From assembly GCA_934183165.1 (NCBI GenBank), contig CAKPRZ010000004.1, positions 5,998-69,997 on the forward strand: a stretch of 64,000 nucleotides of DNA, given 5' to 3'. The stretch comes from an uncultured Bacilli bacterium (GTDB lineage Bacteria; Bacillota_I; Bacilli_A; RF39; UBA660). Positions within the stretch are counted from its first letter, which is position 1, and each line of letters opens with the position of its first letter. The notes beneath the pieces are model-generated. The model made no database searches, had not been told where the DNA came from, and worked only from the letters and a program-made list of their open reading frames with translations. Below, one piece after another: positions 1-64,000 of the stretch. The translations under genes were made by a program, and so were the position numbers.

Positions 1-2
1 GT

Positions 3-1298
3 TTAGGCGATAGATTACAAAATGTAATGTCAAAAATTAAAGGTTATGGAAAAATAACAGAAGATAATATCAGTGAAATGCTAAGAGAGATTAGACTTGC
101 ATTATTAGAAGCTGATGTAAACTATAAAGTTGTAAAGGAATTTACAAATACTGTCAAGGAAAAAGCATTAGGTGAAGAAGTAAAAAGAAGCATTAAACCA
201 GGTGATATGTTTGTAAAAATAGTTAATGACGAATTAACAGAACTTCTCGGAGGAGAGGAAAAATACATTAACTTGACAGGTAATCCTGCTATACTTATGT
301 TGGTTGGTTTACAAGGAAGTGGTAAAACAACAACAATTGGTAAACTTGCTAATTTTTTAAGGAAAAAGCATGCTAAAAAGCCATTGTTGGTTGCTTGTGA
401 TGTTTATAGACCAGCAGCAATTGATCAATTAAAACAAATAGGTAAACAATTAAACATAGAAGTTTACGACGAAGGTAAAAATAATCCTGTTGAAATAGCT
501 AAAAACGCTATTAATCATGCTAAAAGCAACGGCTATGATTATGTGTTAATTGATACAGCAGGTAGACTTCATATTGATGAAGCTTTAATGGAAGAATTAG
601 ATAATATTAAAAATGAAGTAAATCCACAAGAAATTTTACTCGTTATAGATTCAATGATGGGACAAGATGCAATAAATGTAATTACTGGATTTAATGATAA
701 ATTACCACTTACTGGTGTAATTTTAACAAAATTAGATGGTGACACAAGAGGTGGAGTTGCTTTATCAGTAAGACATTTAACTAATGTTCCAATCAAATTT
801 ATTGGTGTAAGTGAAAAGTTAGATGGATTAGATTCTTTTGATCCTAAACGCATGGCAGGACGTATTTTAGGAATGGGTGATATTGTTTCATTAGTTGAAA
901 AAGCATCAGAAGTTATAGATGAAAAGGAAGCAGAAAAGGCAGCTAAAAAGATGCAAAATGGTAAATTCGATTTAGAGGATTTTTTATCACAGATGAAACA
1001 AATAAAGAAATTAGGACCATTGGAGAATTTATTAAAATTAATTCCAGGAGCTTCAAAACTTGGCTTAAATAATATTAATATAGATCCAAAACAAATTGCC
1101 CATATAGAATCTATAATTCTTTCTATGACTCCAAAAGAAAGAAAAAATCCAGACATAATTAAGGCTAGTAGAAAAACTAGAATTGCCAAGGGATGTGGTT
1201 TATCTGTTCAAGAGGTGAATAAACTTTTAACGCAATTTGATCAGATGAAAAAAATGATGAAACAATTTAGTAGTGGAAAGATGAAAATGCCGTTTTAA
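3..1298 (+). CDS. ffh: Signal recognition particle protein Ffh, 5'-truncated by the window edge
   Basis: The frame is open from nt 3 (LGDRLQNVMSKI...). SRP54 N domain is present. GTPase motifs GLQGSGKTTT, DTAGR and TKLDGD are present. The Met-rich M-domain tail is present. Confidence 0.95.
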   Translation, partial: LGDRLQNVMSKIKGYGKITEDNISEMLREIRLALLEADVNYKVVKEFTNTVKEKALGEEVKRSIKPGDMFVKIVNDELTELLGGEEKYINLTGNPAILMLVGLQGSGKTTTIGKLANFLRKKHAKKPLLVACDVYRPAAIDQLKQIGKQLNIEVYDEGKNNPVEIAKNAINHAKSNGYDYVLIDTAGRLHIDEALMEELDNIKNEVNPQEILLVIDSMMGQDAINVITGFNDKLPLTGVILTKLDGDTRGGVALSVRHLTNVPIKFIGVSEKLDGLDSFDPKRMAGRILGMGDIVSLVEKASEVIDEKEAEKAAKKMQNGKFDLEDFLSQMKQIKKLGPLENLLKLIPGASKLGLNNINIDPKQIAHIESIILSMTPKERKNPDIIKASRKTRIAKGCGLSVQEVNKLLTQFDQMKKMMKQFSSGKMKMPF

Positions 1299-1370
1299 GA
1301 AAATTTAGGCCTTTAAAATACCACTTTTTAGGATATATGAATATCATATGACTAGATAGGAGGATTTTAA

Positions 1371-1718
1371 ATGTTTAGAGAACAATGCTGTGATAGACAG
1401 AATGATTTTAGTGCTAATTTCAATGGTTATAATGATGTTAACATGGATGTTGATATAAATGTTGACAACAATATGGCAATGCCAGCTCAAGGAATGGATA
1501 TGCCAATGAATGGTGGAGTAGCTTCACCAATTATTGAACCAGTACAGGAAAGAGTTGTACAAAGGACAATAATGCATGAAGTTCCACACGTTTGCCCAAT
1601 TAGAACTAGAATAATTAACAATCATGTTTATCGTCATACATATAGGCCAAGTTATAGTTGCTGTAGTCAAGATACCGTTTCCAACGTTCAATGTGGTTCT
1701 TGCTGTCAATTCAAATAA
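1371..1718 (+). CDS. Small Cys/His-rich protein, possibly a CotD-family spore coat protein
   Basis: 115 aa with CC pairs at both ends and a His/Pro/Thr-rich core (HEVPHVCPIRTRIINNHVYRHTYRP). A strong RBS (taggaggat) lies upstream. Confidence 0.4.
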   Translation: MFREQCCDRQNDFSANFNGYNDVNMDVDINVDNNMAMPAQGMDMPMNGGVASPIIEPVQERVVQRTIMHEVPHVCPIRTRIINNHVYRHTYRPSYSCCSQDTVSNVQCGSCCQFK

Positions 1719-1723
1719 ATTTA

Positions 1724-1750
1724 GAAAAAAGCCAACTGGCTTTTTTTCTT
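1724..1750 (+). terminator. Rho-independent terminator
   Basis: aaaaaagccaactggcttttttt hairpin plus T-tract after the stop of the 1371 ORF. Confidence 0.6.
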
Positions 1751-1796
1751 TGAGAAAAAGCAATTTATTTGTGATATAATTAGCATAGAGGTTACT

Positions 1797-2186
1797 ATGG
1801 AAGACAGAGTAGAAGAAATACTAAACAATTTATCAAAATCAAAATTTAGAAGTAGTTTTCATTTAAAAGAAAAAGATATACAATATATAAAAGAAAAAGG
1901 TTTAACAAAAATAAAAATTCATGCATATGATTTTGTAAATAAAAGACTAAAAGATGTTACAAATATAAAAGATGGGAAACAAACTCCAACAAAAGGACAT
2001 CCTGTTTTTATAGCACAACACGCAACTGCAACATGTTGTAGAGGATGTTTAGAAAAATGGCATAAGATAATTAAAAATAAATCTCTTTCGGATACAGAAA
2101 TCAATTATATAGTTTACGTAATTATGAAGTGGATAATAAGAGAATGTAAAAATGCTAATAAAAAATCAAAAAACTTAAAATTTTAA
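1797..2186 (+). CDS. DUF4186 family protein
   Basis: KDGKQTP.KGHPVFIAQHATATCCRGCLEKWH motif, characteristic of DUF4186. Confidence 0.7.
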   Translation: MEDRVEEILNNLSKSKFRSSFHLKEKDIQYIKEKGLTKIKIHAYDFVNKRLKDVTNIKDGKQTPTKGHPVFIAQHATATCCRGCLEKWHKIIKNKSLSDTEINYIVYVIMKWIIRECKNANKKSKNLKF

Positions 2187-2267
2187 ATTTTAAATTTAAT
2201 AAGTTTTTCTTTTTTTTTTAATATAAAACTGTTATAATTATATTGATAAAATAGAGGGTGTATAAAT

Positions 2268-5117
2268 ATGAATAATGATTATACTAACAATAATGATTTT
2301 AATGGAAGCTATACAAATAATCAACCAGGTAGTTATTTTGATGATAATTACAGTAATGATAATGACCCAAAAGATAATTTGGATGACAGTTTATATAATG
2401 ATGGTGAGGATAAAAGACCTAAATTAGTAATTATTATAGTAGGAATTGTAGTATTAGTAATTTTGATATTAATATTTATGTTTGCTTGTTCTAAAATAAA
2501 TAAGAAAAGTAATAATAACAACTTAAGTAACATTTCAGTTACTAATGGAGAACTAACTCCTTCATTTAATAAAGGTAATTTAGAATACGCAGTTGCAGCA
2601 AGTGAAGATATAGTTTCAATATCATGTAGTAGTGAAAGTTCTAAAGCAACAACTGAAGGATGCAATAAAAGAATTTATTTAACTGATACATGCATCGAAC
2701 ATAAAATTATAGTTAGAGCCCAGGATAAATCAGTAAAAGAATATAAATTAAATATTTGTAAGCAAGATAAGAATGCTCCAATTATTAAGAATGTAGTTTT
2801 ATCTCCTAATGGTTATAGTAAAAATGAGGTAAAAGTTACAGTAGATGTTGAAAGTGTTTCTCCTTTACATGATGAAGCATACAGCATGGATGGTGGAATT
2901 ACTTGGCAAAAGGAAAATGTATTTACTTTGACTGAAAATAAAAAAATAGAAATTAAAGTAAGAAATGTAAATAATACTGAAAGTGCGGTAGTGGAAAAGG
3001 AAATAAATACTATTGATAAAACTAATCCTACTGTAAAAGTTTCTGGAAGTATAAATAGTGGAAGTTCTACATATTCAAATGTTGAATTAAATGCAGAAGT
3101 TGATCCACAGTCAACGTTAAGTGGCTATAAATATCAATGGTATAGAGGAAATAGTAAAATAAAAGGTGCGACACAATCGACTTATTTAGCAACAAGTAGT
3201 GGAACATATAAAGTGGTTGTAACAACTGGTGCTGGAAATTCTGCTACTTCTAATAAATATGTAGTTAATAAAAAGAGTAGTGGAGGATCATCTGGTAATA
3301 ATGGTAATAATTCAAATAACTATTCTATTAAAATTAACGCAGTAAAAGGCAATCCAAGTAATTGGACAAGTCAAGATGTAACTTTATCAATAAATGCACA
3401 AGCTAGCAAAGGATTACACAGTAGTGCTTATTCATTTGATGGAGGTAAGACATATCAAAAAAGCAATAGTAAAAAATTCAGTAAAAATCAAACTGTTAAT
3501 ATAGTTGTAAGAGATAAAAATGGAAATAAAACAACATGGAAAGTAGAAATAAATAAGATTGATAAAACGACACCAAATGTAAGTATAAGTGGAAGTCATT
3601 ATATAGGAAACACTTTAACAGCAAATGTAAAGCCTAATAGTTGTGCTAGTGGTTATAAATATCAGTGGTATGAGAATGGAACAGCTATTAGTGGTGCTAC
3701 AAGTAAAACATATAAAACTAATAAAGTTGGTACATATAAAGTTATTGTAACAACAGGCGCTGGTAAATCGGGAAGTGCTAGTGTTTCCGTATCTAATAAA
3801 GTAACAGCTAGTGTTTCTATAAAAAGTAGTGTTACAAGCGGCAAATGGACTAATCAAAATGTTAAATTAACAGCTAGTATTACTAATGGTAGTGCTTCAC
3901 GATATGAATGGTATAAAAATAATAGTAAATATTCTGCTTGTACTACTAATACTTGTACTATTTCATCTGATCAAGAGGCAACCTACAAAGTAAGAGCAAT
4001 TACAACGTCTGGGGATACAACTACTTTTTCTGGAGTTATTTCTGTTAAGGTAGATAAAAAAAAGCCACAATTGGAACTTAAATTAACACTAGGAAGTTAT
4101 GATGGTTCAAAGTATACTCCAGGGTCAGTAGCTAGTAAGGCAGTTTACGTTTCAGCCGTTGCACGAGATAATATGAAAATGGATAATATGCTTTTCCAAT
4201 ACTTAGCGAGTGATTCTAAAAATAATCAATGGTATAGTCATCCAACTAAAGCATGGTCAAGTTCTACTATAAGTGGTAAGAGTGCTTATTCAAAAGTATA
4301 TTTTAATGATAATACTACATATCCATTTGTAGTAAGAGCAACTGATGCTGCTGGTAATTATACAGATGTTAAAGCAACTATTATTATAAACAAAAATCAA
4401 TCAACACCTACACCTGAAGTTAATTTGAAGGCTCCAACAATAGCATTAAGTCATAGTAGTAATTTTAATGTTCCATATACTGGAAATATAACATTTACTT
4501 TAAAAAATACTAATTCTGTTGGAACTTTGCAATACAAATTAGGTAATGGAAGTTGGACAAACTATTCAGGCAAAGCAACTACATTATTGAGTAGTACTGG
4601 ATCACAAACAGTACATGCAAGGGTATCATATAACGGAAAAACATCAAGTGAGGCTAAATCAACAGGTTATTGTAACAAAGATATTCCAACACAGGATAGA
4701 AATAATAATGGTGTAGATTCAGGTAATAAATGTTGGTTCCAATTAACTATGAAACATAATGGTTCATCATTGCCAAGTGGTGTTACCAAAAATAGATATT
4801 ATTATGCATATTGGAAGGCAACTCCAACCAATGATACTTCAAATAAATATTGGAATACAAGTGGTTATGAATCAAAATTAAGAAAGGAATGTGGTTATTA
4901 TCCACCACAGGGAGTAAAAATATTTGATTCAAAAAGTTCAAATGTCACAACAAAGCTTTATCAGAAATCTTCTAAGCAATATTATTGTTTTGCAATAAAA
5001 GAATATAGAGCAAATGATATTACTTCTGTTAACCGCTGGAAAGTATGGTATAAAATGTCAAATACAGGAGCAACATGTTCTGCATCAGCTTATACTAGTC
5101 AAAAATATGATGGGTAA
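2268..5117 (+). CDS. Large membrane-anchored surface protein with cadherin-like and tandem Ig-like beta-sandwich repeats
   Basis: N/D/Y-rich N-terminus, then a single TM (LVIIIVGIVVLVILILIFMFA). Cadherin-like beta-sandwich signature (SVTNGELTPSFNKGNLEYAVA). Alternating repeated modules (aYSxDGGxTxQK...IDKTxPxV and GYKYQWY...GTYKVxVTTGAG). Cys-containing C-terminal region. Confidence 0.8.
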   Translation: MNNDYTNNNDFNGSYTNNQPGSYFDDNYSNDNDPKDNLDDSLYNDGEDKRPKLVIIIVGIVVLVILILIFMFACSKINKKSNNNNLSNISVTNGELTPSFNKGNLEYAVAASEDIVSISCSSESSKATTEGCNKRIYLTDTCIEHKIIVRAQDKSVKEYKLNICKQDKNAPIIKNVVLSPNGYSKNEVKVTVDVESVSPLHDEAYSMDGGITWQKENVFTLTENKKIEIKVRNVNNTESAVVEKEINTIDKTNPTVKVSGSINSGSSTYSNVELNAEVDPQSTLSGYKYQWYRGNSKIKGATQSTYLATSSGTYKVVVTTGAGNSATSNKYVVNKKSSGGSSGNNGNNSNNYSIKINAVKGNPSNWTSQDVTLSINAQASKGLHSSAYSFDGGKTYQKSNSKKFSKNQTVNIVVRDKNGNKTTWKVEINKIDKTTPNVSISGSHYIGNTLTANVKPNSCASGYKYQWYENGTAISGATSKTYKTNKVGTYKVIVTTGAGKSGSASVSVSNKVTASVSIKSSVTSGKWTNQNVKLTASITNGSASRYEWYKNNSKYSACTTNTCTISSDQEATYKVRAITTSGDTTTFSGVISVKVDKKKPQLELKLTLGSYDGSKYTPGSVASKAVYVSAVARDNMKMDNMLFQYLASDSKNNQWYSHPTKAWSSSTISGKSAYSKVYFNDNTTYPFVVRATDAAGNYTDVKATIIINKNQSTPTPEVNLKAPTIALSHSSNFNVPYTGNITFTLKNTNSVGTLQYKLGNGSWTNYSGKATTLLSSTGSQTVHARVSYNGKTSSEAKSTGYCNKDIPTQDRNNNGVDSGNKCWFQLTMKHNGSSLPSGVTKNRYYYAYWKATPTNDTSNKYWNTSGYESKLRKECGYYPPQGVKIFDSKSSNVTTKLYQKSSKQYYCFAIKEYRANDITSVNRWKVWYKMSNTGATCSASAYTSQKYDG

Positions 5118-5118
5118 C

Positions 5119-5146
5119 AAAAAAGCACATTGTGCTTTTTTTTATT
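5119..5146 (+). terminator. Rho-independent terminator
   Basis: aaaagcacattgtgctttttttt immediately after the stop. Confidence 0.6.
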
Positions 5147-5164
5147 AAAAAAACATGATATAAT
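5136..5164 (+). promoter_or_regulatory. Putative promoter with extended -10 (TGaTATAAT) upstream of the ncRNA region
   Basis: tgatataat at 5156-5164. The -35 is weak. The TG extension could compensate. Confidence 0.35.
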
Positions 5165-5745
5165 GTCATAGAAATGGCGCATTATTCTAGTCAATACATT
5201 ATTACGAAGACGAGGGTAAAATATCGTTAAATAGCATACCTGTGAAGCGTCTGGTGTTTGCTTTATGTGCCCAACATAGGGTGAATGCTGGATTTGAAGA
5301 ATCTATGGGCGATCGTAATGGCATACGGCAACCGACCCATTTATTCGTGGAGACCTATTCTTGTGGGAAGATCTTTGGATACTTCTTACGACTTAGGATT
5401 AAACCTATTTTGTAGTGAAAGCTATGGATAGAGTAGCTAGACTTGAGTGATAATAGGGAATAGAGACAACTAAAATTTGGCGTACACCATTATTTTAGTA
5501 TCGCTACTTGAAACTATTATTGCAAAAAAGTATAAGTAATAGGTGGTATTGTTGGGGAAAACCTCTAGAATGTAGATTGATATAGGATTGCAGTGTGCAC
5601 TAAGTGGCAATCAAGTCATAGATAAGGAGACTTACTATTTATTCTTTTAAAAGGGAACTGCTATACTGGTAACAGTAAGTAAGAATAAGGGAAATCCAAC
5701 TTGACCTAAGGTACAAGGTTTACTATATTAATGCCATTTCATTAA
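5150..5745 (+). ncRNA. ole: Large structured non-coding RNA, candidate OLE (ornate, large, extremophilic) RNA
   Basis: About 600 nt with no ORF above roughly 40 aa on either strand. GC is clearly higher than in the flanks (GC-rich runs such as gggcgatcgtaatggcatacggcaaccgacc). It lies immediately upstream of a small 4-TM protein gene. Confidence 0.5.
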
Positions 5746-5757
5746 TATGGTGATTAT

Positions 5758-6345
5758 ATGAATAAGAAAACTTATAAAGAAAAATACTCAAAAAAAGTGG
5801 ATAAAAAGAAAATTAGTAATAAAAAAAATGTTGATCTACATTGGATTTTGACAATTACTATCACTGCTTTTTTGATATCAATGCTTTTTTCATTTTTATC
5901 GGAATCTATAATATCTAATGTAGGTGCTGTTGTTAGTGTATTGTTATTAATTATTGTTATTTTGATAGGCGTTATGTTTGATATGATTGGAATAAGCGTT
6001 ACAGTTGCTGATATCAAGACATTTAATTCGATGGCTACTAAAAGAGTTAAAGGTGCATCTTTAGCAGTTAAATTCATTAAGAATGCCGAAAAGTTGTCTA
6101 GTTTTTGCAATGATGTTATTGGTGATATTTGTGGAATAATTAGTGGAGCTCTTGCTTCTTCTATTTCTGTAATATTAGTAAACAAATTTAATTTGAATTT
6201 ACTCGCTACAACCCTTGCTACAACGGGAGTAGTAGCGTCATTAACTATAGGGGGAAAAGCCTTAGGAAAAGGATTTGCAATTAACAAAAGTAATGTTATT
6301 TTATATCATTTTTCTAAAGTTGTATCAATTTTTTATGGAAGGTAA
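5758..6345 (+). CDS. oapA: Small 4-TM membrane protein, candidate OLE-associated protein OapA
   Basis: 195 aa with a basic N-terminus and four predicted TM helices. It sits directly downstream of the ORF-free structured region. RBS ggtga. Confidence 0.5.
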   Translation: MNKKTYKEKYSKKVDKKKISNKKNVDLHWILTITITAFLISMLFSFLSESIISNVGAVVSVLLLIIVILIGVMFDMIGISVTVADIKTFNSMATKRVKGASLAVKFIKNAEKLSSFCNDVIGDICGIISGALASSISVILVNKFNLNLLATTLATTGVVASLTIGGKALGKGFAINKSNVILYHFSKVVSIFYGR

Positions 6346-6353
6346 GTAGTAAA

Positions 6354-6929
6354 ATGAAAAAGAAGTTATTAGTAAGTATTATTATTTTATCTATTATTGC
6401 TATCTTATTGGGTAGTATTATAGGAATAAAAAGAATTATCAAAAGTTATAAACTTGATCAAAAAACAACTGGTGAAATAGTATCAAAAATAAACAATGAA
6501 TATTCTGATTTTGAGAGTAAAATTAGTAATTATAATAAAGATTTAACTGAACTTATAGAAATATTAAATACTAGTTCGTATTATCAAAAAATTTATAAAA
6601 ATCAAGAAAAAATAATAAATTTATTAGATAGAGTAACAAAAGAAGTAAAAGAACTATCTTCTTATAATATTTTAAAAGAAAATTGTAATTTGAAATTCGC
6701 TGATGGAAAAGCATCAAGAGCCTGTAAATCTTTTTCTCAAACATATGAAAAAAGTGTTAATGTTTATGTTGACGTAGTAATTGCTTATAATGATATGGTA
6801 TCTAAAGTTAATGAGTTAGATGTTTCAAAAGAGAAGATTCAAACTTATGAAGGTTACTTTAAAAATTATATTGATTATAATAGTGATGGTAAATTTTTAG
6901 GAAAAGGAATAAAAGCAGGTGAGGAGTAA
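6354..6929 (+). CDS. Hypothetical membrane-anchored protein
   Basis: N-terminal TM (LLVSIIILSIIAILLGSII). RBS ggaagg. No recognisable domain. Confidence 0.6.
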   Translation: MKKKLLVSIIILSIIAILLGSIIGIKRIIKSYKLDQKTTGEIVSKINNEYSDFESKISNYNKDLTELIEILNTSSYYQKIYKNQEKIINLLDRVTKEVKELSSYNILKENCNLKFADGKASRACKSFSQTYEKSVNVYVDVVIAYNDMVSKVNELDVSKEKIQTYEGYFKNYIDYNSDGKFLGKGIKAGEE

Positions 6930-6931
6930 TT

Positions 6932-8176
6932 ATGAAAAGGGATAAAGGACGAAAACTATTATTAATAGGGTTATTGTTATTACCAATCACAGCTTGTTTA
7001 TTTGTTGTATCCTTATTTAGTAGTGAACTAATTAATAAAACTTTAAAAATTGTGATGTTAATACTGTCTGTTATATTTTTAATTTTTATAATAAGTGGAA
7101 TTATAGTTTCCTTTAAACAAAAAAATAGAAAACTTAAAAAAGTTTTTAGAGTCATTTTGATACTTTTCTTTTTGTTTTACTATGTTGGTGCAACCGGAGT
7201 GATGGTCTTACTTTATGGTCCAAATCATAAGTTTAGAAACTGGCTTATAACTTCTGCTATGACTACTATGAATCATCAGTACTTTGCAACATGGTTTTAT
7301 AATGAAACAACAGTTAATGAGGTTTTAAATAATAATGTTGTTGTTGAAATTAAGGAAGAAACAAATCAAAATTTGGTTACAGTTGGTAATATTAATTTTA
7401 ATAAAGTTATATATAAAAATGAATATGATGAAGAAGTATTGACTAAAGACGATGATAATGATTTATATAAAATAATAGATATTAAAAGAGATGGTTATAG
7501 AGGAAAACTAGCAGTAATCTATGATCCATCAAAAGTTAAAGTTGGAACAGCTAAGAAAATAGGAAAAGATTTAAAAGTAAATAGTGGACAATATTTAATA
7601 GATATAACAAAAAGATATAATGCTGTTATTGGAGTTAATGCTAGTGGATTTGTTGATCCTGGTTATAATAGTACAGGAGGAGTACCAAGAGGTTTTGTTA
7701 TATCAGAAGGTAAATTGGTTGTTGATAATGTTTGGGGTCGTAATTATGGTGGCTTAGTAGGCTTTGATAAAAATAATAAATTGGTTTTATCTACTAGTAT
7801 GACCGCTAAACAAGCTTTGGCAAATGGAATTAGGGACGCTGTTCAATATGGTCCATATTTAGTTGTTAATGGTAAATCATCATATGTTAAAGGTAATGGT
7901 GGATGGGGAATTGCTCCTAGAACTGCAATTGGTCAAAGAGATGATGGAATAGTTTTACTTTTAACAATAGACGGAAGACAAACTGCCTCTTTAGGTGCTG
8001 ATATGGGTGATATGGCACAAATAATGATTGATTATGGTGCTGTTAATGCCGCTAATATGGATGGTGGTACTTCAACTGCTATGGCATTAAACAGCAAATT
8101 AATTTCTAATCCTAGAAATGGTGGATTTCAGCCAAAAACAAGGCCAATACCTGATGCTTGGATTGTCGTTAAATAA
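6932..8176 (+). CDS. Membrane-anchored phosphodiester glycosidase family protein (NAGPA/DUF2233-like)
   Basis: N-terminal TMs. C-terminal motifs GVNASGF, GIAPRTAIGQRDDGIVLLLTIDGRQ and NAANMDGGTSTAM, typical of the phosphodiester glycosidase family. RBS ggtgaggag. Confidence 0.75.
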   Translation: MKRDKGRKLLLIGLLLLPITACLFVVSLFSSELINKTLKIVMLILSVIFLIFIISGIIVSFKQKNRKLKKVFRVILILFFLFYYVGATGVMVLLYGPNHKFRNWLITSAMTTMNHQYFATWFYNETTVNEVLNNNVVVEIKEETNQNLVTVGNINFNKVIYKNEYDEEVLTKDDDNDLYKIIDIKRDGYRGKLAVIYDPSKVKVGTAKKIGKDLKVNSGQYLIDITKRYNAVIGVNASGFVDPGYNSTGGVPRGFVISEGKLVVDNVWGRNYGGLVGFDKNNKLVLSTSMTAKQALANGIRDAVQYGPYLVVNGKSSYVKGNGGWGIAPRTAIGQRDDGIVLLLTIDGRQTASLGADMGDMAQIMIDYGAVNAANMDGGTSTAMALNSKLISNPRNGGFQPKTRPIPDAWIVVK

Positions 8177-8234
8177 AAGTTGAAAATCAACTTTTTTTTT
8201 GTTATAATTTTTATTGATAATAGGAGGCTATTTT

Positions 8235-10382
8235 ATGGCTACAAAAAAGAAAAAAAGAATAAATTTTAGGCTTATATTTGCTTTAATAATAAATATTGTG
8301 TTAATTGCTAGTGGAGGATATTTAGTATCTTATATTATTAAACTAAATGATATTGAAAATACTTTACGATTACTTTTTTCAATACTATTTTGTATTATTA
8401 TGTTATTACTTGTTATTTTTAACTTGAAATTCAGTTCAAAATCAAAAAAAATCAAATATGGATTTTCGATATTATTTACATTACTTATAATAGCAGTTTC
8501 TATTTTTGCTAATTATAATTTGAGTAAAGTATTTACAACACTTAATAAATTAACTAGTAAAAATGAGACAGTATCTATTAGTTTAGTAACATTGAAAAGC
8601 AATAATATTGCTTCTGCAGAAAAGGTTCCAAAGAATGAAAAAATCGCATCGATATCTTCTGAGGTTGTAAGTCAAATTGACGAATTAACAAGTGGTTTTT
8701 TTAAAAAATATAATATTATAAATGAAATTTCTTACTATGATGGATATTTAGAGATTTTTAGTGATTTATTTGAAGGAAAAATTAAATATGCATTTTTACC
8801 TGTTGATTATGAAACGATTTTATCATCTCATGAAAAGTATTCTGGTGATGGGGATAAATTAAAATCACTTGCTAGTTATGAGATAAAACAAAAGGCAGAA
8901 CAAACAAAACAAAAAAGTGTTTTAGAGCCATTTACAGTATTGTTAATGGGTGTAGATACGTTATCTTCATCATATAATGCTGATACTCTTTTGGTTGTTA
9001 CATTTAACCCTAAAACATTATCTGCTACTATGCTTAGTATTCCACGTGATACTTATACAACTATTGCATGTACTAATAAAAAACACAAAATCAATTCATC
9101 TGGTTGGAGTGGTGATAAATGTGTAATTAAAACAGTTGAATCTTATATAGGTATTGATATAGATTATTATTTTAAAGTTAACTTCAAGGGTGTTGTTGAA
9201 CTGGTTGATTTACTTGGTGGTGTTGAAGTAGATGTGCCTTATTCATTCTGCGAACAAAATAGTAGCCGTAAATGGGGTAAAAACACAATTTATGTTGATA
9301 AAGGAGTACACAAATTAAATGGAGAACAAGCTTTAGCGCTTACTAGAAATAGACATTATTGGCCTAATAAATGTAGTAAAAAATATACAACTGAAGGAGT
9401 AAGAAGCGACTTTACTAGAGGACAAAATCAACAATTAGTGTTTAAAGCAATGTTAAATGAAGTAAAGAAAATAAATAATATTAATACAATATATAAAATG
9501 TTAGATTCACTTGGTAATAATATGGTTACTAATATGTCAACAGATACAATTTTATCTTTATATAATGTTGGAAAAGAAATATTAATAAAAATGAATTCAG
9601 GTGATAGAGATATATCACAGTTGATTAATATTCAAAAACTTAAATTTACAAGTTATACAAAAACTATAAGAGTAGGCAATTTAAATTTATCTATGGTTAT
9701 AAATCATGATAATAGTGTTAAAGTAGTAACTGATGCTATGAAAGTTAATTTGGGTTTAAAAGAAGCAAAAGTTATTAAAACGTTTGAATTTGATATAAAT
9801 AATGGATATGAAGAAACGGTTATAGGTAGTAAAGTGTATGGGGGAAGTACTATAGATACTGATGATAATGAGGCTTTATTACCTAACTTCGTTAGTAAAA
9901 CTGCTGACTATGTAGAAGAGTGGTGTAATAAAAACAATGTAAAACTAAGAATACAATACAAAAATGTAACTAGTGCTAGGTATTCTGATGGAGAAGTTCT
10001 ATCACAAACAATAAAGCCTAACACAAGGATTTCTAGTATTAAAACATTAAGTATAACAGTTGCAAAAGTAACAGAAGAAATAGAAAAAGATGAACAACAG
10101 GAACCGGTAAAAGAAACGTTTACCTATAAAAAATGTTTGGAAGAATCGTATAAAAATGATTCAAGATGTTTAGTTTCAAATTATGTTGGTAAAGATCTTT
10201 CAGTATTTAAATCTTGGATAAATAAAATTAATTTGGGACTTAAAGTTGATTATATAGAAAACAGTAAATCTGATAAACCAGCTAATACTATAATTAGTCA
10301 GAATATTTCAGGAGTTAGCATATATGAGTTAAATAATAGTGGTAATGTTTTAGAAATAACATACTCTACAAAAGAAGGATAA
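8235..10382 (+). CDS. LCP family (LytR-CpsA-Psr) cell-wall glycopolymer ligase with long C-terminal extension
   Basis: TM at the N-terminus. LCP core (VLLMGVDT..DTLLVVTFNPKT..LSIPRDTYT..YFKVNFKGVVELVDLLGGVEVDVP). Start chosen at the ATG after RBS aggagg. The listed ORF starts 21 nt earlier. Confidence 0.85.
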   Translation: MATKKKKRINFRLIFALIINIVLIASGGYLVSYIIKLNDIENTLRLLFSILFCIIMLLLVIFNLKFSSKSKKIKYGFSILFTLLIIAVSIFANYNLSKVFTTLNKLTSKNETVSISLVTLKSNNIASAEKVPKNEKIASISSEVVSQIDELTSGFFKKYNIINEISYYDGYLEIFSDLFEGKIKYAFLPVDYETILSSHEKYSGDGDKLKSLASYEIKQKAEQTKQKSVLEPFTVLLMGVDTLSSSYNADTLLVVTFNPKTLSATMLSIPRDTYTTIACTNKKHKINSSGWSGDKCVIKTVESYIGIDIDYYFKVNFKGVVELVDLLGGVEVDVPYSFCEQNSSRKWGKNTIYVDKGVHKLNGEQALALTRNRHYWPNKCSKKYTTEGVRSDFTRGQNQQLVFKAMLNEVKKINNINTIYKMLDSLGNNMVTNMSTDTILSLYNVGKEILIKMNSGDRDISQLINIQKLKFTSYTKTIRVGNLNLSMVINHDNSVKVVTDAMKVNLGLKEAKVIKTFEFDINNGYEETVIGSKVYGGSTIDTDDNEALLPNFVSKTADYVEEWCNKNNVKLRIQYKNVTSARYSDGEVLSQTIKPNTRISSIKTLSITVAKVTEEIEKDEQQEPVKETFTYKKCLEESYKNDSRCLVSNYVGKDLSVFKSWINKINLGLKVDYIENSKSDKPANTIISQNISGVSIYELNNSGNVLEITYSTKEG

Positions 10383-10386
10383 AAAA

Positions 10387-10411
10387 AGTACTGATAAATT
10401 TCAGTACTTTT
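10387..10411. terminator. Bidirectional terminator between convergent genes
   Basis: agtactga-taaatt-tcagtact hairpin flanked by A/T tracts on both sides. Confidence 0.65.
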
Positions 10412-10417
10412 AAAATG

Positions 10418-11044
10418 TTATTTTAAATTGCTTGCTTTTACAACTTCCATTGTTTTATCGTTTTTAGCTACAACAACTTGATATTTGCTTGGATAACCTA
10501 AATCCTTTTTATATTTTATATCCATATCAATATAATATGCATCGGATAATGTCTGTTTGTTATATTTAAAACTATTTTTGTTTGTTTTACTAATGGTTAC
10601 TTCAATAACTTCTGGTAATTCTTGTTTTCTATCACCATATACGTTACTTTGTATAGAACTATACATTCCACTCTGTGCTATTGATATAAAATCATCTTGA
10701 TAACTTTTATATACGAATTGGATACCACCAATATCACTACTTGTTAATTTATTTGATAAAGTAAATAAGTCAGTTACAAATAATTGGGCAACTTTTTTTG
10801 CGTAATCTTCTTCAACAACTGGATTCTTTTGTAAAATGTCTTTTAATTCATCAAATAGTGATTTCATATATTTTGTAGAATTGCTTTTTAAACTATAATC
10901 GTAGTTACTAATGTTATCTACTACAGTTACTTTTTTTCCACTACCTGTTGTTTCCTTTAATCTAGTATAAATTATATAACTTGTTCCTATAAACAGTATT
11001 ATAATAACTAATATTATTATTACTTTAAATATCTTCTTTCCCAT
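10418..11044 (-). CDS. Hypothetical membrane-anchored protein
   Basis: N-terminal TM (KVIIILVIIILFIGTSYIIY). It is the only convincing minus-strand gene in the first 48 kb. Confidence 0.6.
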   Translation of the reverse strand: MGKKIFKVIIILVIIILFIGTSYIIYTRLKETTGSGKKVTVVDNISNYDYSLKSNSTKYMKSLFDELKDILQKNPVVEEDYAKKVAQLFVTDLFTLSNKLTSSDIGGIQFVYKSYQDDFISIAQSGMYSSIQSNVYGDRKQELPEVIEVTISKTNKNSFKYNKQTLSDAYYIDMDIKYKKDLGYPSKYQVVVAKNDKTMEVVKASNLK

Positions 11045-11252
11045 TATATCACCATATAAATTCTAACATATATAATATTTATTTTCAATTTAAATTCTTT
11101 TTTGTTAGTAATAAAATTAATTTGAATTTATTGTATAGGCTTGAATAAAGCAGTTGATTTATGATAGAATTTATAATTGTAAGATAGATATTTGTATTAA
11201 TTTGTCGAATTTGAATAAAGAGGGTAATTAAAATAGGTTTAGGAGTGATTTT

Positions 11253-12701
11253 GTGAATAAAGTAAATAAACCAAATGAAGATTTGGAAATAATAGATATA
11301 TTTGAAGAGAATAACAATATCAGTAACAAAAATAATAGTGGTAAAGCAAGTAGTAAAAATAATAAAGTAAATAATAGTAAAACAAATAATAAAAAGACAA
11401 AAGCTGTGCGTAAACTAAAAAAAGGATTACTTGTTCAGACTGTTTTTTGTACTTTAAGTATTATTTTTATATTGGTTTGTTGTGTTTTTTATGGATCTAG
11501 GTTAGTAAAGTATTACAAAATATATAATCCCAAAGATGAGAGTGGAAAAGCCATTTCATTGATGGGTAATCATATTATAAGTACTTCATCAATTGTTTAT
11601 GAAGGTGAAGGATTATATTTAGTTAATGGAAATTATTTGTATAAGGGTGAAAAAGTAAATAATTATGTTAAATTTTCTAATTTAATATGGCGTATTATAA
11701 AAATTAATGAAGATAAATCATTAGATGTTATATTAGATCAACCTATTAATAATTTAATGTGGAACAATAATGTTACTGATTATTCAAAGTCTGATATTAA
11801 TAAATATTTAAATGATGAATTTTTGAAAATACTTGATAAAAATATGCTTTCTACAACCGCAGTATGTAAAGATAAAGTTGATGATGTTTCCAAAATAAGT
11901 TGTAAAGATATAGATACTTCTAATTATGTTAGATTATTAAATATAGATGAATTCTTAAATAGTAAAGCAACGGATAGTTCATTTATTTCTAACACAAATA
12001 ATATTTGGTTAACAACAAGAGGAAATACTAGAGCATGGACAACAAATAATAATAGTTTATCATATAGCGAAACAACAAATACTTATAGCGTAAAACCTGT
12101 TATTACATTAAAAAACTCTAATCAAATAACTAGTGGAGATGGAAGTAAAGACAATCCATATGTTGTTGGTAATAATAAAAATGAAATAACAGTTGGTAGT
12201 CATATTAAATTAGATAATGATATATGGACAGTTTATTCTTTAAAAGATGAAAAAATATATTTATCTCTTACTAATTTATATAAAAAAGGAACAAAAACAT
12301 ATCGCTTTGATTTAAAGGAGAATAAGTATAATGTTGAAAACACATCATCTTTAGCTAAATACTTAAATAATGATTTTTATAACAGTTTGAGTTATAAAAA
12401 TTTATTACTAGATACAGTATGGTATACTGGTGAATATAATAACAGCTATAAAGATATATATAGTAGTCAAATAAATGCTAAAGTAGGATTAAGTAGTGTT
12501 ACAGATCTAAAATTTGATAATGTTCAAAATTACTATTTGTTGAATGGTACAAAAGAAAATAGGATATATTTATATGGTGATACATTAATAGAGTCAAAAC
12601 CTACATTATCAAGAGCAATAAAGCCATCTATTTGTATTAAAAAAGGAAAGTTAAAACAAGGACAAGGAACTTTAGAAGATCCTTATGTATTGGAGGGATA
12701 A
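11253..12701 (+). CDS. Hypothetical type-II membrane protein with N/K-rich N-terminus
   Basis: GTG start. Low-complexity N-terminus, then a TM (LVQTVFCTLSIIFILVCCVFYG). Large extracytoplasmic domain with no recognised family. Confidence 0.6.
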   Translation: MNKVNKPNEDLEIIDIFEENNNISNKNNSGKASSKNNKVNNSKTNNKKTKAVRKLKKGLLVQTVFCTLSIIFILVCCVFYGSRLVKYYKIYNPKDESGKAISLMGNHIISTSSIVYEGEGLYLVNGNYLYKGEKVNNYVKFSNLIWRIIKINEDKSLDVILDQPINNLMWNNNVTDYSKSDINKYLNDEFLKILDKNMLSTTAVCKDKVDDVSKISCKDIDTSNYVRLLNIDEFLNSKATDSSFISNTNNIWLTTRGNTRAWTTNNNSLSYSETTNTYSVKPVITLKNSNQITSGDGSKDNPYVVGNNKNEITVGSHIKLDNDIWTVYSLKDEKIYLSLTNLYKKGTKTYRFDLKENKYNVENTSSLAKYLNNDFYNSLSYKNLLLDTVWYTGEYNNSYKDIYSSQINAKVGLSSVTDLKFDNVQNYYLLNGTKENRIYLYGDTLIESKPTLSRAIKPSICIKKGKLKQGQGTLEDPYVLEG

Positions 12702-12703
12702 TA

Positions 12704-13707
12704 TGAAAAAGTTTACAATTGTGATGATTATAATAGATGTTATAGTTGCAACTTGCTTTGTTGTTGTTTATGCCTTTCCAGGATTAAGAAATAAAATAAT
12801 ATCAACGGCAATGATTACTAAAACACATCAATATATTGCCTATGTATTTTATAGCGAAGAAACTATTAGTGAAGTAACTTCTCAAAATAAATATATTCCA
12901 CTTACAGATAATGTTAAACTTGATGATATAGTTATTAATACAGCCGAGAGAGATAGTTATGATAATAAGTATGATGAAGAAATTTTAACAAGAGATCCAA
13001 ATAATGAAGATTATAAATATATAAAAGTAAAAGTCGGCGGTAAATATGATGGACATTTAGTTGCAATATATGATCCATCAAAAGTTAAATTGATTGCCTC
13101 AAAAACATTTAATACAGGTCATGGGCAAGAACGTATAAAAGATATGTGTAAAAGATCTAATGGTATAGTTTGTATTAATGGTGGTAGATTTAACGATACA
13201 ACAGGATATGGTAGCGATATTCCAAAAGGCACTCTTATAAAAGATAGTAAGGTTATATGGTCTGATACTAAAAAAGCTACTAATTTAATAGGATTTAATA
13301 AAGAGGATAAATTAGTTTTAACAAAGAAAACTGCAGATGATGCTATAGCTATGGGACTTAGAGATGCCCTTGAATTTGGACCATTCTTGATTGTAAATGG
13401 TAAAAAATTACAATATGAATCAAAAGCTGGTGGATATGATAGAGCAGCACGTGTAGCAATAGCACAAAGAAAAGATGGAGTAGTATTATTCCTAGTTACT
13501 GAAGGAGTCCATACTAATGGGCCAACTTTGGTTGAAGTTATAGAATTATTAGAAAAATATGGAGCATACAATGCTGCTAACTTAGATGGTGGAACTTCAG
13601 CTCAATTAGTTATAAAAGATAAACTTATCAATAATCCTCTTACTGTTTATGGTAAAAAAGTAACCGATGGTAGACGTGTAGTAAGTGGTTTTGGACTTAT
13701 TAAGTAG
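12704..13707 (+). CDS. Phosphodiester glycosidase family protein (paralog of 6932..8176)
   Basis: Motifs IVCINGGRF, RVAIAQRKDGVVLFLVTEG and NAANLDGGTSAQL. Start chosen at the ATG after RBS ggaggg. The listed ORF start overlaps the upstream gene. Confidence 0.75.
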
Positions 13708-13712
13708 GTGAT

Positions 13713-14870
13713 GTGATGAAAAAAAGTAAAATTTTTGTTATATTGCTTCTGACAATATTAGGTATATCATGTATTGCTGGTGGAATTTATTTTAAAGATT
13801 ATTCTAAAACTCCTATTAAGAAAATATATGATGATATTCCTTATCCAGTTGTAAAAGAAAATAAACTTTCTTTAATTATGGTAGGCGATGCTCTTATACA
13901 TGGGGCAGTTTATGCTGATGCTAAAACAAGTGCTAATAAGTATAATTTCTTACCTATGTTTACTGAAGTTAGAGATGTATTTAAAGGATATGATTTGGCT
14001 TTTTATAATCAAGAAACAGTTTTAGGAGGATCTGAAATAGGTATTTCAACATATCCTAGATTTAATTCACCATACGAAGTTGGGGATGCCTTTTTAGATA
14101 TGGGATTTAATTTAGTTAGTTTAGCAACTAATCATACTCTTGATAGAGGATTTAAGGCTATAGAAAATTCTAGAAAATATTGGAATACAAAGAAAGATTC
14201 AGTGATAGCAGCTGGTTCTTATGCAACTCAGGAAGAAAAAGATGAAGTAATAGTAAAAGAAAAAAATGGTATTAAATATGGACTTTTAGCATATACAACA
14301 TTAACTAATGGATTAGTAAGAGATAAGGGAAAAGAATATTCTTTAAATGTTTTTGATAAAGAACTTGTTAAAAAAGATGTTGAAAAATTAAAAGAAAAAG
14401 CTGATTTAATAATTGTTTCAATGCATTGGGGTGTTGAATATTCTCATTCTGTTTCAGCAGAACAAAAAGAAATTGCTAAATATTTATCTGATCTAGGTGT
14501 AAATGTTGTAATTGGAACTCATCCTCATGTTGTTGAACCTGTAGAATTCGTTGGAAATACTTTAGTAGTTTATTCTTTGGGGAATTTTATATCTGCGCAA
14601 ATAGGAGTAGAAAAGTTAACAGGCTTAGTAGTTGATGTTAATATCTCAAAGACAACAATCGATGATAAAGTATATATAAATGTTGAGGAGCCAAGAGCGG
14701 ATTTGGTATACACATGTAAAGCTAAACAGTGTGGTCATTTTAAGGTTTATCCTTATAATAAATTAAATAATAAAATATTACCAAATAAAGATACCTTATT
14801 TAATAAATATATGGGAATTGTAAGGAATCTCGACAAAAACATTAAAACTATTTATACAAAGGAAGCATAG
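13713..14870 (+). CDS. CapA/PGA_cap family metallophosphatase-like protein (capsule/poly-gamma-glutamate biosynthesis family)
   Basis: Motifs MVGDALIHG, LATNHTLDRG, SMHWGVEYS and IGTHPHVVEP..VVYSLGNF. Confidence 0.8.
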   Translation: MMKKSKIFVILLLTILGISCIAGGIYFKDYSKTPIKKIYDDIPYPVVKENKLSLIMVGDALIHGAVYADAKTSANKYNFLPMFTEVRDVFKGYDLAFYNQETVLGGSEIGISTYPRFNSPYEVGDAFLDMGFNLVSLATNHTLDRGFKAIENSRKYWNTKKDSVIAAGSYATQEEKDEVIVKEKNGIKYGLLAYTTLTNGLVRDKGKEYSLNVFDKELVKKDVEKLKEKADLIIVSMHWGVEYSHSVSAEQKEIAKYLSDLGVNVVIGTHPHVVEPVEFVGNTLVVYSLGNFISAQIGVEKLTGLVVDVNISKTTIDDKVYINVEEPRADLVYTCKAKQCGHFKVYPYNKLNNKILPNKDTLFNKYMGIVRNLDKNIKTIYTKEA

Positions 14871-14945
14871 CTTCTTTTTTTTCTTAAAAATCTATTTTTT
14901 TTACTGGTTTTGTTATATAATTATGAATAGAAAAGAGTTGATAAA

Positions 14946-17900
14946 ATGAAATATAAAATAATGGATGGTAATGAAGCTTGTAGCTATGTTTCATATAAAT
15001 TTACTGAACTTGCAGGAATTTATCCTATAACACCAGCATCACCTATGGCAGAATATGTAGATAAAGCATCATCTGCTGGAGCTCTTAATTTTTGGGGAGA
15101 TCCTGTATCAGTAGTTGAAATGCAAAGTGAAGCTGGAGCCATTGCAATGGTTCATGGTGCATTGCAAAATGGAACATTAGCTACAACATATACAGCGTCA
15201 CAAGGATTATTACTAATGATTCCTAATATGTATAAAATTGCTGGTGAAATGTTACCATGCGTTATCAATGTAGCGGCAAGAAGTATTGCAACGCATTCAT
15301 TATCTATTTTAGGAGATCACCAAGATATATATGCAACAAGGCCTACAGGTTTTGCTATTTTTGCAACATCAAATGCTCAACAAATAATTGATTTAACCGC
15401 AGTTCCTTATTTATCAACTATAAAGGGTTCTATTCCTTTTATTAACTTTTTTGATGGCTTTAGAACTAGTCATGAATTACAGAAAGTAGAACTTATTGAT
15501 AACAATAAATTAAAAAATTTAATTGATAAGAAAAAATTAAAAGAATTTAAAAAACATGCTTTAAGTATAAATAATGTTACAAGAGGAACTAATCAAAATG
15601 ATGATATTTATTTTCAGATAGCTGAAGCAAGAAATAAATATTATGATGCCTTACCAGATATAGTAAATAATTATATGGATGAAATCTCTAAAATTACCGG
15701 AAGAACATATAAAATATTCGATTATTATGGTGATCCAAAAGCAAATAAAGTAATAGTGGCAATGGGATCTGTTTGTGAAACAATAAAAGACACTATTGAT
15801 TATTTAAATAAAAATGGTGAAAAGGTAGGATTAATAGAAGTTCATTTATATAGACCGTTTAGTACTAAATACTTTTTGGAATCATTACCTAAAACTGTTA
15901 AGAAGGTTGCTGTTTTAGATAGAACTAAAGAACCTGGGGCTAGTTGTCCACTTTATTTGGATGTAAAAAATGTTTTAGCAAGCTATAATAAATCTATAAA
16001 AGTTGTTGGTGGTAGATATGGCCTTTCAAGTAAAAATACGACGCCATATCAAATTAAAGCAGTATATTCATATTTAGATAGCGAAGAAGAAAAAGAATTT
16101 ACTATAGGGATAAAAGATGATGTTACTAATTTAAGCTTAGAAGATGAATATTTTGAGCTTGATAACCAAAATCATGAAATTTTAGTCTATGGATATGGCT
16201 CTGATGGTATGGTTAGTGCCTCAAAAGACATTATTAAAATTATTGGAAATAATACTAATGCATATACTCAAGGATATTTTGAATATGACTCTAAAAAATC
16301 AGGCGGTTTAACAAGATGTCATTTAAGATTTGGTAAGGAACCAATAAGAGCAACTTATTATGTAGAAAATCCTAAGATAGTTGTATGTACTAAAGATGAT
16401 TACTTAGAAAAATATAATATGCTTGATAATATTAAGAATGATGGTATTTTAATCTTAAATACTGAGAAAAGTGATAAAGAATTAGAAAGTGTTATCACTC
16501 CACATGATAAAAAAATTATTAAAGAGAGAAATATAAAACTATATACAATTGATGCTAGTAAAATTTCTCTAAAAAACGACATAGGAAATAAAATAAATAT
16601 GATAATGGCAACTGCTATATTTAAAATAGGAAATATTATTCCATTTGATTTTGCCATTAAGGAACTTGAAAAGTCCCTAGAAATAATTTTAACGAATAAA
16701 GGACAAGATTTAATAGAAAAGAATAAACAAGCAATTGATGAAGCTATTGATAATTTAAAATATGTCGAATTATCTATATCTGAAGTGAAAGAGGAAATGA
16801 ATTTACATAATGTATTTGATTTAATAGATAGAAAAGAAGGTAATAAGTTATCAGTAAGTGAGTTAAGTGAGTTTATTGATGGTAGCTTTCCAGGTGGACT
16901 TTCTAAATATGAAAAGAAAAATATTGCTGAAGAATTACCGTGTTATAATAGTGAGAACTGTATAATGTGTGGACAGTGTTCATTTGTTTGTCCTCATGGC
17001 GTTATCAGACCATTCTTATTAGATGAAATAGAACAACGTCATGCACCTGATAGTGTAAAGGATGACTTAAAAGATTCACTTATAAAAGATCAAAATTTAA
17101 AGTATACAATAGGTGTTGATTTTACTAACTGTACAGGATGTGGATTATGCAGTAAAATTTGTCCTGGTAAAAAAGGCGTTAAAGCATTAACTATGCAACC
17201 AACTAATGAAGTCAAAAACTATACTAATATAGAATCGAATAAGTATTTATTTGAAAAAGTAAAAGAACATGTATGTATGCCAATTACTACAGTTAAAGGT
17301 AGTCAGTTTGTAAAACCAAAATTTGAATTTTCTGGTGCTTGTGCTGGATGTGGACAAACTCCTTATTTAAAACTTTTAACCCAATTATTTGGTAATGAAT
17401 TAGTAATTGCTAATGCAACTGGATGTTCTTCAATATATGGTGGAAGTATTCCAAAAACACCATATAGTGTTCCATGGGCCAACTCTTTATTTGAAGATAA
17501 TGCTGAATTTGGATTTGGACTTGCTGTATCTGATCGCTTGAATAAAGAAAAAATAAAAAGAAATCTTTATAAAGACATTGACAAAGTTTCTGAACAAGAA
17601 AAAGAAATTTATGCAAGCTATTATAAAAGAGGTGATTATGCTTCAAGCTGTTTATTATATGAGGTAGTAAATAAAAGTAAAAATAAAGATTTGTTAGCGA
17701 TGAAAGATTATATCAAAACTAAATCTTTTTGGATTGTTGGTGGAGATGGTTGGGCATACGATATTGGATTTGGTGGATTAGATCATGTTTTGGCAAGCAA
17801 AGAAAATGTAAATATTTTGGTGCTTGATACAGAAGTTTATTCAAATACAGGAGGACAAATGTCCAAATCTAGTAGAAGTGCTAGCGTAGCTAAATTTGCA

Positions 17901-18371
17901 TCTAGTGGTAAAAAAACAGAAAAAAAAGATTTAGTAAAAATTGCTTTATCATATCCTCATGTTTATGTAGCAACGGTATGTTTGGGAGCTAATATGAATC
18001 AATTAATTAAGGCAATGACTGAAGCAAAACAATATAATGGCCCTTCAATAATAATTGCTTATTCTCCTTGCATAGCACATGGTATATTAACTGGTGTGAC
18101 CGATAGTATTAATGAGGAAAAAAGAGCAGTTGATTGTGGATATTTTCCATTAGTAAGATATAACCCTGTTGAAAAGGTATTTACTCTTGATAGTAAAAAT
18201 CCTGATTTTAATAAATATTTTGAATTTATACTTGGTGAAGATAGATATAGAGTATTAAAAAAAGTAAATCCAAAAGAATACAAAGATTTATTAGAAAACA
18301 ATAAGAAAGAAGCAATTGATAGATTTAACTATTATAAAGAACTTAGTGATAAATTAAAAAAAGTAGAATAA
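14946..18371 (+). CDS. nifJ: Pyruvate:ferredoxin (flavodoxin) oxidoreductase
   Basis: 1141 aa. N-terminus MKYKIMDGNEACSYVSYKFTELAGIYPITPASPMAE. Two 4Fe-4S ferredoxin motifs (CIMCGQCSFVCPHG and CTGCGLCSKICPG). TPP-binding region GGDGWAYDIGFGGLDH. Confidence 0.95.
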   Translation: MKYKIMDGNEACSYVSYKFTELAGIYPITPASPMAEYVDKASSAGALNFWGDPVSVVEMQSEAGAIAMVHGALQNGTLATTYTASQGLLLMIPNMYKIAGEMLPCVINVAARSIATHSLSILGDHQDIYATRPTGFAIFATSNAQQIIDLTAVPYLSTIKGSIPFINFFDGFRTSHELQKVELIDNNKLKNLIDKKKLKEFKKHALSINNVTRGTNQNDDIYFQIAEARNKYYDALPDIVNNYMDEISKITGRTYKIFDYYGDPKANKVIVAMGSVCETIKDTIDYLNKNGEKVGLIEVHLYRPFSTKYFLESLPKTVKKVAVLDRTKEPGASCPLYLDVKNVLASYNKSIKVVGGRYGLSSKNTTPYQIKAVYSYLDSEEEKEFTIGIKDDVTNLSLEDEYFELDNQNHEILVYGYGSDGMVSASKDIIKIIGNNTNAYTQGYFEYDSKKSGGLTRCHLRFGKEPIRATYYVENPKIVVCTKDDYLEKYNMLDNIKNDGILILNTEKSDKELESVITPHDKKIIKERNIKLYTIDASKISLKNDIGNKINMIMATAIFKIGNIIPFDFAIKELEKSLEIILTNKGQDLIEKNKQAIDEAIDNLKYVELSISEVKEEMNLHNVFDLIDRKEGNKLSVSELSEFIDGSFPGGLSKYEKKNIAEELPCYNSENCIMCGQCSFVCPHGVIRPFLLDEIEQRHAPDSVKDDLKDSLIKDQNLKYTIGVDFTNCTGCGLCSKICPGKKGVKALTMQPTNEVKNYTNIESNKYLFEKVKEHVCMPITTVKGSQFVKPKFEFSGACAGCGQTPYLKLLTQLFGNELVIANATGCSSIYGGSIPKTPYSVPWANSLFEDNAEFGFGLAVSDRLNKEKIKRNLYKDIDKVSEQEKEIYASYYKRGDYASSCLLYEVVNKSKNKDLLAMKDYIKTKSFWIVGGDGWAYDIGFGGLDHVLASKENVNILVLDTEVYSNTGGQMSKSSRSASVAKFASSGKKTEKKDLVKIALSYPHVYVATVCLGANMNQLIKAMTEAKQYNGPSIIIAYSPCIAHGILTGVTDSINEEKRAVDCGYFPLVRYNPVEKVFTLDSKNPDFNKYFEFILGEDRYRVLKKVNPKEYKDLLENNKKEAIDRFNYYKELSDKLKKVE

Positions 18372-18392
18372 AAAAATATTCTACTTTTTTTC
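18363..18392 (+). terminator. Rho-independent terminator of nifJ
   Basis: gtagaata-aaaaaa-tattctac followed by ttttttt. It overlaps the stop codon. Confidence 0.7.
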
Positions 18393-18468
18393 ACAAAAAA
18401 GAAGCTGTCCCCCTGAGAACAGCTTCATAAAAAAGAATAAAAAGGGGTTGGCTAGTGTGATACTAGCG

Positions 18469-18501
18469 ACCAATTCGCCATTTGTGAATTGGTGATTTTT
18501 A
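18469..18501 (+). terminator. Second intrinsic terminator-like hairpin
   Basis: accaattc-gccatttgt-gaattggt followed by gattttta. Confidence 0.5.
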
Positions 18502-18561
18502 TAATAATCGAAGATGGTCGTTTTGTCAATAAAAAATTGATAAAAATAATAAATATTTTAT

Positions 18562-18591
18562 TTGAAGTTAATTAAGCAAATGTGATATAAT
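18562..18591 (+). promoter_or_regulatory. sigma-A type promoter for recG (extended -10)
   Basis: -35 TTGAAG, 18-nt spacer, then TGaTATAAT extended -10 at 18583-18591, about 20 nt upstream of the recG start. Confidence 0.5.
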
Positions 18592-18611
18592 ATGCAACAG
18601 GAAGTGGTTAT

Positions 18612-20597
18612 ATGAAATTGTCTGAAATAAAAGGTATTGGACCTAAAACAGAAATGTTATTAAATAAATTAGGAATATACAATTTGGATGATTTGGTAAC
18701 TCATTATCCATTTAGGTATGAAATATTAAAAAGAAGTGATTTATCTAACTCTTTGCCTGATGAAAAAGTAATAATTGATGGCAAAGTTGAAAATATTCCA
18801 ATATTAGTTAGATTTAAAGCAGGATTAAATAAATTAAATATTAGGTTAGCCACTAAAAATGGTCCTGTAGGGGTTTCAGTATTCAATAGAGCTTTTTTGA
18901 AGCCTAATTTAAAACCAGGAACTAATATAATAGCAATAGGAAAATATGATAAAAAACGAAATATTATTACAGCAAATGAAATAAAGTTTGGATCGTTAAG
19001 TGATAAGGAAACAATTGAACCTGTATATCATACTACTAGTGGCTTAACAGGAAAAGTCTTATCAGGATATATAAATACATCATTACTTAAATATTCATCG
19101 AATATTAGTGATAATATTCCAGGATATTTAATGGATAAGTATAATTTTAGTAATAAGAAAACAGCATTGAATATTGTACATAATCCACCAACTTTTGAAA
19201 AACTTAAAGAAGCTAGCATTAGATTAAAATATGAAGAACTTTTTGAGTTTATGTTTAAAATTAATTATTTGAAGAAAAAAAATAAAGGAGTAAATCTTGG
19301 TATAAGTAGAAATTGTGATTATAAAAAAATAGAAAAAGTAATCTCAAAATTACCTTTTAGTTTAACAGAAGATCAAAAGAATGCTTTAACTGAAATTCTT
19401 GATGATTTAAAAAGCAACAGTAAAATGAATAGGCTTTTACAAGGCGATGTTGGAAGTGGCAAAACGATAGTAGCATTTCTTGCAATGTATTACAATGCTA
19501 TTTGTGGGTATCAAAGTGCATTAATGGCTCCAACTGAAATATTAGCTATTCAACATTATAATAATATTAAGGAACTATTAAAAGATGATGATGTTGAAAT
19601 AGCACTTCTTACTGGATCAATTACAAAAAAGGAAAAAAATGAAATATATAAAAAATTAGAAAATGGACAAATAGATATAATAATTGGTACTCATGCACTA
19701 ATACAGGAGGAAGTTAAATATAGTAATCTAGGGTTAGTTGTTACTGACGAACAACATAGATTTGGTGTAAATCAAAGAGCAAATTTAAAAAATAAAGGAA
19801 TTGCAGTTGATGTTTTATATATGAGTGCAACTCCTATACCTAGAACATATGCTTTAACAATTTATGGTGATATGGATATTTCTACTATAAAACAATTACC
19901 AAGCGGAAGAAAAAAAGTAGAAACCTTTGTAAAAAAAGATTCAGAGATAAAAGATGTTTTAAATCTTATGTATAATGAATTAAAGAAAAACCATCAGATA
20001 TATGTTATTGCACCATTAATTGAACAAACAGAGAACACTGATTTGACAGATGTTTATAATTTACGTGATAAAATGAATTTAGCATTTGGTAGTAAATATA
20101 ATACTGATATAGTACATGGAAAAATGAAATCTGAAGCAAAAGATTTAATCATGGGTGAATTTAAACAAGGTAAGATTAATATTTTAATAAGTACTACAGT
20201 AATAGAAGTTGGTGTTGATGTAAAAAATGCTACAATGATTGTTATTTTTGATGCAGATCGTTTTGGACTTTCCACACTTCACCAATTGAGAGGAAGAGTA
20301 GGAAGAAATGATTTAGAATCAAAATGTATTTTAATAAGTAATTCAGATACTGAAAGATTAAAAATAATGGAAAGTGTCTATGATGGCTTTGAAATTAGTG
20401 AAAAAGATTTCAAACTTAGAGGATCTGGAGACTTGTTTGGTGTAAAGCAAAGTGGTGACATGTATTTTAAAATTGCTAATTTGAGATCAGATTATAAAAT
20501 ATTAATTCAAGCAAAAAAAGACTCGCAAGAGTACTTAAATAATGATTCTGATGATGAAATTAAGAAACGATTAATAATGTCAATCGAAAATGACTAG
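18612..20597 (+). CDS. recG: ATP-dependent DNA helicase RecG
   Basis: N-terminus MKLSEIKGIGPKTEMLLNKLGIYNLDDLVTHYPFRYE. Wedge domain. Helicase motifs GDVGSGKT, DEQHRFG and QLRGRVGR. Confidence 0.93.
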   Translation: MKLSEIKGIGPKTEMLLNKLGIYNLDDLVTHYPFRYEILKRSDLSNSLPDEKVIIDGKVENIPILVRFKAGLNKLNIRLATKNGPVGVSVFNRAFLKPNLKPGTNIIAIGKYDKKRNIITANEIKFGSLSDKETIEPVYHTTSGLTGKVLSGYINTSLLKYSSNISDNIPGYLMDKYNFSNKKTALNIVHNPPTFEKLKEASIRLKYEELFEFMFKINYLKKKNKGVNLGISRNCDYKKIEKVISKLPFSLTEDQKNALTEILDDLKSNSKMNRLLQGDVGSGKTIVAFLAMYYNAICGYQSALMAPTEILAIQHYNNIKELLKDDDVEIALLTGSITKKEKNEIYKKLENGQIDIIIGTHALIQEEVKYSNLGLVVTDEQHRFGVNQRANLKNKGIAVDVLYMSATPIPRTYALTIYGDMDISTIKQLPSGRKKVETFVKKDSEIKDVLNLMYNELKKNHQIYVIAPLIEQTENTDLTDVYNLRDKMNLAFGSKYNTDIVHGKMKSEAKDLIMGEFKQGKINILISTTVIEVGVDVKNATMIVIFDADRFGLSTLHQLRGRVGRNDLESKCILISNSDTERLKIMESVYDGFEISEKDFKLRGSGDLFGVKQSGDMYFKIANLRSDYKILIQAKKDSQEYLNNDSDDEIKKRLIMSIEND

Positions 20598-20639
20598 TGT
20601 AAAGTAAAAAAATAATTATTAAATATTTAAAGATATAAA

Positions 20640-20668
20640 TTGACTTTTTAAAAAATTAATATTATTAT
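20640..20668 (+). promoter_or_regulatory. Candidate promoter (TTGACT-17-TATTAT)
   Basis: -35 TTGACT at 20640-45 and -10 TATTAT at 20663-68, with exactly 17 nt between them. Confidence 0.4.
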
Positions 20669-20674
20669 TAAAAT

Positions 20675-20784
20675 GCGTGGTGGTAATCATCATGCATTGA
20701 GCACACTTACGATGATATAATGTGAGTGTGAATTCAACCAAAACCCCCTGAAATTCCCCTCGAGAGAGGGGAATACTTTTGTTT
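20675..20784 (+). ncRNA. Candidate small RNA (promoter-to-terminator unit, about 110 nt)
   Basis: Bounded by the candidate promoter above and a terminator (ttcccctc-gaga-gaggggaa plus tactttt gttt, 20754-20784). Locally GC-enriched. No plausible ORF. Contains the CCCCCTGA motif. Confidence 0.3.
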
Positions 20785-20962
20785 ATAAGGAATTTTTAAC
20801 TATTTTTGATTTATCTAGATACCATACTAGATATTAAACATTATATTTAGATACCAATAATATGGTATTTTTTTGATAAACTTATATTTTAATATTGTAA
20901 AGTGGACAATTTTTTTGGAAAATGGTAGAATTAAAGTATAATTAATAGTAAAAAATGAAGAA

Positions 20963-21262
20963 ATGCTTTTCTATTTTTCTAAAGATAAATATGCAAATAA
21001 ATCCAGTAAAGATTTAAAAGACTTAATTGAACAATATAAAGAATCAGAAACTGATTTATTACAATTTGATTTTAATAAAATAGAAAAAGCAAGAGAAGTA
21101 GGATTTATAATTTTTGATGTAGCAGAACATTTAAAATTACTTAAGGATAATAAAAGTAAATACACTTTAGAACAAGCAGTAGAAGAATTAAATAAAGCAC
21201 AAGAATTACTTAATCCAATTATGGATAAATATGATTATAGTAAATTACCAAAGAAAAATTAA
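20963..21262 (+). CDS. Hypothetical small protein (first gene of a 7-gene operon)
   Basis: 99 aa charged protein, no recognised domain. It is followed at 23 nt by the next gene. Confidence 0.5.
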   Translation: MLFYFSKDKYANKSSKDLKDLIEQYKESETDLLQFDFNKIEKAREVGFIIFDVAEHLKLLKDNKSKYTLEQAVEELNKAQELLNPIMDKYDYSKLPKKN

Positions 21263-21285
21263 ATTGTAAGAAAGTAGGATTATAA

Positions 21286-21810
21286 GTGAAATTATATATA
21301 GTTAGACATGGTGAAGTACCTCATAATGTGTTAAAAATGTATAATAATGTAAATGAAGATTTAACAGATAATGGGATTATGCAGGCATTAGAATTAAGAG
21401 ATAAAATTAAAGATATAAAGTTCGATATGGTTATTTCATCTCCACTTTTAAGAACAATACATACTGAAAACATACTAACATATTATGATGATAGTATTAT
21501 AACTGATGATAGGTTAAGTGAAAGGGGTTGTGGAGATTTAAGTGGTAAACCAAATGAGTGTACAAATAGAGAAGAATATTGGAATTATTATACAGAAATG
21601 CAATATGGGACAAGTGAAAATATTCAAGAGTTTTTTAAAAGAGTATATAACTTTTTAGACGAACTAAAACAAAAAGATTATGAAAGTGTATTAATAGTGG
21701 CACATAGTGGAGTATCAAAGGCATTCAGTGGATATTTTGAAGGAATACAAGATGGTAAGTTTTTAAATAGAGGACTTAAAAATTGTGAAATAAAGATGTA
21801 TGAACTGTAG
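21286..21810 (+). CDS. Histidine phosphatase family protein (phosphoglycerate-mutase-like)
   Basis: GTG start. N-terminal RHGE motif (LYIVRHGEVPHN). Later AHSG motif (LIVAHSGV). Confidence 0.75.
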   Translation: MKLYIVRHGEVPHNVLKMYNNVNEDLTDNGIMQALELRDKIKDIKFDMVISSPLLRTIHTENILTYYDDSIITDDRLSERGCGDLSGKPNECTNREEYWNYYTEMQYGTSENIQEFFKRVYNFLDELKQKDYESVLIVAHSGVSKAFSGYFEGIQDGKFLNRGLKNCEIKMYEL

Positions 21811-21818
21811 GTATTAAT

Positions 21819-22379
21819 ATGGATTTTAATTATGTTGATTTTCTATCATCCAGTGATAAAAAATCTATAAAAAAATTGTATTATGAATCATTCGATAAAG
21901 AGGAAAGATTTCCATTTTGGTTACTAAAAAAGTGTTCTAAAGAAAAGAGTGTAAAGTTTAATGTAATATATAGCAAAGATAAAGTAATTGGTTTTCAATA
22001 CATTATTGAGTATGATAATATTGCTTATTTAATGTATTTTGCCATTGAAAAAAATCAAAGAAATAATGGCTATGGTTCAGAAATGTTAAAAAAGTTAAAT
22101 AGAAGTTATAAAAATGTTTTATTGTGTATTGAAAAATCAAATGAACAAATATCCGATATTAAATATAAAAGAAAACAATTTTATTTAAGAAATGGATTTG
22201 TTGGTACTAATAAGTATATTGTTGATAATAATGTTGAATATGAATTATTGTGTAATAATAGTAATTTAAATATAACTAAAGAAAAATTAGAAAAAAGATA
22301 TACAATGATGACAAGTTCCAAAATATTAAAATTTATAATAAGTAAAATTTTTAATGTTTATAATATTAAATTGAAGTAG
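21819..22379 (+). CDS. GNAT family N-acetyltransferase
   Basis: Acetyl-CoA binding motif NQRNNGYGSEML (Q/R-x-x-G-x-G/A). Confidence 0.6.
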   Translation: MDFNYVDFLSSSDKKSIKKLYYESFDKEERFPFWLLKKCSKEKSVKFNVIYSKDKVIGFQYIIEYDNIAYLMYFAIEKNQRNNGYGSEMLKKLNRSYKNVLLCIEKSNEQISDIKYKRKQFYLRNGFVGTNKYIVDNNVEYELLCNNSNLNITKEKLEKRYTMMTSSKILKFIISKIFNVYNIKLK

Positions 22380-22387
22380 GTGATAGT

Positions 22388-23803
22388 ATGCATATAGGTA
22401 TAGATATAGATAATGTTTTATCGAATTTCAATGAGATATTATTAAATAAATATATTGAGCATGATAAAAGTATTAATGGAAAAGGTATAGTTAATCAAGA
22501 TGTGTATATTAGAGATATGTTTAATTGGGATAAAGAATATGAAGAAAAATTTTACAAAGAAAATATTGAGTATTTTGCAAGCCTATTTGAACCGATTGAA
22601 GAATGTTCTAAATATGTAAAATTATTAAAAGAAGAAGGAAATACAATTTATATCATTAGTGGTCGAGACAATGGTGAATATTCTAACCCATATAAAATGA
22701 CCATTGATTGGTTAAAAAAATATGATATTGTTTATGATAAATTATTTTTAGTAGATGCTTATAATAGTCATTCAAAAACAGAAATATGTTTAGAATACAA
22801 TATTGATGTAATGATAGATGATTCTAAAAGAATGTGTAAGGACATAAAGGATAATGGTATTAGAGCATTACTTATGGATACACCATATAATAGAGATACA
22901 AATGAATTTGAAAGAGTTAATTCATGGAAAGAAATTTATAACAAATTATCTAATAAAAAAATTAATGTGATACTTGATACAGATACTTATAATGAATGTG
23001 ATGACCAATTTGCATTATCATATTTAATTAAGTCACAAGATATGTTTAATATTGAGGCAATTACAGTAGCACCATATTCTCATACAAAAAGAGATGTAAA
23101 AGTAATAGATGGACAAGAGTTGAGTTATAATGAAATTTTAAAAATATGTAATTGGTTAAATTTTGATACCATTGATAAAGTATTTAAAGGATCAATGGAC
23201 TATATTCAAAATGGATATGATGAAAATAATGATGCAGTAAATAAAATAATTGAAGTGGCGCTTAAAAACGATAAAACTTATATATTAGGAATTGGAGCTA
23301 TAACTAATATTGCTTTAGCAATAAAAAAAGAACCTAAGATAATTGATAGAATAGAAATCATTTGGTTAGGTGGAAATGAAATAGAATATAAAGATAATTT
23401 AGAATATAATTTCAAACAAGATATAGAGGCTGTAAAAATAGTGTTTGATTCTACAGTGAAAATGACTATACTACCTTGCAAAAATGTAGTATCAGATTTA
23501 AGAATAGATATAGCTGAATTAAAAAGTAAATTAGATAATAGGAAAGAATTAAATAAATATTTAATTGAGAGATTTTATAATGATGGATATCATGGAATAC
23601 AAGAAACAAGAGTAATATGGGATATATCAGTAATAGCATATATGATAAATAAAAATTGGTTTGAAACAGAAAAAATTAGTTGTCCCAATATCAAGGAAGA
23701 TAGTTCTTATGAATTAACTGATAATAGACATAGTATAACTTTTATAACTAAATTAGATAGAGATAGAATATATGAAGATTTATTTAGAAAGTTAGGAGTA
23801 TGA
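22388..23803 (+). CDS. Fusion protein: N-terminal 5'(3')-deoxyribonucleotidase (HAD, NT5C-like) plus C-terminal nucleoside hydrolase (IU-NH family)
   Basis: N-terminal HAD motif I (MHIGIDIDNVL) and NT5C-like region. The C-terminal half starts with VILDTDTYNECDDQFAL, the DxDxxxDD nucleoside-hydrolase signature. Confidence 0.7.
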   Translation: MHIGIDIDNVLSNFNEILLNKYIEHDKSINGKGIVNQDVYIRDMFNWDKEYEEKFYKENIEYFASLFEPIEECSKYVKLLKEEGNTIYIISGRDNGEYSNPYKMTIDWLKKYDIVYDKLFLVDAYNSHSKTEICLEYNIDVMIDDSKRMCKDIKDNGIRALLMDTPYNRDTNEFERVNSWKEIYNKLSNKKINVILDTDTYNECDDQFALSYLIKSQDMFNIEAITVAPYSHTKRDVKVIDGQELSYNEILKICNWLNFDTIDKVFKGSMDYIQNGYDENNDAVNKIIEVALKNDKTYILGIGAITNIALAIKKEPKIIDRIEIIWLGGNEIEYKDNLEYNFKQDIEAVKIVFDSTVKMTILPCKNVVSDLRIDIAELKSKLDNRKELNKYLIERFYNDGYHGIQETRVIWDISVIAYMINKNWFETEKISCPNIKEDSSYELTDNRHSITFITKLDRDRIYEDLFRKLGV

Positions 23804-23806
23804 ATT

Positions 23807-24415
23807 ATGAGATTAACAAGCAAAGATGCAAGGAATCTATTAGAAGAAGAAAGAAAAAAATCAAATGATGATAGATGGATAGAACATTGCTTATGTGTTG
23901 GTAATGCTGCAGGTAAAATAGCAGAAGCATTAAATGAAAAAGGTTATAATATAGATATAGATAAGACAATTACTCTAGGTTATTTACACGATATTGGTAA
24001 GTATAATGGAGAATCACATGGACATGTTATGAGAGGATATGAATATTTAAAAGAAAGAGGATATGATGATGAATATTGTAATATATGTTTAACACATTCT
24101 TATTTAAATAATGATATAGTGTGTACTGCTGGGGGAGTCCCTAATCCAAATGATAATCCTTTTTTAACAGATTTTATAAAAAATCATGAATATACTATAG
24201 AAGAAAAATTAATAAATTTATGTGATTTGATGTGTCCACAAGGGAACGAAGTATTTACAATTGATAAAAGATTAATTGATATTATGATTAGAAGAGGAGC
24301 TTATTCAAATACACAATATCATATTAAAGAAACTTACAAACTGAAAGAATATTTTGATAGTTTATTAGGATATAATCTCTATGATTTATTTCCTGAAATA
24401 AAAGAAAATTTGTAG
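23807..24415 (+). CDS. HD/HDIG domain phosphohydrolase
   Basis: Motifs HCLCVGNAAGKIAE and LGYLHDIGK. Confidence 0.7.
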   Translation: MRLTSKDARNLLEEERKKSNDDRWIEHCLCVGNAAGKIAEALNEKGYNIDIDKTITLGYLHDIGKYNGESHGHVMRGYEYLKERGYDDEYCNICLTHSYLNNDIVCTAGGVPNPNDNPFLTDFIKNHEYTIEEKLINLCDLMCPQGNEVFTIDKRLIDIMIRRGAYSNTQYHIKETYKLKEYFDSLLGYNLYDLFPEIKENL

Positions 24416-24423
24416 GTGATATT

Positions 24424-25017
24424 ATGCGAATAGGAATAGATATAGATGGCGTATTAACCGACATAGAACAATGGCAGTTAGATTATGGAAGTAAGTTTTA
24501 TTTTGAAAAATATGGTAAAGAAATACAAAATAACGAAGGATATGAAACAACAGAAATATTTAAAGTTGATAGTAAATTAGATGATGAGTTTTGGACTGAG
24601 TATTTTAAAGATTATTCGATAAATGTCGATGTTAGAAAATTGGCTAGTGAAGTAATTAAAAAACTAAAACAAGATGGTAATGAAATTTATATTATTACCG
24701 CAAGAGGTAGCTTTTTATCACATTCTGCAAATGTAATGCTTTTTGAAGAAAATAAAAACATTGTTTTAGAATGGCTTAGAAAAAATGAAATTGAATATGA
24801 CAAAATAATATTTAGCCCAGAAGATAAACTTAGTATATGTTTAGAAAATAATATTGATGTAATGATAGAAGATAAAGTTGACAATATAAACAAAATATCA
24901 ACAAGGATTCCAGTTATATGTTTTCATGCAGGATATAACAAAAATTGTAAAGGTAACAATATTTTCAGATGTTATAGTTGGTATGATATATACAGTAAAA
25001 TAAATAGTATTAAATAA
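24424..25017 (+). CDS. 5'(3')-deoxyribonucleotidase-like HAD phosphatase (paralog of N-domain of 22388 gene)
   Basis: MRIGIDIDGVL HAD motif I. Organisation collinear with the N-terminal half of the 22388 gene (IYIITARG, DVMIEDK). Confidence 0.7.
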   Translation: MRIGIDIDGVLTDIEQWQLDYGSKFYFEKYGKEIQNNEGYETTEIFKVDSKLDDEFWTEYFKDYSINVDVRKLASEVIKKLKQDGNEIYIITARGSFLSHSANVMLFEENKNIVLEWLRKNEIEYDKIIFSPEDKLSICLENNIDVMIEDKVDNINKISTRIPVICFHAGYNKNCKGNNIFRCYSWYDIYSKINSIK

Positions 25018-25036
25018 CATTTGTTGAGGGATATAG

Positions 25037-25813
25037 ATGGAAGTTATTAATAATGAAAATAAAAAAATAATAGATATTGAACTTTTAGAATTATTAAGTG
25101 AAAAAGGTTCAGAAATGACTGTATATAATGATGAAAATTTTGTTTATAAAATATTTAAAAAAGATTATAAACTTGGACATAAAAGTATTGAAGAATTAAA
25201 TTATCTATCATCTATAAAAACATCAAGAATTTTGATGCCTGAATCACTAATATTTAACAATGATGAATTAATTGGTTATACCATGATTTATATAAAAAAT
25301 GAAAAAGATATACATAATGATACAATGGCAAATTTATTAAATGAATTAACGATTATAAAACAAGATATTGATATTCTTAATAAATTATGTGTAAGGTTAA
25401 TAGATATAAATAAATCTAATATTGTTTATAACGGTAAATTATATTTGATTGATCCAGGTAATTATTATATTAATGATGTAAATGATTTATTAATATATTA
25501 TCAAAATAAAGAGATAACTGAAGAAGAAAAACAAAATCTTATTATAAATTGGAATTATAATCAACTTAATAAGTTAATGCATGAATTATTATTTATGAAT
25601 AATAGTGATATTGATTTTTATTTATTAAGAAAAATAATAGAGTTTTTTGAAATTGAAAGAAAAAAAGATGGTTTAATATATGATGCTGGTATTTATCAAA
25701 AATATTTTGATAAGGATTTAACTGTTAGAGAGGCAATTAAAAAATTTGTATCAAACTATATTAAAGTTGATGAAGAAGAGAAAAAAATGGTATTATCACT
25801 TTTTAAAATGTAG
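25037..25813 (+). CDS. Atypical protein-kinase-like fold protein (small-molecule/nucleoside kinase candidate)
   Basis: Gly-loop-like GSEMTVY with VAIK-like Lys in VYKIFKK. Catalytic-loop-like LIDINKSNIVYNG. DFG-like LIDPGN. Confidence 0.45.
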   Translation: MEVINNENKKIIDIELLELLSEKGSEMTVYNDENFVYKIFKKDYKLGHKSIEELNYLSSIKTSRILMPESLIFNNDELIGYTMIYIKNEKDIHNDTMANLLNELTIIKQDIDILNKLCVRLIDINKSNIVYNGKLYLIDPGNYYINDVNDLLIYYQNKEITEEEKQNLIINWNYNQLNKLMHELLFMNNSDIDFYLLRKIIEFFEIERKKDGLIYDAGIYQKYFDKDLTVREAIKKFVSNYIKVDEEEKKMVLSLFKM

Positions 25814-25828
25814 TAATGAGGTGTTATT

Positions 25829-27044
25829 GTGAAAAGATTATTAAGGATTGGTTTTGATTTATCATTGTTATCGTTTATACCAATAATATATTGATTTCTA
25901 CTTGGGATAATAGTTGATAAGAATTTAATTAATATATTTACTTTAACTTATCCATTACAATTTATATATTATATAATTAAATCTATATTTTCTACTGGGG
26001 CTAATATAAGTAAAGAAAAAGATAAAAATAAAGATGCGGTAATGTCTGGCTTAATATTAGGAACAATTGTTTCTATAATTATTTTTACTGTAATTCTATT
26101 AAATGTTGATAATTATATTAGTTTTATGAATATGGATATAAGTACATATAAAAACTTTACTATATATTCAATATTACAACTATTTATTTGTTTAGAATTT
26201 GCAATGATGCAAGATAAGTTATATTATGAAAAAAAATAAATTAGCAAATAAGCATTCATTAGTATTTAATTTATTAAATTTTATATTATTAATTGGAACA
26301 TCTTTAATAACAAAAAATCAAATTATTATAATTTCAACAACATTAATTCCATTAGCGATATATACTTTGTATATTTATATTAAAAACGGTAATAAGTTTA
26401 AATTTAATATTAATGTATTAAAGTGTATAAAATATGGTTCAGTTGAGTTATTCAATAATATTGCATTCTTTTTAATATTCTTATTTGGATTATCTAATGT
26501 CTTAGAATATGGAGAAATGTATGCAACTGCTTTGACTTTTATAGCATTAATAACTGATACACAATGGGATACATTTGATGCTATAAAAGAAGCAGCAACA
26601 ATAGATATTAGTAAAAGAAAGTTTAATTATATACAACATAGAAATAATGCTTATAAATTATTAGGAATACTATTTGGAACAAGTTTAATGATGTTTTCAT
26701 TCTTATTTGGATTTTATGATTTAGATTTTAAAATTACTATGATATATTTTTCTTTTGAAATAGTAAATTTCTTAATATATCCAATATATAGAATTAAAAC
26801 TTGTTATTTGCAATTAGAATATTCAGCTTTTAAAATTACATCAAATAAGATAATAGCATCAATACTTAGAATGGTCATGTCATTATTAAAAACGCCATTT
26901 TGTACAGGAATAGGACAAGTATGTTCATCAGTTTATCAATTTATAACAGTTAGTATAATGTTTAATCATAATTTTAAAGTTGATAAAACAGGTTGTGTTA
27001 TTAAAAAAAAATCAATACTGAATAATGACACTATGACATTATAA
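25829..27044 (+). pseudogene. Fragmented multi-TM membrane protein gene (possible disrupted flippase/transporter)
   Basis: Three consecutive short hydrophobic ORFs in different frames (25829-25894, 26042-26239, 26226-27044) separated by in-frame stops. Together they look like one polytopic membrane protein. Confidence 0.3.
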
Positions 27045-27204
27045 ATGAGAGTAGGGTACTCACAAACAATATGTCATTGTGTCATTTAATAATAAAAATA
27101 ATGAAATATGTGATATAATAGTATATATAAAAAGAAGCGCTAGTACAGGCTTATGTTTATAAGTTTTTGTATTGGCGTTTTTTTCGTAGTAAGGAAGTGA
27201 TAAA

Positions 27205-29262
27205 ATGAATTTAAATTTAGAAAATGGATATACTGTTACTTTACCTTCAAAAGGAAAGCATAATATATATTATGGACCAAATAAAATAGGTAAAACTCAG
27301 ATATCTCGTTCGATGAAAAAATATTATGAAGAAATAAGTGAAAAAGTTCTTTTGTTTAATGAAAATATTTTAAGTGATATGATTATTCAAAGTAGTGAAG
27401 ATATTAATTCTTTTGAAGTAATGCCTATGGCACAAGAGTATAATAAATACTATAATAATATGCAAAAAAGTAAAGAAAAATTATCAATGAAAAATAGTTT
27501 AAAGGATTTATGCTTAGTTAATACAAAAAAGGCATTTCAAGGGTTTGAAAAAATAAGTGAGTATATTAATGATGATAATACTTATTCTTATAATGGTGAT
27601 GATTTATTACCATTTTATAGTCAAGATGATATCAAGGATATGTATAAGCCAAAAAAGGTAAATATGAATATTTTTGAAATAATTGATAATCTGAAAAAAG
27701 ATAATATCAAAATAATACCAGATAATGTTAAGAAAATTGTTGAGCATGATATATATAGTATTCAATTGAAAATAAATCAAGACCCAGATAAATACAAGAA
27801 TTGTCCTGTTTGTTTTTCACCTATTTGTCAAGAAAATTTAGATAAGATAAGAGAAAGCATTGAAAATGGTTCAATCGAAAAAGAATTGCAATTATCAATA
27901 TTATTCTATTTAGACAATAAAAGTGATATTTTAAGGAATAAAATGTCTGAGATATTATTGTGCGAATCATATGAATCATTTGAAAAAGATTTTAAGTTGG
28001 ATGTTGAAAAATCTATTATTTCTTATTTAAGTAATCAGTATGATAAAAAGGATGTTATAAATTATAAAGAAAATAAAACAAAAGTTGAAGAAATATTAAA
28101 TAAAACAAAGGATTTTAAAATAACTGAAAATATTGAATTAAGTAATTATATAAAAAATAAATTAAAGAATCATACGGTTTATAAAAATACAGATATAGAA
28201 ATAAAAATTAGTGATGGAAAGTTAAAAGTTTTAAATAGTCAAGTTGAATATGACAAAATGTCTAAATCGGAACAAAATTATTTTAAATTTCTTTATTTTG
28301 ATATTTTAGTTCATCAAAAGATTTTAGAAGGAAAATTGCATATAATTATTGATGATCCATTTGATAGTTATGATGATATTTATGTCCAAGATTCAATAGC
28401 AATAATAACAAAATTAATAAATGAACATATTGAAGATATTGATACAATTGATATTTTTTCTCACAGTATGTATATTCTTGATTTATATGATTCATTGAAA
28501 AAAATATATAATAAATTTAATATTTACTGGATGGATCAAATTGGTTTAACAAAAGAAATAAATATATTTGAAGATGGCTATCTTTTGTTTGAAAAAATAG
28601 ATATAAATCCTTACGATTATGGAATTATATTGAAGATTAGCGATAAAATGGTTGATAAATATTCATTGATTGCATTTGCTGCACTTTTAAGAAATGAAAT
28701 AAATGTAGAGCGTTTGTTATTTAAAAATAATAGCAATGGTGAACTTTCTGATGTGAAAAATAAAGTAGAAGAACTATATAATAAAATATCAGAATCAATC
28801 GATCATGTGAGGCAGGAAATATCAATAATTGAATTAAATAACATTATTAATGAAATATTTTATTTTGGCTTAAACGATAACGAAATACAGAATGTGTCAT
28901 CTTTATTTGATGATATTTCAAAAGATTATGTTGATATAGATATAAAAGCAAAAACTGGTTCTGGAAATGTTGTATCGGTTCCTAAAAATGATATTTGTTA
29001 TATATTAATTTATAAAATATTATTTGGTTTGAAAATTAGAAGATTATTAGAAAAGAAGGTTTATGATATTGTACAAGAAGACTACACTGAAGTGTGGGAT
29101 TTAATTGAAAAAATACCAAATACTCCATTGTATGATTATTATAATTTATATAAATACATAATTAATTCGTTTAATCATTCTTCATCAAGAGTTGTTCCAC
29201 CAATTTTTGTGTATAGTTTCAAATCATTACGAGAAATGTATGAAGAATTACAAGCATTGTAG
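27205..29262 (+). CDS. SMC/Rad50-like P-loop ATPase with CxxC zinc-hook-like insert and uncharacterised C-terminal domain
   Basis: Walker A GPNKIGKT near the N-terminus. CPVCFSPIC about 170 aa later. Walker B-like IIIDDPFDSYDD around aa 380. About 300 aa of unknown C-terminal region. Confidence 0.55.
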   Translation: MNLNLENGYTVTLPSKGKHNIYYGPNKIGKTQISRSMKKYYEEISEKVLLFNENILSDMIIQSSEDINSFEVMPMAQEYNKYYNNMQKSKEKLSMKNSLKDLCLVNTKKAFQGFEKISEYINDDNTYSYNGDDLLPFYSQDDIKDMYKPKKVNMNIFEIIDNLKKDNIKIIPDNVKKIVEHDIYSIQLKINQDPDKYKNCPVCFSPICQENLDKIRESIENGSIEKELQLSILFYLDNKSDILRNKMSEILLCESYESFEKDFKLDVEKSIISYLSNQYDKKDVINYKENKTKVEEILNKTKDFKITENIELSNYIKNKLKNHTVYKNTDIEIKISDGKLKVLNSQVEYDKMSKSEQNYFKFLYFDILVHQKILEGKLHIIIDDPFDSYDDIYVQDSIAIITKLINEHIEDIDTIDIFSHSMYILDLYDSLKKIYNKFNIYWMDQIGLTKEINIFEDGYLLFEKIDINPYDYGIILKISDKMVDKYSLIAFAALLRNEINVERLLFKNNSNGELSDVKNKVEELYNKISESIDHVRQEISIIELNNIINEIFYFGLNDNEIQNVSSLFDDISKDYVDIDIKAKTGSGNVVSVPKNDICYILIYKILFGLKIRRLLEKKVYDIVQEDYTEVWDLIEKIPNTPLYDYYNLYKYIINSFNHSSSRVVPPIFVYSFKSLREMYEELQAL

Positions 29263-29506
29263 AATTCTAGATACTAAAACTAGATACTAAATCTCAAAAA
29301 TAAAGTTATTCTTATAAACTTTGGTAAATTATGATAAAAGAAAAAGCCTTAATTTATAAGACTTTAACTAAATATTAAATTATTACGAACTGATATTAAT
29401 ATTTCCCCCTGAAGGAGCCGAAAGACTCCATTTTTGTTTGCTGTAAACTAAGACGAATAACTTTTTAATATTTATGTTATAATGTTTATATATTAGGAGG
29501 TTCCAA

Positions 29507-29911
29507 ATGAAAGTAATAAGTATTAAAGAACCATTTGCAACTTTGATAGCTAACGGTATTAAAAAAATAGAAACAAGAAGTTGGAAAACTAATTATCGTG
29601 GTGAATTATTTATACATGCTAGTGGAAAGCAACTTGCCAAAGAATTTATTAAAAATGATTTTGTATTAGATTTAATAAAAAATATGGACATGAATTATGG
29701 TAATATTATTTGTAAATGTAATTTAGTTGACTGCATCTATATGGATGAACAATTTTTAAATTATATAAAGCAAAATCAAATAGAATATAATCTAGGCGAA
29801 TATAAACTAGGAAGGTATGCATGGATTATAGAAGATGTAGAACCTATTTATCCAATATCTGCAAAGGGACGATTAAACCTTTGGAATTTTGATGATATAC
29901 AAAATAAATAA
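29507..29911 (+). CDS. ASCH domain protein (PUA-like fold)
   Basis: MKVISIKEPFATLIANGIKKIETRSW...GELFIHAS matches the ASCH pattern. RBS aggagg. Confidence 0.7.
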   Translation: MKVISIKEPFATLIANGIKKIETRSWKTNYRGELFIHASGKQLAKEFIKNDFVLDLIKNMDMNYGNIICKCNLVDCIYMDEQFLNYIKQNQIEYNLGEYKLGRYAWIIEDVEPIYPISAKGRLNLWNFDDIQNK

Positions 29912-29974
29912 ATGTATTGTTTGCTGAACCATGTCTGTGATATATTATTACTATAATAGAGGTATGGTAGTAAG

Positions 29975-30517
29975 ATGAAAAAATTATGTACAAAAGAAAT
30001 AATTGATAAGATATTAGTAATGTCAATAATAATGGTTATTAGTGGCGTTTTTGGATTTATATATGAGGTCTTATTTTACAAAATAGAATTGGGATACTTT
30101 GTAAAAAGAGGCACGGTATATGGACCTTGGATACCAATATATGGATTTGGAGGATTATTTATATTTATTACAACTTATAAACATAAAGATAAAGTAAGCT
30201 TAACCTTTTTAATAAGCTTGTTAGTATGTGGCCTTTTAGAATTTATGACAGGATATTTGTTATATCACATAGAAGGAATAAGATTATGGGACTACAATAA
30301 TGAAATTTTAAATTCTGGTAACATAGGTGGATATGTTTGCTTAAGATCTGTAGTTTTCTTTGGCATATCTGGTCTTTTCTTGATGAGGTGTGTATTGCCT
30401 TTAATTACCAATTTAAAAACAAAGTTATCATTTAAAAAATTCTCTTTTATTAGTGTATTTCCATGTACGTTATTTTTGATTGATTTCATAGTTAGTGATA
30501 TTTTTAAATTAAAATAG
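29975..30517 (+). CDS. Small polytopic membrane protein (possibly DUF1113 / 'putative ABC-transporter type IV' family)
   Basis: 4-5 TM helices. Motif GFIYEVLFY...GTVYGPWIPIYGFGG. Confidence 0.45.
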   Translation: MKKLCTKEIIDKILVMSIIMVISGVFGFIYEVLFYKIELGYFVKRGTVYGPWIPIYGFGGLFIFITTYKHKDKVSLTFLISLLVCGLLEFMTGYLLYHIEGIRLWDYNNEILNSGNIGGYVCLRSVVFFGISGLFLMRCVLPLITNLKTKLSFKKFSFISVFPCTLFLIDFIVSDIFKLK

Positions 30518-30559
30518 ATTAATAAATGTGTTATACTTACAAAGATAAGTGGTGATAAA

Positions 30560-33500
30560 ATGAGTGAAAAGTTAACATTAGATGAATTTAATTCTATAAT
30601 AAAAAAACTAAATGATGAGTCTTATTCTATCGATGAAAAATTATCTTTTCAAGAAAAATTATTGTTATCTGATCTAAGTAATATTCCATCTACAGAGTGG
30701 GGAAAAGTAACCCTTATGACAGATGGTAATATGATCGATTTCTCTAAAACAAAAGCTAATATTGATTTTAATATATTTAAATATTTAGGAAATGGTAATT
30801 TTAAGAATTGTAATATCACTCATTTAGAAAACTTTCCCGGATATCTTAACCATTCAAATTTTGATGAAAAAGCTATGAAAGATAATAAAGAATTGTTTTT
30901 ATCAAATCTTTTTTCAGATGAATTCAAAGACAAATATTATTCTAGAATGATAACAATGGATGATTTGTCTTTATTAAATGATGCACAAATAAACGAATTA
31001 AAAGTCAAAAATATTCCTCACTATGTAGGATCAGCGGAAATTAACATTCAATTACTTGAAACACTAGGAATAGAAAAAATTCTAAAAATATATAAAACTT
31101 CTAAAAATGATTATGATGCAATCAATTCTATTTACAATAATTACGCTTCTATATTATATGAAGAAGATAAAAATATTGTTGATGAACTAAAAAACACTCA
31201 GGCAACTAGAATAAAAAATGTATTATTTACAAAGTTAAAACAATATTTAAGCAAAGATGATTATGAAGGTATTGATTTAGAGATGCTCCCTAAGATGTTT
31301 TTAGAGGAATATATTAAAAAATTTAATTTAGATGATGAATTAATAAATGCTTTTGGAATTGATAATGTTTTAAAACTCGAAAATGAAACAAAAATATTTT
31401 CTATATGCAAAAATTTGAGTTTTGATGAAGATGATCTTGAAAATTTCCAAAATGGTAATCTATCTTATGAAGAATTTAGAGATGCATTTGCCGATTTACT
31501 TAATAAAGCGCGACTAGTAGGAAGATATAAAATAAGTAAGGAATATGATTATGATTTAGAAAAAATGGTAACTAAAGATAATAGTTATAGTTTTATTTTT
31601 GGAAAATTTAGACAGGATTTTCCAGATATTTTTATTGATGATAAAGCACCAGATAAATTAAAGAAAGAATTTTATGAAGGAAAACTAACTTTTAATTGTC
31701 TACTTAATCATGAATACATACCATACATTAAAACAAAAAATCTTTCTAAATTGTTTAATTTTTCTTCCAATAAATCAAGTGAAAAATTTGTTTATGATTA
31801 TACTAGAAAATTTGGTAATAGTAAATTTATAAGTTTGGTAAAAAAATATAATATTACAGACTTAAAGATTTTAAATTCTGAAAAATCAGATTTTGATTTT
31901 AAGAGTAAAGAAGGTTTTGAAAAATACTTACGTGATATTCTATATGACAAATTATGCCAAAACGATGATTTACCAGATACGACTAGAAAAACTATTCTTG
32001 CTAACAATGATTTTAGAAATGAACATCCAAATGTAGTTATTGATCTAGAAGCATTGTCAAATTTAAATATTCCTAATAACGATTATGAATTATTGAAGGA
32101 AAAGATTTCATATAACTATTTAACTGCCAATGATGTTATGCATTATCCAGAACTTGTATCTTTATTAAAAGGTAAAGATTTAACTACAGTATTAAGTATT
32201 AGCAACACGATTCATCTATTGAAAAAATTAAATGAAGATGAAATATTGAACTTAATAGCAAAATATGGAAAGTCTTTTAATTATGCATTTAAAATAATAT
32301 CCGAAAACTATGATAGTGAACTAGAAAATCTATCTTATGAAGATATTGAAAATAAAATAGAAAAAACTATTGTTGATGAATACAAAAATGGTAAATATTT
32401 TTATAATGAGGATTCTCCAGAAGTAATAAAAGAAAAATATCCTGAATTATATTTGGATTCTTCTGCTCCTGATGAATTAAAAAATAGATTTTATAATATA
32501 GCTAATCAAAAACTTACTTTTCCTGACTTACGTGCTCATAAAGAGTGGTTACCCTACTTAGAAGGAAAATCTGTTATAACAGCGTTACTTAAAAGCTGTC
32601 GTGATCCTGAGATATTAAAAAAATATTTTGATTTGTTTGGTAATGAAAAAGCATTAAAACTTGGAATAAATAAATATGAAACAGTATTACCTATGTTACA
32701 ATTTGATAATGTAGAATTGATGAAAAAATGGTACGATAGAACAGGTCAAAGATTTTTACCTGATGCTGCTATAATAAATAATTTTGATTTAGCTGAAGCT
32801 GATAAATTTTTTAGATTTGGTTCTAATTGGACTAAATTGATGCAACTAAATAATTATTCTGTTGATTACGAAACAAAAGATGGTGTATTAAAATTAGCTT
32901 ATTCTTTTGGAGTCTTCGATGGGGATGAAAAAGGATTAAAATCGACTGTTGATATTTTGACTCGAATACCTAGAAAATTAAATCCTAATTATAGTTCTAC
33001 AATGAAAAAACTCATAAATCAAGCAAACAATGATGTTTTATTTAAATCTTTTTTAAATAAAGCAATAGAAGAAGAAAATGTACAAGTTAATTCTGATGAA
33101 CCTTTGCTTGATCAAATTTATAGAAAAAATGATGATAATTCATATACTTTAACGATTAACCAACAAAACTGTCCAAAAACTACTGGTTTAATTCGTAACC
33201 TAATGGCACAGTATGAAGATTTACCAGTATTACATTATCTTAAGGTTCATAGCTTGTTTAGTGGCTTTAGTATGAAATATGATAAAGATTTTAGAGATTT
33301 CCTTGTTAATAATATAGATGAGATTTTATCTAGTCCAGAATATACAACTTATTTGTCAAAAATACAAAGACAATTTTCAGAAATAAAGGCTATAAATAGT
33401 AATAGAAAGTTAACGCTAGAGTTAGCAAAAAATTATGTTATAAGTAATAAGTATATTGGTATTCAACCAGGAAATGAGTTGGCAGCAGATATATCAGCAA

Positions 33501-34669
33501 CGGCTGGTTATAGTCAAACTGACTTTGATGTTTTACAAGAAATATATAATTATGGTAAACAAAGAACGTTTAGTAGTATTCCTAGAATAGAGGGACAAAA
33601 AGATGATTATAAATACGAAATGTTAAGACTAGATGATGCTCTTGCAATGGCAATTGGTGCTTTTACTGATTGTTGCCAAGAGTTAGGAGACGTTGCTGAA
33701 ATGTGTATGGAGCATAGTATGGTTGATAAAAATGGTCGTGTTTTTGTAATTAAAGATAGTGATAATAATATAGTAGCTCAAAGTTGGGTATGGAGAAATA
33801 AAAGTGTATTATGTTTTGACAACATTGAAATTCCTAGCAAAGCCTTTAATAGAGCATTAAAACTAAGAAGTGAACATAGAGACTTATTTTCACAAGAAGT
33901 ATATGATGTATATAAGCAAGCAGCAATAGAACTTATGAATAAAGATGAAGAAAAATATGCTAAATTGCTTTCTGAAGGATTCATTAGTAAAGAACAATAT
34001 GATGGATTACATTTGAGTAAAGTTACAGTTGGACTTGGCTACAATGATATTGCTAATACCATAAAAAAGAATGCAAAATTGGAAAAAGATCATATAACAA
34101 GGCCACTTCCTTTTGATGCTCCTGTGAAATTAAAGAATCAATTATATGCAAATGATTCAACAACTCAATTTATATTGAATGAGAATAAAGATGAATTTAA
34201 TTATTCTGGAGATACATTGCCTATTTATAGTGATGAATATCAGGAATATGATGATAGCAATTTTAACCCTAAACTGCTACTAACTCTTAATAAATTAGAA
34301 ATGTTAACTAAAAACAAATATAGTGATTTAGAAACAGATGTTGTAGCAGATAATTCTAACATAGTTAGTTCAATTGCTGAAAACTATAATTTAGATCCAT
34401 CAAGTACTAAAATAGTTATGAATCCTAATTTTGCAATTATTTATGCTTGTGAAGATGATAATTTAAAAATTGGTGATTTGTTATACAATAATAAGCTTGG
34501 TGATGATAAAGTTTTAGTAATGCAAATCAAATTAGCTTTAGATCAAATAAGTAAAGATAAAAAAATAGATATATCTAAATTAACGGAAAATCAATTAGAA
34601 GTATTCAATGATGCTAATGCTATAGGAAACGAAATAGAAATAGAAAAAGGATTAGGAAATTCAAAGTAA
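30560..34669 (+). CDS. Very large (1369 aa) cytoplasmic-type orphan protein with internal repeats
   Basis: No signal peptide or TM. Repeated roughly 45-aa units (F..DFPDIFIDDKAPDKLKKEFYEGKLTFNCLLNHEYIPY and YPELYLDSSAPDELKNRFYNIANQKLTFPDLRAHKEWLPY). Cys/His cluster FTDCCQELGDVAEMCMEHS near residue 1040. Confidence 0.7.
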   Translation: MSEKLTLDEFNSIIKKLNDESYSIDEKLSFQEKLLLSDLSNIPSTEWGKVTLMTDGNMIDFSKTKANIDFNIFKYLGNGNFKNCNITHLENFPGYLNHSNFDEKAMKDNKELFLSNLFSDEFKDKYYSRMITMDDLSLLNDAQINELKVKNIPHYVGSAEINIQLLETLGIEKILKIYKTSKNDYDAINSIYNNYASILYEEDKNIVDELKNTQATRIKNVLFTKLKQYLSKDDYEGIDLEMLPKMFLEEYIKKFNLDDELINAFGIDNVLKLENETKIFSICKNLSFDEDDLENFQNGNLSYEEFRDAFADLLNKARLVGRYKISKEYDYDLEKMVTKDNSYSFIFGKFRQDFPDIFIDDKAPDKLKKEFYEGKLTFNCLLNHEYIPYIKTKNLSKLFNFSSNKSSEKFVYDYTRKFGNSKFISLVKKYNITDLKILNSEKSDFDFKSKEGFEKYLRDILYDKLCQNDDLPDTTRKTILANNDFRNEHPNVVIDLEALSNLNIPNNDYELLKEKISYNYLTANDVMHYPELVSLLKGKDLTTVLSISNTIHLLKKLNEDEILNLIAKYGKSFNYAFKIISENYDSELENLSYEDIENKIEKTIVDEYKNGKYFYNEDSPEVIKEKYPELYLDSSAPDELKNRFYNIANQKLTFPDLRAHKEWLPYLEGKSVITALLKSCRDPEILKKYFDLFGNEKALKLGINKYETVLPMLQFDNVELMKKWYDRTGQRFLPDAAIINNFDLAEADKFFRFGSNWTKLMQLNNYSVDYETKDGVLKLAYSFGVFDGDEKGLKSTVDILTRIPRKLNPNYSSTMKKLINQANNDVLFKSFLNKAIEEENVQVNSDEPLLDQIYRKNDDNSYTLTINQQNCPKTTGLIRNLMAQYEDLPVLHYLKVHSLFSGFSMKYDKDFRDFLVNNIDEILSSPEYTTYLSKIQRQFSEIKAINSNRKLTLELAKNYVISNKYIGIQPGNELAADISATAGYSQTDFDVLQEIYNYGKQRTFSSIPRIEGQKDDYKYEMLRLDDALAMAIGAFTDCCQELGDVAEMCMEHSMVDKNGRVFVIKDSDNNIVAQSWVWRNKSVLCFDNIEIPSKAFNRALKLRSEHRDLFSQEVYDVYKQAAIELMNKDEEKYAKLLSEGFISKEQYDGLHLSKVTVGLGYNDIANTIKKNAKLEKDHITRPLPFDAPVKLKNQLYANDSTTQFILNENKDEFNYSGDTLPIYSDEYQEYDDSNFNPKLLLTLNKLEMLTKNKYSDLETDVVADNSNIVSSIAENYNLDPSSTKIVMNPNFAIIYACEDDNLKIGDLLYNNKLGDDKVLVMQIKLALDQISKDKKIDISKLTENQLEVFNDANAIGNEIEIEKGLGNSK

Positions 34670-34686
34670 AGTGAATTTCCTTTTTT
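34654..34686 (+). terminator. Rho-independent terminator
   Basis: ggaaattca-aagtaaag-tgaatttcc 9-bp stem followed by tttttt. Confidence 0.7.
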
Positions 34687-34868
34687 AGTTATAAATTGGT
34701 TTTAAAATACATATTTATATATGAATGCTTAACTAAGATTAGTTAATTTTTACTTAACTTTCATAATTATGTATGTTATACTAACCTTAGAGTAGTAGTG
34801 TGTTTTGAGTGTATTATTGGCATTCAATATGTAGTCTATTCAATATTAAACGAAGGAGAGGGAAGAAA

Positions 34869-36083
34869 ATGGGATTTATTAAAGCATTTTCAGGAGCACT
34901 AAGTGGTACATTTGCCGATCAATGGAAAGATTTTTATGTACCTATGCAAGGTGTTCCAGCAACAGCAGCATTATTTCGCGCAGTACCACAAGGTACTAAT
35001 GCAGGAAGGGGAGAAAATACTAAAGGTTCTGAAAATATAATCACTAATGGTAGTAAGATTATTGTCCCAGAAGGTACAGCATTAATAACTATTCAAGATG
35101 GACAAATAACAGGTTTAGTTGCGGAACCAGGTGGATTTGAATTCAGAAGTGATGATCCTAATTCAAAATCAGTTTTCAGTGGAGATGGAATTTTATCATC
35201 TACTATTGGAACAACATGGGACAGAGTAAAATTTGGTGGTCAACCAGGAACTCAACAATTAGCATTCTATGTTAATTTAAAAGAAATTCCAAATAATAGA
35301 TTTGGTACTCAATCAGAAATTTATTGGGATGATGCATATTTAAATACACAGGTTGGAGCAGTAACAAGAGGTACATATACATTAAAAATAGTAGATCCAC
35401 TATTATTTGTTAAGAATTTTGTACCACAAATGTACTTACAACCTAATGCCCCTGTATTTGATTTTGCAGATGATGAAAATGATGCAGGAACTCAATTATT
35501 TAATGAAGTAGTTGGAACTTTGTCTGCAGCATTCTCTAATTATACAAATGATCCAAGTAAAGGAAATCGTATTGCAAAAATTCAAGGAGATCAAATTGGA
35601 TTTGCTCAAGCAATGAGTCAAGCAGTAGAAGAAGCATATCAATGGAAGAGTAGTAGAGGTCTAGAAATTGCTAAGACAGCTATCCTTGCTATTGAATATG
35701 ATGAAGATACTAAAGAATTAATGAAAGATGTTAAGAAGGCTGACGCATTATCTGGTGCAAGAGGAAATTCATTCATGCAACAATCAGTTGCACGTGGAAT
35801 GCAAGCAGCAGGCGAAAATCCAAATGGTGGTGGTACTGCAATGGCATTTATGGGAATGGGTATGAATGCAGCAGGAGGTATGATGCAAGGTATGCAACAA
35901 CCACAACAAGCTGCACAAAACCCATTTATAAATACTGGAGTACAACAACAAGCACCAGCACAACAACCACAAACTCAAGCAGATCCTTATGAAGAATTAA
36001 AAAAAGCTAAAGAGTTATTGGATGCTGGAATCATTTCACAAGAAGATTTCGATGCAAAGAAAAAAAGTTTACTAGGTATATAA
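34869..36083 (+). CDS. SPFH-domain protein of the COG4260 'virion core protein-like' family with C-terminal SHOCT domain (B. subtilis YdjI-like)
   Basis: Start MGFIKAFSGALSGTFADQWKDF after RBS aaggagaggg. The listed ORF starts 60 nt upstream. Q-rich linker. C-terminal SHOCT signature YEELKKAKELLDAGIISQEDFDAKKKSLLG. Confidence 0.7.
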   Translation: MGFIKAFSGALSGTFADQWKDFYVPMQGVPATAALFRAVPQGTNAGRGENTKGSENIITNGSKIIVPEGTALITIQDGQITGLVAEPGGFEFRSDDPNSKSVFSGDGILSSTIGTTWDRVKFGGQPGTQQLAFYVNLKEIPNNRFGTQSEIYWDDAYLNTQVGAVTRGTYTLKIVDPLLFVKNFVPQMYLQPNAPVFDFADDENDAGTQLFNEVVGTLSAAFSNYTNDPSKGNRIAKIQGDQIGFAQAMSQAVEEAYQWKSSRGLEIAKTAILAIEYDEDTKELMKDVKKADALSGARGNSFMQQSVARGMQAAGENPNGGGTAMAFMGMGMNAAGGMMQGMQQPQQAAQNPFINTGVQQQAPAQQPQTQADPYEELKKAKELLDAGIISQEDFDAKKKSLLGI

Positions 36084-36087
36084 ATTT

Positions 36088-37542
36088 ATGGAAAACGAAA
36101 GTTTAAAAGAAGAGTTAAGTAATGAAGTTTCTGAAAATACGCCAACTGTTGTAAAAACTGATGTTGATGCAAAAGATGGTCAAAATAAGTGTCCAAAATG
36201 TGGCGCTACTGATATTTCATTAAATGTTAAGAATGGTAAATTAAGATGTAATTTTTGTAGACATGAGTTTGAACCAGAGTCTTTTGATTCAATGCAAAAA
36301 GATATAAGCCAATTAGAAGGAGAAGTAATTGGATCTGGTGCAACAAACATAATCGCAGATGTAAGCGATATGGTTACGTTTAAATGTAGTAGTTGTGGAG
36401 CTGAAGTTGTAGTCGATACGGCTTCATCTGCTCAAGCTAGATGTCATTGGTGCAGAAATATTTTATCAGTTAACCAACAGATTCCTAATGGAGCTATTCC
36501 TGATACTGTTTTACCATTTAAAGTTACAAAACAGGATGCTAAAACAGAAATAGAAAAATTTGTTGGAAAGCGAAAATTTTATGCACATCCTCAATTTAGA
36601 AAAGAATTTACAACAGAAAACATAATGGGTGTTTATTTACCTTATATGATTGTAGACGCTAATACTCATGCAAATTTATCTGGTCAAGGTGAACATCAAA
36701 CAAGAAGTTATGTTGTTAAAAATGGAGAACATTCTGAAACATATTATGATGCTGATTTATATAATGTTGAAAGAGATTTTGATTTAACTGTTGAAGGTTT
36801 AACGGTAGAGTCAAGTAAAGACAAACTTGATACCAATTCTAAAGATAGAACAACTAATATAATAAATGCAATTATGCCATTTGATACTGAAAACTGTGTA
36901 AAATGGAATGCTAATTATATAAAAGGATATACATCTGAAAAAAGGGATACTAATGTTGAAGATCTTAAGGATTTAGTTAAAGAACAAACTAAGGACGTAG
37001 TGAGATTTGCTGCTAATAAAACATTAGAACAATATGATCGTGGAGTTAGATGGGATAGTCAAAATGTAACAATAAAAGGACAGCAATGGAAGTCAGCATA
37101 TTTACCAATATGGTTATATAGTTATCAACAGGTTAATGGGGATAAAAAATTATTACACTATGTAGCAGTTAATGCTAGAACAAAAGAAACTATGGGTAGT
37201 GTTCCAATACATATGCCTAAACTTTTGTTTATATCATTTCTAGTAGAAATTTTAGGAGTTATTGCTATGATATTCACATATAGTGATGATAGCAATTGGC
37301 CATGGTTATTTTTAGCAAGTGGTTTTGTATATTTCTTCATAATATATAGTAAATATAGAAATAGTGGAGCTAGACATAATCACGAAACAGAGACTAAAAC
37401 TAACATGTCCAACCTTAAAGAAAATGATAATTTTGTAAGGCACGAAACAGGTCTTAGAAATCCTATGATGGATGGTTCTAATAATAGAAGCGTTAATGGA
37501 ACTACTAGTGCAATGAATGTTTTGAAATCATTTAAAAAATGA
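36088..37542 (+). CDS. Tandem zinc-ribbon protein with C-terminal membrane segment (YdjG-like partner of the SPFH protein)
   Basis: CPKCG...CNFC and CSSCG...CHWC zinc ribbons. Two TM helices near the C-terminus. 4-nt gap to the upstream gene. Confidence 0.65.
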   Translation: MENESLKEELSNEVSENTPTVVKTDVDAKDGQNKCPKCGATDISLNVKNGKLRCNFCRHEFEPESFDSMQKDISQLEGEVIGSGATNIIADVSDMVTFKCSSCGAEVVVDTASSAQARCHWCRNILSVNQQIPNGAIPDTVLPFKVTKQDAKTEIEKFVGKRKFYAHPQFRKEFTTENIMGVYLPYMIVDANTHANLSGQGEHQTRSYVVKNGEHSETYYDADLYNVERDFDLTVEGLTVESSKDKLDTNSKDRTTNIINAIMPFDTENCVKWNANYIKGYTSEKRDTNVEDLKDLVKEQTKDVVRFAANKTLEQYDRGVRWDSQNVTIKGQQWKSAYLPIWLYSYQQVNGDKKLLHYVAVNARTKETMGSVPIHMPKLLFISFLVEILGVIAMIFTYSDDSNWPWLFLASGFVYFFIIYSKYRNSGARHNHETETKTNMSNLKENDNFVRHETGLRNPMMDGSNNRSVNGTTSAMNVLKSFKK

Positions 37543-37548
37543 AACTAG

Positions 37549-37571
37549 ACAGGCTGATGCCTGTTTTTTTA
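37549..37571 (+). terminator. Rho-independent terminator
   Basis: acaggc-tgat-gcctgt plus ttttttt. Confidence 0.65.
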
Positions 37572-37666
37572 TAAAAAAATAAAAGAAATTTTTATAAAAA
37601 GATATATTTATTTATTATTTATGGTATACTTTAACAGTAATAATAAATGAGTTATATAAATGAGGG

Positions 37667-38200
37667 ATGTTAATGAATAATGCAGATTTTAATGAATTTG
37701 AAATGATTATAAATGATATTATTACTAATAAACAAGTCTTAAAGATGAAAAATTATCGTCAACATTGCGATACCAATACATATGATCATTGTTATAATGC
37801 AGCTAAGTACTGTTATAAAATTTGTAAAAAACTTAATTTAGATTATAAATCGGCTACTAGGGCAGCTATGTTACATGACTTTTTTTTATACGATTGGAGA
37901 ACTAGTAGAAAGACTAGAAAATATAAATCTTTTCATGCCTTTGTTCATGGAAAAGTTGCATATGAAAATGCATCTGAATTATTTTTGCTTAATGAAAAAG
38001 AAAAAGATATTATAATTAAGCATATGTGGCCAGTTTCTTTTGAGATTCCTAGATCACGTGAAGCATTTATACTAACATTTGTTGATAAATATTGTGCTAT
38101 TAGTGAAGTTTCTAGTTATATTTTTAGAAATTTGTCAACTAGAAGAGCTTGGAATTATGCTTATGTACTTATATATTCATTTATTTGTAAACTTAGATAA
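37667..38200 (+). CDS. HD domain phosphohydrolase
   Basis: YDHCYNAAKY...AAMLHDFFLYDW H..H...D arrangement. Confidence 0.6.
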   Translation: MLMNNADFNEFEMIINDIITNKQVLKMKNYRQHCDTNTYDHCYNAAKYCYKICKKLNLDYKSATRAAMLHDFFLYDWRTSRKTRKYKSFHAFVHGKVAYENASELFLLNEKEKDIIIKHMWPVSFEIPRSREAFILTFVDKYCAISEVSSYIFRNLSTRRAWNYAYVLIYSFICKLR

Positions 38201-38281
38201 TTATTTATCTTTTTTTATTGCGTTGACAAAGTAAATATAATGAGTATAATTATTTTGTAAGGCAACTTACAAAGTGAATGA

Positions 38282-38731
38282 GTGGTGATAATTTTGAATA
38301 AGGCTGATATATTAAAAGAGTTAAAAAATCTTGATATATTAATATTGAAAAAAATTCCATTTCATAAAGATGTTTTAAATTCTTCACAAGTTCCAACAAT
38401 CAGTCAAATGCGTATAATTGAGTATATATTAGAACATAAGAATGAAAATGTATATCAAAAAGATTTAGAAGAAGTTCTGGGCTCAACTAGAGCTACAGTA
38501 TCAAGTATTTTACATACTATGGAAAAAAATAATTTAATATTGAGAGAAACTAATTCTTGTGATACGAGAACCAAAAAGGTAGTATTAACATCAAATACTC
38601 TGGAGGCTTTTCAAAGCCGTAAGAGGGATTTTGATTTATTAAGTAGTAAAATGACAGAAGGAATTAGTGATGAAGAATTAGAAATATTTTTAAAAATTGC
38701 AGAAAAAATGAAAAATAATTTAGTAAAATAA
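38282..38731 (+). CDS. MarR family transcriptional regulator
   Basis: Winged-helix region SQMRIIEYILEH...YQKDLEEVLGSTRATVSSILHTMEKNNLILRE...DTRTKKVVLT. Confidence 0.8.
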   Translation: MVIILNKADILKELKNLDILILKKIPFHKDVLNSSQVPTISQMRIIEYILEHKNENVYQKDLEEVLGSTRATVSSILHTMEKNNLILRETNSCDTRTKKVVLTSNTLEAFQSRKRDFDLLSSKMTEGISDEELEIFLKIAEKMKNNLVK

Positions 38732-38770
38732 TATGCTTAATCGTATATTTATATTTAGTAAGGAGGAAAT

Positions 38771-40534
38771 ATGTTTAAACTGTTTAAAGATTTAAAAAGA
38801 AGAGATTTCTTTTTTATAGTAATAATATTAGGCTTAATTGTAATGCAAGTTTGGCTAGATCTTAGATTGCCTGATTATATGAGTGAAATTACAAAACTAA
38901 TACAAACTGATGGAAGTAGTGTAAAAGACATTGCTTTGCAAGGTGCATATATGCTTTTGTGTGCATTCGGTAGTTTGTTATCAGCTGTAGTAGTAGGATA
39001 TTTTGCTTCTGGGATAGCAACAGATTTTTCTTTTGGTTTAAGAGAAAAAATATTTGAAAAAATCGGGAAATTTTCTACTGCGGAAATTAAAAAATTCTCA
39101 ACAAGCAGCTTAATTACAAGAACTACTAATGATGTTTCTCAAGTAGAAATGCTTTTATCAATGGGACTTCAAATGCTTATTAAGGCCCCTATTATGGTAG
39201 TATGGGCTGTTACTAAAATACTTAATAAAAGTATTGAATGGAGTATATTAACTGGTGTAGGAGTAGTAATATTAATGACAACTATAATTACATTAATGAT
39301 AATTGTTTTACCTAGATTTGAAAAAGTTCAAAAACTTATTGATAAAGTTAATGGTGTTACACGTGAGAATTTAACAGGTATTAGAGTAATTAGAGCATTT
39401 AATGCTGAAAAATTTCAAGAAAACAGATTTGGGAATGTTAATCAAAACTTAACTAGTACTCAATTATTTAATCAAAGATGTTTTGCAGTATTAAATCCAG
39501 TAATGAATTTTGTTATGCACTTTTTAACATTAGGGATTTACTTTATTGGAGCTATTTTAATCAATGATGCTGCAATGGTATCAAAAATAAATTTGTTTAG
39601 TGATATGGTAGTCTTTTCGAGTTATGGTATGCAAGTAATAATGGCATTTTTAATGCTTGCACTAACATTTATGATATTGCCTAGAGCTCAAGTATCAATA
39701 AGACGTATTAATGAAGTGCTAGATGAAGAAGAAAGTATAAAAGATGGAAATATCAAAAAAACAGATTCTGATTTAGTAGGAACAGTTGAATTTAAGAATG
39801 TATCATTTAAATACCCTGATGCAGATGAATATTTACTTAGAAATATATCATTTATTGCTAACAAAGGAGAAACAGTTGCATTTATTGGCTCTACTGGTAG
39901 TGGAAAATCAACTTTAATTAATTTAGTTCCCAGATTTTACGATGCTACTGATGGTGAGATATTAATAGATGGTATAAATGTTAAAGATTATAGCCTAGAA
40001 GCACTTCATGATAAAATTGGATACGTTCCACAGAAGGCTGTGATGTTTACAGGAAGTGTTTATGACAATGTATTGTATGGTAATAAAAACGGTAAAAAAG
40101 CAACAAAAGAGGAAGCAAGAGAAGCAATAAGAATAGCACAAGGAACTGATTTTGTTGAAAAGATGGATAAACAATATGATTCACATATAGCAAGGGGTGG
40201 AACTAATGTATCAGGAGGACAAAAACAAAGACTAGCAATAGCTCGTGCCATAGCTAGAAATCCTGAAATATATATATTTGATGACTCATTTAGTGCTTTG
40301 GATTATAAAACTGACGCTACTCTTCGTAAAGAGCTAAAAAAGCATACTAAGGATGCAACTAGTATGATAGTAGCTCAAAGAATTGGTACTATTATTCATG
40401 CGGATAAAATTATTGTACTTGATAAAGGAAAATGTGTGGGTATGGGTACTCATAAAGAATTATTAAAAAATTGTGATGTTTATAAAGAAATTGCTCTTTC
40501 ACAATTGTCAAAGGAGGAGTTGGAAAATGCCTAG
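38771..40534 (+). CDS. ABC transporter ATP-binding/permease protein (exporter half, subunit 1)
   Basis: Six-TM domain, then an NBD with Walker A GSTGSGKST, signature SGGQKQR and Walker B IYIFDDSFSALD. Confidence 0.9.
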   Translation: MFKLFKDLKRRDFFFIVIILGLIVMQVWLDLRLPDYMSEITKLIQTDGSSVKDIALQGAYMLLCAFGSLLSAVVVGYFASGIATDFSFGLREKIFEKIGKFSTAEIKKFSTSSLITRTTNDVSQVEMLLSMGLQMLIKAPIMVVWAVTKILNKSIEWSILTGVGVVILMTTIITLMIIVLPRFEKVQKLIDKVNGVTRENLTGIRVIRAFNAEKFQENRFGNVNQNLTSTQLFNQRCFAVLNPVMNFVMHFLTLGIYFIGAILINDAAMVSKINLFSDMVVFSSYGMQVIMAFLMLALTFMILPRAQVSIRRINEVLDEEESIKDGNIKKTDSDLVGTVEFKNVSFKYPDADEYLLRNISFIANKGETVAFIGSTGSGKSTLINLVPRFYDATDGEILIDGINVKDYSLEALHDKIGYVPQKAVMFTGSVYDNVLYGNKNGKKATKEEAREAIRIAQGTDFVEKMDKQYDSHIARGGTNVSGGQKQRLAIARAIARNPEIYIFDDSFSALDYKTDATLRKELKKHTKDATSMIVAQRIGTIIHADKIIVLDKGKCVGMGTHKELLKNCDVYKEIALSQLSKEELENA

Positions 40535-42482
40535 GCCTGGAAATAGATTTGAAAAATCAAAAGATTTTAAAGGAGCTATGAAAAGATTATTCACTTCATT
40601 AAAAAAATGGCATGTATTACTTGGAATTGTTTTAATTCTTTCTATGGTAAGTGCAGTATTTGCTTTAGTAGCGCCAAATAAACTTTCTGATTTAACTGAT
40701 GAGATAACAATTGGTATTCAGCCTAAAATTAGTGAAAATATAATAAAAGATATTATGGCTGATGATAAAATCCCAATGGAAGACAAAATAAAGTTTCAAC
40801 AAGAATTATCTAGTATGGATAAAGATTCAACTAATGAAGAAAAGTTAAAAGCAATTGATAATTTTCCAGATTCAATAAAAAAGGTAATTGAACCTAAAAT
40901 AAATATGACACGTGTTAAGAAAATAGCAATATTTCTAGCATGTTTATATATAGCTAGTTCAGCTTTTAATTATATTCAAGGATTTTTAATGGCAACTGTT
41001 TCAAATAATTTTGCTAAAACCTTGAGAAAAAGTATAAGTACAAAAATTAATAAATTACCACTTAAATATTTTGATTCACATGAAACGGGTGATATTTTAT
41101 CAAGAATTACTAATGATGTTGATACTATGGCTCAAAACATGAATCAGAGCCTTTCATCTTTAGTAGCTAGTATGACATTATTTATTGGCTCTATTATAAT
41201 GATGTTTGTTACTAATTGGATAATGGCAATAACTGCTATCCTAGCTAGTTTATTTGGCTTCTTATTTATGGGAACAATTCTTAGTAAGAGTCAAAAATAT
41301 TTTGTGCAAAGACAATCTAGATTAGGAGACTTAAGTGGATATGTTGAAGAAATATATAGTGGTCATAATGTTGTAACTACTTATAATGGTACTAAAAAAG
41401 CTAATGATGATTTTAGAAAATTGAATAAATCATTGGCTGAATGTAGTAGAAAAAGTCAATTTTTATCTGGACTTATGCAACCATTTATGTCCTTTATTGG
41501 CAATTTTGGATATGTTGCGGTTTGTATAGTAGGTGCTCTTTTAGTTATTAACAATACTATTTCCTTTGGTGTAATAGTAGCATTTATGATTTATGTCAGA
41601 TTATTTACTAATCCACTTATAGAATTTGCACAAGGCATGACTAGTTTGCAGTCAACAGCGGCAGCTAGTGAACGCGTATTTGAATTTTTAGATGAAGAAG
41701 AAATGGCAAGTCAAAAAAAGATAAAAGGTCACTTAGATAAGGATAAAGTAAAAGGTGAAATAGAATTTGACAAGGTTAAATTTGGATATGATGAAAATAG
41801 AATTATAATTAAAGATTTTAGTGTTAATGTAAAACCTGGTCAAAAAATTGCTATAGTAGGTCCAACTGGTGCTGGAAAAACTACAATGGTAAATTTACTT
41901 ATGAAATTTTATGAGATAAATGATGGTAATATTACAATTGATGATGTTTCAACAACGGAATTAACAAGAGAAAATATTCACGATTTGTTTGTTATGGTAC
42001 TTCAAGATACATGGCTATTTGAAGGAAGTGTTAGAGATAATTTGAAGTTTAATAATAACGATATATCAGATGAAGAACTTTGGAATGTATGTAAAAAAGT
42101 TGGAATTGATCATTTCATTAAGACTTTACCAGGAGGATTAGATTCTAAAATAGATGATGGAGATTCAATTAGTCAAGGACAAAAGCAATTACTTACAATC
42201 GCAAGAGGAATGGTTAAAAATGCACCATTTTTAATTCTTGATGAGGCAACATCTAATGTTGATACTAGAACAGAAGAATTAGTTCAAAAGGCAATGGATA
42301 ATTTAGCTAAGGGTAAAACTTCATTTATTATTGCTCATAGGTTATCTACAATTAAAAATGCAGATTTGATTTTAGTTATGGATCAAGGTAATATTATTGA
42401 ACAAGGAACTCATGATGAATTAATACAAAAAGATGGTTTCTATGCTAAATTATATAATTCACAATTCGAAAGTATTGAATAA
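40527..42482 (+). CDS. ABC transporter ATP-binding/permease protein (exporter half, subunit 2)
   Basis: Start chosen at ATG (MPRPGN...) after RBS ggagg. The listed start overlaps by 60 nt. Walker A GPTGAGKTT, signature SQGQKQL, Walker B ILDEATS. Confidence 0.9.
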   Translation: MPRPGNRFEKSKDFKGAMKRLFTSLKKWHVLLGIVLILSMVSAVFALVAPNKLSDLTDEITIGIQPKISENIIKDIMADDKIPMEDKIKFQQELSSMDKDSTNEEKLKAIDNFPDSIKKVIEPKINMTRVKKIAIFLACLYIASSAFNYIQGFLMATVSNNFAKTLRKSISTKINKLPLKYFDSHETGDILSRITNDVDTMAQNMNQSLSSLVASMTLFIGSIIMMFVTNWIMAITAILASLFGFLFMGTILSKSQKYFVQRQSRLGDLSGYVEEIYSGHNVVTTYNGTKKANDDFRKLNKSLAECSRKSQFLSGLMQPFMSFIGNFGYVAVCIVGALLVINNTISFGVIVAFMIYVRLFTNPLIEFAQGMTSLQSTAAASERVFEFLDEEEMASQKKIKGHLDKDKVKGEIEFDKVKFGYDENRIIIKDFSVNVKPGQKIAIVGPTGAGKTTMVNLLMKFYEINDGNITIDDVSTTELTRENIHDLFVMVLQDTWLFEGSVRDNLKFNNNDISDEELWNVCKKVGIDHFIKTLPGGLDSKIDDGDSISQGQKQLLTIARGMVKNAPFLILDEATSNVDTRTEELVQKAMDNLAKGKTSFIIAHRLSTIKNADLILVMDQGNIIEQGTHDELIQKDGFYAKLYNSQFESIE

Positions 42483-42508
42483 ACAGGATTTTACTCCTGT
42501 TTTTTTAA
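42483..42508 (+). terminator. Rho-independent terminator
   Basis: acagga-ttttac-tcctgt plus ttttttt. Confidence 0.7.
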
Positions 42509-42643
42509 AATTGCCTTATTTTTCTTGCTGTAATTATAATACTATGTTATTCTTGTTGTGACGTTTGCAAAAAAATTATATTTTTTATATCTACTACATA
42601 TAAAAATGTAGTTTTTTGCGTTCTAGAAAAGGAGTGTGATAAA

Positions 42644-43624
42644 ATGTCATTCATCGAAGTAGAGCACATAAGTAAAACTTTTAAAGTCGTCAAAAGAGGA
42701 AAAGGCGCCAAAGAGGCACTAAAGTCCTTCTTTAGACGAAAGTACAAAATAGTTAATGCTATTTCAGATGTATCTTTTTCTATTGAAAAAGGTGAAATCG
42801 TTGGTTATATTGGACCAAATGGTGCTGGTAAATCTACTACTATAAAAATATTAAGTGGAATACTAACACCAGACGATGGTACTTGTATAATTGATGGTAT
42901 GACACCTTGGAAAGATAGAGAAAAGTATGTAAAAAGAATTGGTGTTGTGTTTGGACAAAGAAGTCAATTATGGTGGGATATACCTAGTTCTGATACTTTT
43001 GATTTATTAAAAGATATCTATAATATTTCAGATGATGAGTTTGAAAAAAACAAAACTGAATTAATTGACGCCTTGAACTTGAAAGATATTATAGATGTTC
43101 CGGTAAGGCAGTTGAGCCTAGGACAGAGAATGCGTTGTGAAATAGCAGCATCCCTACTACATAATCCAGAAATACTGTTTTTAGATGAACCTACTATTGG
43201 ATTAGATGCTGTATCAAAACAAATATTACGTGACTTTATTAAGAAAATAAATAAAGAAAAACAAGTAACCATTATACTTACTACTCATGATATGAGTGAT
43301 ATTGAGTCACTTGCTAAGAGAATTATCTTAATAGGAAAAGGTAATGTTTTATATGATGGTTCTTTGAAAAGCTTAAAACATAAGTATGGTAATAATAAAT
43401 ATTTAACTATTGTTACTAAAGATAAATTAAGTCTTAAACATAAAGGAGTAATTTCATCCGTTAAAGATATTGAGGGGTATCATTTTGTAATAGATTCAGA
43501 TATTATTAATATTTCTGATTTTTTAAATATTATATCTAATAAGGTCAATATAGATGATGTAGAAATAGATAATGAAAATATAGATAATATTATTGTTAGA
43601 TTATATGAGGAGTACCATATATGA
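42644..43624 (+). CDS. ABC transporter ATP-binding protein (ABC-2 type)
   Basis: Walker A GPNGAGKST, signature LSLGQRMR, Walker B LFLDEPTIGLD. Confidence 0.9.
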   Translation: MSFIEVEHISKTFKVVKRGKGAKEALKSFFRRKYKIVNAISDVSFSIEKGEIVGYIGPNGAGKSTTIKILSGILTPDDGTCIIDGMTPWKDREKYVKRIGVVFGQRSQLWWDIPSSDTFDLLKDIYNISDDEFEKNKTELIDALNLKDIIDVPVRQLSLGQRMRCEIAASLLHNPEILFLDEPTIGLDAVSKQILRDFIKKINKEKQVTIILTTHDMSDIESLAKRIILIGKGNVLYDGSLKSLKHKYGNNKYLTIVTKDKLSLKHKGVISSVKDIEGYHFVIDSDIINISDFLNIISNKVNIDDVEIDNENIDNIIVRLYEEYHI

Positions 43625-44424
43625 AATTTTATTACTCTTACTTTAAACTAAAGTTTATATCAGGACTTCAGTATAGAACTGCTGCGATAGCAGGTGTTTC
43701 TACTCAAATATTTTTTGGACTTATATTTATTATGGTATATGTTGCTTTTTATTCATCTAATTCTTTAGATTTATCATTTAATCTTCAACAAGCTGTAACT
43801 TATGTGTGGTTAGGTCAATGTTTTTTCTCGTTAGTTAATATGTTTTATAAAGATAATGAAATATTTGACATGATAAAGAAAGGCGACATTGCTTATGAAT
43901 TAATAAGACCTAAAAAATTATATTTTGTTTGGTTTTCTAAAATAATAGGTCAGAGACTAGCAATGGTTTCTTTAAGATGTATGCCAGTTATAATTATTTC
44001 ATTATTGTTACCTAAACCTTATAATTTATCTTTGCCAGTAAGTGTTTTTAGCTTTATTCTTTTTTTTGTAACTTTAATTATTGGAACATTATTAATGACT
44101 TCTATTATAACACTATATCATGTAATAACACTAAGTACATTAAATGAAAAAGGAGTAACTAATATCTTTATTGCTGTAGCAGATTTATTATCAGGTTTAG
44201 TAGTACCAATTCCTTTGTTTCCTAAGTTTTTACAAATTATTTCTGATTACTTACCATTTAGATATATAAGTGATTTACCTTTTAGAATATATTCAGGAAA
44301 CATTGGTATTAGTGAAGGTTTAATAGGAATATTAGTTCAAGTAATATGGATAATTATAATTACTATTGCTGGATATATCCTTACTAATAAATCACTTAAA
44401 AAAGTAGTGGTACAAGGAGGTTAG
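43621..44424 (+). CDS. ABC-2 family transporter permease
   Basis: Polytopic membrane protein. Translationally coupled to the ATPase (4-nt overlap). Confidence 0.75.
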   Translation: MKFYYSYFKLKFISGLQYRTAAIAGVSTQIFFGLIFIMVYVAFYSSNSLDLSFNLQQAVTYVWLGQCFFSLVNMFYKDNEIFDMIKKGDIAYELIRPKKLYFVWFSKIIGQRLAMVSLRCMPVIIISLLLPKPYNLSLPVSVFSFILFFVTLIIGTLLMTSIITLYHVITLSTLNEKGVTNIFIAVADLLSGLVVPIPLFPKFLQIISDYLPFRYISDLPFRIYSGNIGISEGLIGILVQVIWIIIITIAGYILTNKSLKKVVVQGG

Positions 44425-44425
44425 G

Positions 44426-45202
44426 ATGAAGTTATATTTTAAAGCATTTAAATTACATTTTAAATCTATGTTAGAGTATAGAGGATCTTTTATTATTTCT
44501 TTCTTATCACAAATAATAGTGTTCTTCTCATATTATTTCATTATTCTTTCTTTATTTGACAAGTTCGATAATATTAAAGGCTTTACTTTATATGAGGTGT
44601 TGCTTTGCTTTTCAATAATTCAATTTGGTTATGCTTTTTGTGAATGCTTTGCGAGAGGAATAGATAAATTTGATACGATTATTATAAATGGAGATTTTGA
44701 TAGATTATTATTAAGACCTAAAAATATTATTTTGCAAGTTTTATGTAATGATGCTGATTTTGTAAAATTATCAAGATTAATCCAAGCATTAATAGTTATG
44801 GTAATAGCGCTTATAAATCTTAATATTAAGTGGAGTATTATCAAAGTTATAACTTTAATATTAATGATGTCTAGTGCGATAGCAATATTCTTTGGTATTT
44901 TTTTACTTGCTGCTGCTTACTGTTTTATTACGGTACAAGGTTTAGAAGTAAGAAACGTATTTACTGATGGTGGTAAATATATGGCACAGTATCCTATTGG
45001 AATATTTAATAAAAGCTGGGTTTTATTTTTTACTTTTATTATACCTTATGCGTTTGTAAACTATTATCCGTTATTATATTTCATTGGTAAGAGTAATAAT
45101 ACTTATTATGGAATTTTTCCTTTGCTTGTGTTTTTATATTTAATTCCATGTTTTATTATATTTAATAAAGGAATAAAAAGATATACTAGCGTTGGATCGT
45201 AA
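44426..45202 (+). CDS. ABC-2 family transporter permease (second permease)
   Basis: Polytopic membrane protein. 1-nt gap to the preceding permease. Confidence 0.75.
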   Translation: MKLYFKAFKLHFKSMLEYRGSFIISFLSQIIVFFSYYFIILSLFDKFDNIKGFTLYEVLLCFSIIQFGYAFCECFARGIDKFDTIIINGDFDRLLLRPKNIILQVLCNDADFVKLSRLIQALIVMVIALINLNIKWSIIKVITLILMMSSAIAIFFGIFLLAAAYCFITVQGLEVRNVFTDGGKYMAQYPIGIFNKSWVLFFTFIIPYAFVNYYPLLYFIGKSNNTYYGIFPLLVFLYLIPCFIIFNKGIKRYTSVGS

Positions 45203-45291
45203 TGTTGTCACATTGACAAAAAATGTAAAATATGGTATCATATGCCAACGTAGTAGTAAATATATAGAATTTTTAGGGGGAGCAGTATAGT

Positions 45292-46374
45292 ATGAACTTA
45301 GAAAATTTGAAATATTGGATTGACAAAGATGGAAATAAAGTTTATGGTAATCCAAAAAAATATAATAAACCACTTGAATATTTAATGAGTAATAATCCTG
45401 AAGATGTAATTTCAAAGAAAGGAATAAGGATAAGGAAAATAATTCATCCTGTTTTTGTTAAATTATTGCCACTTACATCGAAAAATAAATTAAAAATAGT
45501 AAAGGATAATGAATACAGTGGAAAAATACCTAAAGATAAAAAAATAATATTTGTTGCTAATCATGGCTTTAAAGATGATGTTGCTTTAACTTTGATGAGC
45601 GCTAAACATCATGCTTATCCAGTGTTTGCTAGTATACCGGATTTCTTTTATACAATTGATGGATATGCTTTGTGGGCTAATGGTGTTATCCTTATGGATA
45701 GGAAAGATAAGGAAAGTAAAAATGCGGTTTTACCTAAGATTAATTATGCATTTAGTCAGGGCTTAAAAAGAATTATAATATTTCCTGAAGGAGTTTGGAA
45801 TAAAAATCCTAATGAAATGGTGCTTGATTTGTGGAAGGGAGCAGTATTAGCGGGAAAAGCAAATGATGCTTTAATAGTCCCTATATCAAATTTAAATAAA
45901 GATATGAAAATAGATAATGATGTTTCAAAGGGTAAAAAAGGAATTTGTTATTCATCTATTGGGAAACCTATTGATGTATCAAATATGACTGTTGAAGAAG
46001 CTGTGACTAATGTTAGAGATGCATTAGCAACAGGCAAATATAATTTAACTGAAAATTACTCAACTGACTTTAGGGATAACCTTGGATATAATAGTGAAGA
46101 GTATTGGGATAACTATGTAAGTGAGTTAATATCAACTGCACATATGGTTAAAGACTGTACTATAATAAATGAAGATGGAACAATAAAAAAAGTTGATTCG
46201 AGAGCTTATGATTATGAGATAGAAAATAGTGCAGACTTTAGAAGAGAAGATAAGATTAGTGAATTTTATGTTTTTGAAACAACTAACATGTTACCATTAA
46301 ATAAAAATAATATGAAAATACTTGTAAAAACGTTACCAGTTAAAAATAAAAATAAAAATTATTTTGAAGAATAG
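45292..46374 (+). CDS. Lysophospholipid/1-acyl-glycerol-3-phosphate acyltransferase family protein
   Basis: HxxxxD motif (ANHGFKDD) and FPEG motif (IIFPEGVW) of LPLAT acyltransferases. RBS gggggag. Confidence 0.7.
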   Translation: MNLENLKYWIDKDGNKVYGNPKKYNKPLEYLMSNNPEDVISKKGIRIRKIIHPVFVKLLPLTSKNKLKIVKDNEYSGKIPKDKKIIFVANHGFKDDVALTLMSAKHHAYPVFASIPDFFYTIDGYALWANGVILMDRKDKESKNAVLPKINYAFSQGLKRIIIFPEGVWNKNPNEMVLDLWKGAVLAGKANDALIVPISNLNKDMKIDNDVSKGKKGICYSSIGKPIDVSNMTVEEAVTNVRDALATGKYNLTENYSTDFRDNLGYNSEEYWDNYVSELISTAHMVKDCTIINEDGTIKKVDSRAYDYEIENSADFRREDKISEFYVFETTNMLPLNKNNMKILVKTLPVKNKNKNYFEE

Positions 46375-46426
46375 AAAAATATTTTATCTATTCTTTTTTT
46401 ATGATAAAATTATGATAGGTGATAAT

Positions 46427-48211
46427 ATGAATGAATTACAACTTCCATTATGTGCATTTTTCTTCTCGGCACTTTTATGTATAGTATTTTTTTCAAAGGA
46501 AAGGTTAAATTTAATTGAAAACAAATTATATTCGGTAATGATTGTTACTGGACTATTAGATAGTATTATTATAATTTTAGAAAGAATATTAGTAATTAGT
46601 GGAAATATAAATGATGTAACCCCTACTATTTATTTAGTTCTTCAAATAACAAATAAACTTGATTTCCTTGTATTGATAATTCTTACTACTTGTGCATTTT
46701 TATATACATTGTTAATTACATATCCTAAAGTAAAACCAAATATCAATAAATGGATAAAGTCTACTTTCTTATTAGATGCCATTGTGTATTTGATTATATT
46801 ATTTTCTGATGTACATTTAATAACTTATAATAATATTATAAGTGTAAGTGGTTCCGCTATTGTAATAACTTATGTTTTGGGTGGACTATATTTAATTATT
46901 TCCATGTTAATGGCAATTATAAATATCAAAAGGTTAACTAGAAGACATATTCCAATTATGAGTGCTATATTTATGTTCACTTTCCTAATATTTATTTTTA
47001 GAAACAACCCATATATTATGGTTATTTCAATAATTATTGCTTTTGCTAATTATCTAATGTATTTTACAATAGAGAATCCAGATATAAAAATGATAGATGA
47101 ATTAACAAAAGCTAAGACATTAGTAGAGAAAAATAATAACGATAAATCAATATTTATATTTAATACAACACAACAAATAAGGAATCCATTAAACATGATA
47201 GAACAAAAAACAGAACAAATATTAGATTATAATTTAGAAGAAGAAGTAAAAGAGAAGGTATTAGATATAAGGACATGTGAACAAAGGATATCATATATAT
47301 TAAGAGGAATAATGGATGTATCAACAATAGATGCAAAAAATATAAAGATAGTAAATAATCAATATAAGATAGGGAATATATTAACAGAAATAAAAATAAG
47401 AGCCAAGAAAGAAGCAGAAAAGAAAGGATTAGAATTTAGAACAAGTATAGATGAAGGGATGCCAGAGGAGTTATATGGAGATTCAATCCGCTTAAAACAA
47501 ATAATAAATGGAATAGTATCGAATGCAATAAAATATACAGATAAAGGATTTGTAGAATTAGATGTAAATTCAATAGTAAGCTTTGATATATGTAGATTAA
47601 TAATATCAGTAAAAGATTCAGGGATAGGAGTAAATGCAGATAAAATAAATAAATTGTTCCAAAGCAAGGAAGATATAGAATTAGATAAAGTAGAAGGTTC
47701 AGATATAACATTAGAAGTAGCAAAAAAGATGATAAATCTAATAGGAGGAACAATAACAGTAAGAAGTGAAAAAGGAAGAGGATCAGAGTTTACAATAATA
47801 GTAGATCAAAAGATAAAGACAGAAGAAAATAAGATAAAAGATATAGTAGATGAATATAAGAATTTAAATAATAAGAAGAAAATAATGATTGTTACTGATA
47901 ATGATGCTGATAGAGCTTCATTTATAAAGAAAATAGGCGATGATGTAAATTTAGTATTTGCTATGTCTGGTCAAGAATGTTTAGAAAAAATTCGTAATAA
48001 AGAAAATTTTGACTTAATAATTATTAAAGAAAAAATGGATAAGTTAGATGCCTTAAAAACAATAACTAAACTTAATGATATAAAAGGATTTAGTACAAAA
48101 GTTATAATTATGACAGATAGTGTAGAAACAAGTAAAAAGCTAAATATGCATGGATATGATACTATTTTAAATAATATAAGTTCTAGTGAACTAAAAAAAA
48201 TAATTAAATAA
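46427..48211 (+). CDS. Membrane hybrid sensor-kinase-like protein (His->Gln in H-box, degenerate C-terminal receiver)
   Basis: Start chosen at MNELQLP after RBS aggtga, by alignment with the paralog N-terminus FFSKERL. Multi-TM N-domain. HisKA-like FIFNTTQQIRNPL. HATPase_c motifs DSGIGV and GGTITVRSEKGRGSEF. REC-like tail lacking the phospho-Asp. Confidence 0.7.
   Translation: MNELQLPLCAFFFSALLCIVFFSKERLNLIENKLYSVMIVTGLLDSIIIILERILVISGNINDVTPTIYLVLQITNKLDFLVLIILTTCAFLYTLLITYPKVKPNINKWIKSTFLLDAIVYLIILFSDVHLITYNNIISVSGSAIVITYVLGGLYLIISMLMAIINIKRLTRRHIPIMSAIFMFTFLIFIFRNNPYIMVISIIIAFANYLMYFTIENPDIKMIDELTKAKTLVEKNNNDKSIFIFNTTQQIRNPLNMIEQKTEQILDYNLEEEVKEKVLDIRTCEQRISYILRGIMDVSTIDAKNIKIVNNQYKIGNILTEIKIRAKKEAEKKGLEFRTSIDEGMPEELYGDSIRLKQIINGIVSNAIKYTDKGFVELDVNSIVSFDICRLIISVKDSGIGVNADKINKLFQSKEDIELDKVEGSDITLEVAKKMINLIGGTITVRSEKGRGSEFTIIVDQKIKTEENKIKDIVDEYKNLNNKKKIMIVTDNDADRASFIKKIGDDVNLVFAMSGQECLEKIRNKENFDLIIIKEKMDKLDALKTITKLNDIKGFSTKVIIMTDSVETSKKLNMHGYDTILNNISSSELKKIIK
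47055..47904 (+). repeat. 850-bp exact direct repeat, copy 1 (within sensor-kinase-like gene)
   Basis: Apparently identical at nucleotide level to 55280-56129 (offset 8225). The encoded 283 aa are identical. The overlapping reverse-strand six-frame ORFs are identical too. Confidence 0.9.
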
Positions 48212-48240
48212 GAGATTGAAGATTTCAATCCCTTATTTTA
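48212..48240. terminator. Bidirectional terminator between convergent genes
   Basis: gattgaa-gat-ttcaatc hairpin between the stop at 48211 (+) and the stop at 48238 (-). Confidence 0.55.
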
Positions 48241-49164
48241 ATATTGTGGAGTATATCTTAACATATATAGGAAGTAATTAACTGAAGTATACATATTATC
48301 TAAAAATGTTGGTTCAATAATAAAATATGTATTTTTATTTAATAATTTTTCAATGCATTCTCTAATAAAATTACTAAAGTCAGTTACTAAATTAATTGCT
48401 CTTGAAGTAAGCATAGTTTGATTATCAGGCGTTATAGGTGTTTTAACATACAAGTCTTCTGATTCGCGGAAAGCAATCACAAACCTTTCTGACTCATCAG
48501 CAATGACTTCATCCCCTGGATCAACCAATTTATTTATTAAAACAGCAATTGTAAGCATTGAGTTATTTAATGATAATTCGGAAGTTATAACGAATGTTGG
48601 ATTATATCTTTGCCTTTGATTAATTCTATTTAATTGGTTGATAAATAATGATGTTTCATATATCATGAAATTTAAATAAGAAGGGAAAATATATGAAAAC
48701 ATATCTTGATTATTAACTTTATTTAGAATTTCTTCAATTAAATTAGAAAATTTTTCAACTAACATTAAAGCTTCATTATTAAAGTTTTCAATATCTTTAA
48801 CAAATTCATCAGTAACTTTAGTAGGAGTACCGGAAGATAACTCTAATTCTTCTTGTGTTATATCGGTCGCGATAGAAACATTAAACAATTTTTCGGTTAA
48901 TGATTCTAACGGAAGAGTATATGGAGTTACAAAAATATTTGATGTTAATGAATCTCTTGATAATATTCCATTTGAAACATTAACAATCCTTCTTCCTAAA
49001 TTTTCACATTTTTCTCCTATACTACCTAAACGAATTTTATATTCGTTATAATTGTCTGGTAGACCAAGTTCAACATTTAAACAAAAAAGTCTAACTGTTC
49101 TTAAATAATATAAATTAATACCTATAGAATCTTGAACAAATTCATTATTGTCTAGCATAAACAT
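48238..49164 (-). CDS. Hypothetical protein (possibly DUF2935 family)
   Basis: 308 aa soluble protein on the minus strand between the two kinase paralogs. Family assignment is from weak recollection only. Confidence 0.55.
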   Translation of the reverse strand: MFMLDNNEFVQDSIGINLYYLRTVRLFCLNVELGLPDNYNEYKIRLGSIGEKCENLGRRIVNVSNGILSRDSLTSNIFVTPYTLPLESLTEKLFNVSIATDITQEELELSSGTPTKVTDEFVKDIENFNNEALMLVEKFSNLIEEILNKVNNQDMFSYIFPSYLNFMIYETSLFINQLNRINQRQRYNPTFVITSELSLNNSMLTIAVLINKLVDPGDEVIADESERFVIAFRESEDLYVKTPITPDNQTMLTSRAINLVTDFSNFIRECIEKLLNKNTYFIIEPTFLDNMYTSVNYFLYMLRYTPQY

Positions 49165-49234
49165 CTCCTTTATAAATCTTCAATTTAATTATATGTAATT
49201 AGTAAATAAAAATTATAACTATACATATCATTTA

Positions 49235-49945
49235 ATGGTGATATTAATGAATAGAGTAATTTTTAAGTATAAGTATCAAGTCATAATTATGTTATTAATC
49301 CTTTTCAATTTATGTGTTGTTTTAAAAAATCAGGAAAATTATTTATTAACGGATAATGTTGTTTTAACTAAAAATGATGAAAAAAAATTAGAATTAAATG
49401 ATGAACATTCATATAAAGTTCTAGTTTATTATCCAAATAGTAAATATAAAATATTAAATAAAGAAATATCTATTAATATAAAAAAATATGTAGATGAATT
49501 TAAAAAGAATATTAAGAATATAGATGCCCAAAAAAATCAGTATTATACTTTAGATATTACTTATGATGAATATAAATATAATAATTATTTATCATATGTA
49601 TTCTATATTGACGACTATATAGGTGGAGCTCATCCTAACAGAAGAATATGGACAATCTCTTATGATATTAAAAACGAAAATATAATTACTATAGATGATT
49701 TGATTAAAAAGAATCCTGACTTTTTAGAAAAATTATCTACTATTATTAGAAAAGAATTATTGAGTAATGCTAAAGTATCTAATACATCTATGCTTTTAGA
49801 AGGAACCAAGACAGTTAAAGAAAATTTTACAAAGTTTGCTTTTGGTAAAAAGAGTTTTTTAGTTTTTTTCCAACCATATCAAATATCTTCATATAGTTCA
49901 GGGAGTTTTGTAGTTGAAGTTCCTTATTCAAAAATATTTGAATAA
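49235..49945 (+). CDS. DUF3298/DUF4163-like (RsiV/PdaC C-terminal-type) membrane-anchored protein
   Basis: N-terminal TM. YIDDYIGGAHPNRRIW motif, typical of DUF3298. The true start may be the ATG at 49247. Confidence 0.55.
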   Translation: MVILMNRVIFKYKYQVIIMLLILFNLCVVLKNQENYLLTDNVVLTKNDEKKLELNDEHSYKVLVYYPNSKYKILNKEISINIKKYVDEFKKNIKNIDAQKNQYYTLDITYDEYKYNNYLSYVFYIDDYIGGAHPNRRIWTISYDIKNENIITIDDLIKKNPDFLEKLSTIIRKELLSNAKVSNTSMLLEGTKTVKENFTKFAFGKKSFLVFFQPYQISSYSSGSFVVEVPYSKIFE

Positions 49946-49975
49946 TATTTAACAATATATTATAATTACAGTGAG

Positions 49976-50542
49976 GTGAAAATAATGATAACGACTTTAG
50001 TAGTAATAGGTGTAATAATACTAATTTTACTTTTATATTTTATTACAACCTATAATGGATTAGTTACTTTAAGAAATAGGGTCAAAGATGAATGGGCTCA
50101 AATTGATGTACAATTAAAAAGAAGAGCTGATTTAATTCCTAATTTAGTTGAAACAGTTAAAGGATATGCAAAACATGAAAAAGGTACTTTAGAAGAGGTA
50201 GTAAAAGCTAGAAATGCTTTATCTAGTGCTAGTACTGTTGATGATGAAATTGATGCAAATAATAAAATAACAGGAGCTTTAAATAAACTATTTGCCTTAT
50301 CAGAAGCATATCCAGATCTAAAAGCTAATGAAAATTTCTTAGCTTTACAAGCCGATCTAAAAGATACAGAGGAAAAGATTTCTTATGCTAGACAATTTTA
50401 TAATGATACAGTTTTATCTTATAATAACAAAGTAGAAATGTTCCCTACTAATATTATTGCTAATATGTTTGGTTTTAAGCAATATGAATTTTTCAAAGTT
50501 GAAAATAAAGAAGAAAAAGAAGTACCAAAAGTTAGATTTTAA
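49976..50542 (+). CDS. LemA family protein
   Basis: N-terminal TM. Conserved LemA block [44 protein letters not shown]. Confidence 0.85.
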
Positions 50543-50582
50543 GACTTACTTTTTGTAAGTCTTTTATTTTAAGGAGGAACTT

Positions 50583-52493
50583 ATGAAAAAAGTATATTTA
50601 ATAATTATAGGATTATTACTTGTAATGTTTCCCAACTTTGTATATGCAGATCAAACTACAAAATATTATATAGAGGTTGATATTCTAGACAATGGGGATG
50701 CTAATGTTAAAGAGTTAAAATTAATGGATGGTATCTATAATGGATATAAAACAAATATTAGATATAAAAGTGATGGTCTTGATAAGTTTACTGGAAAATT
50801 AGATGACTTTTCTGAAAGTGACATATATAATGCAACAGGTATAACTAATTTAAAAGTTTATGATGTTAAATTTAATAGTGATGATTTTTCAGTTATAAAT
50901 AATAAAATTAATGAATTTAGTCTTGTGAGTAGCGCTAAAAAAGGTGATTATAAAGTTTATACTAAAAAAGTGACTGATGAGGGATTTAATTTATTAGTAT
51001 ATTTACCATCATCTTATAAAAGAGCATCACTTGTTACCTATACATTAAAAAATCTGGTGGTAGTTCATAATGATATAGCTGAAATGGCTCATAATTTTAT
51101 TGGGAACGATTATGAAGAAAATATTAAAGATTTAATAATTAGGATAAAATTACCTAAAGAGAGTAAAGAATTAAAAATATTTTCACATGGACCTTTAGAT
51201 GGAAGTAATAGAATAATAAATAATCAAGAAGTAGAAATAACATATGATTTTTTAATTAGAAATAATGCTGTGGATGGAAGAGTAGTTTTTGATAAAGAAA
51301 TAGTACCAAATGCAATTAAGAAATCTAATGTAGATGGAATGGAAAATATTTTAAAAATCGAAAAAGAAAGAGCTGATATTGCTAATCAAGAAAGACAAAA
51401 TATATTAAAGATTGAAAAAGAAATGAAAAGAAAAAAGAATATTTTTGCTATTATATCAGGAGTATGGTTTCTTGGGCTTGTTTTAGTTGTATATAGGTTT
51501 AGCAAAAAAACAAGGCAAAAATATGGTGCTGAAATAGATAATAAATACTTTAGAGATTTTCCTAGTGATTATATACCATCAACAGTAGATTATTTAATGA
51601 ATAAAAGAGTTGGTAAATTGAGTTTTAAAGCTGAAATACTTGAACTTATTAGGAAAAAAGCAATTGTTTTAGAAGAAGTTATGAAAAATGGAATTAATAA
51701 GAAAAATATTTCAAAGACATACAAGCTTTCTAAAAATCCAACATTTAATTTAGAAGAGCTTAAAGATAGTGAAAAGATAATATATGAGTTATTAATAGAT
51801 GTAGCGGGTAATGGTGAATATGTAACATTAGATAAATTAAATAATTATACAAAGATTTATGATAATGCTAAAAAGTTTATGGTAAAATATGACTCTTGGC
51901 ATTATAAGAGTTTGAATGAGGCTAAAAGTGAAGAATTTTATGAGGATATAAGTAAAGATAAAATAAAAGCAATTGTTTATTCTTTATTAATAATGTGGAT
52001 TTTTATTATAAGTGTAGTATTAGGCGTGGCTTCTCTCATAAGTTTTGCCTTTAACATATTTGGAATAATGGCTATAATTTATTTCATTTGTTCTTCAAAA
52101 AGAACAAAATTAGGAAGTGAAGAATATTTTAAATGGAAAGGATTAAAAAACTTTCTAAATGATTTTGGCAGATTAGATGAAAAAGATTTACCTGAGATTA
52201 AGTTGTGGGAAAAATATTTAGTGTATGCTACTGTATTTGGAATTGCCACAAAGGTTCAAAAAAGTATGAAAATTAATTTGGATAAATTTAATTATAACGA
52301 TGGTATAGAATTCACATATTTATATGGCTTTGATTTTGGAGTTACTGATTCTATTTTTAATTCTATAGATAGTAGTATATCTTCTGCAAGAGGAGTGATT
52401 TATGCTCAAGAGTCATCTTCAACAGGATCTGGTGGTGGATCGTCTTTTGGTGGAGGAAGCTTCGGTGGAGGAAGCGGTGGAGGCCGTTTCTAA
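50583..52493 (+). CDS. DUF2207 domain membrane protein with Gly-rich C-terminus
   Basis: Signal peptide and extracytoplasmic domain. Internal TMs. C-terminal GSGGGSSFGGGSFGGGSGGGRF. Pairing with LemA is the conserved arrangement for DUF2207. Confidence 0.7.
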   Translation: MKKVYLIIIGLLLVMFPNFVYADQTTKYYIEVDILDNGDANVKELKLMDGIYNGYKTNIRYKSDGLDKFTGKLDDFSESDIYNATGITNLKVYDVKFNSDDFSVINNKINEFSLVSSAKKGDYKVYTKKVTDEGFNLLVYLPSSYKRASLVTYTLKNLVVVHNDIAEMAHNFIGNDYEENIKDLIIRIKLPKESKELKIFSHGPLDGSNRIINNQEVEITYDFLIRNNAVDGRVVFDKEIVPNAIKKSNVDGMENILKIEKERADIANQERQNILKIEKEMKRKKNIFAIISGVWFLGLVLVVYRFSKKTRQKYGAEIDNKYFRDFPSDYIPSTVDYLMNKRVGKLSFKAEILELIRKKAIVLEEVMKNGINKKNISKTYKLSKNPTFNLEELKDSEKIIYELLIDVAGNGEYVTLDKLNNYTKIYDNAKKFMVKYDSWHYKSLNEAKSEEFYEDISKDKIKAIVYSLLIMWIFIISVVLGVASLISFAFNIFGIMAIIYFICSSKRTKLGSEEYFKWKGLKNFLNDFGRLDEKDLPEIKLWEKYLVYATVFGIATKVQKSMKINLDKFNYNDGIEFTYLYGFDFGVTDSIFNSIDSSISSARGVIYAQESSSTGSGGGSSFGGGSFGGGSGGGRF

Positions 52494-52575
52494 TTTGACA
52501 AAAATGTAAAAAAATGGTATAATATGCAAACGTAATGTTGAGTAGTAAAATGATAGTAAAAAAGAGGGAATTATT

Positions 52576-54564
52576 TTGGAAAGAGATAGTATAGAAAATT
52601 TAAAAATAAGATATCAAAATTTAAAACCAGGTATAACTTTAAAATTGAAAGGGAAAGGTTATGCATCATTCGATGAACCTTGGAATAATCAATATCCTAT
52701 TTTGGATAAGGAAATGCCATCTAAATACATGTCAATGTATAGATATTTAGTTGAATCAACTAAAAACAACCCAAATAGTATAGCACTTGTTTATAATAGA
52801 AAAGGTAAGGAAGAAAATGTAACTTTTGCAAAGGTAAAAGAGAACATTGATAAGGCAGCTAAATCATTTAAAATGTTAAATATTAAGGCTGGTGATATTG
52901 TACCAGTTATATCTCTTACTACGCCTGAAGTTATTTATTCTTTTTATGCTTTAAATAAAATTGGAGCAATTCCACTTATGTTTGATATAAGAAAAGGTCC
53001 AAGTGAATATATAAAACAATTAAACGCAGTCGATGCTAAAACAATTGTTGTAGCCGATTTCATTTTGAAAAAATTAAAGAAAATCATGCCTAATACTATG
53101 GTTGAAAATGCAGTTGAGCTTCCATTCATCAAGGATATGAAATTATCTGAAATTTTAAAATCTGTAATAGGATCAAAAAATTCTTCTAAAAAATCAGAAA
53201 AAATAGAAATTAATAATGAATCTAAATCTTTAGGAATTAGTAGTTGGGATAAGTTTATTAAAAAAGGTGATGCCTTATTTGCTAAGGAAGAAGATATAGA
53301 GGCACCATATGAAAAAAACAAACCAGGACTTATGATTTTAACTAGTGGTACATCGGGTGCTCCTAAAGCTGTTATTCATGCTGCGGAAACAGTAAACTCT
53401 ATGCCACAAAAATATTATAAAACAGGTACATTTGATGCTAAAGTTGGAGAAAGAATGCTTACAATTATGCCTCCATTCCTTATGTATGCTGTACCACTTA
53501 CTTTTCAAACAGCCTTAACTAATAATGTTACTTTAGTTATACTTCCACAATCAAATAAAGAAAAGCTTTTAAAAGCAGTAAATAAATATAAACCAGAATA
53601 TTTTATAGGTTCTATTTCTCATTTTTATCAACTTTTAGATGCTGATGATTTAAGTTTTGCTAAATATTATGGTTGTGGTGGAGATAAAGTAAATAAGCAA
53701 GTTGAGACAAAATTAAAAGAACAATTGAGAGAACTTGGTATGAATACTGTATTTATTGGTTATGGTGCAACTGAGTTAGGGGGATCATCTGCTACTCAAA
53801 CGGCTAATCATAATGCAGTAAGTACAGTTGGTTTACCTTTATATGGATCTAAGGCTATTGTAGTTGATCCTAAAACATATGAAGAATTACCTTATGAACA
53901 AGAAGGACTTTTATGTATGCAGACAGATACAATGATGTTAGAATACTTCAATAACGAAGAGAAAACTAATCAAGTTTTTGCTCGTGATAAGGATGGAAAC
54001 ACTTATTTTGTTACTGGTGATTTAGGAGTTATTCATAAAAATGGTGAACTAAGTGTAATAGGAAGAATTAAACCACGTGCAGCATTATTTACTGGTCATA
54101 AATTTTCTCCAGATAATATAAATGAGGTGTTATTAAAACATCCAGATATTGAAGATGCTGTTACAGTAGCGCAACCTAACACTTATAATACTATAGAGAA
54201 AGGCTCTAATGATTTCCAAGGAAGTTGGCCACATTCATATATAATTTTGAATCAAGAAGATACTTCTGATGTTCAAGAAAAGATTAATGAAATTAGTGAA
54301 TTTTGTTTAAGAGAGTTAGGAAAAGAAGATGTGCCATTTTTCTATACAGTTGTAAAAAAAGAGGATGGATTTAAACTTACAGATAATGGAAAAGTCGATT
54401 TTAGATATTATGAAAAGCAACTTGTTTACATTAACGAAGGAGAAGCAATATCTAATAGTGACAATGGTATCCTTGTTCCAGATGTTACTACATTACAAAG
54501 AGATGCTAATATAATTATTGGTGCATCAAAAGAAAAAAAATTAAAAAAAATATTTAAAAGATAA
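52576..54564 (+). CDS. AMP-binding enzyme (acyl-CoA / acyl-ACP synthetase family)
   Basis: TTG start after RBS agaggga. AMP-binding motif ILTSGTSGAPKAV. Further conserved blocks GYGATELGG and FFVTGDLG. Confidence 0.8.
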   Translation: MERDSIENLKIRYQNLKPGITLKLKGKGYASFDEPWNNQYPILDKEMPSKYMSMYRYLVESTKNNPNSIALVYNRKGKEENVTFAKVKENIDKAAKSFKMLNIKAGDIVPVISLTTPEVIYSFYALNKIGAIPLMFDIRKGPSEYIKQLNAVDAKTIVVADFILKKLKKIMPNTMVENAVELPFIKDMKLSEILKSVIGSKNSSKKSEKIEINNESKSLGISSWDKFIKKGDALFAKEEDIEAPYEKNKPGLMILTSGTSGAPKAVIHAAETVNSMPQKYYKTGTFDAKVGERMLTIMPPFLMYAVPLTFQTALTNNVTLVILPQSNKEKLLKAVNKYKPEYFIGSISHFYQLLDADDLSFAKYYGCGGDKVNKQVETKLKEQLRELGMNTVFIGYGATELGGSSATQTANHNAVSTVGLPLYGSKAIVVDPKTYEELPYEQEGLLCMQTDTMMLEYFNNEEKTNQVFARDKDGNTYFVTGDLGVIHKNGELSVIGRIKPRAALFTGHKFSPDNINEVLLKHPDIEDAVTVAQPNTYNTIEKGSNDFQGSWPHSYIILNQEDTSDVQEKINEISEFCLRELGKEDVPFFYTVVKKEDGFKLTDNGKVDFRYYEKQLVYINEGEAISNSDNGILVPDVTTLQRDANIIIGASKEKKLKKIFKR

Positions 54565-54590
54565 AAGTACATTTTTGTACTTTTTTTAAT
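54564..54590 (+). terminator. Rho-independent terminator
   Basis: aagtaca-tttt-tgtactt plus ttttttt. Confidence 0.65.
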
Positions 54591-54651
54591 TTAAATATCA
54601 TTATATTCTTATTTGTGATATAATTATAAATAGAAAATATGGAGGTAATAT

Positions 54652-56463
54652 ATGAACGTAGGATTTACATTTTCGGTAGTAAGTTTATTTTATAGTATAT
54701 TATTAACAATAATCTTTTTCTCAAAAGAAAGACTTATAACATTAGAAAACAAAGTTTATTCATGGGCAATAATTGCAAATTTAATAGGAATTATATTGGC
54801 TATTAGTAGTTATTTTTTGATTTTGAGAGTTGATGAACTTCCAATTATTAATATTATTATCGCAAAGGGGTATTTAATATATTTATTATCTTATATTTCA
54901 ATATTGACCTTATATGTCTTACTAATTTCATCAAATAAGCTAAAAGAAGAGAAAAGTAACTATTTTGATAAATGTTTTAATATAGTATTTATACTGCTTT
55001 TAATATTTTCCTTTATAATAATAGTTTTACCAATTTATTTCTATCATAAAGGAAATGTGGTATATACGTATGGGCCTAGCGCTAATGTTGTATATTTGAT
55101 TTCATTAATATATATATTTGTCTGGATTATATTTATGCTTAGACAATATCAGCATTTAAAAAGTAAAAAGTATTTACCTCTGTTTTCATTTATTTCTATT
55201 GGAACAGTAGTTATGATAATTCAAAAACTAAATCCAGGATTATTATTAATGACTGCTATGGAAACATTTGTAACATTTTTAATGTATTTTACAATAGAGA
55301 ATCCAGATATAAAAATGATAGATGAATTAACAAAAGCTAAGACATTAGTAGAGAAAAATAATAACGATAAATCAATATTTATATTTAATACAACACAACA
55401 AATAAGGAATCCATTAAACATGATAGAACAAAAAACAGAACAAATATTAGATTATAATTTAGAAGAAGAAGTAAAAGAGAAGGTATTAGATATAAGGACA
55501 TGTGAACAAAGGATATCATATATATTAAGAGGAATAATGGATGTATCAACAATAGATGCAAAAAATATAAAGATAGTAAATAATCAATATAAGATAGGGA
55601 ATATATTAACAGAAATAAAAATAAGAGCCAAGAAAGAAGCAGAAAAGAAAGGATTAGAATTTAGAACAAGTATAGATGAAGGGATGCCAGAGGAGTTATA
55701 TGGAGATTCAATCCGCTTAAAACAAATAATAAATGGAATAGTATCGAATGCAATAAAATATACAGATAAAGGATTTGTAGAATTAGATGTAAATTCAATA
55801 GTAAGCTTTGATATATGTAGATTAATAATATCAGTAAAAGATTCAGGGATAGGAGTAAATGCAGATAAAATAAATAAATTGTTCCAAAGCAAGGAAGATA
55901 TAGAATTAGATAAAGTAGAAGGTTCAGATATAACATTAGAAGTAGCAAAAAAGATGATAAATCTAATAGGAGGAACAATAACAGTAAGAAGTGAAAAAGG
56001 AAGAGGATCAGAGTTTACAATAATAGTAGATCAAAAGATAAAGACAGAAGAAAATAAGATAAAAGATATAGTAGATGAATATAAGAATTTAAATAATAAG
56101 AAGAAAATAATGATTGTTACTGATAATGAGAAGGATAAAGAAATATATAATAGATTTTTCAGTAAAAATGTAATTTTAGAAATTGCTGAAAATGGAGAGG
56201 TTTGTTTAAATAAAATAAGAAGTGGGGAAAACTATGATTTAATTCTTATTAATGAAAAATTAAAGAAATTAGAGGCTTATCAAATAATAAATAAATTAAA
56301 AAAGTTAAAAATCCAAAATAATAAAGTTATCATTTTAACAGATAACAAAGATAAAGAAAAAGATTTGATTACTGCAGGATACTTAGCATTGTCAAAAGAC
56401 TATACCAAAGATAAATTTATGAAAAAAATAAATGGATTTTTAGATATTAACAAGGGTCTATAA
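54652..56463 (+). CDS. Membrane hybrid sensor-kinase-like protein, paralog of 46427..48211
   Basis: Different multi-TM N-domain. The central 283 aa (HisKA-like with Gln, plus HATPase_c) are identical to the paralog. Different degenerate REC-like tail. RBS ggagg. Confidence 0.75.
   Translation: MNVGFTFSVVSLFYSILLTIIFFSKERLITLENKVYSWAIIANLIGIILAISSYFLILRVDELPIINIIIAKGYLIYLLSYISILTLYVLLISSNKLKEEKSNYFDKCFNIVFILLLIFSFIIIVLPIYFYHKGNVVYTYGPSANVVYLISLIYIFVWIIFMLRQYQHLKSKKYLPLFSFISIGTVVMIIQKLNPGLLLMTAMETFVTFLMYFTIENPDIKMIDELTKAKTLVEKNNNDKSIFIFNTTQQIRNPLNMIEQKTEQILDYNLEEEVKEKVLDIRTCEQRISYILRGIMDVSTIDAKNIKIVNNQYKIGNILTEIKIRAKKEAEKKGLEFRTSIDEGMPEELYGDSIRLKQIINGIVSNAIKYTDKGFVELDVNSIVSFDICRLIISVKDSGIGVNADKINKLFQSKEDIELDKVEGSDITLEVAKKMINLIGGTITVRSEKGRGSEFTIIVDQKIKTEENKIKDIVDEYKNLNNKKKIMIVTDNEKDKEIYNRFFSKNVILEIAENGEVCLNKIRSGENYDLILINEKLKKLEAYQIINKLKKLKIQNNKVIILTDNKDKEKDLITAGYLALSKDYTKDKFMKKINGFLDINKGL
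55280..56129 (+). repeat. 850-bp exact direct repeat, copy 2
   Basis: See copy 1 at 47055-47904. Confidence 0.9.
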
Positions 56464-56544
56464 TAGATCCTTTATTTTTGGAGAAAATATATTTATATAG
56501 ATAAATTTTTGTGTTATAATTTGAATATAATCTGGAGGTTGCCT

Positions 56545-57687
56545 ATGAATGAAGAAAAATTTAGTATTCTAGAAAGATATGGAGAAAATTATACTGAAAA
56601 AGAATATATTACAAACCCTGCAATAGGTCGTGATAAGCAAATTAAGGAATTATTATTAGTATTATTAACTCCTGAAAAATCAGCTGTATTAATAGGTAAA
56701 CCTGGTGTAGGTAAAACTGCAATAGTAGAAGGCCTCGCATATAGAATAGAAAAAAATGATGTTCCTGATATACTAAAGGGTTATACAATTATCAATATAA
56801 AAACAGCTTCACTTCTTGGCACTATGCCTAATGGTGAAAGTAAAGTTCAAGTTATGATTGATGAGTTAAAAGAAAGAGAAAAAATCATTCTTTTTATTGA
56901 TGAAATTCATATGTTAATAGGTTCAACTGATTCTTCTTCTCTTGATTTTGCTAATATTTTTAAGGAAGGTCTTGGACGTGGAAGCATTAAAGTTATCGGT
57001 GCTACTACAACTGAAGAATATGAAAGATATATATTAAGAGATAAGGCTTTTACTCGTCGTTTTCAAAAAATAGAAGTTCCTGAACCAACAAGGGATGAAA
57101 CTGTTGAAATTATGATGGGAACATTACCAAAAATAGAAAAGACAACTGGCTTAAAGATGAAGTATACTCATTTTATTCAAGAACAAATAATGACTTTTCT
57201 AGTTGATTTAACTAGTGAATATAAAAGAGTATTTGAGATTGGATCAAGATATCCAGATATTTCATTAACATTACTAAAACAGGCTTTTTCATATGCAATG
57301 TTTGATAATTTGAAGGAAGTTAATATATTTCATGTTCAAAAAGCTATAGAAAATAGTAAGAATGTATATCCTGATGTTATAAAAAAAGAACTTCCAAAAT
57401 TTTTAAATCAATTTAAAGATATTATAAATGAAGAAAAACAAATAGGCGTTTCTTGGAATTATTCTAATGAGAAAAAAGATGATGTAATAGATAGAACTAC
57501 TAAAGAAATACCAAAACATGATAATTATCAAGACTTAGATCAAAATAAACTTATTAATAAATATATGGATATATTAAATCCCAATAAAGTTCCTGTTGAT
57601 GATGGTAATATTTCTCATGAAAAAGTGGACTTTAATCTTGATTTAAATAATAATGATGATGATGACAAGGATTATTTCTTTGATTAG
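56545..57687 (+). CDS. Stand-alone Clp/Hsp100-type AAA+ D1 domain ATPase
   Basis: Start chosen at MNEEKF after RBS ggagg. Strong similarity to the ClpA/ClpB first AAA domain: AIGRDKQIKELLLVLLTPEKSAVLIGKPGVGKTAIVEGLAYRI, ILFIDEIHMLIG, VIGATTTEEYERYILRDKAFTRRFQKIEVPEP. No D2 domain. Confidence 0.75.
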   Translation: MNEEKFSILERYGENYTEKEYITNPAIGRDKQIKELLLVLLTPEKSAVLIGKPGVGKTAIVEGLAYRIEKNDVPDILKGYTIINIKTASLLGTMPNGESKVQVMIDELKEREKIILFIDEIHMLIGSTDSSSLDFANIFKEGLGRGSIKVIGATTTEEYERYILRDKAFTRRFQKIEVPEPTRDETVEIMMGTLPKIEKTTGLKMKYTHFIQEQIMTFLVDLTSEYKRVFEIGSRYPDISLTLLKQAFSYAMFDNLKEVNIFHVQKAIENSKNVYPDVIKKELPKFLNQFKDIINEEKQIGVSWNYSNEKKDDVIDRTTKEIPKHDNYQDLDQNKLINKYMDILNPNKVPVDDGNISHEKVDFNLDLNNNDDDDKDYFFD

Positions 57688-57695
57688 GATTTAAC

Positions 57696-58583
57696 ATGGA
57701 AAATATATTAAAATCATGTAAGTTATGTCCTAGAAATTGTACTGTTAATCGTTATGAAAAAGTAGGATATTGTAAAGCAAATGAAAAAATCAAGGTTGCT
57801 TTAGCTAGTGTTCACATGTGGGAAGAACCTATTGTATCAGGAAATAATGGCAGTGGTACAATATTTTTTTCAAATTGTAATTTAAAGTGTGTTTACTGTC
57901 AAAATTATAAAATTAGTGAGGGTTTTGGAAAATATATATCTATAGATAGATTTAGTGATATTTGTATAGAGTTGCAAAATAAAATGGTTAATAATATTAA
58001 TTTAGTTACACCAACTCATTATGTTCCTCAAATAGTGAAAGGAATTAAATTGGCTAGAAAAAAGGGATTAAAAATACCAGTTGTTTATAATACTAGTAGT
58101 TATGAAAATGTAGATACGATAAATTTATTGAAAGGAACTATTGATGTTTATTTAGCAGATTTGAAATATTATGATGATAGTTATGCTATAAAATATTCCA
58201 ATGCTAGAGAATATTTTAAAGTTGCCAGTAGGGCAATAGAGGAGATGTATAATCAAGTAGGAGATCCTATAATAGAAAATGAAATAATAACAAAAGGTGT
58301 AATTGTAAGAATATTATTATTACCTGGATTATTGGAAGATGCTAAAAAGTTAGTTAAATATTTATATTCCAAATATAAAGATCATATATATATCAGTTTA
58401 ATGAATCAATATACTCCAGTTAGGAAAACTAAATATGTTGAATTAAATCAAAAAGTTAGGCAAGAGGATTATGATGATTTGGTTGACTATGCTTGTGATT
58501 TAGGTGTTGTTAATGCTTTTGTTCAAGAAAGTGATGCGATAAACGAAAGCTTTATTCCTAATTTTGATAAAAGAGGTGTGTAA
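57696..58583 (+). CDS. Radical SAM protein, PflX-like (pyruvate formate-lyase activating enzyme homolog family)
   Basis: N-terminal CKLCPRNC cluster. Radical SAM CNLKCVYCQN motif. Confidence 0.7.
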   Translation: MENILKSCKLCPRNCTVNRYEKVGYCKANEKIKVALASVHMWEEPIVSGNNGSGTIFFSNCNLKCVYCQNYKISEGFGKYISIDRFSDICIELQNKMVNNINLVTPTHYVPQIVKGIKLARKKGLKIPVVYNTSSYENVDTINLLKGTIDVYLADLKYYDDSYAIKYSNAREYFKVASRAIEEMYNQVGDPIIENEIITKGVIVRILLLPGLLEDAKKLVKYLYSKYKDHIYISLMNQYTPVRKTKYVELNQKVRQEDYDDLVDYACDLGVVNAFVQESDAINESFIPNFDKRGV

Positions 58584-58585
58584 TT

Positions 58586-59248
58586 TTGTCTAAATTTGAA
58601 AAATTAAATATAATTTATGAAGATAAAAATATTATTGTTGTTGATAAACCAGCCAATATGCTTACTATAGCAACAGAAAAGGAAAGAGATAAAACGTTAT
58701 TTCATAAAGTTATAGAGTATGAAAAGAAAAAAAATAAAAACAATAAAATATTTATTGTACATCGTTTAGATAAAAATACCAGTGGAATAGTGGTGTTTGC
58801 TAAAAATCAAAAAATAAAACAATTGCTTCAGAACAATTGGGACAAATTAGCAGTGAAAAGACAATATGTAGCTATAGTAGAAGGTCATCCTCAGCCATCA
58901 GGTACTATTAAGTCATATTTAAGGGAAAATAAAGAGTTATATGTTTACTCATCTAATAAAAAAGGTGATGGAAAATTTGCAATTACTAATTATAGATTGG
59001 TTGCTACTAAAGGAAAATATTCACTTTTAGAGATAGAAATCAAAACAGGAAGAAAAAATCAAATAAGAGTTCACATGTCGGATATTAATTCTCCTATCAT
59101 TGGGGATAAAAAATATAATGCGAAAACTAATCCTATTAGGAGACTTGGACTTCACGCTAATAAACTTGTTTTAATAAATCCATTAACTAATAAGGAAATG
59201 GTTTTTGAAAGTGATCTTCCTAATTCTTTTATAAATTTGTTCAATTAA
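58586..59248 (+). CDS. RluA family pseudouridine synthase
   Basis: TTG start. Catalytic motif HRLDKNTSGIVVFAKN. Confidence 0.8.
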   Translation: MSKFEKLNIIYEDKNIIVVDKPANMLTIATEKERDKTLFHKVIEYEKKKNKNNKIFIVHRLDKNTSGIVVFAKNQKIKQLLQNNWDKLAVKRQYVAIVEGHPQPSGTIKSYLRENKELYVYSSNKKGDGKFAITNYRLVATKGKYSLLEIEIKTGRKNQIRVHMSDINSPIIGDKKYNAKTNPIRRLGLHANKLVLINPLTNKEMVFESDLPNSFINLFN

Positions 59249-59249
59249 A

Positions 59250-59276
59250 AAAATAATCATTCTCGATTATTTTTCT
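59250..59276. terminator. Bidirectional terminator between convergent genes
   Basis: aataatc-attctc-gattatt hairpin with T/A tracts. Confidence 0.55.
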
Positions 59277-59887
59277 TTTATTTCTTTAACATATCTATTT
59301 ACTTTAGTTGCCCATGTACTACTAGCAGCATATTTTTTGTTCATCTTTTCAGGAGTATTAAGTCCATATGAATAATAATTATCTGCTAAGTTGTCAATGA
59401 ATTTTTTGATTCCATCGTCTAATGATGCATATCTTCTATAACCACCACTACAATTAGGAGAGCCTTTTACACCACCAACATTATTACATTTTCTAACTAA
59501 AGCACTACAAGACCATTTACATCCAGTTTCTTGAAGCATTATTGCAGTTGCAACAACCGGATCAACACCTTTTTTTAATGAATAGTTTGCAATCAATTCT
59601 CCTTTATTGGATAAGTTTGAATTTAAAGATTTATTCAACATACTAATTAATTGACTTGAATTCATATCTTCATATACTAAGGATTTTTTTCTTTCTTCTT
59701 CTTTCTTGTTAGCAACATTAAAATTATTGATATCACTATAGGCACCAACAAAATTAGTTGCGACACTTTGTGTTATATATCCTTCGTAAATTGAAATGTC
59801 TTTTTTGACAGGCTTTGATAATATAACTATAAATATAGCCGTTAGGAAGCCCATTGTTATAAATAGTCTTTTCAGGATAGTTTTCAA
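59267..59887 (-). CDS. Glucosaminidase-domain (mannosyl-glycoprotein endo-beta-N-acetylglucosaminidase / FlgJ-like) membrane-anchored protein
   Basis: N-terminal TM. GVDPVVATAIMLQETG and SLDDGIKKFIDNL, characteristic of the glucosaminidase (LytD/FlgJ) domain. Confidence 0.7.
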   Translation of the reverse strand: MKTILKRLFITMGFLTAIFIVILSKPVKKDISIYEGYITQSVATNFVGAYSDINNFNVANKKEEERKKSLVYEDMNSSQLISMLNKSLNSNLSNKGELIANYSLKKGVDPVVATAIMLQETGCKWSCSALVRKCNNVGGVKGSPNCSGGYRRYASLDDGIKKFIDNLADNYYSYGLNTPEKMNKKYAASSTWATKVNRYVKEIKEK

Positions 59888-60019
59888 ATCCTCACCTCAT
59901 TTATATATCTTCTTTACAAGACTATTTCATTTTATCATAATCATAAAGTTAGGTCAAATTGACAAAAAACGCAAAATGTGGTATGATATTCGGCAATAAA
60001 AAAGAAGGGGGAATGTTAG

Positions 60020-60808
60020 TTGGATATTGAGCAAAAAAGAATTATATCTGATTACTATAGAAAACTTTTAGAAACATATCCATCTGTAAAAGAATTATTT
60101 AATGATGAACAAATTGCTTTTATTAATGATAATATTAAAGAAAAAGAACTTGTTAGTGAAATAACACCAAGAAATGTTATTAGTGTTCATAAACTATTAG
60201 TTAGAGAAAATGTTGCAAAATTATCGAAAATATTTAAATTATCTTATAAAGATGCAGTTGGTTATATAGTAAGTAATAGTCTTTTTGGTTATGAACTTAT
60301 TGAAAATCCTGTACCTATTGATGGTAAGTCAGAACATAATTTACAAAGCTTATTTTTAATAAGGCAAGAGGAGTCAAATATTGATTACGATAATACAAAC
60401 ATAGGACTTTATTTATATAGAACAGATAGAATTAAAGTGTGTGATGGAATTTATAGAGAAGAGTCACGTGTAATAAAAACAAAGTATAGTGATTATGCAG
60501 AAATTTATAAAGCTATAGCTAGTAACTATGTAGCGATAAGTCAAAAATCACAATATAATTCCAATATAGTAGATCATTTACAGAATCAAGCAATATATGC
60601 ACTTTGGGAATATGCAGTAACTTTTGGTGATAAAAACTATTCAAGTAGTGAATGGATAAAATATCGATTAAAAAACAATCAATTGTATGGCACATATAGT
60701 AAAGATAGTTATAATGGAAGTGTTTCAACATCATTGACTAGCAATGAAAAGTCAAATAGCAATTGGCAAAAAGGTAAATACTTAATATTTAATAATAGTA
60801 AAAAATAA
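60020..60808 (+). CDS. Hypothetical protein
   Basis: TTG start. 262 aa, no recognised domain. Confidence 0.5.
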   Translation: MDIEQKRIISDYYRKLLETYPSVKELFNDEQIAFINDNIKEKELVSEITPRNVISVHKLLVRENVAKLSKIFKLSYKDAVGYIVSNSLFGYELIENPVPIDGKSEHNLQSLFLIRQEESNIDYDNTNIGLYLYRTDRIKVCDGIYREESRVIKTKYSDYAEIYKAIASNYVAISQKSQYNSNIVDHLQNQAIYALWEYAVTFGDKNYSSSEWIKYRLKNNQLYGTYSKDSYNGSVSTSLTSNEKSNSNWQKGKYLIFNNSKK

Positions 60809-60822
60809 GAAAGAGAGTGGTT

Positions 60823-61677
60823 ATGATGAATGATAAGAAAAAGTATATTATGTTCTTAGGTGGAACATTATTAGGAATGGTTTTAATGGGAGTTGTAATT
60901 TGTTTTACAATTTCAAAAGTTAAATTAATTGATAAGACTGAACAAATAAATGTTAACTCTTCAAATAATAAAGAAGTTATTGCTGAAAAAAATTCAAGTA
61001 ATAATGAAACAGTAAAGAAAGAAGAAAAAGTAGAAGTATCAGAAAAAAAAGAAAATAATACTAATACTAATACTAATCAAGTACAAAAACAAACACCTAA
61101 AAAGAATACATCTTCTCAGTCTACAACAGTAAAAAAGAGTGTTGAAGTACCAAAAGTTAGTAATGACATAATTAAAAGTCAAGAAGCAGTTGATGATACA
61201 TCAGAAAATATCATTAATTATTTTGAAAAATTAGATAATAAAGTATTTACAGATGAAAATATAGCTAAGTTTACTAAAAGTGTAAAGACTTCATTTATTA
61301 CTATTACAGATTTTATATTTTATGGAACAGAGATAAATGGTCATACATTTAATGAGTTAACAGAACAAGCAAAACTTTATGTAATGGATATAGTAGTTAG
61401 AGTTGATGCTAAAATAGAAGCATATCATCCTGGATATAAAGAAGAAATAAATACTAATCTTACAAATTTAAAAAATAAGATAACTGTTAAGTATTTAGAA
61501 ATATCAAATAATATTTGTACTAGAATGGGTGATGTTGCTTGTAATCAAGCTAAAGAAGATTTTCAAACTATGAAACAAAACTTTGGTTTAACAGTAGACT
61601 TCTTCAAAGTTATTGCTAGATCGGGATTGAATAGTTTAAAAAGCTGGTATGAAATATTTAGAGAGAATAATAGATAA
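60823..61677 (+). CDS. Hypothetical membrane-anchored protein with low-complexity N/T/K-rich linker
   Basis: Start at ATG after RBS aagagag. TM (IMFLGGTLLGMVLMGVVICF). NTNTNTNQVQKQTPKK low-complexity segment. Confidence 0.55.
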   Translation: MMNDKKKYIMFLGGTLLGMVLMGVVICFTISKVKLIDKTEQINVNSSNNKEVIAEKNSSNNETVKKEEKVEVSEKKENNTNTNTNQVQKQTPKKNTSSQSTTVKKSVEVPKVSNDIIKSQEAVDDTSENIINYFEKLDNKVFTDENIAKFTKSVKTSFITITDFIFYGTEINGHTFNELTEQAKLYVMDIVVRVDAKIEAYHPGYKEEINTNLTNLKNKITVKYLEISNNICTRMGDVACNQAKEDFQTMKQNFGLTVDFFKVIARSGLNSLKSWYEIFRENNR

Positions 61678-61681
61678 TTAA

Positions 61682-61705
61682 GTTGACGGAGTGTCAACTT
61701 TTTTT
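61682..61705 (+). terminator. Rho-independent terminator
   Basis: gttgac-ggagt-gtcaac plus tttttttc. Confidence 0.7.
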
Positions 61706-61758
61706 CTTGAAGAAAAATGGTTTATATAGTAAAATTTAAATAGCTTTGAGGTGATAAA

Positions 61759-63348
61759 ATGATACAATTGACAGATGTAACACTAAGATTTGGGAAAAGA
61801 ACTTTATTTGAGAATGTCAATATAAAATTTACGGCAGGAAACTGTTATGGACTTATTGGTGCAAATGGTGCTGGAAAGTCAACTTTTTTAAAACTTTTAT
61901 CGGGAGAAATAGAAACTACACACGGTAGTATAACGATTTCTAAAGGAGAGAGAATTGCAGTATTAAGGCAAGATCACTATAAATATGATGATGAAAAAGT
62001 TATTGATACTGTTATTATGGGAAATACAAAACTTTATTCTATTATGAAAGAAAAAGAAGAACTATATTCACATACAGAGTTTACTGATGAAGATGGTATT
62101 AAATTAGGTGAATTAGAAGCAGAATTTGCTGAGATGAATGGATGGGAAGCAGAAAGCGAAGCAAGTGAACTTTTAAATAACTTAGGAGTTGAAGTTGATC
62201 TACATTATAATTTAATGAGAGAACTACCAAACAATAAAAAGGTAAAAGTACTACTTGCACAAGCTTTATTTGGAAATCCTGATATATTACTTTTAGATGA
62301 ACCAACTAATAATCTTGATATAGAAGCTATTAATTGGCTAGAAGAGTTTTTAATTAATTTTAATAATACTGTTATAGTTGTTTCACATGATCGTCATTTT
62401 TTAAATAAAGTTTGTACTCATATTGCTGATATTGATTATAATAAGATTAAATTGTATATTGGAAACTATGATTTTTGGTATGAATCAAGTCAGCTTGCAT
62501 TAAAGCAAATGAAAGAAGCTAATAAAAAGAAAGAAGAAAAGATTAAAGAATTACAATCTTTTATTGCAAGATTTTCTGCTAATGCTTCAAAATCAAAACA
62601 AGCAACATCTAGAAAAAAGATGTTAGAAAAAATTGAGTTAGATGAAATAGTACCTTCATCAAGAAAATATCCTTATATAGATTTTAAGATAGAAAAACCA
62701 GCTGGAAAAGAAATATTAACAGTAAAAAATGTATCAAAAGAAATAGATGGTAAAAAAGTACTTAACAATGTTAGTTTTACTGTTCTAAAAGGTGATAAAA
62801 TAGCTTTTGTAGGTACAAATAATATTGCTAAAACAGCACTTTTTAAAATAATTATGGGAGAAGATAAACCTGATTCTGGTGAAGTTATATTTGGAAAAAC
62901 CATTAATCCTTCGTATTTTCCACAGGATAATAGTAAATACTTTCAAACTGATGATACTATAATCGATTGGATTGGTAATTATTACAACATAGATGATGAA
63001 ACAGTTTTAAGAGGATTTTTAGGTAGAATGTTATTTTCTGGTGATGATGTTTTTAAAAAAGTACCAGTTTTATCTGGTGGTGAAAAAGCAAGATGCATGT
63101 TATCAAAGTGTATGCTTGAAAATCCTAACTTTTTAATTTTGGATGAGCCAACAAATCATCTTGATTTAGAGAGTATAACTTCTTTAAATAATGGACTTGA
63201 AAGATTTACTGGAGAAATATTGTTTTCTACTCATGATCATCAATTGAATCAAACAGTTGCTAATCGTGTTATCGAGATCACAGATAATGGAATTATTGAT
63301 AGAAAGATGACTTATGATGAATATTTAGAATTTAAAAAAGGTAATTAG
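61759..63348 (+). CDS. ABC-F family ATPase (EttA/Uup-like; translation factor or ARE-type resistance protein)
   Basis: Two NBDs without TM domains. Walker A GANGAGKST and GTNNIAKT. Signatures and Walker B (LLLDEPTNNLD, LILDEPTNHLD). Inter-domain linker. Confidence 0.85.
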   Translation: MIQLTDVTLRFGKRTLFENVNIKFTAGNCYGLIGANGAGKSTFLKLLSGEIETTHGSITISKGERIAVLRQDHYKYDDEKVIDTVIMGNTKLYSIMKEKEELYSHTEFTDEDGIKLGELEAEFAEMNGWEAESEASELLNNLGVEVDLHYNLMRELPNNKKVKVLLAQALFGNPDILLLDEPTNNLDIEAINWLEEFLINFNNTVIVVSHDRHFLNKVCTHIADIDYNKIKLYIGNYDFWYESSQLALKQMKEANKKKEEKIKELQSFIARFSANASKSKQATSRKKMLEKIELDEIVPSSRKYPYIDFKIEKPAGKEILTVKNVSKEIDGKKVLNNVSFTVLKGDKIAFVGTNNIAKTALFKIIMGEDKPDSGEVIFGKTINPSYFPQDNSKYFQTDDTIIDWIGNYYNIDDETVLRGFLGRMLFSGDDVFKKVPVLSGGEKARCMLSKCMLENPNFLILDEPTNHLDLESITSLNNGLERFTGEILFSTHDHQLNQTVANRVIEITDNGIIDRKMTYDEYLEFKKGN

Positions 63349-63357
63349 GTGGTTATA

Positions 63358-64000
63358 ATGAAAAATAAATTTAGAGACATTGTGGTACTAGGTGGTACTA
63401 ATTTATTTATTGTATCAATCATAATATTTTTATTGTCTTTGGTATTTAGAGATAACATATCATCATTATTTATTGTTATATTTTTACTTTTGATAATACT
63501 AGGATGGATATCATTTATGTATTCTTATTTCTATTTAATTATTCATGCTGCTAACAATAAGGAAATTACTAATGCTCAGAGAAAATATATAATATTGTTA
63601 CTTGCCATTTTAAATATATTCTATATTCCATATTATTATATTGGGTATGTTATGAAAAGAAAAAAATGGATAGGAATTGCAAATGGTATATTGAACTTTT
63701 TAATTATTGCTTTTACTTTTTTAATTGCCTTTATTGGAATTTTATTCTCAACATTTAAATCTATTGAAATAACAACAAAGGATGGAGTTTTTTCTGTTAG
63801 TTTGAGTAGTGAATGGTTTTGCGATATTGACAATATGAGTGGCTATAGTTTTTATTGCAAAGATACTATTGACGACAAATCAATAGGTATTTTAGACTAT
63901 GAGGGCAGAACGGATTATGATTATTTAATTGATTATCATATTAATGAAGCTAAAAGAGTAGCCAAAAATAAAGGAATAAATTTAATAGAAGTTGTGAAAA
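63358..64000 (+). CDS. Hypothetical polytopic membrane protein, 3'-truncated by the window end
   Basis: Open frame from ATG 63358 to the window end with no stop. Several hydrophobic helices. Not in the ORF list because no stop lies within the window. Confidence 0.5.
   Translation, partial: MKNKFRDIVVLGGTNLFIVSIIIFLLSLVFRDNISSLFIVIFLLLIILGWISFMYSYFYLIIHAANNKEITNAQRKYIILLLAILNIFYIPYYYIGYVMKRKKWIGIANGILNFLIIAFTFLIAFIGILFSTFKSIEITTKDGVFSVSLSSEWFCDIDNMSGYSFYCKDTIDDKSIGILDYEGRTDYDYLIDYHINEAKRVAKNKGINLIEVVK

What the first reader, a model, noticed from the sequence alone, without database searches (positions are those of the whole stretch)
5150..6345. Candidate OLE RNA - OapA locus
About 600 nt contain no ORF above roughly 40 aa on either strand. 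The stretch is GC-enriched (about 38-40%) against 25-30% GC flanks. It lies between a terminator and an RBS and sits immediately upstream of a 195-aa protein with four TM helices. OLE RNAs are about 600-nt structured RNAs of anaerobic Firmicutes. They are found directly upstream of oapA, which encodes a small 4-TM partner protein. The match in size and gene arrangement is striking. A putative extended -10 promoter (TGaTATAAT, 5156-5164) lies at its 5' side. Even if it is not OLE (for example if it is ROOL or another large RNA), an unannotated 0.6-kb structured RNA is worth attention.
Basis: partly seen in the sequence, partly recalled or inferred. Interest (0 to 1): 0.75.

Follow-up and report, generated by a model that had tools for sequence, protein, structure and literature searches.

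The report
OLE RNA with its OapA partner

Summary
Rfam's OLE model (RF01071) matches window 5158-5753 (+) end to end at 357.7 bits (threshold 50, E 1.8e-101). It is the only Rfam family found in the 64 kb, so ROOL, GOLLD and HEARO are excluded. The RNA keeps 137 of 159 model base pairs and 206 of 249 highly conserved nucleotides. Across 24 relatives, 87.7% of pair cells are paired (39-46% with slid partners) and 108 of 152 pairs show compensatory changes. It is the full-length type: P7, P8, the OapB site and the k-turn elements are all present.

The 195-aa ORF at 5758-6345 behaves as OapA. It is homologous to the ORF directly after OLE in about 100 of 120 diverse genomes. It has an invariant DxxxD motif, no proline and sub-threshold CNNM similarity. 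Its predicted fold best matches CorB/CorC transmembrane domains.

A terminator and an extended -10 promoter precede the RNA, and no terminator separates it from oapA. The neighbours are cell-envelope genes. This is a known family with a routine new instance, so interest is low. Function is inferred from Halalkalibacterium halodurans.

The parts
5113..5146 (+). Intrinsic terminator of the upstream 949-aa gene (stop codon ends at 5117). It isolates OLE from upstream transcription.
   Evidence: hairpin plus U tract, -10.7 kcal/mol, z -3.8, 0 of 200 shuffles fold as well.
5156..5164 (+). Extended -10 promoter element TGATATAAT. The inferred transcription start is near 5171.
   Evidence: Read directly from the sequence. 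TATAAT-like boxes lie at the same offset in several relatives. The first paired nucleotide of the RNA is 5172. Promoter activity is inferred, not shown.
5158..5753 (+). OLE RNA (Rfam RF01071), full-length type. The first ~13 nt of the match are promoter DNA.
   Evidence: 357.7 bits, E 1.8e-101, model positions 1-616; 137 of 159 pairs canonical and 206 of 249 conserved nucleotides kept; covariation; 83-90% nt identity to relatives, against 71-77% for oapA.
5172..5178 (+). 5' strand of the terminal closing helix (AAAUGGC). It pairs with 5733-5739 (GCCAUUU).
   Evidence: 20 of 24 relatives have the exact reverse complement in the 3' tail, 19 of them at the same offset. Five different pentamer pairs occur (ATGGC, ATGGT, GTGGT, GTGGA, GTGGC).
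5733..5739 (+). 3' strand of the terminal closing helix.
5192..5205 (+). 5' strand of the long-range elongated helix I assign to P3/P3.1. It pairs with 5536-5551.
   Evidence: the two sub-helices are 80-83% paired in 24 sequences, and 11 of 13 pairs show changes on both sides.
5536..5551 (+). 3' strand of the P3/P3.1 helix. The same-species polymorphism T5544G falls in its internal loop.
5239..5300 (+). P5 hairpin with flanking k-turn elements (candidate OapC site): C5240-G5299 closing pair, bulge U5241-U5243, G5244.A5298, A5245.A5297.
   Evidence: C, GA and AG are invariant or nearly invariant in 24 relatives. The motif definition is from PMC9723947. The assignment was made by inspection and is inferred.
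5354..5430 (+). The two hairpins I equate with P7 (5354-5397) and P8 (5405-5430). These are the stems missing in 'variant 2' OLE RNAs.
   Evidence: both helices aligned to the model. helices 5 and 6 (84.5% and 92.6% paired).
5618..5638 (+). P13 hairpin, the OapB binding site: GAGA (GNRA) tetraloop at 5627-5630 and bulged U5623.
   Evidence: structure projection. Features are defined in PMC7936274. helix 16 (89.4% paired, 8 of 8 pairs compensatory).
5749..5753 (+). Shine-Dalgarno-like GGTGA for oapA. It overlaps the 3' tail of the Rfam OLE match.
   Evidence: No stable hairpin or terminator lies between OLE and the ATG (second fold).
5758..6345 (+). oapA: a 195-aa CNNM-like membrane protein. 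The DxxxD motif is at residues 119-123 (nt 6112-6126).
6354..10382 (+). Tightly packed downstream genes, probably co-transcribed: a 191-aa TM/coiled-coil protein (6354-6929), a NAGPA phosphodiester glycosidase (6932-8176) and an LCP-PASTA glycopolymer transferase (8214-10382). A hairpin follows at 10384-10411.
   Evidence: There is no + strand terminator before 10384, but a strong promoter-like site at 8180-8208 could drive the LCP gene separately. That these genes belong to the OLE unit is an inference.

Best explanation
Window 5158-5753 encodes a full-length OLE (ornate, large, extremophilic) RNA, and 5758-6345 encodes its membrane partner OapA.

Transcription most likely starts about 7 nt after the extended -10 box, near 5171, just downstream of the terminator of the preceding gene. 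It then runs through the RNA into oapA without a terminator, so the RNA and its partner are made from one transcript. The roughly 570-nt RNA folds into the conserved OLE architecture. A terminal helix (5172-5178 with 5733-5739) and a long P3 helix (5192-5205 with 5536-5551) bracket a large central domain (P4a to P10). A 3' domain (P12 to P14.1) carries the GNRA-tetraloop/bulge site for OapB.

By analogy with Halalkalibacterium halodurans, a dimer of the four-helix, CNNM-like OapA binds the RNA and holds it at the membrane. There the ribonucleoprotein helps the cell cope with stresses such as excess Mg2+, cold, short-chain alcohols and poor carbon sources.

Shown here: family membership of the RNA, structural conservation and covariation, homology and hallmark features of OapA, and the transcription-signal layout. 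Inferred: the transcription start, processing, RNA-protein binding, membrane localisation and physiological role in this uncultured host.
For: RNA family:
- RF01071 at 357.7 bits, gathering score 50, E 1.8e-101, model positions 1-616. It is the only family found in the window.
- 137 of 159 model pairs are canonical and 206 of 249 conserved nucleotides are identical.
- 87.7% of pair cells are paired against 39-46% for slid controls; 108 of 152 pairs are compensatory; 0 of 500 shuffles reach the observed values.
- the P3 and closing helices covary.
- relatives L125-L128, L012, L043 and L059 score 360-393 bits, and classical hosts score 506-522 bits, all with complete model coverage.
- OLE nucleotide identity is 83-90% against 71-77% for the adjacent coding gene, and the RNA differs at no more than one position (T5544G) in four same-species metagenome contigs.

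OapA:
- phmmer E 1e-25 to 1e-74 to the ORF downstream of OLE in about 100 of 120 genomes. All of those ORFs carry DxxxD.
- an invariant SSFCNDVIGDICG block.
- CNNM PF01595 at 19.5 bits, below the 28.4 cut-off, as described for OapA in PMC11332333.
- no proline in the protein.
- the AF2 model (pLDDT 78) has 7M1T, 7M1U and 7CFF (CorB/CorC) as its top four PDB matches, with probability 0.99-1.00.

Transcription signals.
Against: - The score is about 150 bits lower than for the two cultured classical hosts scored (Neomoorella stamsii, Alkaliphilus transvaalensis).
- 15 model pairs are non-canonical and 7 are lost. These include the whole small hairpin at model positions 424-435.
- No OapB-like or OapC-like protein was found among the window ORFs scanned. 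Those genes are not expected to be linked to ole, and 64 kb is a small part of a genome.
- There are no expression data. The host is uncultured and not an obvious extremophile.
- The classical isoprenoid/DNA-repair gene neighbours were not found among the flanking ORFs I scanned.
Confidence: 0.95

Rival explanations
1. The 600-nt element acts only in cis, as a long structured 5' leader that regulates oapA and the downstream cell-envelope genes (riboswitch-like or attenuator-like). It is not a stable RNA working as part of a ribonucleoprotein.
For: No terminator lies between the RNA and oapA. The oapA Shine-Dalgarno sequence lies in the 3' tail of the Rfam match. The downstream genes are tightly packed.
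Against: It is a bona fide OLE family member, and in H. halodurans OLE is an abundant RNA that binds OapA, OapB and OapC and localises to the membrane (PMC12265935). The RNA keeps the OapB site and the k-turn. The fold around the RBS shows no stable sequestering hairpin (-2.5 kcal/mol, z 0.31).
Confidence: 0.04
2. It is a different large ornate RNA (ROOL, GOLLD, HEARO or raiA) or a novel structured RNA that only resembles OLE in size and position.
For: None, beyond size and GC enrichment.
Against: One search scanned all 4227 Rfam families at gathering thresholds. Only OLE matched, and it matched full length with E 1.8e-101.
Confidence: 0.005
3. It is a decaying, non-functional OLE relic in a reduced gut genome.
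For: The bit score is lower than in classical hosts. 22 of 159 model pairs are non-canonical or lost. Gut clades are reported to carry reduced OLE variants and often lack OapB and OapC (PMC11332333).
Against: The RNA is more conserved than the adjacent coding gene. Compensatory changes maintain the helices within the gut clade itself. All major stems, the OapB site and the k-turn core are retained. oapA is intact with an invariant DxxxD block.
Confidence: 0.01

Closest known systems
OLE RNA, Rfam RF01071 ('full-length' type of Fernando & Breaker 2024, PMC11332333)
   Same: Complete model coverage and ~600 nt length. The conserved sequence blocks are present (CUAGUCA, GCCCA, AAUGGCAU, GGAGACC, ACUAAGUGG.AAUC, GGGAAAUCC...GACCUAAG). 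P7 and P8 are present. P13 has a GNRA loop and a one-nucleotide bulge. The k-turn core flanks P5. oapA lies immediately downstream.
   Different: The sequence is AU-rich (36% GC) and scores about 150 bits below the two cultured classical hosts scored. The small hairpin at model positions 424-435 is absent, as in the whole gut Bacilli group in alignment A1. The locus has its own terminator and promoter and sits among cell-envelope genes, not in the long H. halodurans-type gene cluster, which is transcribed as one polycistronic RNA (PMC12265935).
OapA (OLE-associated protein A) of Halalkalibacterium halodurans
   Same: A ~195-aa protein with four predicted TM helices, a DxxxD motif, no conserved CNNM proline, weak CNNM (PF01595) similarity and a CorB-like predicted fold. 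It is encoded directly after ole.
   Different: It was compared only with positional orthologs from other genera, not with the H. halodurans protein itself. RNA binding and dimerisation were not tested.
MpfA/CorB/CorC (CNNM-family Mg2+ transporters)
   Same: The transmembrane fold is shared. The top PDB matches are 7M1T, 7M1U and 7CFF.
   Different: The protein has no CBS or CorC/HlyC domains. It has four rather than three TM helices. DxxxD is present and the CNNM proline is absent. The Pfam score is below threshold. It should not be filed as a CNNM transporter.
OLE variant 1 (TANB77) and variant 2 (RF39) of reduced gut bacteria
   Same: The habitat is the same (uncultured gut Bacillota) and the genome is AT-rich.
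   Different: The window RNA keeps P7 and P8 (absent in variant 2). It also keeps a full-size P9 and the P13 OapB site (reduced or lost in variant 1).

Membership tests
OLE RNA (RF01071) | Covariance-model score above Rfam's gathering threshold over the whole model | tested here: met
   357.7 bits against 50, E 1.8e-101, model positions 1-616, not truncated.
OLE RNA (RF01071) | Conserved secondary structure supported by covariation | tested here: met
   137 of 159 pairs canonical; 87.7% paired against 39-46% for slid controls, and 108 of 152 pairs compensatory. Searches support P3 and the closing helix.
OLE RNA (RF01071) | Highly conserved nucleotide blocks (about 25% of positions nearly invariant) | tested here: met
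   206 of 249 upper-case consensus positions are identical. One search lists the invariant columns across 24 relatives.
OLE RNA (RF01071) | oapA immediately downstream on the same strand | tested here: met
   the ORF starts 4 nt after the Rfam match and is homologous to the ORF after OLE in about 100 of 120 genomes.
OLE RNA (RF01071) | Host in Bacillota, typically anaerobic or extremophilic | tested here: inconclusive
   The nearest named homologs come from 'Bacilli bacterium' gut and rumen MAGs. A pyruvate:ferredoxin oxidoreductase gene in the window suggests an anaerobe. No formal taxonomic placement was made.
OLE RNA, full-length type | P7 and P8 present, P9 full-size, GNRA loop plus bulge in P13 (OapB site) | tested here: met
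   hairpins at 5354-5397, 5405-5430 and 5440-5532. P13 at 5618-5638 has a GAGA loop and bulged U5623. The equating of helix names with Rfam helices is my inference from PMC9723947, PMC7936274 and PMC12265935.
OLE RNA | k-turn flanking P5 that binds OapC (C-G pair, 3-nt bulge, sheared G.A pairs) | tested here: inconclusive
   The sequence elements are present and conserved, but they were assigned by inspection. Protein binding cannot be tested here.
OLE RNA | Stable abundant RNA that localises to the membrane through OapA | not testable with these tools
   Needs expression and biochemical data.
OapA | DxxxD motif | tested here: met
   D119-V-I-G-D123 is invariant in 26 homologs. The motif is present in every OLE-linked homolog.
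OapA | About 200 aa with four TM helices and no soluble domains | tested here: met
   helices at 27-55, 57-83, 110-144 and 148-176; hydropathy; the fourth helix is below the KD 1.6 cut-off.
OapA | Distant CNNM similarity (below the Pfam cut-off), no conserved CNNM proline, CorB-like fold | tested here: met
   PF01595 at 19.5 bits against 28.4; zero prolines; 7M1T, 7M1U and 7CFF are the top four matches.
OapA | Sequence homology to H. halodurans OapA (BH2780) | not tested
   The reference sequence was not obtained. Homology was shown instead to positional orthologs in cultured Bacillaceae, Alicyclobacillus, Clostridium, Alkaliphilus and Neomoorella.
CNNM/MpfA Mg2+ transporter | Pfam CNNM above the gathering score, plus CBS pair and CorC/HlyC domains | tested here: not met
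   the score is below the cut-off and there are no CBS or CorC domains. The protein is only 195 aa.
ROOL / GOLLD / HEARO / raiA large RNAs | Match to the corresponding Rfam model | tested here: not met
   none reached the gathering score anywhere in the window.

The most novel reading that the evidence does not exclude
In this gut Bacilli lineage, ole-oapA has become a self-contained transcription unit fused to cell-wall glycopolymer genes (NAGPA phosphodiester glycosidase, LCP-PASTA transferase, PGA_cap). The linkage to NAGPA and PGA_cap survives rearrangements down to 60% OapA identity. If this linkage is functional rather than inherited synteny, it would be genomic support for the recent proposal that OLE domain 2 reaches and senses the cell wall (PMC12265935).
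Probability: 0.15. Interest if true: 0.45.

Novelty: already known. Interest (0 to 1): 0.15.

Why it matters
As a discovery it matters little. OLE RNA has been known since 2006, is in Rfam, and was catalogued in 2,822 Bacillota genomes of GTDB, including gut lineages (PMC11332333). A default Rfam scan finds this copy.

It has modest value in three respects:
- It confirms that the first-stage reader can recognise a large structured RNA from raw sequence alone.
- It documents a full-length OLE, with the OapB site and k-turn intact, in an AT-rich uncultured gut Bacilli bacterium. Reduced variants have been emphasised for such organisms.
- It adds a lineage in which ole-oapA sits beside cell-envelope genes. 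That fits the published suspicion of a link between the OLE complex and the cell wall.

Tried and rejected
- I scanned genome contigs with a conserved OLE pattern, hoping to retrieve H. halodurans for a direct OapA comparison.
- The sequence search of the PDB with OapA gave no hit. NCBIfam gave only a spurious YidC match. Pfam has no OapA model, only the sub-threshold CNNM match.
- The terminator scanner did not report the upstream terminator. Direct folding did.
- Counting the terminal closing helix on the MAFFT alignment gave only 47.6% paired, because of a one-column misregistration. A register-free reverse-complement check resolved it.
- tblastn of the window's neighbouring proteins against the 120 GTDB loci found shared context only in L082. 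Closer relatives had to be fetched through OapA homologs.
- I looked for OapB (KOW/SBB) and OapC (L7Ae/YbxF) among the window ORFs, including all small ones. None was found. About a dozen larger ORFs beyond 44 kb were not scanned.
- I considered and rejected three alternatives: a coding function for the 57-aa ORF at 5242-5415, other large RNA families, and a decaying relic. See the rival explanations.
- I could not build my own covariance model, because OLE exceeds the 400-column limit.

Full report
**Observation.** The region 5150-5757 has no long ORF. The longest are 57 aa (GTG, 5242-5415) and 48 aa (ATG, 5285-5431). It is richer in G+C than its flanks: 36-38% against about 30% upstream and 19-29% downstream. 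The upstream 949-aa gene ends at 5117 and is followed by a hairpin plus U tract at 5113-5146. That hairpin folds at -10.7 kcal/mol, z -3.8, and none of 200 shuffles folds as well. The pattern scanner missed it, probably because the stem can extend into the T run. TGATATAAT lies at exactly 5156-5164 and GGTGA at 5749-5753, 4 nt before the ATG at 5758.

**Identity of the RNA.** A scan of the whole window against all 4227 Rfam families at gathering thresholds gave a single match. It is OLE (RF01071) at 5158-5753 on the + strand, 357.7 bits against a threshold of 50, E 1.8e-101, covering model positions 1-616 without truncation. No ROOL, GOLLD, HEARO or other large-RNA model matched. I projected the model structure onto the sequence. 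137 of 159 consensus pairs are canonical, 15 are non-canonical and 7 are lost. Part of that loss is the complete absence of the small hairpin at model positions 424-435. 206 of 249 highly conserved consensus nucleotides are identical.

**Comparative evidence.** The hosts include Alkaliphilus, Neomoorella, Alicyclobacillus, Pontibacillus, Clostridium, many Oscillospiraceae and many 'Bacilli' or 'Tenericutes' gut MAGs. I aligned the window RNA with 23 relatives of 66-78% identity. On that alignment the projected structure is 87.7% paired, against 39-46% when partners are slid by 1-3 columns. 108 of 152 pairs show changes on both sides, and no shuffle out of 500 reached the observed values.

Two long-range helices are not annotated in Rfam's structure line, and both are supported:
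- An elongated helix at 5192-5205 with 5536-5551, which I equate with P3/P3.1. It is 80-83% paired and 11 of 13 pairs are compensatory.
- A terminal closing helix at 5172-5178 with 5733-5739. In 20 of 24 sequences the 5' pentamer has its exact reverse complement in the 3' tail (19 at the same offset), in five covarying versions.

Closer relatives fetched through OapA homologs (L125-L128) all carry a complete OLE of 362-382 bits. Two cultured classical hosts score 506-522 bits. The RNA is 83-90% identical to these closer relatives while the adjacent oapA coding sequence is only 71-77% identical. Four same-species metagenome contigs differ from the window at no more than one position within the RNA, T5544G, in an internal loop. 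The region is therefore under stronger constraint than the neighbouring gene.

**Which kind of OLE.** Fernando & Breaker (PMC11332333) distinguish three types. Full-length OLE is the first. Variant 1 (TANB77) has short P7-P9 and often lacks the OapB site. Variant 2 (common in RF39) lacks P7 and P8. The window RNA has both hairpins after P6 (5354-5397 and 5405-5430) and a full-size long hairpin at 5440-5532. Its P13 hairpin (5618-5638) has a GAGA tetraloop and a single bulged U at 5623. These are the features that OapB recognises in the crystal structure (PMC7936274). A second GNRA loop, GUAA at 5669-5672, caps the next hairpin. The k-turn that binds OapC is defined by a C-G pair next to a 3-nt bulge followed by sheared G.A pairs flanking P5 (PMC9723947). 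The corresponding nucleotides here are C5240-G5299, U5241-U5243, G5244.A5298 and A5245.A5297, and they are invariant or nearly invariant in the 24-sequence alignment. That assignment is by inspection. Overall this is a full-length OLE, not a reduced variant.

**The protein.** The 195-aa ORF at 5758-6345 has more than 5000 homologs in the metagenome protein collection. The 120 best are listed, and the few that carry names are called hypothetical proteins of 'Bacilli bacterium' or 'bacterium' MAGs, or 'CBS domain containing-hemolysin-like protein'. Pfam gives only a sub-threshold CNNM match, 19.5 bits against a cut-off of 28.4. That is how OapA is reported to behave relative to MpfA.

I extracted the first ORF after the OLE pattern in each of the 120 loci. 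About 100 of them match the window protein with phmmer E 1e-25 to 1e-74, and every matching ORF has a DxxxD motif. Most of the loci without a match are truncated or have an ORF that does not match at all. In the window protein the motif is D119-V-I-G-D123, within an invariant SSFCNDVIGDICG block. The protein contains no proline, consistent with the reported lack of the CNNM proline.

An AlphaFold model (mean pLDDT 78, pTM 0.67) has four long helices plus short connecting helices. Its four best PDB matches are the CorB and CorC transmembrane domains 7M1T, 7M1U and 7CFF, with probability 0.99-1.00. 7M1U is the structure reported as the top match to H. halodurans OapA. I did not compare directly with the H. 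halodurans protein.

**Layout and likely mechanism.** The upstream terminator and the extended -10 box indicate that ole has its own promoter. The first paired nucleotide is 5172, consistent with a start near 5171. No terminator or stable hairpin separates the RNA from oapA, so the two are probably co-transcribed. The next genes follow with gaps of 8, 2 and 37 nt. They are a 191-aa TM/coiled-coil protein, a NAGPA phosphodiester glycosidase and an LCP-PASTA transferase. No + strand terminator occurs until a hairpin at 10384-10411, although a strong promoter-like site at 8180-8208 may drive the LCP gene separately.

By analogy with H. halodurans (PMC12265935), OapA dimers should bind the RNA and hold it at the membrane. 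There the complex contributes to tolerance of Mg2+, cold, alcohol and poor carbon sources. None of that can be tested here.

**Context.** The classical neighbours (isoprenoid, DNA-repair and related genes) did not appear among the flanking ORFs I scanned. In relatives with 80, 77, 63 and 60% OapA identity, ole-oapA is followed within one to four genes by NAGPA and PGA_cap genes, even where the other flanks differ. Among the 120 GTDB loci only L082 shares this. Cell-wall genes are already listed among OLE's common neighbours, so this fits the literature. It could also be inherited synteny.

**Verdict.** The feature is a routine member of a known, curated RNA family with its known partner gene. 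Novelty is nil to minimal and interest is low (0.15). The only mildly new angle is the lineage-specific linkage to cell-envelope genes.

Noticed in passing
window 6354-14870; L125-L128: In this gut Bacilli clade, ole-oapA is followed by cell-envelope genes. The window has a 191-aa TM coiled-coil protein, NAGPA (414 aa), LCP-PASTA (722 aa), then a DUF6273-like 482-aa protein, a second NAGPA (340 aa) and PGA_cap (385 aa). Linkage to NAGPA and PGA_cap persists at 60% OapA identity even though the other flanks differ.
   Followed up: partly
window 5573-5575 (Rfam model positions 424-435): The small hairpin between the CCUAGA.UGU block and the 3' domain is absent from the window RNA. It is also absent from all the gut Bacilli-type relatives in alignment A1. 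It is present in three other members of alignment A1 (L062, L085, L052; two are named Ruminiclostridium and Clostridium).
   Followed up: partly
L126 7482-7619; L127 7480-7656; window 5242-5415: Gene callers placed spurious 45-58-aa ORFs inside the OLE RNA of related contigs. The window has the equivalent 57-aa GTG ORF. These are most likely annotation artefacts.
   Followed up: partly
window 5544: The only polymorphism within the RNA among four same-species metagenome contigs is T5544G. It lies in the internal loop of the P3 helix.
   Followed up: yes
window 2268-5117: The 949-aa upstream protein has a low-complexity N-terminus, one TM segment and only faint Ig-like/BNR/PKD matches. It is about 52% identical in L125 and L126 at the same position. 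It is probably a surface protein of unknown function.
   Followed up: partly
window 30560-34669, 27205-29262, 36088-37542: Three large ORFs (1369, 685 and 484 aa) have no Pfam match at E 1e-5.
   Followed up: no
window 10384-10411: A perfect 11-bp hairpin (AAAAGTACTGA...TCAGTACTTTT) lies between the convergent LCP gene and the 208-aa minus-strand gene. It looks like a bidirectional terminator.
   Followed up: no
window 22388-25017: A cluster of nucleotide-salvage-type genes on the + strand: an NT5C plus nucleoside hydrolase fusion (471 aa), an HD-domain protein and a second NT5C.
   Followed up: no

Follow-up and report, generated by a model that had tools for sequence, protein, structure and literature searches.

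A mosaic array of seven genes built around a nucleotidase-nucleoside hydrolase fusion and its HD partner, carried on a putative decayed mobile element of an uncultured Bacilli bacterium

The stretch of DNA analysed here, called the window, comprises 64,000 nucleotides from an uncultured Bacilli bacterium (GCA_934183165.1, CAKPRZ010000004.1:5998-69997). The carrier lineage, which may belong to a reduced-genome, auxotrophic group, is known here from gut metagenome-assembled contigs alone, and to our knowledge nothing has been established experimentally about nucleotide acquisition in it. Downstream of recG lies a block of 8.7 kb (20744-29412) with direct repeats of CCCCCTGAA and a hairpin at both ends. 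Its GC content is 22.5%, compared with 27.7% and 26.6% in the flanks. Seven open reading frames (O1-O7) occupy 20963-25813 of this block on the plus strand and are followed by a disrupted gene (D) and a long unannotated gene (D3). The features are listed below.

20744..20785, plus strand: left boundary site, attL-like, with the CCCCCTGAA core, the hairpin ATTCCCCTC-GAGA-GAGGGGAAT and then TTTTGTTT
20903..20942, plus strand: two sigma-70-like promoter matches that overlap, 5' of O1, called by consensus match alone
20963-21262, plus strand: O1, 99 aa, probable remnant (C-terminal half) of an XRE/HTH_3 regulator, by alignment to intact regulators
21286-21810, plus strand: O2, 174 aa, histidine phosphatase, His_Phos_1 (Pfam, E 4e-32)
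21819-22379, plus strand: O3, 186 aa, GNAT acetyltransferase (Pfam Acetyltransf_7 and Acetyltransf_1)
22388-23803, plus strand: O4, 471 aa, NT5C/HAD 5'-nucleotidase fused to an IU-type nucleoside hydrolase (Pfam)
23807-24415, plus strand: O5, 202 aa, HD/HDIG phosphohydrolase of a distinct subfamily (Pfam HD, TIGR00277 HDIG)
24424-25017, plus strand: O6, 197 aa, stand-alone NT5C/HAD nucleotidase (Pfam)
25037-25813, plus strand: O7, 258 aa, predicted protein-kinase-like fold, small unannotated family (AlphaFold2 and PDB fold search)
25830..27044, plus strand: D, gene for a multi-pass membrane protein of ~397 aa, disrupted by comparison with homologues; no Pfam match
27205..29262, plus strand: D3, 685 aa, unannotated; Walker-A-like GPNKIGKT at the N-terminus, and a CPVC motif
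29405..29445, plus strand: right boundary site, attR-like, with the CCCCCTGAA core, the hairpin GGAGCC-GAAA-GACTCC and then TTTTTGTTT

The first-pass annotation of this DNA had described seven same-strand genes 3-23 nt apart, and its coordinates are exact; the gaps from O1 to O7 are, in order, 23, 8, 8, 3, 8 and 19 nt. Its domain calls also hold, in Pfam and, for the protein-kinase-like fold of O7, in an AlphaFold2 model. At three junctions of the cluster the arrangement is TAG-GTGATAnT-ATG or similar, with the ribosome-binding site overlapping the preceding stop codon. A terminator scan found zero terminator-like sites between 20775 and 29082, and hence zero within the cluster. The promoter matches 5' of O1 read TGGACA-17-TAGAAT with TG and TTGGAA-16-TATAAT, and promoter-like sites are not enriched in the AT-rich region around O1. 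The six consecutive short gaps are suggestive of co-transcription, but they are not extraordinary because compactness and co-directionality hold throughout the window, where same-strand gaps are 25 nt or less in 18/46 cases and have a median of 43.5 nt. Having a common strand, short gaps, coupled translation signals and no internal terminator, as operons do, O1-O7 are probably a co-transcribed and translationally coupled cargo array.

O4 combines two enzyme domains in one protein, NT5C at residues 3-187 and IU_nuc_hydro at residues 194-462 (Pfam). It has 4372 homologues, with both domains in 120/120 among the matches listed, and relatives occur in 388 stretches of a species-representative genome collection (one genome per species). 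The hydrolase domain scores 86.5 bits against PF01156 (cutoff 34.2) over profile positions 1-296 of 297, and the NCBIfam equivalog models for RihA, RihB, RihC and UriH give 30-51 bits, far below their cutoffs of 382-459. Invariant residues of the family are D6/D8, D144/D145, D197/D199/D205/D206, T306-N307, E339/N341 and W411-D412. The roles of the Asp cluster and of the calcium- and ribose-ligand residues are presumed to be those of the IU-type family. As in the IU-type hydrolases (RihA/RihB/RihC of E. coli; IU-NH of Crithidia fasciculata, PDB 1mas), the full profile is covered, and conservation extends to the TN and E-x-N motifs and to the Asp that follows the catalytic-acid position. O4 differs from those enzymes in its N-terminal HAD nucleotidase, in an Asp cluster spaced DxDx5DD rather than DxDxxxDD, and in a Trp for the catalytic-acid His (W411 aligns to the His of chain 8ctm). 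Against PF06941 (NT5C, cutoff 24.8) the N-terminal domain scores 54 bits and O6 40.8 bits. Both have a DxD nucleophile motif near the N-terminus (IDIDNV and IDIDGV) and DD or ED as motif IV. The DxD and DD motifs are shared with NT5C/HAD 5'(3')-deoxyribonucleotidases and the phosphatase domain of T4-type polynucleotide kinase, but the best PHROG match is the unannotated phrog_420, and HAD_PNKP falls below cutoff.

O5 belongs to the HD superfamily, with 47.8 bits against PF01966 (cutoff 22) and 37.8 against TIGR00277 (cutoff 27.6). Its H...HD...H...D ligands (H27, H61-D62, H97 and D140) are invariant and are the metal ligands of the small HD phosphohydrolases, which include the YfbR 5'-deoxynucleotidase, the YqeK Ap4A hydrolase, the PgpH HD domain, OxsA and YpgQ and provide the nearest solved folds. 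O5 differs from these in forming a subfamily of its own, marked by the invariant C-terminal tail LLGYNLYxLFPEIK and without a significant sequence or fold match. None of the named subfamilies YqeK, YfbR, PgpH and TIGR00295 scored above cutoff in NCBIfam (TIGR00295 53/172, YqeK 18/70). The neighbours in the fold search (PgpH-HD, YqeK, YfbR, OxsA-like and YpgQ) include none at E<=1e-3, the best Foldseek E being 0.015, and the best match to PDB profiles, at E 0.0095, is not significant.

Conservation was counted over 80 species loci that hold the fusion gene, 64 of which are informative for the 3 kb downstream. Across the 80 loci O5 accompanies the fusion in 63 (within 6 kb), O2 in 21, O6 in 16, O3 in 8, O1 in 4, which are the four closest loci, and O7 in 0. 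An HD gene lies 3 kb or less downstream in 47 of the 64 informative loci at a median gap of 66 nt. Conversely, among about 40 informative metagenome loci reached from HD homologues, about 30 have the fusion, or its hydrolase domain, on the upstream side. O4 and O5 are the sole evolutionarily stable unit, reciprocally adjacent across many species. The dedicated seven-gene pathway proposed at first fails as a seven-step route because the seven genes' homologues do not cluster together in other genomes, those of O7 lying in unrelated contexts.

Close relatives show the same pattern at finer scale, in that near-identical loci differ by whole-gene insertions and deletions rather than sharing a fixed set of seven. 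Relatives with a 96-97% identical O4 are without O7, and some are also without O2-O3. In L022 and L023, loci of two other species, O2-O3 are missing as one unit, L021 has three additional genes between O3 and O4, and in L148 two different genes replace O2-O7. The complete order is found only in contigs of the same strain. A copy of O4-O5 at 96-97% identity recurs in another context, adjoining an NT5C::GNAT fusion. In other species the recurrent neighbours are MFS and YgjV-type transporters and HAD, PHP, NUDIX and NADAR-HD genes; LigT-like 2H phosphoesterases stand directly 3' of the fusion in 7 loci, and His-phosphatase genes often abut the HD gene with overlapping stop and start. Beyond O4 and O5 there is a loose, recurrent company of small phosphoesterases, acetyltransferases and transporters. 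GNATs of several unrelated forms recur near the fusion, a hint that acetylation may have more than an incidental part.

Such variability could also mean that the array is no functional unit, and that unrelated housecleaning hydrolases pile up in a permissive cargo slot and are co-expressed through genome compactness and co-directionality. The compact, co-directional window is in line with this, the cargo differs in every relative examined and the neighbours are a grab-bag of hydrolase superfamilies. However, O4 and O5 adjoin each other too regularly, and in reciprocal searches, His-phosphatase genes often abut the HD gene with stop and start overlapping, and ribosome-binding sites overlap stop codons inside the cluster. 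We consider it quite unlikely that no unit exists.

The remaining genes of the cluster stand apart from this pair. Positions 20980-21261 align at 90% to the 3' part of a 187-aa HTH_3 gene of L022 and L023 and of a 176-aa HTH gene of L148, and O1 has no match in Pfam. Judged by these alignments, O1 preserves the 3' half of a truncated regulator gene, of XRE type, from the mobile-element backbone, with the HTH part deleted. O2 has the RHG motif and the second His and scores 112 bits as a member of its superfamily (cutoff 21.7). Its best NCBIfam match is alpha-ribazole phosphatase (CobC), at 98 bits, short of the equivalog cutoff of 163. O6 is a paralogue of the N-terminal domain of O4 (31% amino acid identity), and the two genes have short DNA stretches of 82-92% identity in common, including the ribosome-binding site region; in L007 an 88% homologue of O6 adjoins a homologue of O7. 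Catalytic residues are kept in O2, O4, O5 and O6. We regard O2, O3 and O6 as probable optional extras on the same general theme as the core.

A rival account is a dedicated route of detoxification or salvage for one modified or toxic nucleotide or nucleoside, on which phosphatases, hydrolase, acetyltransferase and kinase would act in series. Candidate substrates would be a nucleoside-analogue toxin, queuosine or its 5'-phosphate, nicotinamide riboside/NMN or an alpha-ribazole-like compound. Consistent with it are the unrelated GNATs near the fusion, including the NT5C::GNAT fusion, the alpha-ribazole phosphatase as best match of O2, the YgjV-type and NADAR-HD neighbours in one species and a Q_salvage gene 8 kb off in another, and an O4 that is not a textbook IU-NH, with Trp for the catalytic-acid His and a two-residue insertion in the Asp motif. 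Nevertheless, stable linkage is limited to O4 and O5, near-identical strains can do without the acetyltransferase or the kinase-like gene, O2 is far under the CobC cutoff and no specific-substrate family model in Pfam or NCBIfam matches any of the proteins. A route of this kind is unlikely.

O7 has no match in Pfam, kinase models included. Its AlphaFold2 model (pLDDT 90.9, pTM 0.86) finds 636 PDB chains at E<=1e-3, and 50/50 of those listed are protein kinases, with TM of about 0.4-0.5. K38, D123, N128 and D139 are invariant in the family. In the model, O7 folds into the two lobes of a kinase and has the beta-3 Lys, the Asp and Asn of the catalytic loop and the metal-binding Asp. Homologues, at 67% identity or less, occur alone and in unrelated contexts, near DpnII restriction-modification genes, AAA_22, Bro-N, RhuM, an SLFN-like helicase and an ADP-ribosylglycohydrolase. 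The O7 segment of the window (25007-25829) has no counterpart in L021-L023. O7 appears to be an independent, unrelated kinase-like cassette that happens to end the array.

The first-pass annotation also suggested a nucleotide-pool-depletion module of the kind used in anti-phage defence. In a fuller form of this reading, an anti-phage or anti-plasmid module on a mobile element, the hydrolases would deplete nucleotide pools on infection and O7 or the D3 ATPase would act as sensor or regulator. D3, the last block gene in the window and in L022, L023 and L148, has a P-loop and a CxxC motif and no match in Pfam, NCBIfam, PADLOC or PHROG. These two motifs, the genes named above near O7 homologues, the strain-variable cargo of an integrative element and the Abi_2 and Fic genes near the O4-O5 copy in L150-153 would all agree with defence. 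On the other side, a search of PADLOC-DB 2.0 with ten proteins gave no significant match and no support for defence, the weak hits being Cas3-HD for O5 (E 1.7e-4, 1.1e-3) and AbiEii for O1 (E 0.0076). In addition, O4-O5 in the 388 species-collection stretches often stand beside transporter and sugar-hydrolase genes, a setting that suits metabolism more than immunity. Nucleoside hydrolases and 5'-nucleotidases act on nucleosides and monophosphates and are not known to act on the triphosphate pools targeted by known depletion systems. We consider a defence module very unlikely.

The block itself had been described as accessory-looking and bounded by shared motifs, and the repeats of CCCCCTGAA with a hairpin at 20744 and 29405 bear this out. 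Its limits are defined by two homology breakpoints and the 9-bp core, the hairpin and T-run resembling an ordinary terminator as well; the terminator scan flags 20753-20774, and the left site also resembles the recG terminator. Homology to L021 begins exactly at the left boundary site, and homology to L022 and L023 stops at 29439. A third CCCCCTGA, at 18409, differs in structure from the boundary sites. In L022 and L023 the integrase gene comes after the same core and a hairpin of the same type, and the interval between the left site and O4 holds a Phage_integrase (tyrosine integrase) gene, a Mob_Pre relaxase gene, a gene for an AAA_25 protein and a full HTH gene. L022 has a second integrase, relaxase and HTH set after its right-equivalent site, and L021 has a chimeric junction in which the core stands between the left flank of the right site and the right flank of the left site. 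A search for an empty attachment site, with recG directly followed by the downstream flank, found none. The block DNA is 90-96% identical to that of L022 and L023, and recG 68-72%; on these identities the block is horizontally transferred.

Integrase and relaxase genes are present in the sister copies, and the window copy keeps repeats at both ends without either gene. Because the L022 and L023 copies carry integrase, Mob_Pre and AAA_25 genes, the window copy is probably a decayed integrative mobilizable element with the seven genes as its variable cargo, whose past mobility we infer. A decayed element that keeps its att sites has been termed a CIME, and tandem accretion has been defined as well (PMC5704250). 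The likeness to IMEs and CIMEs lies in the tyrosine integrase, Mob_Pre (MobV-type) relaxase and regulator of the sister loci (PMC5704250). The difference is that the target here is an intergenic terminator-like site after recG, not a tRNA gene or the 3' end of a protein gene, and that mobility is putative.

The element would have inserted downstream of recG and later lost its integrase, relaxase and replication genes, leaving O1 as a regulator remnant, and the cargo would have been assembled gene by gene into a mosaic. In the core, the HAD domain of O4 would dephosphorylate mononucleotides with the help of O5, and the fused hydrolase would then split the nucleoside into free base and ribose. 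In other genomes His-phosphatases or 2H phosphoesterases may help with 3'-, 2'- or cyclic phosphates. We are confident of the structural and evolutionary part of this account, a mosaic cargo with a two-gene core on a decayed mobile element. Scavenging or catabolism from nucleotide to nucleoside to base and ribose is the most likely role of the core in this uncultured gut lineage, though a tentative one, its substrates and direction being what we infer; the HD, His-phosphatase and GNAT families are too broad for substrate assignment from sequence. The whole explanation, mosaic cargo on a decayed element together with a scavenging core, has a probability of roughly 0.55.

A nucleotide-destroying cytoplasmic enzyme is not obviously useful to an organism that has to save nucleotides, and for this reason detoxification or a specialised substrate keeps some weight. 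O4 and O5 with a changing retinue (His-phosphatase, 2H phosphoesterase, GNAT, kinase-like) could, instead of serving general scavenging, form a horizontally mobile module, either for a single special nucleoside (a toxin, queuosine or a compound of the nicotinamide-riboside type) or as an effector in conflict or defence. We hold this to be improbable; if true, the uncultured gut Bacilli lineage would possess a function that has yet to be characterised. The fused nucleotidase/nucleoside hydrolase and its dedicated HD partner, found in 388 stretches and moving on mobile elements, are a concrete and cheap target for biochemistry, with two proteins and standard substrates. The locus also shows that what looks like a tidy 'operon' can be a mosaic put together gene by gene, a point of importance for pathways inferred from adjacency alone.

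The disrupted gene D adds a further neighbour of the fusion gene. It has an in-frame TGA at a Trp of its homologues and a frameshift in an A-run near 26228, and intact 397-aa homologues adjoin the fusion gene in 17 species loci.

Seven packed genes, O1 to O7, occupy 20963-25813, and the first-pass annotation was right about their coordinates, common strand and tight spacing, with intergenic gaps of 3-23 nt (23, 8, 8, 3, 8 and 19 nt in order).

Genes of the packed cluster
20963-21262, +, O1, 99 aa, no family match in profile searches
21286-21810, +, O2, 174 aa, branch-1 histidine phosphatase
21819-22379, +, O3, 186 aa, GNAT
22388-23803, +, O4, 471 aa, fusion of NT5C and IU_nuc_hydro domains
23807-24415, +, O5, 202 aa, HD/HDIG protein
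24424-25017, +, O6, 197 aa, second NT5C protein
25037-25813, +, O7, 258 aa, no family match in profile searches

At three junctions TAG GTGATAnT ATG or a similar sequence makes the ribosome-binding site overlap the preceding stop codon. Promoter-like hexamers lie upstream of O1 (20903-20942), and a terminator scan found no terminator-like site inside the cluster. This packing favours co-transcription, yet it is unexceptional for this genome, since the + strand carries nearly all ORFs of the window and 18 of 46 same-strand gaps in the whole window are ≤25 nt. Almost every 1-kb piece of the window shows positive GC skew, and the cumulative skew climbs steadily, as expected for a window wholly within one replication arm.

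The fusion protein O4 has 4372 homologues, and both domains are kept in all 120 of those listed. Its relatives occupy 388 stretches of a one-genome-per-species collection, all of them in metagenome-assembled genomes from the gut whose titles read uncultured Bacilli, Tenericutes, or Clostridium sp. CAG:710, CAG:433, CAG:343 and CAG:575. The 80 best species loci with the fusion were searched with all window proteins, and a homologue was counted if it lay ≤6 kb from the fusion.

Homologues of window genes near the fusion gene (80 species loci)
O5 (HD): 63
O2-like histidine phosphatase: 21
D (membrane protein encoded after O7): 17
O6-like NT5C: 16
O3-like GNAT: 8
O1: 4
O7: 0

Downstream sequence was long enough for a count in 64 loci; in 47 of these an O5 homologue lies ≤3 kb downstream of the fusion, and the median distance is 66 nt. 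In the reverse test, HD homologues on metagenome contigs have the fusion or its hydrolase domain immediately upstream in about 30 of the roughly 40 loci that were informative. O4 and O5 are the only two of the seven genes to pass this gene-neighbourhood conservation test, and the regularity and reciprocity of their linkage contradict the view of the cluster as a pure 'junk drawer' with no functional unit. The seven genes together are not a conserved unit, with O7, O1 and O3 found in none, four and eight of the 80 loci. In other species MFS and YgjV-type transporters recur beside the pair, and further company includes HAD, PHP, NUDIX and NADAR-HD genes and several kinds of GNAT; histidine phosphatase genes frequently adjoin HD, with stop and start codons that overlap. 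LigT-like 2H phosphoesterase genes directly follow the fusion in seven species loci, 8-9 nt after it (L080, 11428-11967; L095, 1456-1968; and five more), in the slot that HD occupies in the window.

Comparison of the closest loci indicates, at the level of sequence, that the cluster is a gene-by-gene mosaic with whole-gene insertions and deletions. In three homologous loci from other genomes (L021-L023), O4 is 96-97% identical to that of the window and the HD allele is different (55-56% identical to O5); O7 is missing, so that window 25007-25829 has no counterpart at the DNA level and 15 nt stand in its place. O2 and O3 are also missing from L022 and L023, and in L021 three additional genes, all unannotated, separate O3 from O4. 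L148, from the same species as the window (flanks 98% identical), carries in place of O2-O7 an intact 176-aa helix-turn-helix (HTH) gene and unrelated 417-aa and 233-aa genes, followed by D3, the 685-aa protein gene that also ends the window's block. An abundant related species has O4-O5 (96-97% identical) in surroundings of quite another kind: in its loci L150-L153 (about 9618-10676) the next gene encodes a single 352-aa NT5C::GNAT fusion protein, whose GNAT is unrelated to O3, with genes of the Fic, Abi_2, resolvase and TniB-like types close by.

O1 had been listed as a small protein. Alignment with L022, L023 and L148 identifies it instead as the 3' remnant of an HTH gene: window 20980-21261 is 90% identical to the 3' half of a 187-aa HTH_3 gene in L022/L023 and of the L148 HTH gene, and the helix-turn-helix part is absent from the window copy. 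The D gene (25830-27044, +), encoding a multi-pass membrane protein of about 397 aa with no Pfam family, is disrupted by an in-frame TGA (TGG/Trp in L021) and by a frameshift near 26228, within an A-run; undisrupted copies adjoin the fusion gene in 17 species. A reading of TGA as Trp in this genome, suggested by the D gene, was rejected, as three of 47 long ORFs end in TGA, none contains TGA internally, and the corresponding codon in L021 is TGG.

The cluster belongs to an 8.7-kb block (20744-29412) downstream of recG with a GC content of 22.5% vs 27.7% and 26.6% in its flanks. The suggestion that this block is bounded by common motifs holds. The sequence CCCCCTGA occurs three times in the window, with 0.11 expected, and the copies at 20744 and 29405 are built alike, with CCCCCTGAA, a GC hairpin (GAGA or GAAA loop) and TTTTGTTT. 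Both lie at homology breakpoints: homology to L021 starts exactly at 20744, and that to L022/L023 stops at 29439. The third copy (18409-18416, +), which follows a pyruvate:ferredoxin oxidoreductase gene, was rejected as a boundary, being in the loop of another hairpin (AGCTGT...ACAGCT) with no common flanks. The boundary hairpin with its T-run also resembles a plain terminator.

The left site follows recG in L022, L023 and the window alike. After it, L022 and L023 carry genes for a tyrosine integrase, a Mob_Pre relaxase and an AAA_25 protein and the complete HTH gene, then O4, the other HD allele, O6, D, D3 and the right site. In L022 a second integrase/relaxase/HTH set follows the right site in a tandem arrangement. 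The junction in L021 is chimeric: to the left of the core repeat it has the flank of the right site, and to the right of it the flank of the left site. When the window is compared with L022/L023, DNA identity is 68-72% for recG (56-65% for its protein) and 90-96% for the block, and therefore the block has moved between species. Derivatives of integrative mobilizable elements are known that keep attL and attR yet lose the genes for integration and transfer, and tandem accretion has also been described (PMC5704250); the window block and its relatives match the published account of such elements, including both the decay form and the accretion. The cluster is thus most probably the variable cargo carried by a decayed integrative mobilizable element, whose mobility is predicted from sequence comparison.

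A search through proteins identical to RecG and to the ASCH protein encoded beyond the block revealed no empty attachment site, and the block had no megablast match in collections of plasmids and phages. Contigs with this RecG all run on into O1-O3, and many end inside the block. Among L155-L161, which have an identical RecG, many metagenome contigs stop just after recG or in O1, the start of O4, or O6, and sample ERZ27286955 gives a recG-O1...O6 contig alongside an HTH-417aa-233aa-D3 contig; the breaks and the two contig types suggest strain mixtures or tandem blocks at the recG site. D3 (27205-29262, +), with an N-terminal Walker-A-like GPNKIGKT and a CPVC motif, has no match in Pfam, NCBIfam, PADLOC or PHROGs and is always the final gene before the right site (window, L022, L023, L148). 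Just outside the block, an ASCH-domain gene (29507-29911, +) matches phage family phrog_3193 (E 6e-37), and the 1369-aa ORF after it (30560-34669, +) has no Pfam match whatsoever.

Profile searches bear out the initial domain calls for O2-O6, with O2 at E 4e-32 and O4 a single chain of NT5C (residues 3-187) and IU_nuc_hydro (194-462). The catalytic motifs are intact: RHG in O2, DxD nucleophile motifs with DD or ED at motif IV in the HAD domains, H...HD...H...D in O5 and, in the hydrolase domain of O4, the invariant Asp cluster DTDTYNECDD with TN, E-x-N and D412. To judge from its sequence this hydrolase is not a textbook IU-type enzyme: its Asp cluster is two residues longer, it scores far under the cutoffs of the RihA/B/C models, and an invariant Trp replaces the His aligned at the catalytic-acid position. 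Purine-preferring members typically have Trp there. O5 represents a separate HD subfamily; its nearest folds (PgpH-HD, YqeK, YfbR, an OxsA-like protein, YpgQ and a small alarmone hydrolase), none at E≤1e-3, are all nucleotide phosphohydrolases. A direct PDB sequence search with O5 returned nothing, and its profile gave weak matches alone, to an OxsA-like protein and 3ccg. Short stretches of O4 and O6 DNA (22376-22420 vs 24412-24456; 22784-22822 vs 24835-24873) are 82-92% identical and take in the ribosome-binding region, with the proteins just 31% identical; the two paralogues may have undergone gene conversion or, recently, patchy recombination.

The simplest reading of O4 and O5, as we infer it, is a scavenging module with predicted substrates. 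Mononucleotides of any kind would lose their phosphates, and the resulting nucleoside would be cleaved to base and ribose by the fused hydrolase. Scavenging does not explain the recurrent acetyltransferases. A route for one modified or toxic nucleoside is conceivable, given the odd hydrolase active site, the accompanying GNATs and the weak resemblance of O2 to alpha-ribazole phosphatase, but the accessory genes are dispensable among near-identical strains. A dedicated seven-step pathway, as initially envisaged, is unsupported; the conserved unit comprises only two genes. Literature searches on the lineage with nucleoside salvage, or naming both Pfam families together, found nothing relevant. 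The enzyme families and the kind of mobile element are already known; it is the fusion and the HD subfamily, in an uncultured gut lineage, that are unstudied.

The protein-kinase-like fold proposed for O7 is supported, as a prediction, by K38, D123, N128 and D139, invariant across 23 aligned family members, by an AlphaFold2 model (pLDDT 90.9), and by Foldseek, in which protein kinases make up all 50 of the matches listed among the 636 PDB chains that the model hits at E≤1e-3. No named kinase family matches O7 in profile searches, and a direct PDB sequence search gave chance-level matches only. A profile search of 1.8 billion representatives yields 673 relatives; naming O7 through them was rejected, as the 10 sampled have no Pfam family. 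The family is small (65 clusters, metagenomes only), and homologues at ≤67% identity stand alone in other contexts, for example beside Bro-N genes, after smpB, or after DUF1810 and ADP-ribosylglycohydrolase genes. In L007 an O7 homologue (80%) is preceded only by an O6-like NT5C (88% to O6), within an island with a DpnII restriction-modification system; an HTH protein there was considered as an O1 relative and found not to be one. These contexts, and the mobile, variable setting of the cluster, fit a role in defence. Such a role is disfavoured by the lack of any significant PADLOC match and by the wide occurrence of the core beside transporters and sugar hydrolases.

Elsewhere in the window, 5158-5753 (+) is a full-length match to the OLE (ornate large extremophilic) RNA (Rfam RF01071; model positions 1-616 of 616; 357.7 bits vs a gathering score of 50), the sole Rfam match in the window.

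Follow-up and report, generated by a model that had tools for sequence, protein, structure and literature searches.

A putative RloC-like ABC ATPase with a CPxC insert, carried as a single-gene cassette among uncultured gut Bacilli

Among the abortive-infection nucleases that target tRNA, RloC and PrrC are the classic examples. The locus analyzed here, part of a 64,000-nucleotide stretch of DNA from an uncultured Bacilli bacterium (the window), raises the question of whether an ATPase gene found in it encodes a protein of this kind, and whether the gene of a small ASCH-domain protein that adjoins it belongs to the same system. A sequence-only reading had favored both ideas.

The open reading frame of the ATPase gene occupies positions 27205-29262 of the plus strand, stop codon included, and encodes a protein of 685 residues, the AlphaFold model of which has a pLDDT of 87.8 and a pTM of 0.75. 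The three motifs on which the sequence-only reading was built are all in place: the Walker A motif or P-loop GPNKIGKT at residues 24-31 (27274-27297), the Walker B/D-loop segment IIIDDPFDSYDD of hhhhDDP type at residues 380-391 (28342-28377), about 350 residues past the P-loop, and, between the two, CPVCFSPIC at residues 200-208. Two further motifs, absent from that reading, round off the ABC set, namely the signature-like MSKSEQ (residues 352-357, 28258-28275) and the switch or H-loop FSHS with S419-H420 (residues 418-421, 28456-28467). Conservation was counted over 48 full-length homologues of 26-98 % identity, and G24, K30, T31, C200, P201, C203, S353, E356, D383, D384, P385, D390, S419, and H420 are each found in 48/48 of them. 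The invariance of K30, C200, C203, S353, E356, D383, D384, and H420 across this set places the motifs above chance. Approximately 265 residues follow the H-loop.

The relationship of the head to RloC was assessed by hhalign against a reference set (A2) whose members match Pfam AAA_13 with E values of 1e-146 to 1e-158 and also PADLOC PDC-S06. The nuclease domain of this set carries MRRILE...GSH and matches the PrrC model (E 1e-11 to 1e-13), and the set is genuinely RloC-type. The signature/Walker B/H-loop region of the window protein aligns with it at a probability of 98.9 % (E 3.5e-17) and the P-loop region at 98.4 % (E 1e-14). In these alignments, GPNKIGKT falls on the RloC-type G-x-N-G-x-GKT and IIIDDPFDSYDD on the RloC VVIDDPxSSLD, while MSKSEQ corresponds to LSEGE and FSHS to LTHN. 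All four RloC head motifs are present in the window protein and are conserved in 48/48 members of the family. The best Foldseek matches of the AlphaFold model are Rad50 heads, Lamassu LmuB, Smc5/6, and retron Eco8 ATPases. The ABC-ATPase fold suggested earlier is borne out by these profile and structural comparisons, which support the assignment of the window protein as a predicted Rad50/SMC-type ABC ATPase of RloC-like layout.

The RloC hook is a CXXC motif in the loop at the center of the α-helical insert that separates Walker A from the signature motif, and for the helices on either side of it a long antiparallel coiled coil is predicted. The window protein has a helical insert between the corresponding motifs (residues ~75-325, 27427-28179), in which C200-P-V-C203 (27802-27813) lies in a helix-loop-helix, between model helices 181-192 and 209-221. 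The CPVC aligns with the RloC CPFC in hhalign (E 1.3e-3). A search of PDB sequences with the family profile gave nothing significant, the first match, at a nonsignificant E of 0.49, being the zinc hook of Rad50 (1L8D) in an alignment centered on CPVC, and the Pfam model Rad50_zn_hook is matched faintly by 2/25 members. Judging from these motif alignments, the CPxC is probably a zinc-mediated dimerization element or a regulatory hook. The canonical coiled coil that had been expected around it is not supported. The DSSP assignment of the AlphaFold model breaks the insert into 13 short segmented helices, and a crude heptad score, which is a rough test, places 0 % of the residues of the insert arms above the shuffle threshold, compared to ~27 % in the RloC-like control P0122. 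The insert is also shorter than that of RloC, ~250 versus ~380 residues.

The members of the HEPN superfamily are four-helix up-down bundles with an R-x4-6-H (or variant) endoRNase motif. The C-terminal region of the window protein (29005-29259), with K604, R612-x3-E616, N654-x3-H658, and P666, can be read as a nuclease motif of the RloC/PrrC, HEPN-like type. Its R612-x3-E616-x41-H658 fits the triad published for RloC and PrrC, Arg-X3-Glu-X36-52-His with a Ser often preceding the His, because x41 lies within X36-52 (PMC2610378). R612 and H658 are conserved in 48/48 homologues, N654 in 47/48, and E616 in 44/48, with Gln replacing the Glu in three members of one clade; the Glu-to-His spacing varies from 41 to 48 across the 48 sequences. 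The residue before the His is Asn (N-H-S), not Ser (S-H) as in RloC. Four residues N-terminal of the His, an Asn rather than an Arg is found both in the window protein and in the RloC set, where the sequence is N-x-G-S-H.

The stretch from R612 to H658 is the only C-terminal segment that hhalign aligns to the RloC nuclease core, placing GLKIRRLLEKK...IINSFNHS on QNVMRRILEHY...SWLHDGSHS with P 0.004-0.012; the HHsearch-style probability of the C-terminal alignment is below 10 %, with P ranging from 0.004 to 0.07 over all runs. The alignment score of 22.5 compares to 11.4 ± 2.5 for a column-shuffle null and was reached by 0/100 shuffles, the best of which scored 21.8. Two independent hhalign runs converge on H658, and a broader superfamily C-terminal profile matched the His block alone (P 0.07). 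Scoring of sequences with an HMM of the RloC C-terminus was uninformative, giving ~0-5 bits for everything. Both blocks, R-x3-E and N-x3-H, are common to 24 intermediate relatives, and their order, spacing, and C-terminal position are kept across the intermediate families that connect to AAA_13. The isolated C-terminal model is helical (pLDDT 88) and has no significant Foldseek neighbor in the PDB or BFVD; the weak matches that make biological sense are HEPN domains only (3O10 and 7AE6, nonsignificant at E ~4). On the basis of the motif, the C-terminus would be a HEPN-like, metal-independent RNase core with R612, E616, and H658 as catalytic-type residues, which forms part of the best explanation. 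The earlier proposal of a split ABC head followed by an RloC/PrrC-like effector is supported for the head and, through the weakly aligned triad, tentatively for the effector; no structural match confirms a HEPN fold.

Between the head and this motif lies a family-specific middle domain of 155 residues (~446-600, 28540-29004). Owing to this extra domain, the distance from the H-loop to the Arg is 192 residues in the window protein, compared to 72 in P0122. D457, D484, Y486, R496, and H534 are invariant or nearly so, R496 and H534 strictly. In hhalign, the domain fails to match the C-terminal region of RloC (E 0.37). R496...H534 was itself weighed as a candidate for the RloC triad, since its distances from the H-loop and NP motif mimic those in RloC; it was rejected because hhalign does not align this segment with the nuclease core of RloC (E 0.37) and a Glu at +4 is missing. 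An internal duplication giving tandem HEPN domains is likewise unsupported (hhalign E 0.21). Going by its conservation, the middle domain, with an invariant Arg and His of its own and no RloC counterpart, could be the real effector.

The homologues form 54 clusters, none of which is annotated. The window protein has no match in Pfam, NCBIfam, PADLOC, or PHROGs (Pfam and PADLOC at E <= 0.1), so that the PADLOC search recommended in the sequence-only reading came back empty; the models AAA_13, PADLOC PrrC, and PADLOC PDC-S06 are among those that do not match it. Profile scans of the members one by one yielded only faint matches, AAA_13 being reached by 1/25 (E 0.0016). Nothing was found by tblastn of the protein against phage genomes or by blastn against plasmids, and the PDB offers no RloC or PrrC structure for comparison. 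In a survey of 185,579 species representatives, the family is rare and patchy, with 12 occurrences, and confined to uncultured low-GC gut Bacilli. An exhaustive profile search nevertheless revealed a continuum of relatives of 600-800 residues that have in common the layout of P-loop, CPxC, hhhDDP, and C-terminal R-x3-E...N-x3-H.

Comparison of the window with independent contexts shows that DNA homology starts at ~27000-27024 and ends at 29414-29440, so that the ATPase gene travels as a 2.4-kb unit of promoter, reading frame, and terminator. On the 5′ side, the unit has a conserved noncoding element (27045-27204, plus strand), in which a predicted extended -10-like TGTGATATAAT (27109-27119) and a predicted RBS AAGGAAG (27191-27197) can be read; the same element, at 77-96 % identity, precedes the ATPase gene in the homologue loci L001-3, L016-21, and L014. 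On the 3′ side is a second noncoding element (29263-29440, plus strand), 86-93 % identical downstream of the gene in L001-3, L016-21, and L027. Two tandem copies of CTAGATACTAAA (29267-29291) lie within this second element, as does GGAGCCGAAAGACTCC (29414-29429), a hairpin that resembles a terminator and runs into a T-run to ~29439; the hairpin was omitted by an automated terminator scan because of one mismatch in its stem. A promoter scan of this AT-rich DNA was uninformative (54 sites versus 52 expected), and a search of the cassette plus flanking DNA against Rfam gave nothing beyond a chance-level U4 match (E 0.45). Both elements also occur with other genes, the 5′ element upstream of an unrelated DUF3644 gene in L014 and the 3′ element behind other genes in L014 (1398-1572) and L001 (16165-16310). 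A 2.4-kb single-gene unit fits the internal switch proposed for RloC, which would make an external silencer unnecessary for lateral transfer (PMC3458546).

The homologues are found in defense islands and mobilizable elements. An nSTAND3-ATPase-Fic trio occurs in L004, L024, and L025, with a Type I restriction-modification (R-M) system following it in L025; the ATPase gene is accompanied by a KAP NTPase and Type I R-M in L010, HsdM/R in L019, Type II R-M in L011-13, and AbiEii with DUF3644 in L014, and it lies in integrase/Mob_Pre elements in L001-3, L016, and L021. These contexts uphold the defense interpretation offered earlier, and RloC-like ABC-HEPN genes have been described before as linked with R-M systems and with Fic/Doc toxins (PMC3710099). 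No nuclease gene is a conserved neighbor in the homologue loci, and the 64-kb window has no R-M, Fic, nSTAND, or integrase gene.

Most likely, the gene encodes a remote RloC relative that lacks annotation, and it is passed among gut bacteria as a self-sufficient cassette of one gene, the ASCH gene not included. We consider it reasonably probable that its product is a stand-alone RloC-like abortive-infection or defense toxin, composed of an ABC head with a CPxC insert, the middle domain, and a HEPN-like RNase core. The domain order is that of RloC, an ABC head interrupted by a helical insert that bears one CxxC and then a C-terminal nuclease region, and the likeness extends to the homologous head motifs (G-x-N-x-x-GKT, S-x-[SG]-E, hhhDDP-x-x-S/Y-x-D, and [ST]-H), the triad, with its spacing and the Asn at -4, and the lateral transfer as a single-gene unit, often near R-M systems and Fic. 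In contrast to RloC, the window protein stays under the threshold of every curated model tried, has the extra middle domain and the short insert, and belongs to a family limited to uncultured low-GC gut Bacilli. On the model of Geobacillus RloC, the RNase would be kept inactive by the ATPase and the hook, the latter presumably binding zinc. A cue associated with phage, for example DNA ends or failed DNA restriction, would lead to ATP binding or hydrolysis and so activate the nuclease. The active enzyme would then cleave tRNA anticodon loops or another essential RNA and halt translation in the infected cell, thereby acting against the phage. RloC itself cleaves the anticodon loop and excises the wobble nucleotide under the control of a DNA-dependent ATPase (PMC2610378, PMC3458546).

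A different assignment of the effector, which we regard as possible but unlikely, keeps the Rad50/RloC-related ABC-hook ATPase and its defense role and takes the resemblance to the triad as fortuitous. The middle and C-terminal regions (D457, D484, R496, H534, K604, R612, H658) would then serve, for example, in DNA cleavage, nucleotide hydrolysis, or partner binding. The absence of significant structural neighbors for the C-terminal fold, the weak profile match to the RloC nuclease core, and the unique and highly conserved middle domain are all compatible with such a protein, as is the clade that always has the nSTAND3-ATPase-Fic arrangement, in which nSTAND3 or Fic could supply the effector. 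It is more difficult to reconcile with the persistence of the R-x3-E...N-x3-H arrangement through so many intermediate families, with the choice of the same His by both hhalign runs, and with the spread of the ATPase gene without any partner. A further scenario, rather doubtful in our judgment, would have R496/H534 and R612/E616/H658 form two RNase-type sites or one composite site within one polypeptide, which if true would be the intramolecular counterpart of a HEPN dimer. It would also make the ATPase gene one of several defense genes exchanged as cassettes of promoter, reading frame, and terminator, with the same 5′ (~155 bp) and 3′ (~175 bp) noncoding elements as brackets, in the integrase/Mob_Pre mobilizable elements of uncultured gut Bacilli, an integron-like swapping of immunity genes.

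We also considered that the protein, instead of being self-regulated, is a module silenced by a partner in the manner of PrrC and freed when a phage inhibits the R-M, nSTAND3, Fic, or KAP NTPase protein. PrrC, which is controlled in this way, is a tRNA-Lys anticodon nuclease of ~400 residues, linked to the Type Ic R-M system EcoprrI, that has no CxxC insert and is always encoded inside an hsd locus (PMC2610378). The window protein resembles it in that an ABC-type NTPase precedes an Arg/Glu/His nuclease motif at the C-terminus; R-M genes lie within 10 kb of the homologues in L004, L010, L011-13, L014, L019, and L025, some adjoining Type I systems, and the nSTAND3-ATPase-Fic order is kept in three loci. 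Such silencing is nonetheless improbable, since the partners vary from locus to locus, copies of 97-98 % identity occur without any such neighbor, and the window holds no R-M (hsd), Fic, nSTAND3, or KAP NTPase gene. The CxxC insert, moreover, is what sets the self-regulated RloC apart from PrrC (PMC3458546), and the PADLOC PrrC model leaves the window protein unmatched.

The ASCH gene (29507-29911, plus strand; 134 aa, Pfam PF04266, E 1.6e-7) adjoins the ATPase gene in the same orientation, both in the window and in contigs identical to it. The ASCH (PUA-like) fold is a putative RNA- or nucleoside-binding one, and L017 has a 56 %-identical ASCH 0.7 kb downstream, which together make a two-gene RNA-targeting system a natural suggestion. 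We find it very unlikely. The ASCH gene is missing in L016, L018, L019, and L020, that is, in 4/6 loci with a 97-98 % identical ATPase, and from all of the more distant ATPase loci, and in L021 it is 6.6 kb away. It is therefore not a conserved neighbor, contrary to the pairing proposed in the sequence-only reading. It also lies outside the conserved 2.4-kb unit, the homology of which stops at the terminator-like hairpin ahead of it, and appears from its sequence to have its own extended -10 (promoter-like) and RBS. The ASCH protein fits better with the nucleoside-metabolism genes of the island in the window (NT5C, nucleoside hydrolase, HD). A tempting guilt-by-association call, wrong because the ASCH gene is unrelated, is thereby corrected.

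Rad50 and SbcC have a long coiled coil, an apical zinc hook, and a nuclease partner, Mre11 or SbcD. That the gene encodes a housekeeping DNA-repair protein of this SMC/SbcC-like type, as the Rad50-like head fold (the best Foldseek match) and the hook-like CxxC aligned to 1L8D could suggest, is the least credible of the alternatives, given the very short insert without a long coiled coil, the lack of an SbcD/Mre11 partner, the additional C-terminal domain without counterpart in Rad50 or SbcC, the rare and patchy occurrence, and the location on mobilizable elements and in defense islands. SMC/ABC-type heads also act as sensors in the defense proteins Lamassu LmuB, retron Eco8 ATPase, PARIS AriA, and MADS mad8, to which structural or faint HMM matches were obtained; the effectors of these systems, however, are separate proteins or other domains (Toprim, Cap4, and others), and the combination of CxxC and R-x3-E...H is absent from them.

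As a distant RloC relative, the family would extend the RloC architecture into uncultured low-GC gut Bacilli and Tenericutes, where it goes unseen by Pfam, NCBIfam, PADLOC, and PHROGs. Profiles of the family and of the intermediate families, once included in defense-system databases, would improve the annotation of gut metagenomes. The conserved flanks of the cassette hint at how single-gene defense modules shuffle between mobilizable elements. Finally, with its short insert and additional conserved domain, this naturally occurring compact variant could help to show which parts of the Rad50-like switch are needed for nuclease control.

The ATPase gene (27205-29262, + strand) encodes a 685-aa protein carrying a Walker A, GPNKIGKT, at residues 24-31, a CPVCFSPIC motif at residues 200-208, and a Walker B and D-loop, IIIDDPFDSYDD, at residues 380-391. 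The ORF, the three motifs, and the ASCH-domain ORF (29507-29911, Pfam E 1.6e-7) had all been described in the sequence-only reading and were recovered at the same coordinates. The GC content of the window is low, ~21-30 %, and the + strand carries nearly all genes. The homologues of the protein form 54 clusters of the same length as it, all without annotation, and conservation was read from an alignment of 25 homologues, later of 48 full-length members. Invariant in all 48 are G24, K30, and T31 of the Walker A, the hook motif C200-P-x-C203, the ABC signature-like S353-x-S-E356, the Walker B and D-loop D383-D-P-F-D-S-Y-D390, and the switch histidine in S419-H420. Among 185,579 species representatives, 12 carry the family, all of them uncultured gut Bacilli or "Tenericutes" MAGs, and the search for phage and plasmid relatives found none. 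The window protein has no match in Pfam, NCBIfam, PADLOC, or PHROGs, and scans of the individual members gave faint matches to Rad50_zn_hook, AAA_13, ABC_tran, and mad8 only.

AlphaFold predicts the structure with confidence (pLDDT 87.8, pTM 0.75), and Rad50 heads rank first among the PDB neighbours of the model, ahead of Lamassu LmuB, Smc5/6, and the retron Eco8 ATPase. When 1.8 billion representatives were searched exhaustively with a profile, only 71 matched, the distant ones being full-length Pfam AAA_13 proteins of 730-760 aa (E 1e-146 to 1e-158). An alignment of 18 of the latter displays the hallmarks of RloC (CPFCQQ, LSEGE, IDDPxSSLD, LTHN, and MRRILExYF...SW.N.GSH), its proteins are assigned to PDC-S06 by PADLOC, and they match the PrrC model across the nuclease domain of that model; the set is therefore a valid reference for RloC and PrrC, the tRNA anticodon nucleases with an ABC-ATPase head. 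In profile-profile comparison with this set, the block of signature, Walker B, and H-loop is matched with a probability of 98.9 % (E 3.5e-17), the P-loop block with 98.4 % (E 1e-14), and the hook region, aligned on CPxC, with E 1.3e-3. Independently of this comparison, a PDB sequence search with the family profile gave as its best match the Rad50 zinc-hook fragment 1L8D, on CPVC, at a level that is not significant. Taken alone, homology to the ABC-hook proteins is by our own estimate very likely.

The RloC nuclease is defined by Arg-X3-Glu-X36-52-His, matching R320/E324/H356 of PrrC (PMC2610378), and a survey of HEPN domains classes this domain as a divergent HEPN RNase (PMC3710099). The window protein has two invariant Arg...His pairs, R496...H534 and R612...H658, and profile-profile comparison aligns the RloC core with the second pair only, GLKIRRLLEKK...IINSFNHSSSR of the window family being matched to QNVMRRILEHY...SWLHDGSHS of the reference set (P 0.004-0.012). 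The score of 22.5 was reached by 0/100 column shuffles (null 11.4 +/- 2.5, maximum 21.8). The resulting motif, R612-x3-E616-x41-H658, shares with the RloC reference set an Asn four residues before the His, and is conserved across the family (R 48/48, E 44/48 with Gln in one clade, N 47/48, H 48/48; spacing 41-48). The same two blocks stand at the C-termini of 24 intermediate relatives, whose heads have the P-loop / CPxC / hhhDDP layout as well. An RloC-type nuclease motif at the C-terminus is nevertheless suggestive rather than conclusive, because a broader profile matches the His block only (P 0.07) and the C-terminal region modelled in isolation (pLDDT 88) gives no significant match in structure searches, its HEPN matches being weak; the PDB offers no structure of RloC or PrrC as a reference. 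In the most divergent clade (P0051, P0053, and P0054; 26-28 % identity), R-x3-Q replaces R-x3-E and RQ replaces RR, and activity may be altered or lost; the locus of P0054 is one of glycosyltransferases, not a defence island.

The family also departs from RloC. The insert is ~250 aa instead of ~380 aa and is modelled as many short helices, and on a crude heptad score its periodicity does not exceed that of shuffles, whereas that of an RloC-like control does. The canonical coiled coil expected around the CxxC is therefore unsupported. RloC has no counterpart of the middle domain (residues ~446-600; D457, D484, Y486, R496, and H534 invariant or near-invariant), and profile comparison did not support that this domain duplicates the C-terminal block. 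The window family escapes all curated models tried; it is most likely a variant of the RloC/PrrC ABC-HEPN kind, so far undetectable by such models.

The neighbourhood of the ATPase gene varies between loci. It includes HsdM/R (L019), a C5-methylase with an MwoI-like endonuclease (L011-13), AbiEii, DUF3644, and HEPN inside an integrase/Mob_Pre element (L014), and integrase/Mob_Pre/AAA_25 elements (L001-3, L016, L021). In a clade whose members share ~52 % identity with the window protein, the ATPase gene always stands between an upstream nSTAND3 (SMEK_N) NTPase gene and a downstream Fic gene (L004, 5720-10951; L024; L025, 7720-13000, followed by a Type I R-M system), which may be a three-gene defence module without equivalent at the window copy. 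Homologues of the R-M, Fic, nSTAND3, KAP, Abi, and integrase genes of these loci were searched for in the window, and none was found.

The window and independent contexts are homologous at the DNA level from ~27000-27024 to ~29414-29440, a span made up of the ORF together with conserved elements on its 5' and 3' sides, the 3' one ending in a hairpin and T-run (29414-29439). Since this span ends before the ASCH gene and the window holds no shared partner genes, the unit is a single gene and ASCH is its bystander. The functional partnership proposed from the sequence alone is further contradicted by the loci with 97-98 % identical ATPases, where ASCH is absent in 4/6 and the other two have a 56 % identical paralogue 0.7 kb or 6.6 kb away; the only contigs in which ASCH adjoins the ATPase gene are ones identical to the window, and upstream of its start ASCH has a promoter-like extended -10 of its own (TGTTATAAT, 29475-29483) and a separate RBS. 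The RloC-like reading itself stands in outline, on head homology, motifs, and context, shorn of the coiled coil and the ASCH partner. The ASCH protein matches the phage family phrog_3193 (E 6e-37); its gene probably stands by itself and may have a link to the metabolism of nucleosides or modified cytidine, as do the neighbouring NT5C, nucleoside hydrolase, and HD genes, which fit it better than the ATPase gene does.

The non-coding flanks (27045-27204 and 29263-29440), single-copy within the window, are conserved modules themselves. At L014, with copies at 268-412, 1398-1572, and 3724-3837, an unrelated gene of the DUF3644 type (HEPN family) stands between the same two elements, and at L001-3 an ABC/FtsX operon is followed by a further copy of the 3' element (L001, 16165-16310). 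This suggests promoter-ORF-terminator cassettes swapped by recombination within integrase/Mob_Pre elements. Directly after the ATPase stop codon lies a perfect tandem of CTAGATACTAAA, two copies 13 nt apart (29267-29291), with one-mismatch copies close behind recG (20827) and at 41159 (- strand); 4 matches are observed in the window vs 0.9 expected.

The gene lies in a variable island (20600-37600) downstream of recG (18612-20597). At L016 and L021 an integrase/Mob_Pre/AAA_25 module separates recG from cargo shared with the window (a 99-aa ORF, an NT5C-nucleoside hydrolase fusion, HD, a 272-aa membrane protein, and the ATPase); the window island, which has no such module, looks like an element remnant or variant. 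At L010 this site is occupied by the ATPase gene together with a KAP NTPase gene and a Type I R-M system. The 471-aa fusion of the window (22388-23803) joins an NT5C-type 5'-nucleotidase (HAD) to an inosine-uridine nucleoside hydrolase domain. Genes for an HD phosphohydrolase and another NT5C protein follow; together they make an unusual cluster for nucleotide-to-base degradation, which could serve salvage metabolism or nucleotide-depletion defence. A 1369-aa ORF (30560-34669), with no match in Pfam, NCBIfam, PADLOC, or PHROGs, is flanked by genes for a CmpB-like membrane protein (29975-30517) and an SPFH/SHOCT protein (34809-36083).

In Geobacillus RloC, the hook and the DNA-dependent ATPase form a proposed internal nuclease switch that allows gene transfer without an external silencer (PMC3458546). 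By analogy, the C-terminal RNase of the window protein would be kept inactive by the ABC head and the putatively zinc-binding CPxC insert until a phage-linked cue altered the nucleotide state of the head. We lean towards this scheme as a whole, in which R612, E616, and H658 would then cut tRNA or another essential RNA and the infection would be aborted.

Follow-up and report, generated by a model that had tools for sequence, protein, structure and literature searches.

Probable recurrent gene conversion confined to the cytoplasmic core of two old sensor paralogs in a gut metagenome-assembled genome

Concerted evolution by gene conversion is documented in prokaryotes, for example for the tuf genes (PMC6053082); the term "histidine kinase" does not occur in the main text of that survey. 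Three further reports (PMC8022953, PMC12046097, PMC13061034) describe conversion among rRNA operons and repeat-associated conversion and duplication in Mycobacterium tuberculosis, and they warn that short reads hide such events. The locus described below lies in a 64-kb stretch of DNA, analyzed at its full length and referred to as the window, and comprises two sensor genes on the same strand that share an 850-nt block. The host genome is of human gut origin and very AT-rich (~26% GC), and an OLE RNA present within the window points to Bacillota. The features of the locus are as follows:

45292..46374, + strand: PlsC-type acyltransferase (Pfam, NCBIfam), directly upstream of sensor A
46427..48211, + strand: sensor A, 594 aa when started at the ATG that gene callers chose in other assemblies; an in-frame TTG is present upstream, at 46364
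47055..47904, + strand: repeat copy A (R_A), exactly identical to 55280-56129
48206..48238, no strand: terminator-like hairpin where sensor A and the DUF2935 gene converge (consensus scan only)
48238..49164, - strand: DUF2935 gene, convergent with sensor A and first of the five inter-repeat genes
49235..49945, + strand: DUF3298/PdaC-like gene (Pfam)
49976..50542, + strand: LemA-family gene (Pfam, 214 bits)
50583..52493, + strand: DUF2207 membrane-protein gene (Pfam)
52576..54564, + strand: AMP-binding (acyl-CoA-ligase-like) gene (Pfam), directly upstream of sensor B
54652..56463, + strand: sensor B, 603 aa, same architecture as sensor A
55280..56129, + strand: repeat copy B (R_B), within sensor B and identical to R_A over the 850 nt
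56452-56472: second terminator-like hairpin, at the end of sensor B (consensus scan only)
56509..57687, + strand: AAA ATPase downstream of sensor B; its resemblance to ClpA/ClpB is limited to their first ATPase module

The initial annotation of this DNA had reported an exact 850-bp duplication at an offset of 8225, and direct string comparison bore this out: 47055-47904 and 55280-56129 agree at 850/850 positions with no substitutions, although these identity figures come from short-read metagenome assemblies, from which a perfect 100% is not certifiable. The longest exact run at this offset is precisely this pair of segments, and a repeat scan of the 64-kb window returned no further long repeats. 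Outside the block, identity at the same offset falls to 0.2-0.4 upstream and to 0.5-0.65 over ~300 nt downstream, and a codon alignment of the N-terminal flank gave 5-65% amino acid identity per 20-codon block. Third-position identity is 1.0 within the tract and ~0.2-0.6 outside it, against a random expectation of 0.36 for this composition; synonymous sites in the flanks have reached saturation. The tract is hence discrete, with abrupt ends and with its synonymous sites included in the identity. At a per-site identity of 60%, such a run would arise with a probability of 0.6^850, or ~1e-189, and a chance origin cannot account for it. The GC content of the repeat is that of its surroundings, and a foreign origin of the block was rejected as its composition is unremarkable. 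Both pairs of reverse-strand ORFs lying within the repeat (47359-47667 / 55584-55892 and 47436-47753 / 55661-55978) have identical translations, as had been noticed earlier. Their candidacy as functional genes was rejected, since they are Leu/Ile/Phe-rich by-products of a purine-rich sense strand; a comparable antisense ORF occurs in both paralog copies of a distant relative.

Sensors A and B each contain seven predicted TM segments, a His-less DHp region, a HATPase_c domain and an Asp-less receiver-like tail. The 7-TM sensor domain carries no annotation in either gene, and a search of sensor B against species-representative genomes found only distant relatives of 26-35% identity. The divergence of the two proteins outside the block, as originally claimed, is evidenced by identities of 28% over the N-terminal 210 aa and 34% over the tails. 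Translation of R_A yields the last 5-6 residues of TM7, a juxtamembrane ENPDIKM linker, a DHp-like (HisKA-like) helix pair, HATPase_c, a further linker and, from the receiver-like tail, the first strand (KKIMIVTDN) (Pfam, TM prediction). The domain coverage first proposed thus stands from the core to the first receiver strand, with the correction that only the end of the last TM segment is included. The designation of the domains as kinase-like also needs qualification: HATPase_c was well supported (64.7 and 64.8 bits, cut-off 26.4), whereas HisKA (22.7 bits) and Response_reg (24-27 bits) fell below their Pfam gathering cut-offs of 26.9 and 30.2 and are look-alikes lacking the His and the Asp. 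In alignments with 7z8n, SrrB and HK853-type chains, the stretch FNTTQQIRNPL lies opposite (M/V/I)SHE(I/L)RTP(L/I), so that Gln replaces the phospho-acceptor His. The QQ pair occupies the H-box position in 120/120 of the closest homologs, while most relatives in the same family retain a canonical SHE(I/L)RTPL box. Likewise, the receiver Asp is replaced by Asn in sensor B (DLILINEKL versus DLVILDIEM of 3a0u) and by Lys in sensor A (DLIIIKEKM). The N and G1 boxes are visible in HATPase_c alignments to solved kinases, and the G2 box (GxGxG, ATP lid) reads EGSDITL versus GGTGLGL with the loss of two glycines. Judged from sequence, both proteins look like pseudo-kinases. RetS is among the structural matches.

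The repeat was recovered with matching boundaries in six other independent gut-metagenome assemblies, and both copies could be compared in seven genomes (the window, L001, L004, L013, L015, L016 and L017). Copies A and B are exactly equal in the window, L001, L004, L015 and L017; L013 shows one difference, at the tract edge, and L016 shows seven, all within R64-281, making two distinct haplotypes. Over the 850 nt, there are thus 0-7 differences within a genome versus 2-23 sites between lineages, the latter divergence being similar to that of the flanks (1.6-2.9%). Position R821 is informative here, since it sits 30 nt from unique flank and is hence assignable to its copy: window-type genomes have G at this position in each of the two copies, and L013 and L014 have A in each. 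Two paralogs of one genome therefore resemble each other more than orthologous copies from different lineages do, a pattern that recurs in the two other species described below, with the proviso that interior sites may be collapsed.

The age of the duplication was read from a sister species. N-terminal amino acid identity is 71% between sensor A and the sister A-like protein and 53% between sensor B and the sister B-like protein, as opposed to 22-28% between paralogs; the N-terminal domains thus group as orthologs across species, and the duplication is old and predates speciation. The gene neighborhoods accompany the respective sensors: in the sister species, the acyltransferase lies with the A-type sensor (synteny in L010-L012), LemA, DUF2207 and the AMP ligase lie with the B-type sensor, and the AAA ATPase is likewise found downstream of the second sensor. 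The two sister paralogs are only 75% nucleotide-identical in the core and identical in the tail. In L010, L011, L012 and L022, the tail of the second paralog is the sequence of the first over an exact 498-507 nt, whereas strains L020, L021 and L023 retain a tail with ~5% divergence (23-28/543 nt); this replacement is a conversion event segregating in a population. A distant relative (~32% amino acid identity) contains two tandem modules, each of an AMP ligase preceding a sensor paralog, with an exact run of 999-1089 nt common to core and tail that clusters by genome. The conversion tract therefore differs by species: an 850-nt core here, ~500 nt at the 3' end in the sister species, and ~1.0-1.1 kb in the distant relative. 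These tracts were delimited by exact-run profiling; self-BLAST at >=90% missed the sister tract, as the alignments ran into diverged sequence.

Taken together, we consider it highly probable that sensors A and B are old paralogs in the same orientation whose cytoplasmic core is kept identical, or nearly so, by recurrent interlocus gene conversion. One core would be overwritten with the other through homologous recombination across the 8.2 kb that separate the copies, presumably by RecA-dependent repair or template switching. The tract would stop where homology stops, because the 7-TM region and the receiver-like tail are too diverged for heteroduplex extension, rendering the boundaries sharp and self-perpetuating. 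The core is closer to the B-type than to the A-type ortholog, and B probably overwrote A. The homogenization is best viewed as largely neutral rather than selected. The initial annotation had favored very recent gene conversion or segmental replacement over an ancient duplication, in keeping with the separate N-terminal orthologs of the sister species, the identical synonymous sites of the core and the lineage-specific substitutions borne by both copies in other strains. That the whole genes were duplicated recently and their ends then diverged very fast, or that purifying selection alone maintained the core, is hardly credible: conservation within the family is indeed highest in the core (76% and 63% amino acid identity to the sister-species orthologs), but neither version fits synonymous sites identical over 850 nt beside saturated flanks, or N-terminal domains with separate orthologs, and the diverged cores and identical tails of the sister species indicate that no module is universally preserved. 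Programmed site-specific exchange of cassettes, as in shufflons or phase variation, or insertion of a mobile cassette into both genes, could explain boundaries that are sharp and shared across strains. This too is extremely improbable, as Pfam identified no recombinase or transposase among the neighboring genes, the repeat scan found no inverted repeats >=40 nt in the window, the tract is an in-frame homologous kinase core, and its boundaries vary by species and move by a few nt from strain to strain (R847 versus R848).

Whether the identity is as perfect in the cell as in the assembly is a separate matter, and here two sites deserve attention:

47389..47416 (R_A) and 55614, 55641 (R_B), + strand: sites R335 and R362, A/A in both window copies

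L001/L003 are otherwise identical to the window over 27,574 nt and carry G/G at R335 and R362 in both copies, such that all four of the four mismatches fall inside the repeat; L004 is also G/G. Similarly, L016 and L017 are identical over 21,812 nt except at nine sites, 9/9 of which are in the repeat, and L017 shows as identical the seven A/B differences that L016 resolves. Near-clones that differ only inside the repeat are the pattern that bulge collapse or arbitrary phasing produces. For two independent changes both to fall within the 1,700 nt of repeat among 27,574 nt, the probability is ~0.004, and R335 and R362 may be paralog-specific variants that assembly collapse has concealed. Furthermore, a 100-N scaffold gap interrupts copy A in L014, with the break 55 nt into the repeat and the restart 58 nt before its end. 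The differences visible within genomes lie mostly near the tract edges (within ~130 nt, and up to 281 nt in L016), where phasing by short reads is possible. We therefore lean, by a small degree, toward the view that the repeat is real and its perfection a product of assembly, a few interior differences (~0.2-1%) having been removed as bulges from the de Bruijn graph. Conversely, conversion in a kilobase repeat could outpace point mutation in 20 kb, so that the differences between near-clones might be genuine, and the sister-species assemblies and L016 keep their paralog differences, demonstrating that collapse is not universal. Since short-read graphs collapse interior variants, the assembled 100% probably lies slightly above the true value, and inflation may affect both the identity of the interior and some of the clustering by genome. 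Collapse of this kind refines the explanation by gene conversion and does not replace it.

The repeat also bears on the structure of the locus as a whole. The five intervening genes had been named from translations alone, and Pfam agreed on all of them (DUF2935, DUF3298/PdaC, LemA, DUF2207 and AMP-binding). Their proposed loss or inversion by recombination was upheld for deletion, to which duplication should be added; inversion is not possible since the repeats are direct. RecA-dependent deletion and duplication proceed readily between direct repeats of 850 nt. Crossing-over here would remove 8.2 kb and leave one fused A_N-core-B_C gene, and would generate a B_N-core-A_C gene on a circle or in a tandem duplication, in which case the repeat would serve to switch the five-gene module and the combinations of sensor and tail by recombination. 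Contigs in which the acyltransferase, an A_N-core-B_C gene and the AAA ATPase follow one another without the middle genes do exist (L008, L009, L018 and L019), and the same junction is present in proteins P0014 and P0122; the B_N-core-A_C junction is found in contig L007 and in proteins P0011 and P0012. These joins stem from several samples, including the Hadza samples that yielded L007 and L018, and from two assemblers. However, all nine chimeric contigs are <=8.4 kb in length, the coverage recorded for two of them is 3.7x and 4.0x, and standard gene order is observed in every contig of >=26 kb, each of which keeps the intervening segment. The two reciprocal kinds of junction are both present, and the lineages that carry them display the standard arrangement as well: L008 and L009 share 99.25% identity with L014, and L018, L019, L007 and L002 form one lineage at ~99.3%. 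This is the pattern expected where in- and out-edges are joined at random across a repeat left unresolved by the assembler; linkage of the N-part to the C-part across the 850 nt comes from loop resolution by the assembler, not from spanning reads. The 8,225-nt loop contains no replication genes. L007 was considered as a closed circle and rejected, being the 8,225-nt loop minus 26 nt with no end overlap, and the chimeric proteins were down-weighted as proof of recombinants on the same grounds of short contigs, ~4x coverage (two recorded), reciprocal types and standard-order lineages. Mis-joins account for the nine contigs more plausibly than genuine deletion or circle products do, and we regard real crossover variants as unlikely.

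That the block is itself functional, with identical cores allowing the two pseudo-kinases to heterodimerize or share a partner and crossovers giving rise to a recombination-driven envelope-sensing switch, appears more doubtful still. If it were so, crossover variants would have a fused single sensor minus five envelope-related genes, or amplified or tail-swapped sensors. Other consequences are nearer at hand. Two paralogs with identical dimerization domains would lose the insulation that normally keeps paralogous kinases apart. Trees of two-component proteins based on the core would wrongly imply a recent duplication, affecting phylogenies and specificity predictions. The suspicion, voiced from the outset, that the repeat is an assembly-collapse hotspot agrees with the N-gap in L014, the chimeric joins of short contigs and the near-clones that differ only within it; in terms of MAG quality, it causes N-gaps, chimeric genes and probably hidden paralog variants, and chimeric genes now stand as separate "proteins" in protein databases (P0010-P0015, P0121 and P0122).

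Gene conversion at this locus is real but ordinary, a known kind of process. As in tufA/tufB-type paralogs (PMC6053082, and Santoyo and Romero, 2005, through its citation there), an old duplication is combined with recurrent conversion, within-genome paralogs are closer than between-genome orthologs, and synonymous sites are identical. Unlike tufA/tufB, homogenization here affects only a single domain block within a multidomain gene, the block varies by species, and the copies lie 8.2 kb apart in direct orientation. The rRNA operons and the M. tuberculosis repeats are alike in that dispersed repeats are homogenized by homologous recombination; those cases come from complete or long-read genomes, whereas the present one comes from short-read metagenome assemblies only. 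With respect to the proteins, the pseudo-histidine kinase DivL (PMC4211667) and pseudo-receivers (PMC12632262) offer parallels, the folds being recognizable with His replaced by Gln and Asp by Lys/Asn; unlike DivL, the sensors described here are known from sequence alone, have an unannotated 7-TM sensor domain and possess a G2 box that is degenerate as well. What this locus would add to the known systems is domain-resolved, mosaic concerted evolution in signaling genes, in which the sensors diverge while the cytoplasmic module is overwritten, with tracts that differ in three species.

Direct comparison of nucleotides 47055–47904 with 55280–56129 gave a match at 850 of 850 positions with an offset of 8225, and the ends of the exact run coincided precisely with these coordinates, as the initial annotation had claimed. 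This was the sole long repeat found in the 64-kb window, and its two copies lie within the following genes.

Sensor genes containing the repeat
46427 (or TTG at 46364) to 48211, + strand: sensor A, ORF containing repeat copy A
54652–56463, + strand: sensor B, ORF containing repeat copy B

The overall protein identity of 64% between the two sensors is a mosaic figure, made up of 28% over the N-terminal 210 residues, 100% over the central 281–283 residues and 34% over the C-terminal tail. A codon comparison gave a third-position identity of 1.0 within the block and ~0.2–0.6 outside it; since 0.36 is expected from composition only, the flanks are saturated at synonymous sites. The antisense ORFs of both copies translate identically and the five intervening genes (DUF2935, DUF3298/PdaC, LemA, DUF2207 and AMP-binding enzyme) are as first described. 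The block does not cover the whole of the last TM, as had been proposed, but starts only 5–6 residues before the end of predicted TM7. Because the repeats are direct, recombination between them could cause the deletion that was suggested (or a duplication), but not an inversion. Downstream of sensor B, an AAA protein (56509–57687, + strand; 392 aa, or 380 aa in the gene calls of other assemblies) aligns with the first ATPase module of ClpA/ClpB/ClpV and with no other part of these proteins (model positions ~150–410); its gene is conserved in the sister species, where it likewise lies downstream of both sensors. Elsewhere in the window, an OLE (ornate, large, extremophilic) RNA was found in full length at 5158–5753 (+ strand), scoring 357.7 bits (gathering score 50) across model positions 1–616, and the ORFs directly downstream, 5758–6345 and 6354–6929, could encode OLE-associated proteins.

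The locus was also recovered from independent human-gut metagenomes, some from the Hadza cohort and others from three further series of samples (records prefixed MERR22 or WUHA17, and unnamed k141 assemblies). Both copies were present in seven genomes, the window included; below, L numbers denote loci on other metagenome contigs and R a position within the repeat.

Differences between copies A and B over 850 nt
Window, L001, L004, L015, L017: identical
L013: 1 difference, R847 (4 nt from the end)
L016: 7 differences, none outside R64–281

Between lineages, the repeat differs at 2–23 sites, a divergence comparable with that of the flanks (1.6–2.9%), and its boundaries are the same in all seven genomes. 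At R821, window-type genomes have G in each copy and L013 and L014 have A in each; lying 30 nt from unique flank, this site is assignable to its own copy even with short k-mers. Low divergence within genomes, higher divergence between lineages and fixed boundaries together form the signature of concerted evolution.

Variation was also seen upstream of the acyltransferase gene. L013 is without a 2.66-kb segment of the window (42526–45185; compared at L013 1–536/535–) that encodes an ABC ATPase and two ABC-2 permeases, and in a distant relative, L053, the second sensor gene is immediately followed by an ABC transporter of this type. L004 carries 36 substitutions packed into ~450 nt within a gene for an ABC-2 permease (window 43950–44402). 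Apart from this cluster, which looks like an imported recombination tract, its only differences from the window are at four sites of the repeat (R335 and R362, both copies). In L014, an extra ~390-nt segment (792–1182; 98-aa ORF at 852–1148), present in neither the window nor L008, separates the ABC-2 permease and acyltransferase genes.

In the sister species (~60% amino acid identity), the gene order differs: LemA, DUF2207, AMP-ligase, B-like sensor, acyltransferase, A-like sensor, AAA. The module containing LemA through the B-like sensor thus comes first (L010–L012, 5472–16198), while in the window (45292–57687) acyltransferase and sensor A do, and DUF2935 and DUF3298 are inserted between the two modules. 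The N-terminal domains are one-to-one orthologous across species (71% amino acid identity for A and 53% for B, against 22–28% between paralogs), and the A/B duplication is old. Taken with these orthologous N-termini, the identity at synonymous sites contradicts both a recent duplication of the whole gene and an explanation by purifying selection alone.

The sister-species paralogs are only ~75% identical at the nucleotide level in the DHp/CA core; their 3' ends are exactly identical over 498–507 nt in L010, L011, L012 and L022, a stretch that begins at the G2 box and extends 27 nt beyond the stop codon. In L020, L021 and L023 the tail of the second paralog is its own haplotype (23–28 differences in 543 nt), and this tail conversion is polymorphic within a species. 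The distant relative (~32% amino acid identity, intact H box) has two tandem modules of AMP-ligase and sensor, whose sensors have in common an exact run of 999–1089 nt over core and tail; the copies again cluster by genome and show 1–4 differences, which with one exception lie no farther than 130 nt from the 5' edge. A 421-nt direct repeat (94% identity; 1316–1734 and 3079–3499) was noted within the same sensor family at an unrelated metagenome locus, L069.

A uniform module may be favoured by selection, but these data can be explained without it, since the module that is homogenised varies from species to species. A site-specific or mobile cassette is not supported: no recombinase was found among the neighbouring genes and no inverted repeat of 40 nt or more in the window, the repeat has an ordinary GC content, and the species do not share one tract. 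The gene conversion originally suggested remains the best explanation on synonymous identity, orthologous N-termini and recurrence between species, and we consider it highly probable that recurrent, homologous-recombination-based conversion produced the repeat. Such conversion would recur between the cores of A and B, with the tract limited by where homology ends. The window core is closer to the B-like core of the sister species (76% amino acid identity) than to the A-like core (63%), which suggests that A was overwritten by B.

The initial annotation also warned of assembly collapse, and this was borne out: L014 breaks off 55 nt into copy A and, after 100 N, picks up again 58 nt short of the end of that copy, which is direct evidence of a graph problem at the repeat, and near-clonal assemblies disagree only inside it. 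Compared with the Hadza contig that underlies L001/L003, the window shows four mismatches in 27,574 nt, namely R335 and R362 in both copies; L016 and L017 show nine in 21,812 nt, all within the repeat, seven of them A/B differences resolved in L016 and identical in L017. Most simply, interior variants of the repeat were collapsed or arbitrarily phased in the short-read graphs, in which case the true copies of the window are probably not identical, with 47389/47416 versus 55614/55641 as the minimum set of differences. Numerous hidden differences would make near-clones disagree at many bulges rather than one to three, so conversion is not overturned; the sister-species assemblies were clearly able to keep the paralog copies apart.

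Database proteins combining parts of both sensors were also found.

Hybrid proteins in the protein database
P0010–P0012: N-terminal part of B, core, C-terminal part of A
P0013–P0015, P0121, P0122: N-terminal part of A, core, C-terminal part of B

Their contigs correspond to the two other ways of walking through the repeat graph: a "deletion" path (acyltransferase, fused sensor, AAA) in L008, L009, L018 and L019, and a "loop" path in L007, equal to the 8,225-nt loop minus 26 nt, without end overlap. L009 also carries a B-type tail (7638–7936) with a 36-nt in-frame deletion relative to the window, giving a 591-aa product. Direct repeats of 850 nt are certainly able to generate real deletion or duplication variants, but every contig of at least 26 kb shows the standard order, and we regard such variants as unlikely. 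The persistence of this order across lineages ~3% apart implies that deletion products are selected against. Since the chimeric contigs are all at most 8.4 kb, two have a recorded coverage of 3.7x and 4.0x, and both reciprocal junctions occur in lineages that also show the standard order, we judge the junctions to be probable mis-joins.

Within the two proteins, HATPase_c was clear in both sensors (~65 bits), and the HisKA (22.7 bits) and Response_reg (24–27 bits) matches fell under the Pfam gathering scores; the sensor domain of this 7-TM family has no Pfam model. Residue alignment to solved kinases placed Gln at the phospho-acceptor His position (FNTTQQIRNPL against (M/V/I)SHE(I/L)RTP(L/I)) and showed a degenerate G2 box in both sensors; in the tail of sensor B, alignment to solved receivers placed Asn at the phospho-acceptor Asp position, where sensor A has Lys. 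The QQ box was present in 120/120 closest database homologs, and SHE(I/L)RTPL was kept in 67 of the 88 wider-family genes recovered from JGI metagenomes; A and B are therefore kinase look-alikes descended from a real 7-TM hybrid kinase family. They belong to a His-less subclade of it, with a conserved juxtamembrane ENPD(I/M)KM motif.

Conversion among paralogous genes is a familiar process in bacteria, with tuf and rRNA operons as examples (PMC6053082, PMC8022953), and the A/B repeat is another instance of it. Its significance is modest: within one sensor family, mosaicism at the level of domains is seen repeatedly, in three species; the hybrid kinases concerned are apparently catalytically dead; and users of MAGs and protein catalogues are given a practical warning. 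Sensors A and B may signal without a canonical phosphorelay, and we propose a likeness to the non-canonical signalling of the DivL pseudokinase and of pseudo-receivers (PMC4211667, PMC12632262).
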